Origin: Auanema rhodensis
Taxonomy: Eukaryota; Animalia; Nematoda
NCBI GenBank assembly: GCA_964057225.1
Contig: OZ059900.1
Location: 9,300,001 to 9,364,000, forward strand
Direction of reading: 5' to 3'
DNA: 64,000 bases
Part shown: positions 1 to 64,000 of the stretch, piece after piece
Numbering within the stretch: position 1 is the stretch's first letter
Layout: each line of letters opens with the position of its first letter
Position numbers and translations under genes: made by a program
Notes under the pieces: generated by a model
Told to the model about the DNA's origin: nothing
Databases searched by the model: none
The model's input: the letters and a program-made list of their open reading frames with translations, nothing else

Positions 1-425
1 TTTTTGGCAAGTAATTTATATTTTCGTCAATGTTTTAAGTGGCAATAAAATTTTTACGCTATCTAGTGATAGCAATTTACATTTATCTTCATTGTTTCTC
101 ATAAATTTTCGGACTTACCGTAGAATAACATTAATTATGTTTTAAAGCTTTTTAACTTTTTTTTTCTTTTCGGGACTTCCAAGAGAAGCTAAGTTTTAAG
201 TTATTGTTGTAAGATGAAATTGTCATTGATACTTTTCAGCTGTTTCGTGAGTGTTTTTAATAAAACTTTTGTCGGTTATTACACAGGTTCAAAACTAAAC
301 CAAATGACATTCATCTAGTAAGTTTTTCTTTCACATTCTATCTTTTTGTTTTATTTATCATTTTCTTGTTTTTAACATGTTTGTTACAATGCTTGTTATT
401 AACTAAGTAAAAAAAATAAACTTAC

Positions 426-553
426 GGGCTATGAACTGACATTCCGGTACTGTAGAACAGTAGGTAAATGGACAGACACGCTGTGCAACTTCTCCTAATT
501 GAGCTCCAGCCCAACATAATGACTTATCAAAGCTCACTCGACATCCAGAGCCA
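426..553 (-). CDS. seb-3: Internal exon of a class B (secretin-family) GPCR, hormone-binding ectodomain; seb-3-like
   Basis: Bounded by TTTTAG acceptor and GTAAG donor. Translates GSGCRVSFDKSLCWAGAQLGEVAQRVCPFTYCSTVPECQFIA, with the class B C-x3-FD-x2-LCW...CP pattern. FDKSLCW and CPFT(Y/F)C match my recollection of C. elegans SEB-3. The rest of the gene runs off the window start. Confidence 0.75.
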
Positions 554-621
554 CTAAAAATAAAACTTCAACTGCTTTTTTTCAATCCCTAAGTAATGTC
601 ACATAATTAGCTCTACTCTTC

Positions 622-692
622 TCTCTAGCTATCAAGACTATTATTTTGATTTCTTCATCTTCTCTAGCTATCAAGACTATTATCTCAATTTC
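622..692. repeat. Short tandem duplication, 39-bp period
   Basis: tctctagctatcaagactattat occurs at 622 and 661. Confidence 0.85.
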
Positions 693-789
693 AGTTTACA
701 AGTATACCATGTATTTAAGTTGAAAAGTAACGAGATGACTACACAAATTGATTTATGATTGCTTGGTCGAGAAAACGGCACTAAGCGTA

Positions 790-1831
790 TGTGATGTTCT
801 GAAGGCCGCCGACTATTATCGTTGTTAAGCGGTCTCTAGAGCGCTGACATGTATTTTCTCGTGGGAATGTTTGCAGATATTTGGCACAGAATACCCGAAC
901 ACATGTAAAGAAGCTTTATGGGCATGGCTGTAGCTAAGTTTGGGTTATATCCACATGAATAGTCAAAGTCAATGCATGTAGGAGGCGAAGAATAGTCAAC
1001 TTGAACTGCCAACAGATTTTTGAGCACTTAGAAAGATATCCAATTGTTTGCACAATGCCATCCTCTATTTTTTTAGCCAAAAAGAACAAAAAGATGAATA
1101 TATTTCTAAATATACTAATGATTTCCTGAAAAACAAAAGAAAATAAGAAGCGCTAAACAGGACAACGTTAAGTGTAAACGAAATTCGGGATTGGAGTGTT
1201 AAAAATAAACTCAACCTCCGATATCTTATGTCAGTCAAAAAAAAGATAAGATCATTTATCTTCGTTTTTCAGATTTTTTGTTCATTTCTATTGAAGTCCC
1301 AGGGGGGCATTTCTTTTAGATTCCACTTCTCAGATTTTAGCTTCCTGACCAGTGGCCCCCAGTTGAATAGAAATAACTCAATTTGAAAATTGACTTTTTA
1401 CTTAGTTCAAAAAAAAAGATATATGAATAAAGATGACTGAGCAACTTATAACAGCTTCGTTCATCCGCTCAGTAACTTCATCACTCTTTGAACATTTTGT
1501 TTTTTTTTCAGACCCAAAGCATTTAGACTTATGAATAAGGAAGTATTCAGTAATGCATGATTGAATCCGTAATCACATTCAACATCTCTCATCTCTTCAT
1601 TCCATTTATCGTTTATACTAATCAGCAATTCATCATAATTAGCATAATATTCATATAACAGGGTGTGAAAATCAAACCTGGTTGATTTATTGAGCCGTAG
1701 TTCTTCTTGTAACTTCCAGCATGTTTCATATTCGGATTTGACAACCGACATATCGTAGCAGACTCCAGAAGAGCTGACTTCGTGTCTGGCTGACTCAGCA
1801 GCAGATTAACGTGGTATTGTAAACGGCTGGC
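790..1831 (-). pseudogene. Possible decayed protein-coding sequence inside the GPCR intron
   Basis: Locally higher GC; protein-like 96-aa ORF (1461-1751) flanked by in-frame stops; acceptors at about 1832 and 1126. No family recognised. Confidence 0.3.
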
Positions 1832-4800
1832 CTACAATGAAATCTTTAAATCATTATTCTTGCATAGTTTTCAAACAATAGAAGTACGACATCAATGACA
1901 ACTGAATCAAGACAAGAATAAGAAAAGGTGTAGTGCAATCCAGAGCAACTCTAAATCAAATTGCTGGAAGAATGCAGAATATTTTGCAAAGCACATTCAT
2001 AAAAAGATATACATAGTTATAAATAGTATGAATGTTTTGAAAATGAAAATATAGAACATGCTTTTGAAGAGTGTTCACGATGCTATAACTGAAGAATGGA
2101 ATAATTAGGCTCAGCTGTTAATCATTCTATAAGAGCATATGATATCATTAGAAAAGAAGGCTAATCAATTGAATGAAAACCTAAAGAAACAAATCGGGGT
2201 AGAGCTGGAACGAAGAAGAGAATATGGAAAGAAATGACTGAAAGGCTAAGGAATGAAGTAAAGAAAACTGAGAAGATAATATAAGACAAAAATGCTTGAA
2301 AATTTGAAAAAAGAAAAAAAAGAGAACGAATAATATATTAGAATTAGATGAAAGTACTAAAATAAGAAATTAAAACGGGTCGAGACAAATGAAGACCATG
2401 ATTGAGAAAGAGAAAATAATAAGCTTTATACACACTAATTATAATATGTGAACATGGAGCAGGAAGTGTGTATATATATAAGTATCTATATATGTGTGAA
2501 GAATGAAGAGAAAGGATGATGCGAACAAGTCAGGGAATGAATCGGAAGGAGATGTGGCAAAGACAGAAATGACACTGCAAGAGACGGCTCGAACTATGAA
2601 TCAACACATCATATAACAAGTAAGGACACGAATGATGTTGAGAGAATATAGATATCGAAAGCTTTTCTTCCTTTTCTCTAACAACAATGAAAAAGATATG
2701 GATGTCTGAAAATGGTGCTGAAATGCTGGGTTGAAAGCAGTGCAAGTGAGTGAGTGATTGAGAGACAAAAGCTGAGCCTGTTAACATAGATAGATAATTT
2801 TGCAAAATAATGATTGAATGAGAAAAAAGTCTTTTCTATAAAGCCGTGAATGCGTGAGATGAGTAGAGAGCAAAACTATAACAGAGTATTGGTCAACTAG
2901 CTCACATTATTTCAAGTTGTGTGTCATAACTGGCTTTAACTAGTTGCTTTAGAAAATGTATGGATGATAGACAGCTGCAGAAAAGTGCCCAGTTCAAAAT
3001 AATGGTCTGAAAACATAAATTGTAGGCGGGACCAAGAGTTGGCCAAGAACAGAGAATAACCGATAGATGAAGGAAATGAAAGATGAGTGAAAAATGTATA
3101 AAAAAAGAAGAGGATCTTAGAAATATTACGATTTGCCTAGAGGGGTAGAAAAAACGAAAAGAGAGGAAGAGAGAGAATGGGGTAAAAGAGAGGGTAAACG
3201 AACGTTCTGAGCTTATTGTGAGGCATTGGTTAGAAAAAGGGAAAGAACGCGAAGAAGAATGAGCGTGTTTGATCTCCCACAAAGAGTGAATGAACTTCAC
3301 ATGAACTTCTATCCATCAAATCGTGTTTGAGATCTACATTTAGTTTTACAAGTTCTATTTCATTGATTTAACATAAAAAATTAAGTAAAAGGGCAGGTAA
3401 GTGAAATATCAGAAAAGCTATTAAACGTAATGGTAAGACTATTCAACATAATGGGAAACATTTAGGGAGAACAAGACAAAAGAAGAAGAAAATTCTCTAA
3501 ACCAGGGGAATTATAAAAATTGAAAATGACGTGATGGACTGGGGGAAAGATCAGAATTGAGAAAATGAAGAGGCTGGTAGAGCAGAAGGCTATTTAAGCC
3601 ATTGCAAGAAGGATAGAGAGAAAGCGTACACTTATAAGCATCTGATGGAATGTACATTTGAAGAAGGAATGTTGACATCACATCAGAAGTTGGGTTGACT
3701 TCACAAAGTAGCTAACATTGTTCATTTTCATTATTTGTGTGCGGTTTGTGGAATAAGCATATGCTTGTAAATAAGCAAGAACTTGTAAATGGATTATAGG
3801 CGTTTAGCCCACCTAGCTGCATAGTATAAAGAAAACTAAACAATTGCTCTTTGCAAGTTTGCACTAAACTTATCCGACAACGTTGTTCATGCACTGTTAT
3901 GACTTCATTTCCAGGGGAAGAAATGCTCTCTTATGAGCTGAAATTGTTAAGCAAAGACGACAGACGAACCCCAAGATGACCGCAGTGTATGCGAATGGTG
4001 TAGTATAACATGTCAGTAAAGAAAAGATTTGAACAATGTGAGAGATGCGAAACACAATTTGAAATAGAATCAAAGAAAAGCTATAATTACCTAGAGAAAT
4101 GAGATTATAATGCGAATAAAGATATATAAGTATAATCTTAAAGCTATGTGATGTATACAGAGAAATAAACGCATATGAGAAGAAAAGTGTAAAGAAAAAT
4201 GAAGCAGAAAAATACAAAAGACAAATGGAATAGATGAGTGAGCAGAGTAAGGTAAGAAAAAGTGAACAGATAATTGTGTGAGAGTATTAAGTCATTTCAG
4301 GCAAGCTGATGCATGAAGTCTTTCTAGTGCAGTCACTTGGCACAGCTTTAGAAACAATAAAATGCTAAGTAGACAATTGTTCAGTTCTTTTCGAATTACT
4401 AAAGAAAGATTGAGCGACTGAGAAAAGGAGAAAGTGAAAAAGACAAAAAGGTGATGAAAAGAGTTGAAGAAATAGAGCAATAAATAGAATACTGACAGAA
4501 TGAGCGGTGTGGGAAGTGAAAAACAGATAATAATGAACAGAGACTGGCTAGAATTTGAGTCTTGTACGTCAACTAATACCAATTTGCCAAACTGAACGAC
4601 AAAATCGTACATCATATTCGTATTGCTTCTCGATTAACAAGAGCAATGCGGCTGTGATATGCTCAAATGTCAATGATGAGGAAAACACGTCCAGGAAATT
4701 TCTTTCAGCTTTTTTTTTTCGTTTTTTTTTCATTTCACTCATAAGATTTCTGAAAAATGAGCCATTTGTTAAATGAGTTCGAATAAAGAAAACTGCAATA

Positions 4801-7800
4801 ATTATCGGAAATTTAATTTTTAATTTTTTTTTAAAAATTGGATGGAAATATGAAATTATAATCAAAAACCAATAAATTGTTGAGATCAAAACAAATTGAG
4901 TTGAAACAAAATTGAGAGAACCATTGAATTAAAAGAGGGATGAAATTGGTTCAGAAAAATTGTGCAATTAGTATGTATGCGAGAAAAGCGACAAAAATCT
5001 GTTCTTCAGCACGTATATAGACAGAAATTATGAAAAATACACAGAATTTTAAAGGAAAAAGCTGTGAAAACATCCTAGAGACATGGGAGAAATAAGGACA
5101 ATTGAGTGAAGAGGTAAAAAGAAAGTAAGGAATGGCATAGCGTGAAAAGACATGTCTACTCTGTGGTGATATAGGAGAAAATATAGATGTATGAGATATA
5201 GCAGATGTACACATACTTAGTGAGAACCACGAAATTAGACAAAATCCAAGAAGATCATATGGAATGAGAAGCGACAAGTGTGGTGTGTATATCAAAAGAT
5301 AGAGGAAGTGAGAGGAGAAGAGAAAGATCAGAATTAAACGAACACCGGGTTAGATACAGCAGTTGCACACATTGGACAGTGGATTATTTCGTCTGAGCTG
5401 TTAGTCTTTCAAGAGCTATTATTCATGTCTCGTCCAGTTTCTTAGACAAATGAGAGCGATGAGGAGATGAAATGATTCCCCCCTATTTCCTATGCGCTCT
5501 AAAGAGTTTTAGAGAAATTCGAATGAATTTTTCGAAATATATATAATTATGTATAAAAGTACTATAATTAATTATTAGATTATTCTAGACTATATATATA
5601 TTTCTACACATACATACATGGATATACATAATTATTCTAAAAAATTTAAGAATATTTAGATGAAAAGTATCAAAAATCTATGAAACAGTGATCAAAAATG
5701 ATTTTTGAAATCTAAAAAGAATTGTCAAATTTAAAGCATTATAGAACAAAATATGCAAATTATATACTTACTTATAAATAATCTCATAAATGGTATCTTC
5801 TTCTAAAATTAATATTATAGTAATATATGAAAATTGAGCATAATTATTATAATTATAACATTTCTTAGATCAAGAATGTTCAAATTTAGTATCAAAAGAA
5901 GGTGAAATATGGAACAACTATACAATCAAACATACATATAGGAAAAATTATTATATTTAGATTAATTATATATATATTTTATATATTATAAAATATATAT
6001 ATATACTATATATACTATATATAGGCATGTGTATGTATGTATGTGTAAATATTCATATATATACATAATTATTTACAAGCATGTGCTATAGTATAAGAAA
6101 AAATACTTGAGACTACTAATCTGTTGAACAATTTCCGCCCGGAAAGGTAAAAAAAATGAAGAGGATGTGGAAGGTTTGAGCAAGAAAAATAACAAATATT
6201 TTAGGTGCTATGGAAATGAACAGCGACAACGATAGACGGTGAAATGGAACAAGAAAAAGACGCTATTTGCAACTTGTAAATATGAAAAGTAAAACAGAGT
6301 AAGAGAGAGAAATAGAAAAAGAGAGAATATGTTGCTCAGATCGCAAGTGTGAGAAACATTTGCATAAGATGGAATAACGCCGATTTCATGAACAAGTAAA
6401 ATATATGTGTGCTCTCCATGGAGAAAAACGCTGGCTCAACCATGAAATATGCGTTCATCTTAAATATAAATTGGTTCAAACAGCATCGATACAAGAATCA
6501 GAATATATATTCTGAAGCCGAGCAACGGGGAGAGAAAGCAAGCTTAGAGAAAAACTTAAAGTTTTAGAAAAAGGCCAATAGAATTCATAAATATATTGAT
6601 GGAGAAGAACAAAGTATATCTGAATATTTCCGAAATTTGGATATAAAAATAAGGAAATGAATATGAGACCAGTTGAAAATATATGAGCAACAGTATAAAC
6701 AATGCTCAAGAAAACATGAATAAATCTATTGAATTTACAGACAAAAGACATAAAGAGATAGTAAGCATTGTAGAAAACGAAACATATACACATAGAAGGC
6801 TGAAATTTCTGGTATTCTTACAGCAATGAAATATGGAAACAATAGCAAACATATATTTATGTTTTTTTTCTATTTCAAATATAAATTTTGAAGAATAAAA
6901 GAATTCTATCAAACAATTGTTATTTTGAAAAGATCAAAAAAAAATATATATATACTATATGAGCTTAGATCTCTCTAGATCATCAGTCATATTCATACTT
7001 ATTCGTAATGCATCATCAACATTTTTTACTTCCGCTCTCTTCAATCAAACTAACGCTTACTTCTGGAAATGGTAGGTCAGAAAATACATAAATGATAGTA
7101 TAATCATATGTAACCTATACTTAAATCTTTCTACATTTCGTATTTAATTAAAATCACAAACTAAACGAATTCTTTTTTGAAAAAAAAAAAACATTTTTCT
7201 TGTTCTAAATATGCATGGCCAATTTTATGATTTTTGAGCTAATCATATGATATAGTGTTCTTTTCAATACAAATTATGCGATAAATATGTATATATATAA
7301 GATATGTATATAAGAAAAGTAATCTTCGAAAATTACTATATACTAATACTGAAAATTGTATGCATTATATAATAATAGATGTTTAGTAAAATCTAATAAT
7401 TTCTCAAACATTAATATCAGACAGATATATATAATTTTTTTTCTGATCGCATTAATATTATATACTTTAATAACAAAATTACAATTGCATGTTTGAAGAA
7501 TATACAGAAACTTATTATCAGCTTATTAGTATTGTGATGAAAAAAAAGGAAAATTCAGCACTGCATACTAATCAAAATGAGATAAATATTTTGGAACATC
7601 AGAATCTATTTTAATTGGCTATTATTGGAAAAGGAAGAGGGAGCGGTTGAAAAAGAATGATAGAGCAGAAAGCGTGCAAAACATATAACAATGAGATAAC
7701 TAGGTCTGGGCTAACGCAAAAATGAAACGCAAATTTTCATAAATGGCAACAAATCGTTAATTAATTATATTCATAAGTTATACAGACTAATGTTGTATAA

Positions 7801-9349
7801 TAATTCAATATAAATATAAAAATAAGTAGCTAATATTTTGAGAAATATCAAAAATTCACATTCATATAATATTTACAAAGAACAGAAAATGAAAAATGTT
7901 GTAAAGGGAAGTATAAGAACCAAAAATTGTACACTAAAGTACTCAAACCTATGACGTATATATATATTAAAATCTTAAAAGTAGGAAGAAGAACAAGAAC
8001 AAGAGGAAGTAACTATAAGCTATAGATTTATGAAATGGAAGTAAAAACTTTGTTGCAAAAATATATAACTTCATCAAAGTTCTACTGATCAGTGCTTATT
8101 GACATACAAACTTACACATGTGCACACATACACATACTTACATTCACTTGCACCCACACACACATACATGAGAGACATCTCTTCTACTGAAGGCTTAGCT
8201 GCTGAATTGCATTTTCATGTTTTTCCTTTACGGAATAATTCTATGCTCAACAACATCAATCACTTAATCTGACAACATGTGTCCAATAGTTTATACATCT
8301 ATCTGTGTAGATATACACATATATGCATGTAAATATGCAAAAAAAAGATAATTTTTATAAAAATTGAAATCAGAAAATAGCTTTGGAAATAGGAAAAAAT
8401 ACCCAACACTATCCAATAGATACGAATTGAGAGACGAATTCAGTTCTCATAACTTAGTTCCTGATTATTAAAAAAAATGATAAATAATCATAATATCGAA
8501 TATGAGCAAATTATTGCTGAATTGCTGTTGCAAATTTTTGGTTGACTGGCAAACGATTGTGATTGAATCACTCTGGTCTTGTTATCTGTCATTACTCCAC
8601 GTGCATATCTCGAGAAGACAGCATATGAATGGCCAACTGTCCTTAGAGCGAATCGAATTAAAAGATATTGAATGTAAGAAATATCAATGATGACTAAGAT
8701 TAAGAGATGGGCATCTATTTAACAAGATTGAACAGAAAAAAGAAATATATTTTACAACAGATTAATGATCAATGAAATTTGAAACAAAAATGAGCTTAGA
8801 AGTAAGGGAAATCCTTCAAAGTGTGACTATGGTTGAGTGAGCATGAATAGATACATCAGAGCAACCGAGAACAATAACTCAAGAAAATGTTAGAAATATT
8901 ACTTTTCTAATCAAACATAGTTTTAAAACGTTTTGAGTTGTTGGAAAAAGTATTGTTTTGAGCCAAATAATAAATTCAAAAAAAGAATAAGGCAAATCAG
9001 ATCAAACTACATTTGACTTTGATCACTTTCAAATAGTCTCATAAAGAATATGAATAATGTCAGCTTGATTCATTTACAAAAAGATTAAAGAATGTGCTTT
9101 AAATACTGCAAAGATAACGAGCAATCTGGATAATGTGGCAGATATGTCATCAGCAGAATTATGAAACTAAGTAATACTGCTGCCTGAAGCACTTCTAGAA
9201 ATAAGTTTAAATTTCAAAAGAACTTATGCCGTCCAGATCGTTCTATACTCATTGAAATATAGAAAAAATGTAATTTTGTTCAAAATTAATTGGTTCTGAT
9301 AAATCTTGAGGGATTGAAAGTTTATGATCAGGATACATTAATGTTTCAC

Positions 9350-9421
9350 GTTCTCTCATTCAATTCTAGTTCCGGCCTTACAGCATCTTTTATATCTTCA
9401 GCGCATTCGTACACTTTAATT
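9350..9421 (-). CDS. Candidate upstream exon of the seb-3-like gene
   Basis: TTTTGCAG acceptor and GTGAAA donor. Reads IKVYECAEDIKDAVRPELELNERT; its phase-2 end joins exon 426-553 in frame and would supply the first ectodomain Cys. Weak donor and an 8.8-kb intron are required. Confidence 0.3.
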
Positions 9422-10660
9422 CTGCAAAACGTTTTGCTTATATAAAATTTTGGAATTATACATGGTCAGCTATAACATGAATAAAAAAAAGTTTAAACAT
9501 AAGCTTATATCAATTTGTGAACGGCAAAATCAATAAAGCATAGCAAAAATATAATATTAGTCGAACAAAATATATTTTGTCGTCTATCAAATTAAATTAA
9601 TGCAAAATGTAATAAAAGATGAATGTATATAGAACTGTAAAAATCAACAAAAAAATTGATTTATCTTTGATAACTAATATAAGATTTCGCGTTTCAGTTT
9701 TAGCAAGTTTTCAAATGACATTCAGTTCATAGGTATGTACTTTATATTTCTTATGATATTTATTTTTATTTCTCAAAGAAAAAGAAGTTAAGCTAGTCAT
9801 TTTGCTTGTTAGTTTTCGTGTATGACAGTTTGAACATTTTTTTTACTGCATTTTAATAGAGAAAAGATATGACTCCATTTGAAGAAATGATTGCATATTT
9901 TCTACTACTACTATTTCAAACTATTATATTGCAATGTTAACTGTTTGTGGCATAGCGTTGCTCAGAGATTAAAGGGGGTAGTTATGTATGAATATAGTTA
10001 TTTAAAAGCACTTGCTGAGAGGAAAAGCACGAACGTGGCGTTTAAAGAAATTTGTCGCCAGATATACACATAAGCTTTCTATTTTTTATGATATACGTTT
10101 GAATGATATCAATTCATAAGCTTATTTTGATGCTGTATGCTCATCAGAAAAAAAAAAGAAAAGATATATGATTCAAAATGTATACTTGCTCTCAAATACT
10201 CTAATGTTTAGTTGAACTACCACTGTATCCCGAACTGAAAAGCAAAAATGAGAAACAAAAAAGGAAAAAATACGTGGGACGGGTGCATTGGCAGATAGAT
10301 GAAGCGAATGTCAAAAATACTTTTGAGTCTAAGCACATTCAAATATGAACGCCTCAAGAGAAATGATGAATTTGCTTGGATTTGAAATCAGCTGGCATGT
10401 AAGCGAATAAAGAGATTATAGAGACACGTACTTCATCATTCATTTTTTGTCTGTGTGTCCATTTTCTTTAGCCGCATTAGATGCAAAAGTAGGCGAAGAT
10501 CAAAAATTCTAAAAATGCAGTAATCTATTTCTATTTTTTTATAAAACGAGAACTATTTCCTATCAGTATGAAATGGAAAACAAGCTTAGAAATTGAGGTA
10601 GAATTACACAATTTTGAAACAGAAATTCGATAAAAGACATTAATAAAATGAAAAATATAC

Positions 10661-10663
<3 letters not shown>

Positions 10664-10753
<90 letters not shown>
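10664..10753. repeat. (AT)n microsatellite, about 45 units
   Basis: Uninterrupted AT dinucleotide run. Confidence 0.97.
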
Positions 10754-10756
<3 letters not shown>

Positions 10757-13700
10757 AGTATATATATATATACATATATATTTATATAATTGAGTCAGTA
10801 TCATATAAGGTCTTTCCAAATATAATCACCCAGAAAATTGAATCATAGATCGAGAAAAGGAAATGCGATTATTCTCGAGTATTTATAGAAGTATTTATAT
10901 TTATATCATATTTTTAAAAAAAAAATAAAAAATATGTATATATATTTATATATATATATATATAAGCAATAAAATTAACTAGCAAAAAAGAAAGTTGAAA
11001 ACAATATTTTTTTATTCTGGAAAAGAGAAATTTCATAAACATAAACAAGAGGTGGGACTCCAGCTGAAGAAAGCAAAAAGGATGAGTGAAAGAATATGTA
11101 ATAAAGAAGGAAAAAAAGACCAAAAATGTATCAAGACCGAGTGAAAAAACAATAAACGAAACATAAAAGTTGCCATTTGAACTTGAGTACATATTCTTCA
11201 TTTCTATATATATATATATTGATGGAAAAAAATAAAGATTGTGAGATATGATAATACAGTAGGAAGATATAAGGACACCAATTGTCAAATGAAGAATGAG
11301 GAGTATGAGCGAAAATTTCAGGAAAACGACAACAATACTTATCATTGTCAATGAATATGACACAAAAATAGAGGATGAAATGTGAGATATGGAATGTAGT
11401 TGTAACAGAAAAAATTCAAAAACCAAAAAAAGAAAACTTGCATTAGAAGCAAGTGTTGGGGCTGGAGGGAGGAAGAAAAGGGAGTTGGGAGTTGAGAAAG
11501 TCAAAAATAGATACACACAACTGAAGTGTTTGGACAGCGCAACACAACACGGAAAATGTTAATAGTTGAGAATATGAGTAAAAGAGAATGAGACAAAACA
11601 ACAGAACAGAAGACAACTTATCTTTTAGCTAAAAGTTTGTCAGGAAGTATGCATAACCGGAAGGATATGGCAAGTGTGCCATTTTTAGACTTAAAACGCC
11701 GAAAATGAAATATGTTGCAAATGTGAAAGTTCAGATTTCTTTTTACTAGCGCAAAGTTTTGAAAGGAAGGAAATGAAAAGACGGTTGATTCTTTCAAGCA
11801 CACAGCTGCTTGATCAGACAATGAGAAATTGAGGGTGTGCCTTGTATAAGGACAATATCAGGACGCGCATACGTTGCCAAATGTTTCAATTCACAGTGAC
11901 AAAACGAGGGAAGAAGATTCAAGGAAACGGAGAAATGAAAAATAATTCGAAAATCTGTGGTAAGTAATAATAGGAAAAGAAAGTTGTTTGAAACTGGAAA
12001 TGAATGTAATAGGTAGAAGACTAAATGTTTATAAAAGAAATGGAAGTATTAAATATCACGAACACATAATATATATAATAAGTGAAATATAAAGTTATGA
12101 CAGATGGAAAGCACTTTAGTACTCGTAAATATATTTTGCTTATAAGAATCTATTTATGTGAATAATAGAAGTCATTACATTGAATATTTTAAGACTGTTT
12201 GAAACAACTGGCTTGCATTTGTATCATCAACGTCTACTTTGTTGGTCAGTGCATGTGTATAGACATTTGACTGGATAATCAAAGATTAAATTCAATAAAT
12301 GGTGAAATGTGAAAAGCCAAGAATTGAAAGCTTAAATTCGTTTTTTTTCACATTAGAACTTAAATAAACTTATTGGAAATACATGTAGCTAGCTATCTAT
12401 CTCTATTGAAAATACTAATATATACTAAAATAGACATAAATTCTTCAATTTTTTCAAAAGACACTTTTCTCTCATATTTCGTTCAGTGCTTCTTCTTTCC
12501 ATCATCTCGATGTTCTTAGCTGTGAACTACTTCGTATTATAGAGACAGCTAGGATGAATCAGCTGCAGGGTGAACATTTCTTTTGTGATGAGGAAGTGCT
12601 AGCTATTCCCTAGTTTGACCAGGACCAGACAAGCCACCCAACATGGTGGTGCATAAACGAAACTGACAACCAGTTTTCAAACACCAATTGAAAGCGGATA
12701 ACAACGTAATGAACATGAGGAAAATGTGCAGATTATGAAAGAAAGTATGCAAGACGCTTCTTTAAAATGATATGTTTTAGAATAATATCTTAAACATGCA
12801 AATATTGCAGAAAAATATATATTTACGACAGACACATCGCTTATAAATGAATGAATAAAGAGTATATTCACCAGACTGAGTTGATCAGAGAAACCTATGA
12901 GTTAATCCTTTTCATTATGATCCTCATAAAAGAATCAGCAACTAGTCTTTGACTGATATTCTTTTTAAACTCAATATTTTCTCATTTTGTTTTATCAAAA
13001 TTATTTGAACATTGCTCAATTAAGTTTTAGAATAAAGTCTATTTAGCGTTTGTGTATGCTTTTAAACCATTGCATGTAAAAACATAAAAGAAAAAACATA
13101 ATTTTGAACTCAAAGTACAAGTACAATTTCTATTCCCATTTATAATTTTCATTATTTAATTTCCTCAATTAAAAGAAATCTATTTTTTGTTTACTAGTTT
13201 GAAAAAGAAATTATTTTCAACATCATGCTTCAAATAGAAATTCTAACAATTTGCACGATTCCTAATTCCTTAATTGAAAGTACTCGAAAAAAATGAAGAA
13301 ATGATGAAATATCATTATTTGGGGACAAAACAATCAAACTTCAAACTAGATTCAGTTGCTTACAAATTACTATTTTTACTATTTATTCTATATGTGAGCA
13401 GATCAACATCGAAGCAATTACGTTTTGAATGGATCAATTGGCTATTACATATAATTGGCAACGTACTCCATAAATGGTTCAATATCAAGCAATGAAAAAA
13501 TTGATAAAAAGCAATAAGAGTGAAAAATGGGTAAAAGAAAGCTAAATATAGTTACAAAGTATATGACAAGTGGTAAATATAAAGCGCAACAATAAATTTA
13601 AAAAGGATTTTGAAAGAATGCCCCTTCATTTAGTTTCCCGTTTCACTGGTCGTTTCCAAAAAATAACAAAAAAGCTTTTTTCCGACAATATTATAACAGA

Positions 13701-16700
13701 AGAAAAGAAATAATTTTTTTGGATGAGAAATTACAATGCAAAAGAATTTACGTTAATGGAAAGTAAAATATGCATTAGGAATTAAAACAAATGTACTTAC
13801 AATGCAAATCCTCACGAAGAAAAATATTTTCTTGATTGAATATTATAAAAAAAAATGATATAGTTAAGATAATTTATAAAAACTATTAATCTATTTTGAT
13901 AATATAAGCGCAAACGTTAGGACAAAATAAACGAAAATGCTAACTGGAGAGAGAGAGAGAGCATTAAATGGAATAAATAAGACATGCAAGATGGGGAAAT
14001 AGAAAAGTTAAAGTAGATCTTCTAATCCAGTTCTATTTTTTAATTCCTGTTCATTTCTTGCAAAATGAATTGACAAGATGACGTAAATATGCTAACTAAG
14101 TTAGGTTTATACATGAAAAATTCATTAAAAACAAAGATTCTTTTTTCTCACATTATGACAGAGCTAATTATCAGATATTTGGTTGTCAAAGCACATACGA
14201 TCTTTGAAATGATACTCTGGCCGAAAGCCAAAGTAATGTGAAATGGAAAACAAGAAATTAAGTGAAATGTCATAGAATATAATCTATATTTCAGATAATT
14301 TTAGCGTCAACGACTGTTCTATGAGTAGGCGGAAAATTTATGCGAACGAAATGAGCATGAACTGGTCAGCCACGAAACAAGATGCATAACGATGCATAAA
14401 TGTCAAAATCATGCACATAGAAAATTGGTAGGATGACAAAAAAAGATTTGTTTCATCATATTCTTATATGAATCATGTGTTTTAATAGCTATTTGTCAGT
14501 GACAATATCCCAATCATTGCTCAATTTCTAAATAAAAATGAAAAAATAAGCAAAATGAGGCTATTGCTGAATGCTACTCGAATATAACAGGAAAATTCAT
14601 ATAAACTATTGGGAATCGGATATTTTCTCAAATATATATGTATACATTGATGAATTGCTCAAATTCGTAAGCATATTCTTAGAATTTTCTTTAACAAATT
14701 TCAATTTTGTGTATTAATTAGCCTTGAAGAGGTTTAAGAAAAATGACCAGTAAATGATAACGAGATGGCAACAAGTTGGAAATATGAACTTTTTAGAAAA
14801 AATGTGACAACTAACACACAGACACACACATATATATGTATTCAACTGAATATAGCTATATATAGAAATAATATACCATTACAACTTTATTGCGTTATTC
14901 ATAAACATATAGGTTTTTTTCAAAAATAAATAGTTGAGGATTGAGAATTATCTAAGTGTCTATGCATATTCAATTATGTTGTTTCATCTTACCCCCCTGT
15001 ACTCTTGCTATCTTCACGATATGACAAATTGAGTAGGGAATTTGAAATTTGCCGATTGAGAGTAATGATCTAAAGAAGGAGAAGAAAAGAATTTCAAAGC
15101 TAATAAAGTTCCAGGAAAGAATTGCCAACTATCTTCTATGTTTTATTTCAACATATAAATAAACAAAAGTTTCTCGAATCATCTTAAATATTCAGATTAT
15201 AGGACCAAAACAATCAAGTTTAAGGTATGAACGAGAGCAATATGGATATTCATATCTTCATCTATTTATACATTTCTTAAAAAAGTAAAGACCAGATATA
15301 CCTTGTGCTATGCAAATATGTAAAAGAGAATCTCAGACATGAAAGTACGAAATCTTGATAGAATTTAAGAGTAGATATGTTAGAAGGGAATAGATGAGAA
15401 GAAAAGAAAAGCTTAAGAAATACGAAGATGAATAGTAGAAATCGTATGATAGAGAGAGAATTGAAAATATAGATGGAGAGAGACTAGTGAGAGATGTGAC
15501 GAGGCCCATGACATTAAATGGCCAATTCGAACGAGCTGGGTGGCAGAAGAATTAGAGCGCAACGCAACTCACTTAGCTCAGTACTATCTGTTGGAAATAG
15601 TAGCGTCTATAACGGAATTCAAAAAAAACAATGATGACATTTGTACAGCTTTCATGTGCGAGAAGAAGAGAGAGAATAAAAAAAATAAGAAAAAAAAAGA
15701 AAAAAAAAGAAAAAGCATAGGAAACAGGACATAAAAAAGTTGCAATAGAATGTTCTAACAAAATCGAAGACGCCTGAATTTGTGTGATTATAGCCAAAAT
15801 TCAGTTTTTCAAATAAGGATTGCTCTCTTTTGTTTATTTATCTCATTTCTTATTAACTTATTCTTCTATCTTTCTCATTTCTTTCAAAGCAACTAACTAT
15901 CTTAATTGGCAGAGGCAGGCCGATCAACTACTACATAGCACCCAGCTAAAATCCCTTCTTTGTTTCTTCTCGTACTATTTCTCTCACATTCTGGCCTTCT
16001 CGTTCTCCTTCTCTCTTTCCCCCTCTTATTCTTCAGTTCAGCGGGGACTTATCTCACTGACCCTCCTGATACTGCTATTCTCACTAGAAATTCTTCTTTC
16101 TCAATCTCTACGTCGCTGTCTTTGCTCCAAATGATTCATTCAACTGACACAAAAGCAATGCCGTCGCTATATGCTACGAATTACTGGAGCCGCCTGAACC
16201 AAAAGATATGCCGATAAGTATGTATCGCGTTCATCATGACGATAGTGCTCTGCTACTTAGTTCGAACGACATCCGGGTAAGAGTAAGCTCTGTGCGAATG
16301 ACATTGTCGTTGAACACGGCCAGCATTGCATTGAGTGACAAAAAGTGGTATCATTGAGTTTAGAATCTAGCTTAGTTTCTCTTTTAAAACTGGTCAAGCT
16401 ATAGAAAAGTGGGAATAGATAAACCATTTTTCCCTTTTTCCAGACAAACAATCTAAATTAGCGTTTTTTGTTATTTTGAGTTTAAAAAAAGACAAGAAAA
16501 AAAAATATTTAAAAAGTCAATAACTGAGAATTTTTGAATCAACCAAGATTCAAAAGACGTGATCTTTTTGGACAGCGCTTGACGATGATTTAAACCGGAA
16601 ATGAGTTCGCGAATACGTAAGTAAACGTATTAATTCTGAGTAACATAGTATGCTCTTCTGAAAGGATACATCAGTAGAAAGCACGCGGCATATCTTCAGG

Positions 16701-19700
16701 CAGTTTTGTTGTTAACTTGTAGTAGAAATCTGACACACATTAGTTATATGCTAAAGAAAAGTAGTGAGTGAATGAAATTTGAGCAAAATAAAACTAGTTA
16801 AAGCTTCAAAAGTGTTTTAAAATAAAAAAAAATATATGCAAAAACATTCAAATTAAAGAAAATTCATTGAATTCCAAAATTACTTAATGAAAAAAAGTAG
16901 CATCATTTCATTTTTCACAGATTTTATCACAAAATAAAAATATGGTAGGAGTGTTTGAGCAGACGAAAGCTAAATCTCATTCTACTTTTGAACTTTTTTT
17001 TTGAATGAAAACAAAAAGTATGATTGAAGTTAAGAAAATAGAGTGTAATATACGTAGAATATTCAAAATCATTTATCAAATAATCCGTTCGACACAATGA
17101 AGTTCTCGAGTAAAAAGAAGAAAGTACGAAAAAAAGCTTGAAAACAAAAAGTCTTTGAAACTGCCTAAATAAATTAGTAGTAGATAATAGTCGCTAATGT
17201 CTGAATATGTGTCTCACGAGAATCTTGAGTAACGCACCGGAGACAATCGGACAGCCAAATGGACAAGTGAGAATGCATCTTACCAGCTATTATATATGGT
17301 GATCTCACAATATCTCATATAATATGTACAAATTATCGCAGTTTCAGGCTCAGTTCAGAAAAAATGAAACCAGAAGACCAAAAGAGAAATGAATGTGTTT
17401 GGGGGGTAATGAAATGGTGCGAAAAGCGCCAACATAGATTATGCCGTTTGATGTGGGAGAGATAAGGCAAGTAAATTAGTTAAAAGAAAAGTATTTGCAT
17501 GAATGTGTTGTTGTCTTCGAATGTAACTAGCGATCCTTCAGGCGGCTAGCCCTAATTCCAATTCTACTTGTTGATTTCAGGCCTCATAGTTCAACTTCGG
17601 GACACTCATATGTGGCACACAGGATGACGTTTTCAACAAGCAATGCAAATGTTATCATTTTTTCTCAGGAATTCATTTTATTCTCAAATCCAATGAAGTT
17701 ATGTGTCTTCTCAACAAATAGCTGAGGTCCATAGAAAATGAATTTAGACAAATAGGGCATCACTATCTTTTTTTCTTCACTCTCAACCTGATTATATTCT
17801 CTCGTTTTTTTCTGTTCTCTAATATTTCTTTCTCATCTATTTTTTCATTTTTCTTCTGCTACACTCTCGTCTTGTCTACTCTCTTACCCATTTTCGTCTT
17901 ATTTTAACGCAGTAAACTTTCAGAAAGTATAAGATTCGGCTCTGCTCCTTATTGAACTTTTTACTCAGTTTTGCAGTGCCTCTAACCTCTCTTGGGAACA
18001 TTTGCTGTTCCATTACAGCACTTGAATATCGAATCCCTTATTCTGTTCTCCCCACTCTTTATTTTTTTGGAATTGGCTGTGCGCTTTCTTTGGACAAAGA
18101 CAATTTGAAGTGAAAAAAACGCATTAAAAGCAAATAAACAGTCAGCTTCTTAGAAGTAATAAGAAATGTGGGAATTTCAACTCTTCAATAGATACTTAAA
18201 GCTCTTTACTACTTGAGAAAGACCAACCGCATCTGTGAAACATATTAATCTTACGTGAAAAGATGTTGAAAACTTGGAGTTCTCAAGTTGAAACAGAACA
18301 AAGCCAAGTTCTCGACTGAATACTTCTCAAGTTCTTTTCAACCAAACAAAGAAAATAATTTAATGATTTTTTCACTTGTCTAAGCAGGTAATGAGCAGGA
18401 CTAGTCTTATATTAGCCAACGCGATAGGATACAAACTAATGCTCAGATACCCGATTTCAGCTAAAAACAAGCATATTGCTGGATGCGTGGTTTTTATATT
18501 ATAAACTACTGTTTTATTAGTCATTCGTCTCTTTCTTCTGATGGCTGACAAACTAGAATGTATGAGCAATGACGTGTATTCAATAATCTGAAATAGACTA
18601 TGTATGGTAATTTCTGATGTTTAATGTCTAACACAAACGAGAAGAGAAAAGGGAAATACGAAAGAAAATTTAGATAATGTACTAATCTGAAACGGAATAT
18701 CGTAAAAGTGACAATGACAAGATTTAATAAATAAACATCTGAAAACAGATTAGATGTTATTGAGGCGGAAAAACGGAAGGAAAACAGACTCGAGTGTGTA
18801 TAAGGACAAGCACTATGATTAGCTTGAGCAGCTGAATTAAATGAGATGAAATGAGAAGAACAATTCAATTTTTACTGATGTCCGAAACAATGGTGTCCAA
18901 AAAAAACTTTGCCAACTGATCACAAATCATCTGTTCTTTATAATTGTTTTCAGTTCAGATGGCAGTATGACCGGTTTCAAAGTCAGAATCAAAGACAAAG
19001 TGTTTATTCACAAATAAAAAACAAAGAAAAAATGATGTTAAACAAGGCGTCAAGAAAACTGAGAAAAACTGGACGATCAATTGAGCTTTATGTGAGATTG
19101 ACAGGGAAAATCAAGCCAATCCACAAATATTATCGAATTGGCTTGATTGAGTTCTATCATGTGCCATAGATTTTATGCAAATTCTTTTCAGATCTTATGC
19201 GCATTTTTTGAGCAGCGGTCAGCCTAATTATTTTTGTTCGTAAAATAATAAAAGTTAAAGAAATTCTAGAAACTCGTGTTAGTAGTCAAATCGTAATGTT
19301 GGTAAGCAAAACCGAAGACGAATTTCAATCATTATTCTAGAGAAATGTATATATATAAACGAGATCAGAGATGAAGAATGTGTCTAAGTTGCTGCATCCA
19401 TCATTCATCTTCGTCTTTCTCGTTTAGATTATTCTAAGTCATTCGCATAAAATAGAAGTGCCCCCAAAGAGAAAATAGTTCCTTATTTTTACTAAAAAAA
19501 TATTGGAAATATGAAAGTACAATGAATTGATAAAAGAAAAGTAAAATCGTTAATATGGATGTTTTCAGATATAACAGATAGGACAGAGCTAGAAATGAAT
19601 GTGAGGATAGAAAGAAGTGCGAGCTGAAATAAGAAAAGAAGGTAGAAAGAAAAAGTAAACAGAATAGTGCTTGCAATAAAAACATCATAAATGCGTAATT

Positions 19701-22700
19701 TAGACTTTGCGGAAGTAAGTATATTCTAAACAAAAAAAACGACTAAAATCTCATTATTTTGTCTGATCTTGTTTGGGCGCGTTTTAACTTAAGAAGAGAC
19801 ATAGCTAAAACAGCAGTTGAATTCAAATTTTTCAGTTAATGTTGAAAGGCTTAAGTGGCAGGAAACAGGCTGCACTCTCTACGCTCTAACAAGCTTTTAG
19901 TCATAGTCACAATCTTCATCGTTAAGAGATGAACAGGAGGCAAAGACAATGCTTTCATATTAAGAATATCTCGTCATCACAAGCAAAACAATGAAAACTA
20001 TACGCAGTGTTTTGTGAAAAATTGAATTAATTTTCAATTAATTCAAAAAAGAACAATATGAAAACATGAATAGAGAATTATTCTCAATTTGTAATTCAAA
20101 TAACGAGTAGCAAAAAGTTCAAATCATGCGGCATGATGATTAAAAATTGAGATTAAATTGAGCATATAAGCTGCAAGAGACATATAATTTCAGAAAAAAA
20201 CTGTAAAGTTTGAGATTACAAAGAAGAAAATCTCATTGAATTCTAGTATATTGAGTTAGTAAAGATGTCAGTATATGATTGAGATTAGACATGAATCAAG
20301 AAAATGTAACAGAAACGGAAGAAGAACGTAGTGCCAGATATGTGAGTCAAAATAAGCCAAAAAGGAAAGAAAAGAATAGAAGTGGGAAAAGAGAAACGAT
20401 ATACACACTAGCATATGTAAAAATGTCTTTGAATAGGAGGAAAACAATCAAAAATTAATTTTGTCACAACATTCGCAAACTTTTTAAAACATTTTTATAG
20501 AATAAGCAGTAAAATTAGATAACAAATACATGTATTCATGTCTGTTATCTGTTAGAAAAGGATAGTTAATACTTAGATCTCTACTTTGTCATATTTTTTT
20601 CAAGAAAAGACTGCTCAAAAAATTAAAAACAACAAAGTTTTATATGATAATCTATTTGTGAAAAATTCGGTATCAACAATCACGATTAGATGTTCCTTAT
20701 CAGCATGTTTCCAAACAAGCTGTTGAAAAAGACAAAAACTCAGACTCAATAAACAAGTCATTTAGCCTCATTACAATTGATTTCTAAAGGTTATAGTCCT
20801 GTTTCTGCATTAAGTTAAATGAACTAAACATAATATTTTTCTTAGATGTCACATAAATGAAGAAAAATTCAAATAAAATTAACAAGAAAAAGAAATTGTT
20901 TGAGAAAGAAATTAAGATATATGAAAAAAATTGTTCAAATACACAAATTCTCATACTATCTCTTCAATAGTGTCCAGTACAATATTCATTAATTTTTCAT
21001 TTCATAGTTATGAAACACAATGTTGTTTTTATAGACTGTTATGTTTGAGAGAAGAAAAGAATAATAATAATAATAGTAATATCAATTTTTATTATGACAT
21101 GACGAAATTGGAATGAAATCTATCAAGAAAATGAAAAAAAAAGTAGAAATTAAAGAAAAAATTAAAAAATATTACAAATTGAAATTGTGCATAAATCTAA
21201 TACGAATAAAATTATGATTTGAAATAAAATTTGATGAAAACGATAAAAAACGCGGATTATGATTAAAAACAACGTGAGCAAACCATATTCAGTCTGCATT
21301 TGGCGGTTTTTTCTAAAGAACAAAGGTTTGAAAAGGTATTTTAAAACCAAATCTTATGATAGTTATAAGCGTATAACATAACTACTTTACTATTATTCCA
21401 GAATTTGAAAAAAAACAACTTGGTTAAACAATTTAAATGGAGAAAAATCGTTATCATAGCTAAATTACAAGTTAAATAACAATGCTCACGATATGTCCAT
21501 AATTGTAGTTCGTAGTTTACTAATAAAAGATTCGAATTATAACAATATTGCTGAATCAATGAAGAACGTTGTTATGGTTCATGTGAAGATACAATAAAGA
21601 ATTTCTAAGTCTACTTACTATCACAGATATACCAATTGATGGACAAGGAACAAGAAAGAGAAGGAAAACGAAAATTTAGACGTTTGCCAATTAACTTAGA
21701 ATGAAACGAATTAAGTTCGGTGTGCACTTATCCATAAATAATTTGCAATTGGATTATTCGTATAAAACAAGATCAAATGAACTAAAAACAAATTCAGTTA
21801 AGCTTTGCCTAGTTAGCTTAACTTTGATTTGTATTGAATAACGGCATGACATGATCTGACACCAAATGATTTAAAGTTCAAAGCCCGAAAACGTTATGAT
21901 CTTTCTGAATTCTTTCTCAAAAAAATGTTGTATAGATGAAAAATTATGCGCGAACCCTCAAATGTGCTATGATTTCATGAAAAATAATTTATTTGACAAA
22001 AATTTATTGAAATTTATTTGATATAGTAATCAATCAGTGTAATATTTTGAAAAGCTCAAGACTTCAAAAAAATTAGAAACAATTATATGTGCCAAAAAGC
22101 TCAAAAAAACAAAGAAATATGTATATTCTAGCGTTGTGGTCACAGATTTCATATTACCAAGTGTATATGACTGAAAAGCAAAAAGTTACACGGAATGTTG
22201 TTCAACAACTTTAAGAAAACATGTGAAAGCAAAAATGTTTGTGAATCAACAATAAGAAAAAATAAAAAAAACTTTAAAAGGAAGAACAAGAACAAGAATA
22301 CTAGTCCTTCCGTTTTTTAGAAATTGATAGTGCCCAATATGAGAAAAAACTCCATGTTCTAAAAAAAAATATAATCACAGAATACTGATAACTTCAGAAT
22401 TGGAAAGAAATTCTGAAAACTTTTACGAGCCAATTCAGTTTGTAATATAAAATTGTGCGCATAGTGCCTTACATCCACTCTCTCTTTAATCATTATAGTA
22501 AAAATATATTGTTTCATAAAGAGTTATTAGCAAGTTATACGGGCTATTACATATATTTCTCCAAAAAACCACAGAATGCTTATAAAAAGTTCGAAAAAAT
22601 ATATAAAATCGAAATAATCATTAAAACAAAATTACATTACCTAATAATTCTTATAACAATTTTAATCATTCATAAATCTATATCAAATATGAATTTGCAG

Positions 22701-23605
22701 CAAAAACTAGTAAATTTCTGGTTTTCTTTTAAATTTAAATACATAGTTAGCAATTATAATATTAATAACATACAATATTAACAAAGTTATTCAAGAACCA
22801 ACATTGATGTGATAAAAGCTAAAGAAGGAAGAAATACAAAAAATAATAAAGTAAATCATATATTGTTTAAAACGCTAGAATTTATTAAAAATCAAATATC
22901 TTTGCTGCTTAGACGTCTAAAGGAGAAGAAGAATGAGGTGGAAAAACGTGGAAAATTCATTATTATATTCATTTATTTGTTGACTATGAGCAATTAATCA
23001 TCAAGATAGCTTATAAAACTTATAAAAGTACAAGAGAACGGGGAAAAATATTTTTTTTCTTTAACGTTGTATAGATTAAAAAATCTTAAAATAGATGTAA
23101 TGAGATATGATGTTCTATATAATTAATGATATGTTATGTCATTTTACATCCGCAATTGATTACAAATAATAATAACATTACAATACATTATTCTTATTTT
23201 TAAAACCTTATTCAAACTGCGTATATTACTAATGTTCGAAGTTAAACGGGAAATAATTTAACAGGGAAATGAGAAAAGCGGCCAATCCACAATGATGTGC
23301 TACACCGTTCATGCTTGATTCCTACCAAAAAACAATTAACGATTTGCACAATTACATAAGAGACCCGTGTGTTATGTGTTGCATCTATAACTCAGTTTGT
23401 TTTCATTAGTCATATTACTATATTAAATTCAAAAAGTATAAAAGCATGTTATACAATATTCAAGAATGATAAGAACGAGAAATGCAACAAACGATAAAAC
23501 ATGAAATATCTTTTTACTGATAAGCTTATATGATTGAAACTTTAATTTTCATTCAGTTTTAAGTTCACAAAACCTTTCAATCTTCATTCACGATATATAC
23601 TTGAG

Positions 23606-25115
23606 CACGGTTTAAAAAAATTACTAAAAAGCGACTAAAATCGACTAAATTTGTCTAAAATACCAAAAACAAAATGTAGACGACTAAACGACTAAAAATT
23701 TTGGCGAGAAAGCATTAGTCGACTAAAAATTATAAAAAGTCGACTAATTCGGCTGATATTAAATATTCAAATTTTTTTTTTAATTTGAAAAACCATATTT
23801 GATATAGAAAATTACCAAAAAAAAATATTAGCATTAAAATAAGCATGATAAATTAAATTTTCATAAAAAAAGGAAATTTTTTAAAATTCATTATCATCAT
23901 CTGTTCACCTACAACGTCCAAATGAGCACAGTTTTGCCATATTTCAAGAAAACTGAAAATGCTACAATGCACCAAAACTGTAAAGAAATCGTCAAAAGGA
24001 TCGACGAGCAACCAGTAAAGCCATCTAAAGAGGAAGCACAACCTTCTGAGTCAATCAAACAAGAAAGAGACTGGCTCAACGCAGACAACTCTAACAGACT
24101 TCTACTCGGAATGTACTATGGACCAGAAGTTGGTAGAATTCATAGCGGAAACCCATGTTCTGATTCCGTATTGTGGAATCTGATGCCTTTAAAAACTTGA
24201 TAAGAAGTTACAATGGTAAGTATACCTTTCCCAGCCATAAGAAGCTGGTGTCTATGCTCTTAAAAAAGAGCGAAGAGATAGACCAGGAGGTCAGATTAAT
24301 ATGCAGGAAGTACAGATTAGTATGCAAAAATGCAAAGGCTATTTCCATCACCACCGCTTTTTGGACAATTCCAAATATGAGAAAGTCGTTCACGGCTTTT
24401 ACCGGAGAATCCTTAAACGATAATTTCGAAAGTTTCTGATGGAAATGGTAGAACTAGAAGTTGAAAACGGTAAGCGTATATTGAATAAGCACATAATATA
24501 TTATATTTGAGGCACACCGCTGAATATCTGCTGCAAGTGATTTAGAGCAGATTCAACCATTTCGAGTTGAACACAAAAAAAGATAGTGTTATAGTAGCTG
24601 ATGGTGGAACTAATATAGTGAAGGCTAAAAAATCGACATCGCTCAACTAGTAAGAAAAGTTTAATTATTCTATCTAATCCTTCTATTGCATTGTCGCATT
24701 GTCCGCTCATCTATTGAACACGTTTGTTCAAGACCTGTACAAAATGAACCATCTGAGGGAAAGCGTAGAAAAAATTTCTTTGCTATCTCATACCTCCATC
24801 GCTGACACATAATGTATATATGGTTTTATGAGGAGTAAGCAAAAATCTAACAATTCAACTATAAAATTTTAGATGTTGTCAAAAGCACAACTTACCAAAC
24901 TTGCACCAGATGGAACTCTGTTTTCATAGCGATCTGTGAAGTTTGGAACGCAATTGATGCTGTCCATAAAACAGTTTTGAAGTTCAAGCTACAGCCACTA
25001 TCTGAAGAAGATGTGGAATTTCTAAGGCACATACGGGAATTATTCTTTCTCTATTTTTAGTCCACTTTGGAGCTGTGCAAGAAAAACTCAAAACTTAGCT
25101 GCTCAACACTTAGCT
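23606..25115 (+). mobile_element. Decayed hAT-superfamily DNA transposon (left end plus frameshifted transposase), truncated on the right
   Basis: hAT motifs in the correct order across shifting frames: ESDAFKNLI..YTFPS, ISITTAFWT (T-D-x-W with D>A), VADGGTNIVKA (about 24594), AHLLNTFVQD (about 24705), CTRWNS (24902). Left end at CACGGTTT is tentative. Confidence 0.85.
23621..23748. repeat. Subterminal CGACTAA repeats of the hAT element
   Basis: At least six CGACTAA copies, including a TTAGTCGACTAA palindrome, clustered just inside the putative left end. Confidence 0.7.
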
Positions 25116-25413
25116 ACACTTACGTTTTCATCTTCAAACTGTCATTTAATCCTCTGAATCTATACTTTTGGTAATTAAACTCGGCCAATTCATCAGCAGA
25201 GACAAGACTTCCTTCGCGTAAGCTTTGCTTTATTTCACTAAGCATTTATTCCATTTTATCAAACATCATACAATGAAGTTTGAGATGTTTCACTTGTAAG
25301 ATGTGAGTTAACCGGTCTTCTACTCGAGTATGAGAAGCAAACTCGGTTAACTTCTGTTCACAAAGATCTCTGATTTGTTCATCACTGAGATCGTTTTCGT
25401 TGTTCATGCTCAT
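25116..25413 (-). pseudogene. Repeat gene B, copy 1 (truncated within its intron by the array edge)
   Basis: Same sequence as copy 2; in-frame TAA at 25246-25248; last exon missing. Confidence 0.6.
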
Positions 25414-25650
25414 CTCTTTAACTGGAAATAAGTATTTAACTTTAAAAACAACAGCAATTCCAATAAAATGATCGAAAACATTAAAAAAACATATAAAATT
25501 GTTATACAGAAGAATAATTAAATCGATATAGTGTTTGAAATTCTCGCAATATCTAACTATCCCGCGTATTATTAGAGCACATAAGTGGTTATCAACAACC
25601 ATTCTTTCTTAAACTTATTTTTTAATTCTTCAAAGACTATTAACAAAGAG

Positions 25651-25674
25651 AAAAAGGTTTACGGCACCCGGGAT
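25651..25674 (-). pseudogene. 5S rRNA 3'-end remnant plus T-run, copy 1
   Basis: ttacggcacccgggat (25659-25674) is identical to 27240-27255 of the intact 5S gene and is preceded by the same agaaaaag. Confidence 0.75.
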
Positions 25675-26418
25675 GACTTACGTGAGGGATCAGATTTGTT
25701 CAATTGGTGAATATCTTATTTTTTCTTTCATAAAATTGAATATATATATAAATATATGATAAACATAAAGTTTTTATATAAAAGTCACAAAACAATTTAG
25801 AGTAACTGAAATCTTTATAAACACATGTCACTAGTAGCCCGAGCCCTTTCCTTCATATTCATCAATTTATATACAAATATATTTTTATTACATAGTTCGT
25901 CATGAATATGTAGATAAAGAGAAACATTAGAAGAAAATTATTTTGAAAAAAGTATAATATACCGTACACCACAACTCTCTATAAAACATTCTCAGGATAA
26001 TTCCCAAATTTGCCCTTTAAACTCATTTAATATGCTGTTGAGAAAATGAGCACAAAATTTAAATTTTTTTTTAAAAAGTGAATGAAAATGTTTCTTCAAG
26101 TTTACTCCAATTGTAGTTTTCGAAATAATTTCTATCATACCAGTTCGAATGATGATAATGGTATGTGAAATATATAAACGCTTTAAGCATTCATAAGATT
26201 TTTATTTTCTTAAAAATAGTACAAAATTGAAAAATTGTTAAAAGTCTTGCGGTCATCATAACCTTAAACAAGTTCTAATTCAAAAATAAAAAAAACAAAT
26301 CACAGCATATTCACAGAATACAATCAAGTTATTTGAATACAAATAACATAATTCACAAGACAAAGGCAAAAATTCATAATTTAATAGAATATAGCATACA
26401 GTTTACAACTCACTATGT

Positions 26419-26991
26419 TTAATCCTTGTTATCTATAATTTCTTTGAAATATCTTCTAGTCTCCTCATATTCTGTCATTAATGGCTTTGGAACTGTCATG
26501 TTGTTATCGAAATAAACTTCGATTTCACTGGCAAGAAATCGAAGATGCTGAGTCATAAGGGAATGAAGCTTTCGATATTCTTTGAACATGTTATTTTTAT
26601 GCTCTTGTTCTCTTCTATAGTTTTCCTCTTCAGCTAATTCAATTTTCATTAAAACTTGTTCAATTTTCCGATGCATCTTTGTTTCGTCTGTCAGTAAACC
26701 AAAATCAAAGAGCATACGATTATTCATTTCTTCGTCGTCGGAAACTGTTCCGTTGTTGTGATTTAGTGCTTTCTATTATAAACGATCAAGAGATTCATAA
26801 AGGAGATATTATCCAAACCTTGTTACTACTGTTTTCAGTGGACATCACGTTTCTTCTTCTACTCTGCCGAATATTTTGTGATTGTCTCTTTGACTCTTTT
26901 CTCACAACTTTTCCTTCATTAACAAATGATTCATCAACAAAATTCTACAACAATATAAATTGGAAATAACATAACAAAATTTACTAACCAT
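26419..26991 (-). CDS. Repeat gene A, copy 1: three-exon, 160-aa charged helical protein of unknown function
   Basis: Exons 26991-26989 (ATG), 26944-26819 and 26772-26419. GT-AG introns of 44 and 46 nt, both phase 0, remove the stops. TTTTCAG trans-splice-like acceptor 47 nt upstream. M-NFVDESF...SSNK-KALNHNNG...KEIIDNKD. Confidence 0.8.
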
Positions 26992-27225
26992 TTTGATCTT
27001 CGATGACCTACTTGGTTAAACTAAGACAATTGAAATTACTGAAAAATAAAAGAATTAAATTTTAAAAAAGTATTTAACAAGCTATATATGTAAAAAAATA
27101 ATAATTGGAAATAGAATCATTACGACATTTGGAGCATTTTTTATTTAAAATATAATTTATTCGCGCGTATCAATAGAGCGTGTATCTGATTATCAATAAC
27201 TATTTTCTTAAACTTTTTTTTTCTG

Positions 27226-27237
27226 AAAAAAGAAAAA
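27226..27237 (-). terminator. Pol III terminator (T5-C-T6) of the 5S gene; repeated in each unit
   Basis: TTTTTCTTTTTT at the 5S 3' end. Confidence 0.85.
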
Positions 27238-27355
27238 GCTTACGGCACCCGGGATTCCCAAGCCGTCTCCGATCCAAGTACTAACCGGGCCCAACGTTGC
27301 TTGACTTGCCAGATCGGACGGGATGGCGTACTTTCAACGTGGTATGGTCGTAAGC
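27237..27355 (-). rRNA. 5S rRNA, copy 1
   Basis: 119 nt, GCTTACGACCATACCACGTTGAAAGTACGCCATCCCGTCCGATCTGGCAAG...GGGAATCCCGGGTGCCGTAAGCT; closely resembles nematode 5S; ends pair to form helix I. Confidence 0.98.
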
Positions 27356-27378
27356 GAAGGCAAAGTTTTGTTGTACGC

Positions 27379-27384
27379 TTATAA
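27379..27384 (-). promoter_or_regulatory. TATA-like element at -24 to -29 of the 5S gene; repeated in each unit
   Basis: TTATAA at the position where 5S genes commonly have an upstream TATA-like motif. Confidence 0.55.
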
Positions 27385-27729
27385 CAGTCAACTTCGCTGG
27401 CCGTGGTATCAGAAAGTGCACAACTTTTGGCAGAAATAAAACATCTGCGTTATATTCTTTTATTCATTGTCTTATGAAAAGAAAACCGTCTTTTATTTTT
27501 TTACATCGTGAAATGAATATTCTATTGCTCATTTCGTTTACATGAAATGATATATTAAATAACTTTTCCATGATCATTAATATATCCACAAGTACTATCA
27601 GGTATTTATTATAAATAAAATAAAAAATATAAACAAAGTATAATAATTGTTTATTATAACAAAAAACAAATTTATAGTTAAATATCGAATAAATAAAATC
27701 TCAAGTAGATGTCTGTCAGTTGTTAAGTT

Positions 27730-28089
27730 TTATTCAGGATCATTGAAAACCTCGGCGCTGAAAAGAAACTTCATTACAAATCAGAATTACAACACTTACG
27801 TTTTCATCTTCAAACTGTCATTTAATCCTCTGAATCTATACTTTTGGTAATTAAACTCGGCCAATTCATCAGCAGAGACAAGACTTCCTTCGCGTAAGCT
27901 TTGCTTTATTTCACTAAGCATTTATTCCATTTTATCAAACATCATACAATGAAGTTTGAGATGTTTCACTTGTAAGATGTGAGTTAACCGGTCTTCTACT
28001 CGAGTATGAGAAGCAAACTCGGTTAACTTCTGTTCACAAAGATCTCTGATTTGTTCATCACTGAGATCGTTTTCGTTGTTCATGCTCAT
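27730..28089 (-). pseudogene. Repeat gene B, copy 2: two-exon paralogue of gene A with an internal TAA
   Basis: TTTCCAG acceptor 8 nt before ATG; exon 28089-27800; 42-nt GTAAGT...TTTTCAG intron; exon 27757-27730 with AATAAA over the stop. 105 codons, TAA at codon 56 (27922-27924). Confidence 0.7.
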
Positions 28090-28326
28090 CTCTTTAACTG
28101 GAAATAAGTATTTAACTTTAAAAACAACAGCAATTCCAATAAAATGATCGAAAACATTAAAAAAACATATAAAATTGTTATACAGAAGAATAATTAAATC
28201 GATATAGTGTTTGAAATTCTCGCAATATCTAACTATCCCGCGTATTATTAGAGCACATAAGTGGTTATCAACAACCATTCTTTCTTAAACTTATTTTTTA
28301 ATTCTTCAAAGACTATTAACAAAGAG

Positions 28327-28350
28327 AAAAAGGTTTACGGCACCCGGGAT
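28327..28350 (-). pseudogene. 5S rRNA 3'-end remnant, copy 2
   Basis: Copy 1 + 2676. Confidence 0.75.
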
Positions 28351-29094
28351 GACTTACGTGAGGGATCAGATTTGTTCAATTGGTGAATATCTTATTTTTT
28401 CTTTCATAAAATTGAATATATATATAAATATATGATAAACATAAAGTTTTTATATAAAAGTCACAAAACAATTTAGAGTAACTGAAATCTTTATAAACAC
28501 ATGTCACTAGTAGCCCGAGCCCTTTCCTTCATATTCATCAATTTATATACAAATATATTTTTATTACATAGTTCGTCATGAATATGTAGATAAAGAGAAA
28601 CATTAGAAGAAAATTATTTTGAAAAAAGTATAATATACCGTACACCACAACTCTCTATAAAACATTCTCAGGATAATTCCCAAATTTGCCCTTTAAACTC
28701 ATTTAATATGCTGTTGAGAAAATGAGCACAAAATTTAAATTTTTTTTTAAAAAGTGAATGAAAATGTTTCTTCAAGTTTACTCCAATTGTAGTTTTCGAA
28801 ATAATTTCTATCATACCAGTTCGAATGATGATAATGGTATGTGAAATATATAAACGCTTTAAGCATTCATAAGATTTTTATTTTCTTAAAAATAGTACAA
28901 AATTGAAAAATTGTTAAAAGTCTTGCGGTCATCATAACCTTAAACAAGTTCTAATTCAAAAATAAAAAAAACAAATCACAGCATATTCACAGAATACAAT
29001 CAAGTTATTTGAATACAAATAACATAATTCACAAGACAAAGGCAAAAATTCATAATTTAATAGAATATAGCATACAGTTTACAACTCACTATGT

Positions 29095-29667
29095 TTAATC
29101 CTTGTTATCTATAATTTCTTTGAAATATCTTCTAGTCTCCTCATATTCTGTCATTAATGGCTTTGGAACTGTCATGTTGTTATCGAAATAAACTTCGATT
29201 TCACTGGCAAGAAATCGAAGATGCTGAGTCATAAGGGAATGAAGCTTTCGATATTCTTTGAACATGTTATTTTTATGCTCTTGTTCTCTTCTATAGTTTT
29301 CCTCTTCAGCTAATTCAATTTTCATTAAAACTTGTTCAATTTTCCGATGCATCTTTGTTTCGTCTGTCAGTAAACCAAAATCAAAGAGCATACGATTATT
29401 CATTTCTTCGTCGTCGGAAACTGTTCCGTTGTTGTGATTTAGTGCTTTCTATTATAAACGATCAAGAGATTCATAAAGGAGATATTATCCAAACCTTGTT
29501 ACTACTGTTTTCAGTGGACATCACGTTTCTTCTTCTACTCTGCCGAATATTTTGTGATTGTCTCTTTGACTCTTTTCTCACAACTTTTCCTTCATTAACA
29601 AATGATTCATCAACAAAATTCTACAACAATATAAATTGGAAATAACATAACAAAATTTACTAACCAT
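29095..29667 (-). CDS. Repeat gene A, copy 2
   Basis: Copy 1 + 2676; identical ORF in the track. Confidence 0.8.
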
Positions 29668-29912
29668 TTTGATCTTCGATGACCTACTTGGTTAAACTAA
29701 GACAATTGAAATTACTGAAAAATAAAAGAATTAAATTTTAAAAAAGTATTTAACAAGCTATATATGTAAAAAAATAATAATTGGAAATAGAATCATTACG
29801 ACATTTGGAGCATTTTTTATTTAAAATATAATTTATTCGCGCGTATCAATAGAGCGTGTATCTGATTATCAATAACTATTTTCTTAAACTTTTTTTTTCT
29901 GAAAAAAGAAAA

Positions 29913-30031
29913 AGCTTACGGCACCCGGGATTCCCAAGCCGTCTCCGATCCAAGTACTAACCGGGCCCAACGTTGCTTGACTTGCCAGATCGGACGGGAT
30001 GGCGTACTTTCAACGTGGTATGGTCGTAAGC
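29913..30031 (-). rRNA. 5S rRNA, copy 2
   Basis: Identical to copy 1. Confidence 0.98.
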
Positions 30032-30405
30032 GAAGGCAAAGTTTTGGTGTACGCTTATAACAGTCAACTTCGCTGGCCGTGGTATCAGAAAGTGCACAAC
30101 TTTTGGCAGAAATAAAACATCTGCGTTATATTCTTTTATTCATTGTCTTATGAAAAGAAAACCGTCTTTTATTTTTTTACATCGTGAAATGAATATTCTA
30201 TTGCTCATTTCGTTTACATGAAATGATATATTAAATAACTTTTCCATGATCATTAATATATCCACAAGTACTATCAGGTATTTATTATAAATAAAATAAA
30301 AAATATAAACAAAGTATAATAATTGTTTATTATAACAAAAAACAAATTTATAGTTAAATATCGAATAAATAAAATCTCAAGTAGATGTCTGTCAGTTGTT
30401 AAGTT

Positions 30406-30765
30406 TTATTCAGGATCATTGAAAACCTCGGCGCTGAAAAGAAACTTCATTACAAATCAGAATTACAACACTTACGTTTTCATCTTCAAACTGTCATTTA
30501 ATCCTCTGAATCTATACTTTTGGTAATTAAACTCGGCCAATTCATCAGCAGAGACAAGACTTCCTTCGCGTAAGCTTTGCTTTATTTCACTAAGCATTTA
30601 TTCCATTTTATCAAACATCATACAATGAAGTTTGAGATGTTTCACTTGTAAGATGTGAGTTAACCGGTCTTCTACTCGAGTATGAGAAGCAAACTCGGTT
30701 AACTTCTGTTCACAAAGATCTCTGATTTGTTCATCACTGAGATCGTTTTCGTTGTTCATGCTCAT
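30406..30765 (-). pseudogene. Repeat gene B, copy 3
   Basis: Copy 2 + 2676; same internal TAA. Confidence 0.7.
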
Positions 30766-31002
30766 CTCTTTAACTGGAAATAAGTATTTAACTTTAAAAA
30801 CAACAGCAATTCCAATAAAATGATCGAAAACATTAAAAAAACATATAAAATTGTTATACAGAAGAATAATTAAATCGATATAGTGTTTGAAATTCTCGCA
30901 ATATCTAACTATCCCGCGTATTATTAGAGCACATAAGTGGTTATCAACAACCATTCTTTCTTAAACTTATTTTTTAATTCTTCAAAGACTATTAACAAAG
31001 AG

Positions 31003-31026
31003 AAAAAGGTTTACGGCACCCGGGAT
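31003..31026 (-). pseudogene. 5S rRNA 3'-end remnant, copy 3
   Basis: Copy 1 + 5352. Confidence 0.75.
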
Positions 31027-31770
31027 GACTTACGTGAGGGATCAGATTTGTTCAATTGGTGAATATCTTATTTTTTCTTTCATAAAATTGAATATATATA
31101 TAAATATATGATAAACATAAAGTTTTTATATAAAAGTCACAAAACAATTTAGAGTAACTGAAATCTTTATAAACACATGTCACTAGTAGCCCGAGCCCTT
31201 TCCTTCATATTCATCAATTTATATACAAATATATTTTTATTACATAGTTCGTCATGAATATGTAGATAAAGAGAAACATTAGAAGAAAATTATTTTGAAA
31301 AAAGTATAATATACCGTACACCACAACTCTCTATAAAACATTCTCAGGATAATTCCCAAATTTGCCCTTTAAACTCATTTAATATGCTGTTGAGAAAATG
31401 AGCACAAAATTTAAATTTTTTTTTAAAAAGTGAATGAAAATGTTTCTTCAAGTTTACTCCAATTGTAGTTTTCGAAATAATTTCTATCATACCAGTTCGA
31501 ATGATGATAATGGTATGTGAAATATATAAACGCTTTAAGCATTCATAAGATTTTTATTTTCTTAAAAATAGTACAAAATTGAAAAATTGTTAAAAGTCTT
31601 GCGGTCATCATAACCTTAAACAAGTTCTAATTCAAAAATAAAAAAAACAAATCACAGCATATTCACAGAATACAATCAAGTTATTTGAATACAAATAACA
31701 TAATTCACAAGACAAAGGCAAAAATTCATAATTTAATAGAATATAGCATACAGTTTACAACTCACTATGT

Positions 31771-32343
31771 TTAATCCTTGTTATCTATAATTTCTTTGAA
31801 ATATCTTCTAGTCTCCTCATATTCTGTCATTAATGGCTTTGGAACTGTCATGTTGTTATCGAAATAAACTTCGATTTCACTGGCAAGAAATCGAAGATGC
31901 TGAGTCATAAGGGAATGAAGCTTTCGATATTCTTTGAACATGTTATTTTTATGCTCTTGTTCTCTTCTATAGTTTTCCTCTTCAGCTAATTCAATTTTCA
32001 TTAAAACTTGTTCAATTTTCCGATGCATCTTTGTTTCGTCTGTCAGTAAACCAAAATCAAAGAGCATACGATTATTCATTTCTTCGTCGTCGGAAACTGT
32101 TCCGTTGTTGTGATTTAGTGCTTTCTATTATAAACGATCAAGAGATTCATAAAGGAGATATTATCCAAACCTTGTTACTACTGTTTTCAGTGGACATCAC
32201 GTTTCTTCTTCTACTCTGCCGAATATTTTGTGATTGTCTCTTTGACTCTTTTCTCACAACTTTTCCTTCATTAACAAATGATTCATCAACAAAATTCTAC
32301 AACAATATAAATTGGAAATAACATAACAAAATTTACTAACCAT
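31771..32343 (-). CDS. Repeat gene A, copy 3
   Basis: Copy 1 + 5352; identical ORF in the track. Confidence 0.8.
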
Positions 32344-32588
32344 TTTGATCTTCGATGACCTACTTGGTTAAACTAAGACAATTGAAATTACTGAAAAATA
32401 AAAGAATTAAATTTTAAAAAAGTATTTAACAAGCTATATATGTAAAAAAATAATAATTGGAAATAGAATCATTACGACATTTGGAGCATTTTTTATTTAA
32501 AATATAATTTATTCGCGCGTATCAATAGAGCGTGTATCTGATTATCAATAACTATTTTCTTAAACTTTTTTTTTCTGAAAAAAGAAAA

Positions 32589-32707
32589 AGCTTACGGCAC
32601 CCGGGATTCCCAAGCCGTCTCCGATCCAAGTACTAACCGGGCCCAACGTTGCTTGACTTGCCAGATCGGACGGGATGGCGTACTTTCAACGTGGTATGGT
32701 CGTAAGC
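32589..32707 (-). rRNA. 5S rRNA, copy 3
   Basis: Identical to copy 1. Confidence 0.98.
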
Positions 32708-33081
32708 GAAGGCAAAGTTTTGTTGTACGCTTATAACAGTCAACTTCGCTGGCCGTGGTATCAGAAAGTGCACAACTTTTGGCAGAAATAAAACATCTGC
32801 GTTATATTCTTTTATTCATTGTCTTATGAAAAGAAAACCGTCTTTTATTTTTTTACATCGTGAAATGAATATTCTATTGCTCATTTCGTTTACATGAAAT
32901 GATATATTAAATAACTTTTCCATGATCATTAATATATCCACAAGTACTATCAGGTATTTATTATAAATAAAATAAAAAATATAAACAAAGTATAATAATT
33001 GTTTATTATAACAAAAAACAAATTTATAGTTAAATATCGAATAAATAAAATCTCAAGTAGATGTCTGTCAGTTGTTAAGTT

Positions 33082-33441
33082 TTATTCAGGATCATTGAAA
33101 ACCTCGGCGCTGAAAAGAAACTTCATTACAAATCAGAATTACAACACTTACGTTTTCATCTTCAAACTGTCATTTAATCCTCTGAATCTATACTTTTGGT
33201 AATTAAACTCGGCCAATTCATCAGCAGAGACAAGACTTCCTTCGCGTAAGCTTTGCTTTATTTCACTAAGCATTTATTCCATTTTATCAAACATCATACA
33301 ATGAAGTTTGAGATGTTTCACTTGTAAGATGTGAGTTAACCGGTCTTCTACTCGAGTATGAGAAGCAAACTCGGTTAACTTCTGTTCACAAAGATCTCTG
33401 ATTTGTTCATCACTGAGATCGTTTTCGTTGTTCATGCTCAT
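33082..33441 (-). pseudogene. Repeat gene B, copy 4
   Basis: Copy 2 + 5352; same internal TAA. Confidence 0.7.
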
Positions 33442-33678
33442 CTCTTTAACTGGAAATAAGTATTTAACTTTAAAAACAACAGCAATTCCAATAAAATGAT
33501 CGAAAACATTAAAAAAACATATAAAATTGTTATACAGAAGAATAATTAAATCGATATAGTGTTTGAAATTCTCGCAATATCTAACTATCCCGCGTATTAT
33601 TAGAGCACATAAGTGGTTATCAACAACCATTCTTTCTTAAACTTATTTTTTAATTCTTCAAAGACTATTAACAAAGAG

Positions 33679-33702
33679 AAAAAGGTTTACGGCACCCGGG
33701 AT
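33679..33702 (-). pseudogene. 5S rRNA 3'-end remnant, copy 4
   Basis: Copy 1 + 8028. Confidence 0.75.
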
Positions 33703-34446
33703 GACTTACGTGAGGGATCAGATTTGTTCAATTGGTGAATATCTTATTTTTTCTTTCATAAAATTGAATATATATATAAATATATGATAAACATAAAGTT
33801 TTTATATAAAAGTCACAAAACAATTTAGAGTAACTGAAATCTTTATAAACACATGTCACTAGTAGCCCGAGCCCTTTCCTTCATATTCATCAATTTATAT
33901 ACAAATATATTTTTATTACATAGTTCGTCATGAATATGTAGATAAAGAGAAACATTAGAAGAAAATTATTTTGAAAAAAGTATAATATACCGTACACCAC
34001 AACTCTCTATAAAACATTCTCAGGATAATTCCCAAATTTGCCCTTTAAACTCATTTAATATGCTGTTGAGAAAATGAGCACAAAATTTAAATTTTTTTTT
34101 AAAAAGTGAATGAAAATGTTTCTTCAAGTTTACTCCAATTGTAGTTTTCGAAATAATTTCTATCATACCAGTTCGAATGATGATAATGGTATGTGAAATA
34201 TATAAACGCTTTAAGCATTCATAAGATTTTTATTTTCTTAAAAATAGTACAAAATTGAAAAATTGTTAAAAGTCTTGCGGTCATCATAACCTTAAACAAG
34301 TTCTAATTCAAAAATAAAAAAAACAAATCACAGCATATTCACAGAATACAATCAAGTTATTTGAATACAAATAACATAATTCACAAGACAAAGGCAAAAA
34401 TTCATAATTTAATAGAATATAGCATACAGTTTACAACTCACTATGT

Positions 34447-35019
34447 TTAATCCTTGTTATCTATAATTTCTTTGAAATATCTTCTAGTCTCCTCATATTC
34501 TGTCATTAATGGCTTTGGAACTGTCATGTTGTTATCGAAATAAACTTCGATTTCACTGGCAAGAAATCGAAGATGCTGAGTCATAAGGGAATGAAGCTTT
34601 CGATATTCTTTGAACATGTTATTTTTATGCTCTTGTTCTCTTCTATAGTTTTCCTCTTCAGCTAATTCAATTTTCATTAAAACTTGTTCAATTTTCCGAT
34701 GCATCTTTGTTTCGTCTGTCAGTAAACCAAAATCAAAGAGCATACGATTATTCATTTCTTCGTCGTCGGAAACTGTTCCGTTGTTGTGATTTAGTGCTTT
34801 CTATTATAAACGATCAAGAGATTCATAAAGGAGATATTATCCAAACCTTGTTACTACTGTTTTCAGTGGACATCACGTTTCTTCTTCTACTCTGCCGAAT
34901 ATTTTGTGATTGTCTCTTTGACTCTTTTCTCACAACTTTTCCTTCATTAACAAATGATTCATCAACAAAATTCTACAACAATATAAATTGGAAATAACAT
35001 AACAAAATTTACTAACCAT
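34447..35019 (-). CDS. Repeat gene A, copy 4
   Basis: Copy 1 + 8028; identical ORF in the track. Confidence 0.8.
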
Positions 35020-35264
35020 TTTGATCTTCGATGACCTACTTGGTTAAACTAAGACAATTGAAATTACTGAAAAATAAAAGAATTAAATTTTAAAAAAGTA
35101 TTTAACAAGCTATATATGTAAAAAAATAATAATTGGAAATAGAATCATTACGACATTTGGAGCATTTTTTATTTAAAATATAATTTATTCGCGCGTATCA
35201 ATAGAGCGTGTATCTGATTATCAATAACTATTTTCTTAAACTTTTTTTTTCTGAAAAAAGAAAA

Positions 35265-35383
35265 AGCTTACGGCACCCGGGATTCCCAAGCCGTCTCCGA
35301 TCCAAGTACTAACCGGGCCCAACGTTGCTTGACTTGCCAGATCGGACGGGATGGCGTACTTTCAACGTGGTATGGTCGTAAGC
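35265..35383 (-). rRNA. 5S rRNA, copy 4
   Basis: Identical to copy 1. Confidence 0.98.
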
Positions 35384-35444
35384 GAAGGCAAAGTTTTGTT
35401 GTACGCTTATAACAGTCAACTTCGCTGACCGTGGTATCAGAAAG

Positions 35445-35740
35445 TGTCGCGGTTAGTGATTATTTCTTTTATTTTTCCTATATTTTGCTCCATTTTAGAT
35501 TTTGTTTTTCATCGTTTCTCTCTACTTTGTCTATTTCAGATTGTACTTTTCGGCCCGCCTTCCTATATCGTCATCTTTAGGATCAAAAACACTTTATACC
35601 TCAACCAAACCTCAACGGACTATAGACGATCTATATTTTGTTGAATTGTTGATTCTTTAATAAAGCATTCTACCACTGATTATCTGTTCTATTGATCCTC
35701 AGCGGAATACCGACAACCGAATACCTTCGCCGAATAGACA
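35445..35740 (+). repeat. 5' LTR (296 bp)
   Basis: Begins TGTC where the array sequence breaks off and ends GACA one base before the PBS; contains AATAAA; partly repeated at 39610-39724. Confidence 0.85.
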
Positions 35741-35741
35741 T

Positions 35742-35754
35742 TGGTGCATCGACC
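35742..35754 (+). promoter_or_regulatory. Primer-binding site, complementary to the tRNA-Gly(GCC) 3' end
   Basis: TGGTGCATCGACC is the reverse complement of GGTCGATGCACCA, the 3' end of nematode tRNA-Gly(GCC) as I recall it. Confidence 0.85.
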
Positions 35755-36025
35755 ATTACGACTCAGGTCTCTGCTTCAACAGGTATTTTAACATATAACT
35801 TGGTGGCGAATCTTAAGTCCATCAACTCAGACGTGAAATTGTCTGCAGTAACCGAAATAAATTCGAAGCATAATAACGCTTCAATATACGACAAGTCGTA
35901 TATTTTTCATTTTACATCTCGTACTTGTACACCTTTCATTACTTGTTTCCTCGAATTTTTTCGAAACTTGACTTATAATTATCAGCTATAGAAGCTTACC
36001 AATAACGCCTCATACAGGGTTAGAA

Positions 36026-37921
36026 ATGGCTTCTTCAGTTGTTATCCAAATCCGTCGATCATACAACTTCTTAACCGTTTTGCTCAAACGCTACGCAAAA
36101 CTGTTCGACAATGAACCCGCTGGGGTATCTGATTCTGAAATTACATACGAAAGAATCGCTCTGCTTCAATCTACGTTACGCAATCACGAATCCGTTTTGA
36201 AAGAGTTTTCTACAACTCTCGACGCATTGAACAAAGACATTGAAAAATTCGGAAATCTTTTTAAAGATTCTGATAAAGAACAACGAGACGAAATGAAATC
36301 ATTATACGAAGAACTTGAAGAAAATCCAAACAATCGTCAAGCTCACAATATAGCTGACGAACAAAGATTATTACTCCTTGAGCGTATTAATCATATTAAA
36401 ACCGCAATTGCTTATGTTGAATTATCACTTCCAGAGAAAAAAAACAAAAACGTAACCGAAAACACTGGTACCGAAACAATACAACTTTGTTCAAATTTAT
36501 TACAATTCTTACAAACAAACAATCCCACTCAGCGTCCGGTAACTCAAATACCGACTTTCGATGGCACAAGGGGCATTGAACTGAATGAAAACAATTATTT
36601 TCGACTGAGAAAAGCTGATGAAGATGCACATATGAGATATGCTACAGATAAACTTCAATTATTGAGGAAAATGAAAAATTTATCTCCTGCTTCTGATGCA
36701 AAAAGCTGTAAGCAATTATTTGATTTGATCCGAAGCTATGATCGTCAAATTACAGCCGCTGGAAGTCATATTTGTCCTGAATTTTTCTTTACTAATTGCG
36801 CTGATAAATTTCCTCATTATATATTGAGTGAACTATATCGTCAACCAGATCCTCTAGATCAATCAATGGATGACATTTATCAACATCTCTCTTCACGAAT
36901 TTATGAATTTTATTTAATGGACAGTAGAAAACGAAATTCAGAACATGACTCACATAATTCACCAAATCATGGAAAACATGTTGATAAAACTTTCGACAAA
37001 TCCACTAAAAAGATTTGGACTTGTGTTTTTTGTGGTAAAAAAGGACATCCATCTTATTATTGCCGTACTTATGACACACCACAGAAAAAACGTGAAATCT
37101 TAAAGAACAAAGAAGTATGCTGGCTTTGTTTTTCTCCTTCACATCTCAGTCGTGATTGTTCTCGACCGAAATGTCCGAAATGCAAAAATGAGCACAACAG
37201 TTGCTTATGTCTAAATTCAGAACTTGAAACAAAGAGTCCTGAGAAAACTATCCCATCCCCAAGCATGATCATAACAGAGAGTTCAGGACAGGAAACTATC
37301 GAGGATACACATGATATAGAGATGAATCAAATTTTATTGAAAACAGCTATGACACATATATTCAGTTACACACAAAATAAATATATCACAGTAAAGGTAG
37401 TGATTAGTAGTGGCTCTATGAGTTCTTTCATACGCTCTGATATAGCTGAGGATCTTCAATTGCCTGTTAACAAAGTTCAACATCGCACATTCTTTGGAAT
37501 AGGTGGCCTCAGCGAAACACATGAATGTAAAGAAGTGAAAACTATTTTTTATACTTCTAATGGCAGTATCATAATAACCAACATGCTTACTAAACCATTC
37601 ATAGCTACATCGTTAAGAGCTCCACTTTTAGACAATAATGATCGTTCATTTATTAAAAGAAACAATATAACTTTAGCTAATAAAATGATTGATGGCCAGG
37701 CATTTCAACCAGATATTCTAATTGGATTAGATCGCTATAAGTTATTCGTTCATATGAATTCTGAACTTGAGTTACCCTCAACTTTGAGAATGCAGAATAC
37801 CAGTTTCGGTTATACCTTGTATGGTGAAATACCATATCATGAGCGAAATCATTCTGTTAGGTTAATAACAATTGATGAAATACAACAAAACAATGCAGAT
37901 GCACCCAGCTCACAGGAATAG
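36026..37921 (+). CDS. gag: BEL/Pao Gag plus aspartic-protease-like domain (631 aa, truncated polyprotein)
   Basis: IPTFDG; knuckles CVFCGKKGHPSYYC, CWLCFSPSHLSRDC and CPKCKNEHNSCLC; protease-like VISSGSMSSFI and PDILIGLD...TSFGYTLYG. The last roughly 15 codons are antisense env sequence. Confidence 0.92.
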   Translation: MASSVVIQIRRSYNFLTVLLKRYAKLFDNEPAGVSDSEITYERIALLQSTLRNHESVLKEFSTTLDALNKDIEKFGNLFKDSDKEQRDEMKSLYEELEENPNNRQAHNIADEQRLLLLERINHIKTAIAYVELSLPEKKNKNVTENTGTETIQLCSNLLQFLQTNNPTQRPVTQIPTFDGTRGIELNENNYFRLRKADEDAHMRYATDKLQLLRKMKNLSPASDAKSCKQLFDLIRSYDRQITAAGSHICPEFFFTNCADKFPHYILSELYRQPDPLDQSMDDIYQHLSSRIYEFYLMDSRKRNSEHDSHNSPNHGKHVDKTFDKSTKKIWTCVFCGKKGHPSYYCRTYDTPQKKREILKNKEVCWLCFSPSHLSRDCSRPKCPKCKNEHNSCLCLNSELETKSPEKTIPSPSMIITESSGQETIEDTHDIEMNQILLKTAMTHIFSYTQNKYITVKVVISSGSMSSFIRSDIAEDLQLPVNKVQHRTFFGIGGLSETHECKEVKTIFYTSNGSIIITNMLTKPFIATSLRAPLLDNNDRSFIKRNNITLANKMIDGQAFQPDILIGLDRYKLFVHMNSELELPSTLRMQNTSFGYTLYGEIPYHERNHSVRLITIDEIQQNNADAPSSQE

Positions 37922-38682
37922 CATCCCGAGAGACTTATCAATAAAATAAAACGAAAATCAACGGTTAGTTTAGGCAAAGTAGCCTTTGTAAAAAATTTTG
38001 TAGTTTTCTTACATTCAAAACTTGTATATAATTTTCGAATTTGAATATAACCAATAGAATGATTTTTAAATTTCATATCCAGGCATAAATCTTTAACTCC
38101 AGGAGAAAAAAGTTTTTGATCACTATATTGGTGATAACATTGAGTACGATTCAGACAATGTTTAGAAACCGAATGAATAACGTGATGATCGGTACAAGTA
38201 GAAAGCATTATTAATCAGAAATATCGTGAGTATACTGATAATTGATAATCGAGAGCCTCTTTTCCAAAATGGAGGATATAATTTAGGTTCTATAATTGGA
38301 GAAGGTTCAAAAACATCCAATAAAAACAACAAAACAGAATATTTTCAGATGAAGTTGGAGAAGGTTCAAAAACACCCAATTCAATATCACTTTGTTCCTG
38401 AGTAAGAGGTCTAAGTGTGAAAAAAGAAGATATGTAACGAATAGTATTAGACCAGGAATTATATCGATATTGATAAAATCCTATGCGTATACAGCAACAA
38501 AGGAGGCAAAATAAACAACAAAGTGGAAAAAACAATGACCACATGGCAAGATGGGGTGCGCAATGTGGGTTTCCAAGCAAATGTATGGATGAAAACTTTG
38601 CCTCTTCACATACTACAGGATTTGCAAATGCTACAGGTAAAATGATCGATATTGTGGTCAAAATTAAAATTGCAGACGTCAT
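37870..38682 (-). pseudogene. env: Env remnant: phlebovirus-like Gn/Gc glycoprotein of nematode BEL elements, internally deleted
   Basis: Signal peptide, LLGNPHCAP plus transmembrane segment (Gn end), Gc-like start CTDHHVIHSVSKHC..C..DLCL..IGYIQI..ECKKTTKFFTK, and LSGCYSCELGA (Gc domain III-like motif). Confidence 0.75.
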
Positions 38683-39120
38683 TGCTGATTTGAAATTCTT
38701 TCGCGAAGCGTATGTGATGTGATTCCGTAAAGGTAAGGTTCGAACTTTTTTTCTTTTTCAATTTACGTCGTTTTGATTAATAGTAGGCGAAATTATGGTT
38801 TGATTTGTTTTACAAGTGCTGTTGTTTTGTAATATCGTACGATTTTTGTCAGGCGTATGACCTGGGCCCCATGATTGTAATTCAGCCTCTTCCTCAAGAA
38901 TAGGATTATGTATTTTAGATGTAGGTATGTATATTTTTGAGAATTATTAATATCTGCTGATTCAGGATATGAAACAATATTGTTTAATTCGTGGATAAAG
39001 ATGAAGGTAATTGTATACCATGTTTATTGTTCAGAGTTTCCCAAGCAGCCTCTACCCTTAAAGATCATGAAATTTCTTCGGTATGAGAAGATGGACAAGC
39101 TGGTGTCATATCAGGTAAAG

Positions 39121-39591
39121 CACTTCGTAATTCAAGAGGATATAAATTGTTTAAGGAACTTGATATGATGCCACCAGCTGGAGTTACCAGCTGGAATGAG
39201 AACATTAGCTGTTTGAACAGAACTACTTATAAGTTCAGCAACCAAGTTTCCATTGACCACGAGGTAAGTTATCGTTATGTATAACTACAATTTCACGAAT
39301 ACTAGGTTTATTGGCATTTGCTGAAGATTGTTATCGGGAATGTTTGTAAATATCACGAATATATATCAAATATTCTGTTTGAAATTTATCCCAAAACATC
39401 TTAGCTGCATTAGACGTAAGTTGTAACGTTTCTAATGCTTGTTCAACATTTTGTTTTACAGAAATATCAATGGTATTATCATAAATTCGAGAACCACAAT
39501 CATTCGGAAGTGAAAGAACGAGACGAGCCGAAATGAAATCAACAGGACGAATAGGTAAATCATATATGTTATTTGAATCTGGATCTGTCAA
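39121..39591 (-). pseudogene. BEL/Pao integrase C-terminal region (DUF5641-like), disrupted
   Basis: PIRPVDF...FWDKFQTEYLIYIR, then LPRGQWKLG (39241-39267) and SLNNLYPLE (about 39132-39158), with a stop and frameshifts. Confidence 0.85.
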
Positions 39592-39609
39592 ATTTATTTA
39601 AAACGAACT

Positions 39610-39724
39610 TCAACTGGCTACAGACGATCTATATCTTGTTGTAATTGTTAATTCTTCAATAAAGAATTCTATCACTGATTATCTGCTCTATCGATCCTCA
39701 GTGGAATACCGACAACCGAATACC
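39610..39724 (+). repeat. Partial second LTR
   Basis: Direct match to 35612-35725; about 10 differences in about 106 aligned nt by eye; both LTR termini are missing. Confidence 0.85.
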
Positions 39725-41216
39725 GTGCAAGACCGGATCAACCCGTAAGATGGAGCTAGCGAGCAATACAATTTCATGAAGAAACAGTAATTGTGAATTT
39801 TAGACTGAAACAGACAAATAAGCCAAACAATAGCGATCACACTATATTTAACTTTAATTAAGCATTATTTCTTGCTAATTTTATCTCTGTCAATCTCTTA
39901 GCAAAGTTTGTTGTAAATTGTAACCTGACTGGCTGCATTGGGTTTTTCAATTTTTCTCATTTTTCAATGTAAACTGAAATTTTTTCCAATATAATCTTTC
40001 TATTTAAATAATCATTTCTGTTGTCCCGAGTGACCAAACAGTTACAACTCTGAATAAACCATACAGCACTAGTAATCCAATTAATCTTCAATATGGGTTG
40101 AATTCGAACATTACTGTAAGTAAGAGCCATTGTCGAATCTGTACTCTACTCTCAGTTATCGTGTTGACTTATAATGTCTTTTACATTAAGCCGAAACAAC
40201 AAATAAGCTTGAAAAGTATTGTTAAAATCAAAAAAAGATACTCAAACTGTTTGTACAAACTTTTTTCAATTGATTCTACGCTTTCATGACATCACGGAAT
40301 TAATTCCAGTGAAAAGTGTTATTGACAGAGATAGTTTTGTATTTTTTTTTCAGAATCAATATGAAGAATGAACGATTATGATCATGTAAAAAATAAGAAG
40401 AATAGGATTACGGTAGTTATTCTTTATTTTATTTCTTAACATTCGCTCTATTGATAATTTTAAATATTTCTCGTTAATTGAAGGTTATCACATAAACTGT
40501 TTTTTTCATAATGAGCGTTGTTAAAAGTTTCAGGAATTTCCATTCATCATGAGAAAGATTTTTTTTCCATTTATATACGGTTTGTGATTATTGTTCCAAT
40601 AAATAACATAATAGTGCCTGATTTCGTAGTGTTTCTTTTTTTTTCTTTAATTTTTCCAATAGGAAAGATTGGAAACCTCAGATTTTATATTTGAAATAGC
40701 TTTTTCTACATCTAGCTTGCCAGAAAATTGTTCTCAAATTCATAGAATTACTTGGTGCATCAAACATATACATCTGAGTGGAGAGATAAGTCGCTTAAGA
40801 TTATTAAAGTTAGATAATACTGACGCAGTTTACAGGTAAAGGTTAATAAACTACTTTTATTTATCAAAAACGGCATTTTAGGAGATAGAAGCAATCATGG
40901 GTTATGATCCTAATAGTAACTTGAAAGTGCTTTATTTACTTATCTGACAAGTACTGTATTCAAGAATGAGGATTCTCAATAGTTCAATTTCTAATATATA
41001 TATAACAAACAACAGAGTTACGGTAATTATTAAATAATTATTTAATTGAACTCTGCTCTATTGTTAAATTTAAATATTTCTCGTCACGAATATTGTAAAC
41101 ATCTTACTAATTTCATCATTCATTTTATTGATTAAAATTTTTTTGTACTTTAATCGTAATGTGTTGGTAATGTGTACATTTTAGTTTTATTATCTTTAGC
41201 AACGGGAATATTGAAG

Positions 41217-42305
41217 ATGGAGGAAAAGGACTATCATTTGAATCCACGTGTTAGATTTCTTGGAAAAGAACTCAAGCACATGGCGAATGATCTTCTTACC
41301 CGTAAAAGAGAATTGGATTGTCTTAATTATAAGATTGAGCAGCATAATGCAAATTATTTTTGGGCCAAACAGGAGTTTGTGTTTTATATGAAAGAAGTCA
41401 ATCATGGAGATACTTGCGATAATACTGAGAGAATCGAACCATTCAGCTTTTCAAGTGGTTATGAAGATATTGTGAATGAAATGGATGATTTGTGTGGTGA
41501 ACTGTTGGATACCATGGACACACTTTATGATTCCTTGAGCGCGAGAATACTTGATATAGAAAGACTTGGCCCAGTTTTGAAATATGTTGCCAACGAACAG
41601 AAGAAGACGATTCTCACTTGCAATCATCTCAATGATTTGATGTTTAGCCGCTGTAACGAGAAAGTGAGAACCATATTTTGGTTAATTATTTTGGTTAAAT
41701 GGTTTTTAGAAGTATCTTGAGGATCCAACGAGTAAAATCACTAACCACCAAATTATAAGTTTGATTCAACACGTGGTGAACATTTCTTGTCATTCTCGTG
41801 TATATTATTTAGTTTCAGACTGCATTCGGACATTGGATAATGCCAGGAGCTCCATTGACCTTAGTTAAAGTGGTGGTAAACATGTCTTTAATTATAAATC
41901 TGGAAAACATTTTTTTCAGTCTCTCTTACGGGAACAAAAGGAAGTACCAATTAAGGATATTAGTCCTACAGCCTTCTATCATGTTAGGAACTATGTAAGA
42001 TACTCCATTATTTTTATTTTTTCAATATTTGTTGTATCAGATCAACACAAAGCTCACGTCTAATCCTGTTAAAATTCAAAAAATAGCTTATCCTTATGTT
42101 AATACCGGAAATGTATCTTATACAGTTGATGATATGAAATATATATATGATATGGTTAGTTTGATTTTTATTTTATTAAGATGATTAGAGTATTCAGGTG
42201 AGAAGGGACAGAGATGTACCAGCGCACCAGCCATTTGGAGTTCAACCTTTTCCAGCTGTTCTCAACCTTTTTGATAATTCAGAAGAAACTATAAATAATG
42301 AGTAA
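41217..42305 (+). CDS. Six-exon gene, 288-aa protein of unknown function (helical N-terminal half)
   Basis: Exons 41217-41663, 41710-41775, 41819-41875, 41920-41994, 42041-42154 and 42198-42305. Five GT-AG introns of 46, 43, 44, 46 and 43 nt splice to one open frame. Start codon uncertain. Confidence 0.85.
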
Positions 42306-43021
42306 AACTCCCAAAAATGTAAAGAAGGTTAAAGCCTTCTTGACCAAATTTTTTCACACAAAACCTACAGTAGTTTTCAAAAAAGAAATAAAAAAGTTGG
42401 TTAAGAATGATCAGAAAGCTTCGGAAAATAAATGATATTATTTTTATAAGTTTCTGGAAACACTTTGAAATTATGAAATGAATGCATGTGGGCGCCAGGA
42501 GGACCAAAAAATTTTTTAAAATATATATTTTTAATATATATGCTTATCCGCCAGCAACATAGTTTCTCGATTTTTTGGTGAGCTGAATGAATGTTAAGTA
42601 TATGAAATGAAGTTTTATTCTGAACACGATTTTCATTTTGAGAATATGTATTAACTATATATATATATAATAAGAAATTATTTATTAAGAAAATAGACTA
42701 TTGAGAAATTACTGAGCATCATATGTATTTACTTTATACTAGAACGTAAAATCCAAGTTTGGTAAATACAAATTTATTATTTTTTAATTTAAAAAGACTA
42801 AGAGGAACTGTACTATCGCGAGAAGGCGTGTTTAAATATTCTTTGTTGAACTTAAAAGTTGAAGAAAAACTACAACTCTTGTTAGAGAAATACAAGAAGA
42901 CAAAGAAAAACAAATAAATAATCGATTAGAGAATCAATTGCTCTAAGAATATTTATAGTTTATCATATATGTAGTATGAATTATCTTATTATATATTTTA
43001 TATTTTATAGTTAATTCATAT

Positions 43022-43094
43022 AACATCTTAGTATAATGGTTGTATATCAGTTATAGTAAGGTGCACTTGAAGGTTCAAATCCTACAGTGATATC
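43022..43094 (+). other. tRNA-like A/B-box motif 1 (mirrored at about 45647-45719, minus strand)
   Basis: TAGTATAATGGT (43029) and GGTTCAAATCC (43072) at tRNA spacing; partial T-arm; no proper acceptor or anticodon stem. Confidence 0.5.
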
Positions 43095-43349
43095 AAAGAA
43101 AATATAAAATATCTCTCTCTCTCTCTAATATATAAATCTCTCTCTCTTTCTCTCTCTCTAAAATAGATGAATCTCTCTATAATCAGACACTTGGCCAAGT
43201 TACTACAGGAGAAACTTAAAGCTGCACTAATCATAATCATAAGCAAATTCTGAAACTCGTCTTACCCTCGACTCCATTGTTTCGAAAAGTTTTGGATTTC
43301 AAATACTCTTGTCGACCTTCTTATTTGCGATTAAAACATTAATATTATA

Positions 43350-43421
43350 AGCCAAATGGTCGAGTGGTCTGTATGGTAAACGCTTACAAGCCACTGTAAA
43401 GGTACGATCCCTTTCTGCGTT
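43350..43421 (+). other. tRNA-like A/B-box motif 2 (mirrored at about 45320-45391, minus strand)
   Basis: TGGTCGAGTGGT (43357) and AAAGG-TACGATC-CCTTT, a perfect 5-bp T-stem with a 7-nt loop, at tRNA spacing; not a complete cloverleaf. Confidence 0.5.
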
Positions 43422-46400
43422 TTTTATGAAAATCAATACCAAATCGAAAATCCAAAAAACGCTCCGATGGATTTGGACCTCAAAAAAGCCATTTTTTTGA
43501 AATTCCAAAGTTAATAACTCTGTTCTAATTTAATTTTCTCAAAAATGTATTATAACATCGTGTAGCTCAGCAATGGGCCCTCCTTTTCACAAAAATTCAA
43601 AGCTGTATCTCACCTCACTCAGTAGTTATTCTTCTTCAAAACGAACACAAATATTCAAAAACTTGACTTTAAAGGCCGTTATCTCCTTTCTCCTTCAAGT
43701 TATTGAAAATTTCTAAACGGATTCTAAACCTACTCAACAATATCTATCAGATGAACTACTTATATGGAAGTTTGAAGCACTTTGAATTTTTAAAAAATCA
43801 GGAATTTAGCCATTTTTCAGTTTGAGAAATAAAAAATTTGCATTTTCATTGTTTTGAGTGATGCATCTGAAGCGCATTGGAACGCTGTTTCCAAATATGA
43901 AAATCTCAGCTACCAATTTTTACTCTGAAAAGAGTTACGGGGCTTTAAACGTTCTGACGTCAAACATTCAGAAGGCTATTTCTCCTTTCCGACAGCGTTT
44001 TAGAGACTCGTAAGTATCAGAATCGTTTTTTACGCCATTGATTAACCTTATGTAATCAGTTTCAAAACGTTTCCTCAAAAATTTTTTTTCGATCAAATTG
44101 TCTGATTCCATGTACTCCCCCCTTACCTACTTTTCGACCAAAACTGCCCATCACTCAAAAAATATTTTCAGAATAAATCGATAATTATATGATATAATTA
44201 GAATCAAAATGATGTTTAAGAGAAAGAATAACATGAATATTCATCTTTAAACTGTTGTATTCCTCAGTTGCATCATGGTAACTTTGATTCTATAGGAATT
44301 ACATGGCATGGTTGTATCCACATGAATCAAACACATTCTCAAACTTTTTCTGAAGAGTTCTTAGTGTTAATCATAGTTCGTCATGAAGTATTTACTTCTC
44401 TCATGTACTGTTTGACGAAAGTCTCGGAAATCCTGGTTAAAACCTAATAGAATCTAAGTTACCATGATACGACTGCCGAAAGAGTTTGAAGATGAATATT
44501 CATGTGGATCCAACCACTCCATGTAATTCATTTTGATTCTAATTATATCATATAATTATCGATTTAATTGAAAATATTTTTTGAGTGATGGCCAATTTCG
44601 GTCAAAAAGTAAGTAAGGGGGGAGTACATGGAATCAGACAATTTGATCGAAATTTGAAAATATTGAGGAAACGCTTTGAAACTGATTACATAAGGTCAAT
44701 CAATGGCGTAGAAATTGATTCTGATACTTACGAGTCTCTAAAACGCTGTTGGAAAGGAGATATAGCCTTCTGAATGTTTGACGTCAGAACGTTTAAAGCC
44801 CCGTAACTCTTTTCAGAGTGAAAATTGGTAGCTGAGATTTTCATATTTGGAATCAGCGTTTCAATGCGCTTCAGATGCATCACTCAAAACAAAGAAAATG
44901 CAAATTTTTTATTTCTCAAACTGAAAAATGGCTAAATTCTTGATTTTTCAAAATTTCAAAGTGCTTCAAACTTTCATATAAGTAGTTTATCTGATAGATA
45001 TTGTTGAGTAGGTTTAGAATCCGTTTAGAAATTTTCGATAACTTGAAGGAGAAAGGAGATAACGGCCTTTAAAGTCAAGTTTTTGAATATTTGTGTTCGT
45101 TTTGAAGAAGAATAACTACTGAGTGAGGTGAGATACAGCTTTGAATTTTTGTGAAAAGAGGGGCCTTTTGCTGGGCTACAAGATAATATAATAAATTTAG
45201 AAGAAAATTGAGTTTGAAGAGAGTTATAAGCTTTGGAATGTCAAAAAAATGGCTTTTTTAAGGTCGAAATCCATCGGAACGTTTTTTGGATTTTCGATTT
45301 GGTATTGATTTTCATAAAAAACGCAGAAAGGGATCGTACCTTTACAGTGGCTTGTAAGCGTTTACCATACAGACCACTCGACCATTTGGCTTATAATATT
45401 AATGTTTTAATCGCAAATAAGAAGGTGGACAAGAGTATTTGAAATCCAAAACTTTTCGAAACAATGGAGTCGGGGGTAAGACGAGTTTCAGAATTTGCTT
45501 ATGATTATGATTAGTGCAGCTTTAAGTTTTTCCTGTAGTAACTTGGCCAAGTGTCTGATTATAGAGAGATTCATCTACTTTAGAGAGAGAGAAAGAGAGA
45601 GAGATTTATATATTAGAGAGAGAGAGAGATATTTTATATTTTTTTTGATATCACTGTAGGATTTGAACCTTCAAGTGCACCTTACTATAACTGATATACA
45701 ACCATTATACTAAGATGTTATATGAATTAACTATAAAATATAAAATATATAATAAGATAATTCATACTACATATATGATAAACTATAAATATTCTTAGAG
45801 CAATTGATTCTCTAATCGATTATTTATTTGTTTTTCTTTGTCTTCTTGTATTTCTCCAACCAAAGATATCCAAGCGAACTTTTATCAGTGAAGGCTCACT
45901 AGGTTTTTGATTCATTGAAACATGGCTCTTATTTCTTAAACTTGTATATTCTGTCTTAACGGAGAAGAGACTTGCGAACCAATTTCGGAGCAAATCAAGA
46001 GATGTTCATAAGCTATTCGACTTGTAATCTAATAGGATATATAGGGGCTTCCTGTTTATTTGAATCTGAAATATCTTTTTATATAAAAAGCATAGTTTCG
46101 CCTGTTTTTTGATTCACCTTTTTGTTTTCTACTGAAAATTAAAGTTCAAAAATGAACAATAATACTAAATCTTCAAATTTGAAAAGGGAAAGATTTTCTG
46201 GCATTATTGTTGTGTTCACTGTATGCTGAAATTGAAATTTCATAGTTGTTTCGTGAATTGTTGATTTTGTTAGAATACTGTTGTATGTTTAGCAATATTC
46301 TTAGTACTTCTTGGTGTTATCTAATAATACAATTTAACCAATTACATACAAATTCATTACATATACATGTGAATTATATATATATATATATATATAGTAT

Positions 46401-49111
46401 ATATGATATAATTTTATAAAATCAATAGCAATGATGAGTACAGCAAGATAAAAATGAAGATAAGGTGAAAGTTTATTGATACAATCAATTTCGTATTTTA
46501 AAAAAATGGGAACTGCCCTATTTATGTGATAATCATAACCGCTAAAATTGACAATTAAAATAATTAATTTTGTTTAATAATTGTCAATATCTGTAATGAT
46601 TACTTCATAAATATAACAGAATAGGTGATTAGGTATAGTCTCGGACTCAATATTTGGAAAAGAATAGGGATTAGAGGCAAATAACAGTAATAGTGAGTTC
46701 TTTAATGTATATTAAAATGTGTTTTTTTAAAATACTCGAATAAATGAATGAGAAATGAATAAGAAAACAAATGATAATGCTAACCGATAATCTAGAAAAT
46801 CGTTACAAACATAATAAATGGTAAGATAATGATAGATTAAAGAAACAATATAACTTTACATGGATTAAGTTTTCAAGAACATGTCAAAATTGAATAACAA
46901 GATTTTGAAAAAGAAACTCACATGTTACGAAACAATAAACTATAATTACTTCAAAGATTGAACTTGCTTTGTTATTAGAAGAATATTGAAATGAGATAAT
47001 TTTTTGCTTCATATTTACAGCACAGGTGTAACCATATTGCTGAAAGGATAGGTAGCGCTTTGCTTGATAAACGCAAAGTTGACTCTAGCTCATACTACTG
47101 TAATGAAAGCTTCTGATGGTATTTTCAGAGATAACCAGAAGAGATGGAATAGTAGAAAAGCTAGCGACAAGTTAATTTAGAGAATATTTCAGAGAATAGA
47201 AAGATTAGTTGATATCAAAAGACAAGAGATTTGAAGAAACTATAGGCGTGACTACACGATATTGCTTTCGCATTGGAAACAAAAATATTTTTTTTGGAAT
47301 TTTGAACGGCCTCAAGTGGAAAGAAAAAGCAAACATGTTGGGGAAAATTAGAAAGAGGAGTTTAGGCCTGATAATCATTGAAGATAATAACGTGAGTGGC
47401 ATTTTTCGCGCAATGTTTTGATGAATACAAACAAAACAATATGTATTAAAGTTACATCAACGAAGTAACTATAAGCGAAAAATGATTTTAAAGTTGAAAA
47501 AAAAACAAAAAAATTAAATTTAAATTCATATCGATTGAGCAAATCAAGAACATTTCTTTTCAGACTTAGTTGGTATGGTTGTTTTTTACTGGGAGAGTAC
47601 AAACTTGACTATTGAAGAAGCTCGTTATTAGGTTCAGCACAATGTAGCACATTAACTGCAGAATCACAATGAAATTTGGCTGAAAAAAACACTAATTGAA
47701 GAAGTTTTTTCAGCTCAAATTTATGACTATGGATTTCAGGGGGAGAGAGGACTGGGTCTTTAATTTTTTTCCTGATTATCAGAAAAACCGGGCAAATAAT
47801 GATATTTTAGTGACTTGAAAAGTTGGAAAAAAGAACATTCAGCCACAATACCAGTTATTAGAATTCCGTCAAAACGCTGAGATTGTTTACTTTTTGTTAA
47901 TTTGCAAAAAAGCGTGGTAAACATGTACGGAGGTAGGGGAAAGGCATTAAATTTTTGAAAAAGGACAACCGAAAGGAATAAAAAATTGTACAAGAGTACC
48001 TGCGTGGAATTAAATATGACCACATCAATCAATTTGTGTGCAAAAATAGGAATCGGATATATTTAAATTAATAAAATGACTCTTTATCAAACTATTTTTT
48101 TGCTAAACTACGTCTATATTTTATTAAATAATGAGTCAAATGATAGAAATATGCAAGATTGCAATGTTAATACGTGAGCAGAAAAACTAATGTGAGAATG
48201 AAAAAAAGAAAAATGTGATTTCGACCAGCATTGGCATCACAGTTATGTAGTACGTAGTGCACATACAGAAAAGGGTTGTATAGTTTGAGCTTGCAGCTGA
48301 TCCCGGAATTGAGCTCTGTGTCTTTTTTTCACTCTCACAATGTAAATTATTCAGCTCAGAAAATAAGATAAACAAATGGCAGTTCTTGTTACCATGAGAT
48401 ATCAGTTAGAGAATTTTAGGTAACATTCTGATAGTAAAATTAAACTTTGAAAATTAAAAATTTAAAAAAAGAACTTTTAGATTAGTATATGAAGTTTGTA
48501 TGAGATAGTCTGAGCGTTTTAGATGCGGACTAGGTAAAAGAGAAAGAGAGAGAGAAAATGACAAGCCTTCTTCCAACTATGATGACATTTGCGGAATTAA
48601 GAAATATACTTGGTTTTTGTATTAATAGGGTGAATGGCACAATGAATAATAAAACAAGAGTGCAAAAACGTTTTGATATTATATTCAGGATGTAGAATAA
48701 AATATCTAGAATATTCTCGTTGTTTATGGATACGGGATGAGAGAAAGAAAGAAACTGCAGGATTTGAATATTTTGAAAGTAGTTAATAGTCAGTCTATTA
48801 AGCGGATTCGTTCAGGCAAGAAATGGACAAAATCGTTCTGCTGGTAAAGTTCAATGGAGACCAAACTGTTTTGTTTACTCTTAAACAGTACAAAGTAAAA
48901 GGAGTAGGAAAGAAGTTCGTGAAATTTAGGAAAGAATAGGCATTTTAAACTGTGTGTGGCAATACACGTATATTGTCCATGTTCTACATGTCTGATTAAA
49001 CCGTCAACTAGACGTGACAGAAGGTTTTTTCTTTTGAGAATATTACTGATTATATTATTAAAGAAGAGAATCTGACATTGAATGGTCAGTGTGCGTTTTT
49101 AAGAGTACTGT

Positions 49112-51465
49112 TTAAACAGCCATTGTAGACAAAGCATTAGTAAGAGAGTCAGTATCAGAAGCAGCAGTGCTCTCATTCTCACTTGATTTGCATTCATCCT
49201 GAAAAATATTTATTAGAAAACCTTCACTCGTTTATGATTCTTTTTCAAAAAATGATATGAATGTGACATACTTCAGTAGTAGTTCCGCCATAATTACTCT
49301 CGTCGTCATAGCTACTTGCTGGTTGATCCTCAGAAACAAGAGTTTCGTCGGACGCAGTAGTTCTTGGACGACGCCAATACGTTTGCTGATATGAAGGGAA
49401 TGGCTGAAATATGCGATGTACTTCAGTTGCGATACGAAACGTGCAGTGCAAATCAGATCAGTGGATATAAACAACGCATAGTAATGAGCAAAAATGTTAG
49501 GTGAGTATAGTTTGAAATATATCAACATATATGGTATGTGGGCAACTATTTTTTGAAATTTCATGTGATCTGGATCCGTTTATACAAAGTTTTCATATGC
49601 GATTTTGAGAATGAACGGAAACAGACACAGGGACATAGAAAGGCTTCTTTTTTTCAATTTCATAACAAACAACAACGACAAATTAATTTGAGACATATCC
49701 AAAATAGTTTTGATTAATCTTGACTTAATTTGAACTAAACATAAAGCTTTAAATAAACTCCAATAACGTAACAACAAAAAGCAATTTTTGAAAAACAACA
49801 AAAGTTGAAAGCTGATATAAGCTCGTGGGTGGTTAATATTGATTTGGTGTGAACATGCATTGAAGTTTTGATTATCATTGTACAAAGGAAGTTTGACCTA
49901 TAGTAGCACGAGGTTTACAACTTACTCGAACATCAACGCGTCTCTCATTAATAGAATGCCGACCAGTGTTGTGAGCCAGACACTTGTCCGCGCCAGCTTT
50001 ATCCTCGTAGATTACGAATCCAAGACCGCGAGGATTTCCAAGAATCTCAATCTGATCCAAAGAGCCGAATTTCTCAAAATAACGGCGCAATGTCTCGACT
50101 GAATGGTAATCCCAATGAATGCCTTCAAAAGATAAGTATATGATACTAAAGCGTTGTCGATTGACTTGCCTGAAAGCATTAATTTACAGCCTGGAGCAGG
50201 TTCCACATCAAAAAAGGATGGAGGGAAGTTTGGTGTCATTTGCTCACGAGGAATTGCTCGCTTGGAATCAACCTGAAAAAAAGAACCGTTATCAATTGTA
50301 GGAAATTAGTTAGATATTGTAATAAGCAAATACAATAGTACGACCTCCACCCCTTCCCCTTTCACATAGACATTGAATGTCTATTGTCTTATCAAAGAGG
50401 TTAATGGAGACACCTCTTATCAGTTCAGTCATTTATAGAACTAAAGAATAGCAAATAATTAGGTCGAATGATAGTCAAGCAAATAACATGACATCAAATC
50501 AAAAGAAGAAGCTGATAGTGTTTGTTTAGTGCACCTTTAACTTTGGAATATTATTTGATTACTTGGATGAGATCAAGAGAATAGAAATAAAGCTAAAGAT
50601 TGTTCTCATCTTCACTTTTTGATTACATTTTTTTTATTTTATAAAGTAGAAATAAAACTCACAGTTTTGCCACCAATAATATGTGGTCTGTCCAACATGG
50701 CGTTTTCAGCGCTAGCTATCGTTGCAAAAGTAACGAAGCCAAAGCCGCGAGATTGCTTGCTATTAGGATCCCGAATAACGATGGCATCCACAACTGGACC
50801 CCATTGAGAGAAGTAGAGACGAAGCTATAACAATTCTTTGTCTTTGAAATGGAGAAAGAAAGTAAGCATGAAATAGAAAAGAATTCCCTAGGGTCTGTGA
50901 TGACACATGTCATAATTTGGCTTTTTTCATTTCATTTTCGGCAAAAAAAAAATAAAAGCATTGCAAAGTAATAAAAATATATATGTATCTGGTCTGTGAA
51001 CTAATTTCCAGTTTTTAATAAATGAACTGGTTTTTAACAGAGATTAGCGAAAAGATTAAAAAAAACTTACAGCTTCATCATTGGTATCGTGGCTCAATCC
51101 TCCAATGAATAGCTTTCTCATTTGAGGCGGGCCTTCCGATCCGGCATGATGAAGTCCCTATAACATATATAGATGAGAAGACATAACTAAAATCATAAGG
51201 CTTCTTCAATAATCTTATAACACAAATTAAAATTTTTATTCCAATTGTCTCCTCTTTTCGAAATATTTTCGAATATTATTTTGGTTTTTCTATAAATCTT
51301 CGTCATGTTGCTTGACAAGGACTTGAGAAATCGAAAATACTTCAGAAATTCTAAAAAACATCAACTTGCCCTCAGAGTCATAGGAGGAAGAAGAGGAAAA
51401 CCAAACTGAACAGGGCAAGGAAAGCGTCTTTGCATACGATCACCGGGAACAATTGGGATAAACAT
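49112..51465 (-). CDS. hnRNP A/B (Musashi-like) double-RRM RNA-binding protein
   Basis: Exons 51465-51370 (tentative), 51157-51071, 50824-50663, 50272-50170, 50122-49926, 49403-49272 and 49198-49112. RKLFIGGLS (RNP2), SRGFGFVTF (RNP1), second RRM PRGLGFVIY. Resembles C. elegans H28G03.1 from memory. Confidence 0.9.
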
Positions 51466-52449
51466 TCCCTGCATCATTTCAACCATTTCTACAAGAAAAA
51501 GTTAACTCATCAGTTTAATTATAATTTGTCACCTGGTGTAATCTGGAACATATCTTTCTACAGTTGAATGAGTGTGGGCGCTTGCAACGTCCACTAAAAA
51601 CTAACGACCCTAAATAAAGTTGATAAGTTGTATATGTGTATCAAAGACGATAATGATGAGAAAAAGTATGTCGAGAGTGTCTTGCGAGATATAAATATAC
51701 GCCATATGAGACTAGCGCACAAAGCACAAAAGATTAAAAGAACAAAACAAATGCAGATAATAATCGGATCTGAACCGATATCAAATAATTATACAAAATA
51801 TTTCTTCTTTCTCGTTTTCTTTGAAAATAGGAACATTAACAAACAAATATAAATAAATGAAAGAAGTAAATTAACCATTAAGAACAACACCAATCAGAAA
51901 GAAATGAAAAATGTGAATGAATAAAATATTGCGACAAGGTGAATGTGAACTTTGGTCAGCAACACCACAAATTCTAAGATTTGAGTACGCAATAGATATA
52001 AAATAGATATTGAAGATAACAATAGAAATAATATGACAAAGATATAGAATAAAGCCGATAAACAAAAAAAAATATAATCTTTCACAGCAACATAAAGTTG
52101 GATGTGAAGCACAAAATATTTTAAATTTTGAAAATTCGAATGAATTATCATCAGAAAGTATCCAAAAAGATCAAGGAATGTTCAAATCGTCTTTTTGATA
52201 TAAGACATTGCTTGGAAAAAATAAAATATAAATAAAATCAATAAAATGAAGAGTTTAAACAAGTTTCAGTTGCTCAATGAACTTATTCAAATTTTCAAAT
52301 TTCAACCTATCAAAATACCCAAAAAAAAAAAGTTTTTCATAAGTATAGAAAATATGAAAGATAATTCGAAACAATCAGGTATAAGAAATATTTTGAACGG
52401 GCAGCTGTAGAGATAGGGGAATGGTGAGAGATCTTCAGAATAGCTCATC

Positions 52450-55400
52450 TCATTGAGTAGATGCGTTATCCGAATTTGCGTCAGAGTTTTCCGATTGAGG
52501 CAAAGGTTTTGAGTTCTGATTGTTCGATCCAGAACTGAACTTTTTCTTGTCTGAAATACTTTCATGTTTAATATGAAAAGGATTATGTTGAAATTCGATA
52601 GCCGCTGCTGCAGTTTAAACATTCGGGTGACAAGATTTGCATACAACAGCAGCCAAATGCAGTTATAGTTATAATAATTGATTCACAAACTCAATATTGA
52701 TATTCAAAAACAGTGATGATAATTAGATCGAAATTGTGGACTTTATTCAAAAAAATTTGATTCTGTAGCTGCAAAACTTACTTTGCGTTTTGCGTGAGGA
52801 TTTAGATTTTCCCCCCGACAGAGCTGATGATCTCTGAAGATTCGCAGGTGGAGGCAAAGTCATCTGGATTAAACTTGGTGGAGCTGGGCGAGGAGGTGTA
52901 GCCATGTTGCTCGAGCTGGTACCAGAAGAAGACAACATTGGTGAAGACCCTCCTTTGACAGGACTCTGCGAAGGATTCTGAGAGTGAATAGTTATTAATA
53001 AATAGACATCTGCAATTTACCTTCAGCGCATTTGTTATCAAGCTAGTAATAGTGCGCGACAGATCATTGTTCGGTTTGAACTGCCCTCCTGTTGTTGCTG
53101 AAGTATTCATACCAGATTGAGCATTGGCACCAGATACAGGTGTAACAGATTCCGTATTCTGTTGGAAAACAACAGAAGGTTGCGAAATCGATTTTTCCTT
53201 ATCTTCTTTGGGTTTTATTTCAGCTGAAACAAATTATAAAATACCGCTCATCGCATGCAAAGATTTACTTGGTAATGCTGGTGGTGGTTGTGTAAATGAA
53301 GTGACTCCGGGAACAAATGGTGGAGGAACCTAAAAAATAAAATTATACATGACGATGTTGCAGCTGTAATTAAAAACATTTCTAAACAATACTCACATTC
53401 AAATTCATTGTCGGGGGTTGTGGGGCCGGAGGAGGCTGCTGTGATGGATTAAATGGTTGAGCTGTCGGTGGTGGTTGCATCATCATCGATGGTAATGGAA
53501 CCTGAGCTCTAATGGTGAATATAGGCTCTTGCGAGGTAACGCTAGTCTTTTGACTTTCAACAGTTGGCACACTAGTTTCTGTGATAGTTACTGGTGGTGG
53601 TTTATCCATAACAGCTGGCGGTGGTACAAACATCGGTGGAGCTAGAAAGTGATCATTTTCATAACGAGCTCTACTAAATCAAATAAATAAAACTTACGAA
53701 TTGTGGTATTGATGACAGGTGGTTGTCCATCTGGCACTCCACTAAAAATTCCAAAACTTAGAAAAAAAAAGTTCAAACGAAAAATATGGCTTCAAACCAT
53801 ATTATGTTATGTTAATGGTGAACTAAAAACCAGAAAATGTCTTTTCGCCACAAACTCAAATATTCGTCTTATCTCATTTTTCTAGACCGCTAGTGCTACT
53901 CAAGTGCATATACTTGATAGCACACTATCAGCAGCCGGCTCCGAGAACGATTTTGAAAAATTCAAAAGAAACGCAAGAGCACGCGCTCTGGCACAAAAAA
54001 TGCTCCGCGCAACGCGTTAACCAGAATGTAAAATATTCTTTGATCACTTTTTCAACTATTTCAATCACATTTTATATTTATATTGTTTTTTATATTTTGC
54101 AATCCAATAAAACTAACTTCATCATGCTGGGCACAGTGGGAAACATGGAAAAGTTACTTGGAGCAGGAGTTGAGGTAGGCTGCTGAGTTGTAGGAGTAGG
54201 AACTAGAGGAGCTGCAAATGAATACGTAATGAGCAAACAAAACATAGAATTTTGTAATATTTGTTTAATCGACAACATCAAATTAGAGTAAATATTGCAT
54301 TATAAAAAAAACTAACCGTCGTTGATAGTAATATTATCCCCATCGATGCGTACAACTCCTTGCATAAATGCCGGTAATTCGGAATGAATGTTGCGAATAG
54401 AAATTTTCTCATCATCACACATTTTCATCAAATTACTAGAACAAATCACATTAGTTTGCTCCAAAACTCTTACCAAACTTTTTCAAGTTTTTCTTTTTCT
54501 CAATGAGAGAATCAAGTTCCAATTCCAGGATGAGCGCTTCATTAATGCTGGTAATAAGGTCCTCATCTGGAATGTCACCACCCTGAAAACAAATAAATGA
54601 GATTTCATTACTGCAATAAGTCATCAAGTAGCAGACTTTCTTTCTTAATAGAAATATCAATAAGACATTTGTAATATTTTTAAAACAATAGTATATAGCA
54701 TGAAATTCGAAAAGCTGTTAATTCACAATAGTTTTTGTTCTAGTTGCAGTTGAATAAACATTGACAATTAGGCGTTCAACTCAAGATCTTAACTATTGTT
54801 AATACATGTTATATTTTCATGGGAATGATTTGAGAAATGAGCCAAGCCAAAACTAAAAGTGGAGAAAAGAAGGAATGAAGAAAGGTGAATCCTCAGAGCT
54901 CATAAGGTACATGTTTACCGCGGAATTCAAATGAATTAGATTCATTAATCGTTCAAACTAGTATAAGTATGTACAATGGCTACTTGTAATTCTACTGTGA
55001 TTGCACTTTCAAATTTGAATATATTGACAGAAGTATGAGCATAATATGTCAAGTGGATTGAATTGCCTTGTATGAGAAAATGGACCTGATATGCATAAGA
55101 AAGGATAGCACAGATAAGAAGATGTAATTTTTCATTAAAAGTCTTGTTGAAGAATTAATCAATAAACTGTATAGTTGTATATCTATACTACTTATACAGA
55201 CTATGACCTAAATTGCATATTGATATGACTATTGGCTAACAACTATGTGAATTTCGACCGTGTGAATTCTACTTAGAGCAAACTGTCAGCTCACTATTAA
55301 TCTTGATCTTTTCCGAACAGTAAAAAAACGGATGGCGAATCAGAATGTCGAAATAAACCATACAATATTGCATGTAAGAGCAATTTCAGCTCACAACTCT

Positions 55401-58365
55401 TGTTATTTCAACTTCTTCACATTTCCCGTCCTTTTTTAGTCTCTACTTCAGCAACAAAACCAACATTGTTCATTACGTTAAGACAAGCACGCCTAGAGAA
55501 AAAACTTGATCTCGTTCATTTTGTACAGAACAGCAATAGGTTTCGATAGACTAGCTAAACATACATCAGAATGAAATATAAAATACATAAAATGATTATA
55601 AATCAAAGTTTTCTTCAGAGTAAATCGTGATAAATGAAATGCTGACTGTGACAATGTAAAAAGAAGTGACAGTGGACATATGAAAGACATATATCCCATA
55701 TGCAGAGAAGTGGTGGCAATAATTTGATATTTTTCTGACAGAGACAGCCACGTGTTGTAAAAATTTAAATAGTTAACGATTTTCAATATAAGGGATAGCG
55801 TTCAAATAGTTGCGTATGAGATCATTTTATTGTAAGATTTTTAGAAGAGAAAAGAAACAAGTTGAAGTTTTTTTAGAAACTGGTCCAGTCTTCAAAGATT
55901 CAAAAAAGAAAGTGTATTAAACAAGAGCATAATTATGTGAAAGATAATAATAAGAGGATGAAGGTGAAACAGGATATGGAGTGACATAGGTCGTGCCCTA
56001 GCATTGAAGAGAGTAGTGCTCTTTGACTCTCACTCTCTATCTCCTACACTATTTTGTTTACCATTCCCCTCTTCTCTTTTTCTACTATCTCATTTATGGT
56101 CTGAGCTATGTTCCAAACAGTAGCCTCTTACAACCTTTGATCTTTGGAAAGACTTAGATTAACCTAATCCCAAAGTCGGTATGTTATAGCAGATCGGAAC
56201 GATAGCTTAATACATACGGTAAGTATAAGTTTAAATTAGGCTCGTAATAGAAGTGGTCTGAACAAAAAATGAACATGCTTAGCTAGGGACGAAGTGAAGT
56301 GGAAATAAGGATACCCAGAGTATATAAATGAGAAATAACGATAGAACTTAAATTCTTTTAAAAAATCTTTGATTTTACGAACTTTAACTACATTCGTATT
56401 TGATTCGTTGACTACAAAAAAAAAAGAAAAAGCAAAAGCAAAAAAGTAGCAGTGCGCTTACTTGGCACTTCTCGCGGTCAATAGCCTTGTCTGATGCTTA
56501 GTCGAATGCCAACATTTACTTTTCATTCCGATAATAACAGATAACTGGGAAAGATGATCAGAAGAAGTAGCATCGTCAAGAGGATGCTCAAATATACAGA
56601 TAGGTGGAACGACAATAGACGATAGAAGTAAACCTTAATCTCCGTTTCTCGGTTAATTACGATTGAGAGCAAAGAAAGAGAGCAAAAGCTAAGAGTGAAA
56701 CTAACATTAAGGTTCGTGAAAGTGCGAAAGTGCTATTGCTTGAGGTCACTATTTGGCCTTTTAGCCAAAAGTCTTATACTTTTCTTTAAATATTAACAAA
56801 TACAAACCAAATGTAATATGGAAGAACATAAGTATTAAAAGCACAAATCACATGCTATGTAACTAATTTATACAAGCAGGTCACAACATTAGAAAACAAG
56901 TAGTATTCAGCATTAAGCCATATATTTACCATGTCCAATGTTTGATTAACGCAGCAAGGTATGCATCCTAATTCGCCTACCCATCTAACCGAAAAGGCTA
57001 TCTATCAAGAATGGCAAAAGATGTCAAGCGCTTTATTTATTTTCTGGACATCTTAATGAATCTTATCTCCATATGCAAGACAAAAAGACTTTCTTTCATA
57101 TAGCATCAAAAAAAAGATGTTTTCTTACAGTAGCAGAAAGAGAGAAAGTTGAAAGAAACACCGCAAACGGTTTGTGATTGATTGTTAGAAAATGTCTCCA
57201 TTCCTAAGTATACATGATTCACGTTAGTCTACGCATCAAATACTTTAGCGAAGGCCATAAAGTAATCTCATCATTGGTTTTAAGAAACATAACATTAGAA
57301 CCAGCTTAATTAATTTATCCCATTTTCTCATTTAGTAAGATAAATAAATGAAAACTAACCATTGCATCTCCCCGAACGATCATCTCATTGCATCGTTGCA
57401 TGAACATATTAGGATTGACCAATGCTTCACGTCGAATTAACGTTTGCAACTCTTCATACTTTCTTGATTCATCATCATTTTCCATAGATGTTGCATTTTC
57501 TTTCGCACTGTCCCTGGGACTGTCAATGCCGATCCGTCGTTTTCGGGATGGACCGTTGCTCTTATCCTTTGTTTGTACATTATCTTCCCTGAAACAAGAC
57601 GTTGAAATACTAAATTTAAAAACACAAAAATTATAAATAGTATTGCATATTCTAAGAAGGAAGGTTAGAACAAACAAAAACAAAAAAGAATCTTTTAGTT
57701 TTTGAGAAAATCATGAATATTAGTATTAAGAATCTATTAATGTAAAGCAGTCTCAACTGTACTTTCAACTAACTTCTTCATAGAACTCAAAAATCTGCAT
57801 TTTTGGTGAATAATTGCATTCGTTTCTTCGTTATCATCATACAGAGAAAACGAAATGGTGTTTGTGCTTCTGTTTGCATTCAGATCGCAAAATGCAACTT
57901 CAGAAACTTACTGAGACAACAAAGCAAAAGAGATAGTAGCGACTTCAGATCGTGTGATAACGAAAGAAGAAAAGTTTTAAGATTTGTCATACGAATATAT
58001 AGATGAAGGATTGCAACCAAACGAGAGAATTACGAAGAGAGATGACAATAAGACTGTGTGAACAAAATAATGATTGAGAGATGCTAGGAAGACGAAGAAG
58101 ACAGCCATGAAAATGACGATTGTAGACAAAAAGTAGAATAGAATCTAGAAATAGTTGCGATCAACTCAGTCGAGAAAGCTGATTTTCAAAACGAATGAAA
58201 AGAATCATGTAAATCGTTCCTTTGTTTAGTAAATTAAAAAAAAAATGTTGAAGTGAGTCGGAGGTGTGCTGGGATTAAAGTACAAGAAAAGAGGAAAAAA
58301 GTGGCAGCTATACTTACCGACGAAAATTTTTTTCATGCTGATCCTTCAATTCATCGTACCCAGGT
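52450..58365 (-). CDS. Multi-exon proline/serine-rich protein (5' end not found)
   Basis: About 11 phase-compatible exons, from PGYDELKDQHEKNFR (58365-58318) and EDNVQ...VRGDAM (57588-57360) through GGDIPDEDLI..., NLMKMCDDEK... and PPMFVPPPAV... to ...DNASTQ* (52450); canonical splice sites. Confidence 0.8.
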
Positions 58366-58754
58366 CTAAAATATGACAAAGATTACTTTTGTAAAGCTCC
58401 AACTAGATTCCGAAAAGATTTTTCACGAATAAAAAATATTAAATTAGAGTCTATTCTTGTAGAAGAACACCGAAAAAATGTTGGCAGCTAAGAATTGACC
58501 TAATTTGCCATCTACGTGCGTTTTTATTCAGAAAAAAATTTCTTTTGTTAGCATCCCTAGGCTGAAGATGAACATGCTATGTCAGTCGTAATACTCTATT
58601 AAAGAGCAAGATGAAAAGAATGAAATGAAGATCAAGATGAAGGCATCGAAAAAAGGGGAAAAACTAAAAAGGAATAAAAGCAAAATAGTGTACGAGATGT
58701 TGGAAAATAAAGAAAGAAAATGTGTAGAACAAAATGAAAAAATAGAGATTGGAG

Positions 58755-58866
58755 AAAAGAAGATGAACAAGAAGAAGACGAAGAATAAGAAGAAGACGAA
58801 GACGAAGACGAAGAAACGAGGAGAAGAAAAGAAAAAAGAAGAAGAAGAAAAAAGAAGAAAAGATGA
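58755..58866. repeat. GAA/GAAGAC low-complexity tract
   Basis: Imperfect (GAAGAC)n and (GAA)n runs. Confidence 0.8.
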
Positions 58867-61291
58867 GAGCAGTTGATGAGGGCCACGACATCGATGTCAA
58901 GAAAAGCTGATAGAAGAAGAAAATAACTGATGATGCTGATGTAACGGGTGATGGAAAAAAGAGAGAAGATGCTTAATTCAATGAATGTAAATATGGAAAT
59001 GGGAAACTATATTTATGTTGTTGAAAGCCAGATAGCATGTACGTTCACACCAACAATGTAATATAACCAACTATATGTAGATATGATACAAAATAGCTAT
59101 TTATCAATAGTTGACTTGATTGCCGGTTGAAACGTAATGAATGAATACGTTTGCTGAGATGGCTACACGAAAATTCACACAAGTTATGTATATCTTCATG
59201 TACAAGAATCATAATCGAGCAAAACTTGTCTATTTGAAACACTTTCATTATAGAATATGAAGTCTATTTATTTCTAAAAAAGGTTAGGAGTTTGGCGATA
59301 GCATATGAAATTGGCTAGATGCAATTTGAAGAAAAAAATTCAAAAAGGCTCACTTTTTGTTTTAAAAAAATGACATAAATTAGACTAGATTTGACGTAGC
59401 ACAAGTTCTTCATCATAAATGATAAAAAAGTGCTCGTGGGCGAGTGAATATACGTGCAGCGTGAGCAAAATTAGGGAGCCGTGAAGACTGCGCACTGAGA
59501 GCTAGAGTAAACACACAAGTTGCGAGGAAGAGAAAATTGGAGACAGAAAAGCAAAAGATAGAATACGACCACTAGAGAGATAAAGGGATGGGATAGGTAG
59601 TGATAGAAGAAAAGAAATAGTGAGAAATATTGGGAATAGTAGAGAATATGTTGAAGTATGTAGATGTATGAGTATCTGGAGACACAACTATACGTAACAA
59701 GAGAACTAGAAAAGAGATATTGAAAAAAGAGAGTAAGGATGGAAAAGAGAGAAAAAGAGACTTCCAGAAAGAGCATTGAGAAAAATTTAGCGTGGAAAGC
59801 TGAAACTTTCTAAGAAGTACAAATTCGGAGAGTAAAAGCAAATGAGATTTTAGGTATTGAGAGAGAATACAAGCCACATATAAAAGCTATAATTCTTATT
59901 TAGAAAAGGATCTGCCAACAATATTTTTAAATTACAAGAATTGGTCTGTATATAACAGGAGTGCTGCTTTTGATACTAAAAATTCAAATAAAAAATGATT
60001 TAACATTTACAGAGAGTACAGGGTAATTATCAGAAAAATTAGAAAAGTTATTTCAAAAAGCAGATAGAGATATGTAAAGCAGCAGAATGGAAACATAAAA
60101 TGAAAAAATAATCTTCCGGGAAAGCAGAGAAAAAAAGAAGAAAAAGTTGTGTAATAAATTAAATGTCAAAGAGCAGGAAAAGGAAATCCAGAGAGAATTA
60201 TCCGAAATTTGGAAACGGAGAGAACTTTTAACGAAAAAGTTTCGCAATACTGTAAAGTGAGTCCGAGACAAGATAAACAATATATTTATTTGAATAAGAA
60301 ATAATATCTGCCATACTGAAAGCATATAATGACAAAGAAAAAATCTAAAGTTGGATTTTTTATTCAATGAATTTGATTACGGGAAACTTGACGGAAAAAT
60401 TGTCAATCGTTGCAATTAGACGTTTTTCGAACACTTCTAGAATTTTTAATTCGTCTGGTGAGGTAGAATAGCCATCAATCAGAAACATCGGAAAACGGAA
60501 TAGAACAGCTGCTATCATTTCAATTCCAAAACATGGTGGGTAATGAAGAGAGGTGGAATCACAGTCAATGAAATTCAATACGTGGTAATAATATTAACCA
60601 GCTAGCAAAAAGAAAAGTAAAGTTGTTATATATTGTGCCGGTACGAAAGGCGAGTGATGAGCGATTATCTCTCAGGCATAGACGCCAATGAACAAACGAG
60701 GGAACTCGAAATCGATTACATAGTTTGGGTATTGATGATTGTGTAATGAATAAAAATCTTTTAGCGTCATTCTGGAACATGATGCTGTCTCAGGATAACA
60801 TGACTTTTCATATAAATAGGTTCAGATTCAGTGAAATCAAGATCATGAAAGAGCGTATTATTTTGGTAAATATCAAAAATAGCCGATCAATGTTGCGTGT
60901 CTAAGAATAGGAAATATCGATATAAAACATTCTTGAGATGAACATAAGCGGACTTAAGTCAGCATGCAAAGCGCATGTTGTATATGAATATTCATAAAAT
61001 GCAACGGAATCCACTCGCTCTTAATACATTCCAAAAATAAACTTTTCTATTTGTAAGTTTTTGAAGCTTATAAATACTTTAACTGCAACTGTCTTTTCTT
61101 CGAGTTTCAAAAAATTGAACAAAAACATGTTAAAAATCTTTTCATACATTTAAGCTGTATGTCATTTCTCCCTGAAAATTGTGGATAAGAAGTCGTCAAT
61201 ATCAAATTCCTCTATAATATTTGTCAATTCACCCACAAACTGCAGAAAAATAAATAACAGAACCAATAGGCCAATTTCACGCCGATATATA

Positions 61292-61294
<3 letters not shown>

Positions 61295-61341
<47 letters not shown>
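61295..61341. repeat. (AT)n microsatellite
   Basis: Uninterrupted AT run of about 23 units. Confidence 0.95.
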
Positions 61342-61345
<4 letters not shown>

Positions 61346-64000
61346 GTTTTTGACACATTTGACGTTCTCAATTTTATGAATGCCTTTCTAACTAGTAGAG
61401 AAAAAATAATGAATATATATATGTCCCTATATAACCTCAAAGAAAACAGTTTTCTTGGTGTGAGAAAACGCGATGCAGGAACTAAAACATGCTACGTCAA
61501 ACCAATAAAACCGTGAATCTTCCAGTTGTTTTAAAACATGGCAGAGAAGGAAATATCTAGAGAAAAATTAAGAAAGATTAATCTAAAATGTCTAGGATAG
61601 AAAAGTGGTTGTAATTGGCACAACAGAGAAAATAAGAAACTATGGAGCACATTGATGTTGAAGATCATTTCTTGATGACAATCCAAAAATTGAAGAAGAT
61701 TAATTGCATTTGACTTGATAAGATGATGAAATTTGTCAAGGAAATATAGACTTAACGACATTTTTGTTAAAATTGTTTAAAACATCCGGTTGGTCAAGAT
61801 ATTTGAACACTAATTGACTTGCGTGAGATTTGCGCAAAATAAGGAGAAAAAGCTTCAATCTTTACTCTTCGTTTCTGATACACGCTCAAGCATCAATTAG
61901 GGCAAGGAAAAATGATAAAAAAAGCTGAGAAAATACAGCTGTAATAAGCCCTAAAAGGAGACCAACTTCTAAAAATCATTAATCTTTTGTCAAATGTCCT
62001 TCTTAAAGACTGGAACCAGTGACAAACATCTTCCTAGCGATAACATTGAGCAGTAGAATCAAGACCTGTGAAACAAAGTCAAGGAAGTCACGGAGAGCGC
62101 AAACGAAGCCTAATCGCTCTCAGCCTTATTCGGCTGTTGTCAACAACGACTCGTCAACGTAACGACGTATATCAGAAAGAAAGTGTGACGCTAATGTTGA
62201 AAATGACAGCAACAACCTGATGGATTGGTTGATTCTATCATTGAACTTCAGTCGATTCGTTCCAATTTATTGTCAAAAATCAAACGACGATATCGCTTAC
62301 GCCTTGTTGAAGACGGAAGATATGACCAGAGTTTTGAGAGATTGCGCGAAATCAAAGTGCATACTACGCTAATGTGAGAAATAAATGCGGAGAAATTGTA
62401 TTAATAGATATAGACTAGAATATTTGCAAAATTAGAATAAACACGTGAAGTTCATGCCAAGATCTGAGCTTATTTCAAGCATAATCTGGTTGGACATCAT
62501 CAAATTGCATTAGAGCACCAAAATTTAACTGAATGGAAATTTTTCAATTAAGAGACTAAGACATTTCCATTTTTATATGTACATATTCTGAGGATGATTC
62601 AAGCAATCATACTATGAATATATCTTTATTTTGATGAGTTAAAACACATCTGTGAAACATATGAAGTAATAAACTTGCATGAATGCATAAAATTCTCGAG
62701 AGCAAAAAATCAAAAAACATTCCGAAGCACTCGAATAAATCGCATATGCGTTAAGATAAATCGGATATAATAATGCGAAATTCATAGCATTTACTTCTTT
62801 TAGTTTCAGCCAACTATCACGATTCTCGAGTAATTCAAAGATTTCAAAACATTTGTTCGGAAGTTCATCTTAATGAACACTCTATTCCCTAGCTATTTTT
62901 ATCTTCTTTTGCAAATACGGAAGAAAAACTAATAATCAAGGAAAACCATCAGCCTCAAACTACAATTGATCAAGGTCAAACCAGGTAGATGAAAAGTGAC
63001 GTGAAAACGTGAACAGGTAGCGGAAAATGTTAGATTACAAAAACTTTTCATTGACAAATTTGCGTTATTTTCCTGATGATGTTATTGCTTACTACACAGC
63101 AATAGTTCAAAACTTTATCAAGAGCATTTTATGAAAAAAGTTTATCGTATGAACTTTGGCAGAAACATTCTCTTAAATTCGCTATACTGATTCAAGTAAT
63201 TTTCAATGCAGTGACTTGCCATTGTTCAGAAAAGACTTACTTATTTTATTTCCGAACACAGAACAACGATTTACATATTGAGTAGGACAATAAGTTTTCG
63301 AAGTAAGCGGTTCCTATTTTTTTCTAAAAAAAAGACATAGAATAAAGCCCTAAAGCACATGACGAACGACAAATAATGCGGATATCAAAAAAAATCTGAG
63401 GATAACATATGCATACGTAAATGTAGAGAAATTTAAAAAATAATGCAGTTTATGTATTTCTTGCATATGGGGAATTTTGTTTGAAGCCTTAAAAAATATT
63501 GAATAGAAAGTAGATGTCATGTTCGAATTCAAATGTGGTAAAAGTTGTGTATAACTGAGTGAACTAACTAACAGTAGATTCTCAAATAAGCTTAATGATA
63601 AAAGTGAGCGCAACTATCTGTGTAGGAATTCTAGCGACCAGAAGTTGAAACAAAATGAAGAAGATAAGATAATGAAATTTCACCAAACAAACATAATCTA
63701 ACACCGAATGCTATTCAAGACCGATAATCAGAACTCCAAATGTTGAAAAACATATAGACTAATGCATCGTTCTACGTCATGATAACTCATTTCGCACAGA
63801 GAGAAGAGATTAAGGAAGTATTTGAGTGAGACTGTCCGCGCAAACAAACAATAAAACATTAGGATTTTAATGTTACAACAGTTGAAATAAGTGCCAGAGA
63901 TGTTTCTAGCGTATAAGGTCAAAAATTAACTATAAGAGATAAAGTATTAAAAGTTAGTAATGCTATCTAACTGAATTGTAAAAATATTTTTTCGTAGATT

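Follow-up and report, generated by a model that had tools for sequence, protein, structure and literature searches.

A 64,000-nt stretch of Auanema rhodensis DNA (hereafter, the window) contains a short tandem array in which each complete 5S rRNA gene lies beside an expressed, spliced protein gene. The reading that we favour, with a probability of roughly 55%, is that the array represents the latest tandem amplification within a lineage-specific gene family whose products are small and helical, a family that travels as a module made of a 5S gene, a conserved box and a gene trans-spliced to SL1.

Structure and boundaries of the array

The array consists of units of 2676, 2676, 2676 and 2303 bp that differ from one another at only two sites, 30047 (unit 2) and 35428 (unit 4). 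As described in the initial annotation, every 2676-bp unit carries a complete 5S gene with a TATA-like element and a terminator, the four 5S genes scoring 107.5 bits each. Each unit is an old dimer: the first half comprises the 5S gene, a conserved box and a gene that we call A, and the second half a 16-nt 5S remnant, the 62-bp box and a gene that we call B. The second half (5S remnant, box and gene B) had escaped the initial annotation. The features are listed below with the evidence for each in brackets.

25087 to 25123, no strand: left junction between the array and a transposase relic, with a short duplicated microhomology of period 15 (sequence and DNA contig)
25116 to 35446, minus strand: tandem amplicon, 3.86 units, 2676-bp period, two variable sites
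25124 to 25421, minus strand: gene B exon 1, first copy (ATG at 25413), cut within the intron by the array end (sequence, RNA contigs)
25560 to 25623, minus strand: conserved box upstream of gene B, containing CGCGGGAT (alignment with the A-side box)
25659 to 25674, minus strand: 5S remnant lacking the internal control region, nt 101-116 of the 5S gene and then a T-run (sequence)
26419 to 26772, minus strand: gene A exon 3, coding part, 117 aa (RNA contigs, fold prediction)
26773 to 26818, minus strand: gene A intron 2, 46 nt, GT-AG (RNA runs X12 and X13)
26819 to 26944, minus strand: gene A exon 2, basic, low-complexity, 42 codons (sequence, RNA contigs)
26945 to 26988, minus strand: gene A intron 1, 44 nt, GT-AG (RNA run X12)
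26989 to 27038, minus strand: gene A exon 1, with SL1 acceptor TTTTCAG at 27045-27039 and ATG at 26991-26989 (RNA contigs)
27161 to 27222, minus strand: conserved 62-bp box upstream of gene A, containing CGCTCTATTG and CGCG (alignment with the B-side box)
27226 to 27237, minus strand: Pol III terminator, T5 and T6 runs at the 5S 3' end (sequence)
27237 to 27355, minus strand: complete 5S rRNA gene (model positions 1-120, 107.5 bits)
27379 to 27384, minus strand: TATA-like TTATAA, -29 to -24 of the 5S gene (sequence)
27730 to 28097, minus strand: complete copy of gene B, 105 codons if the stop is read as X (sequence)
27758 to 27799, minus strand: gene B intron, 42 nt, GTAAGT...TTTTCAG (spliced form in RNA run X12)
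29095 to 29714, 31771 to 32390 and 34447 to 35066, minus strand: other gene A copies
29913 to 30031, 32589 to 32707 and 35265 to 35383, minus strand: other complete 5S copies (model positions 1-120, 107.5 bits each)
30406 to 30773 and 33082 to 33449, minus strand: further complete gene B copies
35445 to 39724, plus strand: rearranged BEL/Pao-like LTR element forming the right array edge (sequence, ORFs)

The junction between units was found in DNA contigs (run X4), and a loose end at 25116 was seen in run X9. The left end of the array falls inside the gene B intron, and its junction with the transposase relic is bridged by one DNA contig at single-copy depth (run X9). On the right, the LTR element begins 62 bp upstream of the last 5S gene and includes a gag/protease-like ORF (36026-37921) and, on the minus strand, a Phlebovirus-G2-like env piece. 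A right end matching the left transposase relic was looked for and not found, so the array does not form the cargo of an intact DNA transposon. Neither end lies in a 5S gene, so that 5S-mediated recombination is only a candidate mechanism for this array.

Within the 64-kb window, the best match to the SL1 22-mer shows five mismatches. Rfam detected no SL or snRNA gene in the spacer, and a search of the spacer for hidden structured RNAs found none. The absence of SL1 from the unit was thus borne out, and the 2676-bp unit differs from the nematode 5S-SL1 repeat, which has an SL1 RNA gene in the unit.

Gene A is spliced and receives SL1

Gene A is a real, expressed Pol II gene with a spliced mRNA, a trans-spliced leader and an intact reading frame. 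Counting from the 3' end of the 5S gene, the gene A acceptor (TTTTCAG) lies 197 nt and the ATG 245 nt downstream; the 160-aa product is encoded in three exons separated by two GT-AG introns of 44 and 46 nt. Intron 26773-26818 was spliced out in both RNA runs and intron 26945-26988 in one of the two, and RNA contigs joined the first 16 nt of SL1 to gene A at the predicted acceptor. Both the three-exon model on the 5S strand and the trans-splice-like acceptor near 27038 had been proposed from the sequence, and the RNA data agree with them, including the two junctions. Coverage by RNA contigs was limited to the exons of genes A and B and was near zero between the 5S gene and the gene A acceptor. 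Together, these data support the earlier proposal of an unrecognised Pol II gene inside the 5S unit: gene A is intact, trans-spliced to SL1 and amplified together with a complete 5S gene.

Homology searches were done with exon 3, exons 1 and 2 being too short for a useful search; the spliced model was joined locally, for the frame check and the A-B alignment only. No homologue of exon 3 appeared in a 5.8-billion word search, and Pfam, PDB sequences and Atlas features were all blank. A bacterial tandem-repeat protein, the sole match among 1.84 billion representatives, was rejected because its score was summed over five repeats. Helices were predicted at residues 12-23, 29-89 and 96-114 of exon 3. 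The fold relatives retrieved were generic helical hairpins and coiled coils only (Foldseek best E 1.5; VIA best Z 8.3; Atlas TM at most 0.67). The protein most likely acts as a small adaptor of the coiled-coil type whose N-terminal tail is basic, and is possibly nuclear. Three ORFs of the window were blank in an exact database look-up, leaving no positive control for proteins of this species; hence "orphan" is used here for a gene with no relative detectable by the tools used. Gene A stays as unrecognised as initially described, with no Pfam or database homologue and, in particular, no match to a transposon protein; the roles initially suggested for it, a dosage-hungry germline gene or a selfish passenger, are candidates only. 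Nor does the unit resemble a transposon or a 5S-derived SINE: no piece of A or B has a Pfam or database homologue, and the 5S gene has its own terminator.

Gene B and the conserved box

Gene B may be a weak paralogue of gene A, to judge from a faint similarity of the proteins (p about 0.02); the coding DNA is not conserved between the two (506 of 1000 shuffles reach the score). An in-frame stop, at 25248-25246 in the first copy, is present in all four copies. Spliced gene B was seen as a loose end at 25124 in run X12, its source being a slightly different paralogue; an RNA contig identical to the gene B of the array, which is devoid of a 5S control region, also exists. The pieces on either side of the stop, searched separately, gave nothing significant. 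A Pfam match to INCENP_N over 14 residues (15.8 bits against a cut-off of 25, E 0.014) was set aside as probably due to chance; the PDB search gave a flavodoxin at similar E and no INCENP. ORF 41217-41717 showed no detectable paralogy to gene A or gene B.

The A-side and B-side boxes are identical in 50 of 64 alignment columns, a score reached by none of 2000 shuffles. The box is a probable Pol II promoter element. Because gene B is transcribed even though it has no 5S internal promoter, the box, rather than the 5S gene, probably drives expression. However, the block from 27139 onwards is also present in a contig whose depth is about 31 times that of the flank, and the box may therefore belong to the 3' flank of 5S genes in general instead of being a dedicated promoter. 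The HIM-17 m1m2 germline promoter pair is a conceivable identity for the box; outside the array, CGCTCTATTG showed no clear enrichment.

Copy number and paralogues

Read-depth queries covered sequence outside the 5S gene itself, and contig depth was used as a rough measure. Contigs identical to the unit had depths of 49.9 and 53.4 against 13.6 for the flank in run X4, and of about 700-780 against 185 in run X9. The resulting ratios, about 3.7-4.2 in two independent studies, indicate that the array has just four copies and is not collapsed rDNA. Paralogous contigs with 29 differences in 314 positions and 10 in 161 correspond to copies elsewhere in the genome that are 91-94% identical; their depth relative to the flank was about 4.5-6.7 for gene A and about 2.3 for gene B. 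The gene A type is a small family of about 10 copies. Variant paralogue contigs extend to 27182, and in the window the gene adjoins a 5S gene or its remnant for both A and B. The near-identity of the units reflects recent duplication, the copies elsewhere being 6-9% diverged. The claim that gene A was amplified with the 5S gene stands, and the accompanying claim that it is homogenised as the species' 5S rDNA is not supported. With its 3.86 units, as against the tens to hundreds of tandem units of a main 5S array, the array is not the worm's main 5S array but a minor amplicon that lies apart from it, part of a scattered and putatively 5S-linked gene family.

Origin of the array

Under the favoured reading, an old duplication would have produced the A and B halves, whose coding DNA can no longer be aligned. 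After this split the B-side 5S gene would have decayed to 16 nt, with gene B later acquiring its stop. A middle round would have given the 91-94% identical copies elsewhere in the genome, and a very recent one the four-copy array. Pol II would initiate at the box, which directly follows the 5S terminator, without depending on the internal promoter of the 5S gene. The 5S gene might be retained on account of its closeness to the box (within about 15 bp), and also because unequal crossover, ectopic conversion or circle re-insertion could exploit the homology among identical dispersed 5S genes. Spread based on 5S homology has been proposed for the wtf genes of fission yeasts (PMC9562144).

The most serious competitor, though rather unlikely in our estimate, is local duplication of the ordinary kind, in which tandem copying of an orphan gene cluster in a repeat-rich region took with it a neighbouring dispersed 5S gene, as a passenger that plays no causal part. 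The presence of only four near-identical copies, flanked by transposon debris and a microhomology junction, fits this account, as do a gene B that has lost its 5S yet is still transcribed and a related motif (CGCTCTATTG) that precedes a further orphan ORF, at 41217, without a 5S gene in its vicinity. What it leaves unaccounted for is the order 5S (or remnant), box, gene, which appears to have been kept through at least three duplication rounds of very different age (A versus B, the 91-94% paralogues and the four-copy array).

We regard as improbable that genes A and B are drive or toxin-antidote-like parts of a putatively X-linked selfish Auanema family, spread by recombination among dispersed 5S genes, in the manner of the wtf genes of Schizosaccharomyces octosporus, and aiding biased X transmission or toxin-antidote-type distortion. 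The architecture does recall wtf/wag (dispersed 5S genes, a two-gene module, fast divergence, pseudogenised copies), and differences between paralogues change the amino acid at 5 of 10 listed sites in A and at most sites in B, in a small, filtered sample. Moreover, Auanema males eliminate nullo-X spermatids, according to one report (PMC11075566). Against this, homology and fold searches gave no link to any toxin or driver, the two-isoform poison/antidote structure was not seen, and members are few, with about 10 A-type copies.

Still less credit can be given to a functional coupling in which an active 5S gene (TFIIIA/TFIIIC, Pol III foci) opens or insulates chromatin and boosts gene A, so that the linkage is selected. 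An intact, identical 5S gene does accompany an intact gene A in all copies, and B has lost both its 5S and its reading frame; but gene B is transcribed and spliced without a 5S control region, and expression cannot be ranked from contig depth. Finally, the tandem arrangement of near-identical units that all contain a complete 5S gene but no SL1 might suggest the species' 5S rDNA repeat, collapsed in the assembly and homogenised as rDNA with a protein gene in place of SL1, but this is largely refuted by the depth of about four copies in two studies, by array ends that are both real junctions to unrelated DNA and by large 5S arrays reported elsewhere in A. rhodense.

Relation to known systems

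Protein genes tied to 5S are already documented, namely histones and the wtf/wag and FSAR loci of fission yeasts; the latter were overlooked in the initial annotation, which confined 5S linkages elsewhere to RNA or histone genes (PMC9562144). The closest precedent is that of the 5S-associated wtf/wag and FSAR genes. Like A and B, wtf and wag are lineage-specific, multi-intron protein genes beside dispersed 5S genes, often arranged as a two-gene module and with pseudogenised copies. The wtf genes have been proven to act as poison-antidote drivers, have two isoforms and reach up to 83 copies (PMC9562144), whereas the A/B family is animal, trans-spliced to SL1 and has about 10 copies, drive being a candidate reading only. 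Furthermore, wtf and wag are divergently oriented, whereas A and B are co-oriented, each with its own 5S or remnant, and have no sequence or fold link to them; the pieces of A and B have no Pfam match to a family of that kind and gene A is predicted to encode a soluble helical protein, which sets them apart from Wtf. FSARs (Five-S-Associated Repeats), found in S. octosporus and S. cryophilus centromeres (bioRxiv 10.1101/2022.12.06.519325), share with the array short tandem repeats that alternate with 5S genes, some with protein-coding sequence. They are fungal centromeric heterochromatin repeats, in contrast to the four copies of an expressed, spliced gene amid transposon debris described here.

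The literature, with incomplete coverage, yielded no nematode in which a family of orphan mRNA genes is tied to 5S. Linkage throughout the genome, if real, would mean that dispersed 5S genes serve as handles by which a young family spreads in an animal, and would make gene B a natural test of the importance of 5S for a neighbour's transcription. Should the family be X-linked and germline-expressed, it would become a concrete candidate for how the Auanema X biases its own transmission; otherwise it would be an ordinary young amplicon of an unannotated gene. Young ampliconic orphan families occur on X chromosomes, Drosophila Sdic and mouse Slx being examples. They resemble the array in recent tandem amplification, lineage-specific gene content and near-identical copies but, unlike gene A, whose X location and germline bias are putative, they are not tied to 5S.

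The 5S-SL1 cluster of C. elegans comprises at least 167 units, in which the SL1 RNA gene occupies the opposite strand and protein-coding sequence is absent (PMC8961926; PMC11822377). There too a tandem unit combines a Pol III 5S gene with a Pol II transcription unit, but the present array has four units and a same-strand mRNA gene that receives SL1. In other eukaryotes 5S is linked to histone or spliced-leader genes (Drouin and de Sa 1995, as cited in PMC10946416), so that there too it forms part of the repeat of a different multigene family; those partners are conserved, high-dosage housekeeping families, whereas gene A is a low-copy, lineage-specific orphan.

Genes A and B are expressed

The repeat of the tandem array at 25116-35446 contains, besides 5S, real genes that are unannotated and expressed. 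Gene A, the three-exon gene lying downstream of each complete 5S gene, conforms exactly to the model of the initial annotation, with two introns (44 and 46 nt), 160 codons and a predicted product of 19.4 kDa. Its acceptor (TTTTCAG) and its ATG are located, respectively, 197 nt and 245 nt downstream of 5S. The spacer is present in fourteen public sequencing runs. Contigs of two DNA runs (X4 and X9) and two probable RNA runs, from three studies, were compared with segment 21300-27230. Those of the latter runs were confined almost entirely to exons of genes A and B (B being the second spliced gene of the unit), which also shows that these runs are indeed RNA. The intron predicted at 26773-26818 was spliced out in both RNA runs and that at 26945-26988 in one. 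In RNA contigs, the first 16 nt of SL1 (reverse complement) were joined at 27044; since the final six letters of the leader can be aligned to the acceptor in the genome, SL1 is added at 27038, as the initial annotation predicted. Some RNA contigs were identical to the array's gene A while others had 10 differences in 161 nt; thus, the array and its paralogues are both transcribed. Gene A is a real gene.

Exons were searched singly, the joined gene A model being used in local scripts only. Exon-by-exon homology searches yielded no detectable relative of gene A. AlphaFold2 modelled exon 3 alone as three helices, one short, one of 61 residues and a last one that runs back (pLDDT 84, pTM 0.54), and fold searches with this model returned generic helical hairpins only. 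The first 40 residues of the protein are basic and of low complexity. We infer that the product is most likely a small coiled-coil adaptor, possibly nuclear. For gene B, a weak match to INCENP_N fell below the cut-off and was not reproduced among solved structures; this candidate was rejected.

The repeat unit as a putative dimer

A 5S remnant (nt 101-116 of 5S followed by a T-run) lies 745 nt downstream of the gene A stop. The 64-bp block behind it is identical in 50 of 64 columns to the one that follows the full 5S gene, a similarity score reached by none of 2000 shuffles, even without the 5S letters. The gene B acceptor is found 235 nt downstream of the remnant, and the gene has one consensus intron of 42 nt. 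RNA contigs (loose end at 25124) showed that gene B is transcribed, with the transcript starting at the acceptor and the intron spliced. All four array copies have an in-frame stop at codon 56, a position where transcribed gene B paralogues differ in sequence. With X at the stop, gene B resembles the helical part of gene A with modest significance (41 of 2000 shuffles); the coding DNA of the two genes has no similarity. Sequence comparison thus supports, weakly at the protein level, a dimeric unit composed of an A half and a B half.

The array is a small, young amplicon

Units are arranged head-to-tail with a period of 2676 bp (lengths 2676, 2676, 2676 and 2303 bp) and differ from one another at two positions only. 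An Rfam scan of the window identified only four complete 5S genes, all on the minus strand; a permissive scan of the spacer gave chance matches only. TTATAA occupies positions -29 to -24 of 5S, and T5 and T6 runs lie downstream of the gene. On the minus strand, the sequence of the 5S terminator at 27224-27232, TTTTTTCAG, fits a nematode splice acceptor perfectly; its use was not seen in RNA contigs.

Contigs identical to the unit had depths of 49.9 and 53.4 in run X4, where the flank (DNA beside the array) had 13.6, and of about 700-780 in run X9, where the flank had about 185. The resulting ratios of 3.7-4.2, from contig depths that by the tool's own warning are no strict copy numbers, agree in two studies with the assembled count. 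Judging by variant contigs, there are about 4.5-6.7 additional A-type copies, 91-94% identical, and about two additional B-type ones. DNA contigs contain the unit-to-unit junction, and a contig at flank depth bridges the left array junction. Given these ratios and this junction, the original reading of a 5S rDNA repeat is largely refuted: the array is a small young amplicon, neither an rDNA array nor the main 5S array. A search with the SL1 22-mer gave a best match with five mismatches. Contrary to the initial annotation, SL1 was not to be expected here. For A. rhodense, 5S arrays are reported in germline-restricted DNA (10.64898/2026.08.27.747507); in the passages searched, that source makes no mention of 5S-linked protein genes. 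GC content of the window is low, consistent with the 32% published for the species (PMC6469403).

Promoter and mode of spread

Since gene B is transcribed without any 5S internal control region and 5S has its own terminator, the Pol III promoter is probably not what drives genes A and B. The best candidate for their promoter is the conserved box, a 62-bp block between 5S and gene A with a 64-bp counterpart upstream of gene B. Alternatively, the box may be 3'-flanking sequence that is common among 5S genes, because the 27139-27230 block also occurs in a run X4 contig, which diverges after it and has a depth about 31 times that of the flank. This contig may represent a 5S-U4 array unit. A loose end near 25474 in the same run ends in a small stem-loop resembling an snRNA 3' end. 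Two motif copies (TACGGTA ... GCTCTATTG ... ATATTTCTCGT) at 40408-40474 and 41018-41084 share CGCTCTATTGATA with the gene A box; both lie upstream of another orphan ORF (41217-41720, about 167 aa), which has no 5S in its vicinity.

The order 5S-box-gene was retained through three duplication rounds that differ greatly in age. This retention would be explained most simply by two things together: 5S is no more than about 15 bp away from the box, and identical dispersed 5S genes could provide homology for non-allelic recombination. Neither array end lies inside a 5S gene.

In layout, the locus resembles the 5S-associated systems of fission yeasts, the closest described. In S. octosporus, dispersed 5S genes accompany 87% of the wtf genes, often with a wag gene between, and spread by 5S-mediated conversion or circles was proposed by the authors (PMC9562144). 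Fission-yeast centromeric FSAR repeats alternate with 5S as well and can contain coding sequence. The locus has no homology to these systems and is not a member of them; that the two genes form a selfish X-linked family appears improbable. The Caenorhabditis 5S cluster, in contrast to the array with its protein genes, comprises at least 167 units, SL1 included, without protein-coding sequence (PMC8961926).

Array edges and neighbouring elements

Elements bordering the array and to its right are as follows.
23603-25115: frameshifted transposase relic, hAT-like motifs, CGACTAA subterminal repeats; truncated by the array
35445-35760: start of LTR element, opening with TG; points away from 5S
36026-39724: rearranged LTR element interior; gag/protease-like ORF on the plus strand, integrase-end and env pieces on the minus strand
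42881-45860: inverted repeat, arms of about 1.4 kb, 94% identical, with GA/TC microsatellites

The left array edge falls inside the gene B intron and is joined to the transposase relic via a short duplicated microhomology. The relic appears hAT-like on our reading of its motifs; Pfam did not confirm the assignment. Related copies occur in RNA contigs (loose ends 23616 and 23659). The BEL/Pao-like LTR element that forms the right edge is rearranged, and its start lies 62 bp upstream of the last 5S. Its orientation follows from the tRNA-Gly-like primer-binding site TGGTGCATCG and from gag, both on the plus strand. The gag/protease-like ORF is intact (631 aa), the minus-strand pieces are a broken integrase end and Phlebovirus-G2-like env, and an 89% identical LTR piece lies beyond them at 39606-39724. 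Long stretches with strong plus-strand purine skew (2000-12000, 46000-50000 and 58000-61000; GC and AT skew each up to 0.35) contain no real ORFs. The inverted repeat probably represents a DNA element of the foldback or non-autonomous kind.

Follow-up and report, generated by a model that had tools for sequence, protein, structure and literature searches.

Nematode 5S rDNA units may carry the SL1 spliced-leader gene, as in the ~1-kb unit of Caenorhabditis elegans. In addition, Drouin and de Sa are said to have reported in 1995 that 5S rDNA is linked to histone genes, U1/U2 snRNA genes, 45S rDNA and other multigene families. The 5S clusters of Caenorhabditis have been described (PMC8961926), rDNAs can occur linked with one another or with other genes (PMC6562748), and dual 5S systems with distinct flanks are exemplified by the oocyte and somatic types of Xenopus (PMC6562748). 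The locus analyzed here lies in a stretch of 64,000 nucleotides (the window; C8:9300001-9364000, where C8 is the contig that bears it and C1 and C3 are other contigs of the same 181-Mb genome, which has a G+C content of 31%). As in the nematode 5S–SL1 units, a 5S gene and a second gene are combined here in one tandemly repeated unit. However, the window contains 5S genes and no SL1 gene according to Rfam, the partner is a predicted spliced orphan protein gene, and the cassettes found in this genome are mostly dispersed single copies rather than arrays. (Note that the SL1 genes of this genome occupy their own 252-bp arrays on C3, and that SL1 and SmY matches fall below the Rfam gathering scores; together with U2 genes and short introns, these matches identify the genome as that of a nematode.)

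The locus also resembles the known associations of 5S genes with multigene families in that the 5S gene travels and amplifies together with members of another such family; a U2+5S+5S array is also present in this genome, on C1. Unlike the established partners (SL RNA, histone, snRNA and 45S rDNA genes), the partner here belongs to a lineage-restricted protein family without a Pfam match or relatives, and the ~26 cassettes are scattered and have decayed to different degrees. Moreover, the genome contains at least three 5S classes that encode the same or nearly the same RNA in different flanks, namely the C3 arrays, the U2-linked array on C1 and the dispersed C8 modules; as in the dual system of Xenopus, the classes are set apart by their flanks, with RNA sequences that are here identical or nearly so. 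Linkage of 5S genes to SL1, histone, snRNA and 45S rDNA genes is established, and what sets this genome apart is the orphan protein partner and the mostly dispersed cassettes. We found no description of 5S cassettes with an orphan protein family in the literature searched, which is weak evidence of novelty. The reading that we favor, and consider probable, is that the repeat unit in the window is a composite of two cassettes of the kind dispersed over C8, each of 5S gene and orphan-family gene, that the second of these cassettes (B) has decayed, and that the composite was recently amplified in tandem.

The array (Table 1) contains four intact 5S genes, all on the minus strand and spaced 2676 bp apart, each of which covers positions 1-120 of the Rfam model RF00001 above its gathering threshold and matches the 5S genes of the main C3 arrays at 97.5-100% identity. 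Genes A and B are present in every unit, and the gene family to which they belong is itself multicopy. The left edge of the array falls inside the intron of gene B and the right edge inside the element upstream of the 5S gene. A period scan revealed that successive copies of the unit differ at only three positions, which argues for a very young amplification of the array. The unit had been described in the initial annotation as an ancient dimer in which a 16-nt exact remnant of the 5S 3' end, with its T-run, precedes gene B. Indeed, the string at 25659-25674 is identical to that at 27240-27255, is followed by a T-run and equals positions 101-116 of the 5S gene. When one unit was compared with itself by BLAST, the sole significant internal match was between 25560-25674 and 27161-27255 (115 columns, 70% identity, E 1.5e-10), so that the stretches beside the remnant and beside the intact 5S gene (the block) do align as had been claimed. 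All other internal matches were AT-rich noise, no spacer outside the block aligned between the two halves, and the coding regions of A and B had no DNA-level similarity in this sensitive comparison; the block is therefore better conserved than the coding DNA, again as had been noted. The 2676-bp unit thus consists of two cassettes in series, in the same order and orientation, each of which was originally a 5S gene, a spacer and one family member. Cassette A is whole, and cassette B lacks 5S positions 1-100 and the upstream element.

Table 1 Features of the tandem array (positions are those of the window)
Feature	Position	Strand	Basis and remarks
Tandem array	25116..35447	(-)	3.86 copies of a 2676-bp unit; period scan and repeat families
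Gene B exon 1	25124..25413	(-)	Gene start at 25413; nonsense TAA at 25246-25248; GTAAGT donor after base 25124
Cassette B 3' spacer (block)	25560..25650	(-)	Core 25560-25580; version most like the C1 U2/5S spacer
Cassette B 5S remnant (5S positions 101-116) and T-run	25651..25674	(-)	Identity to intact 5S gene
Gene A, intact, 160 aa	26419..26991	(-)	Model read from sequence; family profile E 1e-17
Gene A exons	26991-26989 (ATG alone), 26944-26819, 26772-26422 plus stop codon	(-)	Read from sequence
Cassette A T-run terminator and conserved 3' spacer (block)	27161..27236	(-)	21-nt core 27161-27181
Intact 5S rRNA gene, unit 1	27237..27355	(-)	Rfam RF00001, 107.5 bits (gathering score, 38)
Upstream element, ~80 nt	27356..27436	(-)	Module alignment; TATAAG ~25 nt before the gene
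Gene B last exon, short, as in unit 2	27757-27733	(-)	Read from sequence
Other 5S copies	29913-30031, 32589-32707, 35265-35383	(-)	Rfam

The gene models are predictions read from the DNA sequence alone. For sequence searches we used exon 3 of gene A and two pieces of gene B as queries; the joined three-exon model of A was employed only in a shuffle test (see below). All genomic matches to exon 3 of A are on C8, and comprise near-identical copies, copies 87-96% identical at 6.98 and 10.32-10.33 Mb, and more than 20 matches of 22-34% identity that sit in open frames of ~180 aa, of which twenty-odd are intact. The splice sites of gene A are kept in the copies at C8:6.98 Mb and 10.317 Mb, and the A types have in common with the m9645k type the unusual feature of a first exon that consists of the ATG only, with a GTTAG intron after it. 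With the pieces of B as queries, intact open frames of 161 aa were retrieved at C8:9.858 Mb and 10.087 Mb. These intact paralogues have GAA or AGA where gene B of the window has an in-frame TAA, the stop codon noted initially and found in all four copies of the gene; read through this stop, the window copy matches the family profile with E 2.8e-20. Estimates of dN/dS were 0.15-0.34 for A types, 0.24-0.55 for divergent members and 0.7-1.3 for B types (the last from few substitutions), values that suggest that A is a working gene and that the B lineage is drifting. Gene A thus appears to be under purifying selection and the short B-type gene lineage to be evolving almost neutrally, with the B gene of the window best described as a decayed, pseudogene-like copy.

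We built an HMM from 21 divergent members, leaving out both A and B. This profile matched the A types (E 3.5e-17 to 1.5e-15, profile positions 67-176), the intact B types (E 4.5e-11 and 2.4e-10, profile positions 100-179) and a degenerate B gene at 6.986 Mb (E 5e-6). That a profile made without A and B matches both settles their common ancestry, and confirms the earlier proposal that they are paralogues insofar as their predicted products belong to one family. In a profile census we found at least 44 family matches, all on C8 between 6.18 and 10.34 Mb. (The open frame L027:82-621, considered as a distant member of this family, was ruled out by hhalign and belongs to a second family.) AlphaFold modeled the family confidently as a four-helix, all-helical protein (pLDDT 89.5). 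None of seven members scanned against Pfam gave a match above threshold, a word-based search of the family alignment against 5.8 billion proteins gave no match, and a Foldseek search of the model against the PDB returned only non-significant helical-bundle and coiled-coil matches. An HMM search of 1.84 billion representatives gave three matches, to proteins of 971-2365 aa that each aligned in 7-12 separate stretches; we read these as matches to coiled-coil-type repeats and rejected them as relatives. The family is thus a lineage-restricted orphan family of ~180-aa all-helical proteins with no credible relative elsewhere.

Modules of 5S gene and spacer are not confined to the array, and ~26 of them are scattered over a 4.7-Mb stretch of C8. 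The C8-type module consists of the ~80-nt upstream element, a canonical 5S gene, a T-run directly 3' of the gene in every case, and the conserved 3' spacer, and in most modules a family gene or a fragment of one lies 150-350 bp downstream on the same strand. The scattering of such cassettes along one chromosome indicates that both kinds of gene were copied together many times. A census found the block in 17 copies, all of them on C8 (5.69-10.24 Mb). Every copy that we fetched has a 5S gene immediately before it (disrupted by an insertion in one case), and what comes after it is a family gene, an N-terminal or C-terminal fragment of one or, once, nothing detectable. The upstream element gave nhmmer matches at 17 modules (E 1e-9 to 4e-22) and 23 matches in a census of the genome, again all on C8. 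Other members of the family also lie beside 5S genes, a point that the initial annotation had proposed to test. In particular, a complete 5S gene lies ~215 bp upstream of each intact B copy, in the same orientation and exactly at the position of the remnant in the window, which identifies the remnant as what survives of a genuine 5S gene. Among the deeply diverged members, m9645k and m9536k have a 5S gene and block in the same position and orientation, m9975k has a 5S gene placed and oriented likewise but no block, and a 5S gene and block precede family fragments at 5.69, 10.05, 10.24 and 10.32 Mb. At C8:5.69 Mb there is an inverted pair of 5S gene, block and 22-aa fragment. No family sequence was detectable downstream of the module at 10.19 Mb, and three further modules precede a different gene; a later exon of one such gene resembles the second C8 family. 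A 5S gene is present today beside only about a quarter of the full-length family members, and its loss can be observed in cassette B of the window, in an A copy at 10.317 Mb (where core and gene are left) and in a truncated 5S gene at 10.185 Mb.

The block had been suggested to be the promoter of the genes that it precedes. It is homologous, however, to the spacer that lies 3' of the 5S genes in the C1 array of U2+5S+5S (nhmmer E 3e-5 and 5e-3), with similarity extending ~40 nt past the block and B-type spacers being the most C1-like, which indicates that the block is inherited 5S spacer and not peculiar to the protein family. (No family gene was detected in the C1 array unit, the best E value being 0.14.) The block is not found in the main 5S arrays on C3, whose ~529-bp units have spacers that carry 5' fragments of the 5S gene, and the existence of a homologue at C1 and none at C3 limits it to one 5S lineage. 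We considered the block as a general 5S downstream element, and ruled this out because it is missing from the C3 arrays though a homologue follows the 5S genes on C1. The SL1, U2 and SmY promoters of this genome have a ATACGGTGCAC-like box in common; the idea of the block as an snRNA-type proximal element was set aside as unsupported, its core being only loosely like this box.

The block is not a promoter specific to the family. Its core is a 21-nt element (consensus GYGCTCTAYTGATACGCGGGA) of which the CGCGGGA half is specific to C8. In the A copy at 10.317 Mb that has no 5S gene, homology to the window starts exactly at the core. Moreover, five loci that lack a 5S gene (those of members m10066k, m9656k, m9768k and m9835k and of one open frame of the second family) have core-like sites at -145 to -250 bp relative to the large exon, with scores of 8-34 compared to a maximum of 7.1 in 3000 background segments. 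It is only the core, and not the whole block, that behaves as gene-associated, and we infer that it may have been recruited as a promoter-proximal element. A TCAAAC motif is conserved ~25 nt downstream of the core, a position that would, conjecturally, fit a transcription start there.

Two arrays bear on the history of the unit, that in the window (at 9.33 Mb) and one at 6.98 Mb, both ordered A-B-A with a period of 2676 or 2679 bp and separated by a dS of ~0.16 for A. Cassette B of the window and its degenerate counterpart at 6.986 Mb have the deletion junction in common, together with the sequence upstream of this junction, from which it follows that the A-B composite with its deleted 5S gene predates the split of the two arrays. 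From the core onward, the window B is 93-98% identical to the stand-alone B copies and 81-88% identical to B at 6.986 Mb, and this greater closeness to the stand-alone copies points to later conversion. Evidence of exchange was found at other modules as well. The copies B_9858k and B_10086k have identical blocks beside upstream elements that are 75% identical, as m9536k and x9540k have identical blocks beside upstream elements 67% identical. Between modules that diverge by 15-25% in their flanks, the 5S genes are still 99-100% identical. Such near-identity of the 5S genes amid divergent flanks requires selection on, or homogenization of, the 5S sequence, and the invariant 119-nt 5S gene would be the obvious crossover site for the mosaic flanks. 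The flanks of different cassette types are 77-86% identical, no lower than those of the two A arrays, and a divergence between types that is no greater than that within the A type fits recent homogenization as well as it fits old constraint. Given this similarity and mosaicism, gene conversion acting through the 5S genes may have lent the linkage a misleading uniformity and made it harder to date than the initial annotation assumed, and the linkage may have spread secondarily by conversion.

These features are what might be expected had a fragment of a U2/5S array been captured once by a single family member, with the 5S module being copied onto the promoters of paralogues only afterwards, by conversion or ectopic recombination, so that the linkage would be younger than the divergence of the proteins. 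Flanks alike between types to the degree seen between the two A arrays, identical blocks beside upstream elements of only 67-75% identity, and a window B whose junction is common to one copy while its gene part goes with others, all speak for such an origin, which we nevertheless judge unlikely. Against it, variants of the block follow the type of gene, with forms peculiar to A, to B and to m9645k; the core, together with the half specific to C8, lies upstream of deeply diverged members lacking a 5S gene; and losses of the 5S gene were directly seen, gains never. That only losses are seen and that the C8-specific half of the core is found at unlinked members favors early linkage followed by repeated loss. 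A single clade of all 5S-linked members was rejected by the AU test (p-AU 1e-15), because m9975k nests among unlinked members, and at least two events of gain or loss are therefore needed; one clade of the block-bearing lineages (A, B and m9645k) was not rejected (p 0.20). We conclude that the linkage of 5S genes to this family is recurrent and probably old, with its age blurred by exchange through the 5S genes. The earlier claim of an old linkage, as opposed to a one-off capture, is supported by its recurrence at the diverged members m9645k, m9536k and m9975k, though the mosaic flanks make its age less certain.

Distinctly less probable, in our view, is the strict form of the ancient dimer, in which one monomer of 5S gene, block and gene was duplicated in tandem and A and B diverged in place. 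It would account for the two cassettes of like order and orientation within the unit, tandem duplicates are usually neighbors, and a sister grouping of A with B was not rejected by an AU test (p-AU 0.31). However, A and B are only 14-17% identical, no more than either is to other members (12-29%). The protein tree is star-like, with m10339k as the nearest neighbor of B, and in a MAFFT alignment of the family these two have a C-terminal motif and an insertion in common. In addition, B-type cassettes with a whole 5S gene stand alone at two other sites, and the spacers of the two halves of the unit fail to align outside the block. Since A resembles B no more closely than family members in general resemble one another, we read the unit as two cassettes set side by side. 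The tree of these predicted proteins neither supports nor rejects a strict dimer, and duplication of one monomer in place to give A and B is unproven. Of the dimer as first proposed, two like cassettes remain, and a direct duplication linking A and B, which among the at least 44 matches show no special closeness to one another, does not follow.

The direct comparison of the two proteins was less informative than the profile. Their Smith-Waterman score of 51, against 33-35 +/- 6 for shuffled sequences (p ~0.01-0.02), is marginal. The alignment proposed initially was recovered in the register KLH..SEI..EF..YF, the same in MAFFT, with pairwise significance of no more than this marginal kind, and the second motif that the two were held to have in common (LTDE/LSDE) had no stable register. 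The suggestion that A and B are unrelated open frames in AT-rich spacer, of which only the 5S flank was duplicated, can draw on this marginal score and on the failure of phmmer to retrieve B with A alone, but deserves almost no credence in view of the independent profile that matches both genes (a refutation unless the matches of the profile were compositional artefacts), the twenty-odd intact ~180-aa frames with dN/dS of 0.24-0.55, the confident family model and the conserved splice sites.

Under the composite reading, the order of events would be that the A-B composite with its 5S deletion arose first, was then split into the arrays at 9.33 and 6.98 Mb, and recently underwent the four-copy amplification seen in the window. 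The cassettes would have spread by segmental and tandem duplication, with identical 5S genes serving as substrates for the ectopic recombination or conversion that may have reshuffled their flanks. The promoter-proximal core of the family would have been taken from the 5S 3' spacer; if so, the 5S linkage would date from early in the history of the family and would have been lost repeatedly. A further proposal, which we put forward tentatively and regard as possible rather than likely, is that the family (and possibly a second one next to it) is young and was born, or first expressed, alongside a piece of the U2/5S array. On this proposal the core came from the spacer, the Pol III and Pol II genes multiplied as one cassette, and the invariant 5S gene acted as a landing pad for recombination and, at the same time, gave the promoters of the family a fixed neighbor in open chromatin.

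The cassettes on C8 form a graded series on one chromosome, comprising whole cassettes, cassettes that have lost the 5S gene, cassettes that have lost the protein gene, and a two-cassette unit in tandem. This series is a natural record of the co-duplication of a Pol III gene with a neighboring Pol II gene, and also of how identical small genes promote ectopic exchange. The presence of at least three 5S classes with different flanks makes differential use of the classes testable, although that they might be used differentially is pure conjecture. The partner is a fast-evolving orphan family instead of a housekeeping multigene family, and the series also records how spacer DNA may become a promoter.

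5S genes that carry the upstream element and the 21-nt core of the C8-type module, the core being part of its 3' spacer (the block), were found on contig C8 ahead of genes outside family 1, the orphan all-helical protein family (see table; L handles denote stretches of this genome). At one of these loci, L067, a later exon of the downstream gene is similar to a second orphan family, family 2 (pairwise E 3e-5), for which we detected at least 17 matches, every one of them within the 7.1-10.4 Mb interval of C8.

The window itself holds one family-2 member (41259-41693, + strand), preceded by two diverged repeats (40398-40474 and 41008-41084), both containing GCTCTATTG[A/T]TAA, a sequence similar to the core's first half. 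Family-2 genes often have a family-1 gene less than 2 kb away on the same strand.

Downstream of some C8 5S modules are SmY-like genes, with scores just below the Rfam threshold. Two of these stretches, L044 and L045, have the 5S module joined to a mid-gene fragment of a family-1 member resembling m9645k. At L053:3083-3615 (C8:9.539 Mb), an insertion of ~417 bp interrupts a C8-type 5S gene, leaving two pieces (positions 1-68 and 72-119); the inserted DNA gave a below-threshold mir-3923-like match.

Coordinates of 5S modules, associated genes and cassette pairs
Feature	Stretch	Contig position
5S gene, upstream element and core, then non-family-1 gene	L064:579-792	C8:10.047 Mb
Same	L065:581-794	C8:10.058 Mb
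Same	L067:2557-2844	C8:9.981 Mb
SmY-like genes (just below Rfam threshold)	L044:9604-9683, L045:4410-4489, L034:1065-1144	
Family-1 paralogues with near-identical C-termini	L039:4303-4842, L039:6237-6776, L032:2889-3428	
Inverted cassette pairs		C8:5.690/5.694, 6.984-6.987/6.993-6.996, 10.185/10.189, 10.319/10.330 Mb
U2 genes or partial U2 copies	L054:2876-4001, L052:2123-2294, L043:3010-3517, L044:8571-8760	

Three family-1 paralogues are nearly identical over their C-terminal ~57-75 residues and strongly different over the N-terminal two thirds, and look like a gene-conversion mosaic. Inverted (palindromic) pairs of cassettes (5S modules, most of which have a family-1 gene or fragment behind them) recur on C8.

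In the main 5S arrays (L046-L051; C3:12.09-13.47 Mb) the unit is ~529 bp long. A 5' piece of the 5S gene, covering positions 1-33 or 5-33, occurs once or twice in every spacer, and the full gene is missing from some units. Many C8-type 5S genes are closely preceded by U2 snRNA genes or by partial U2 copies repeated in tandem every ~164 bp, an arrangement consistent with an origin of these 5S genes from a unit of a U2/5S array.
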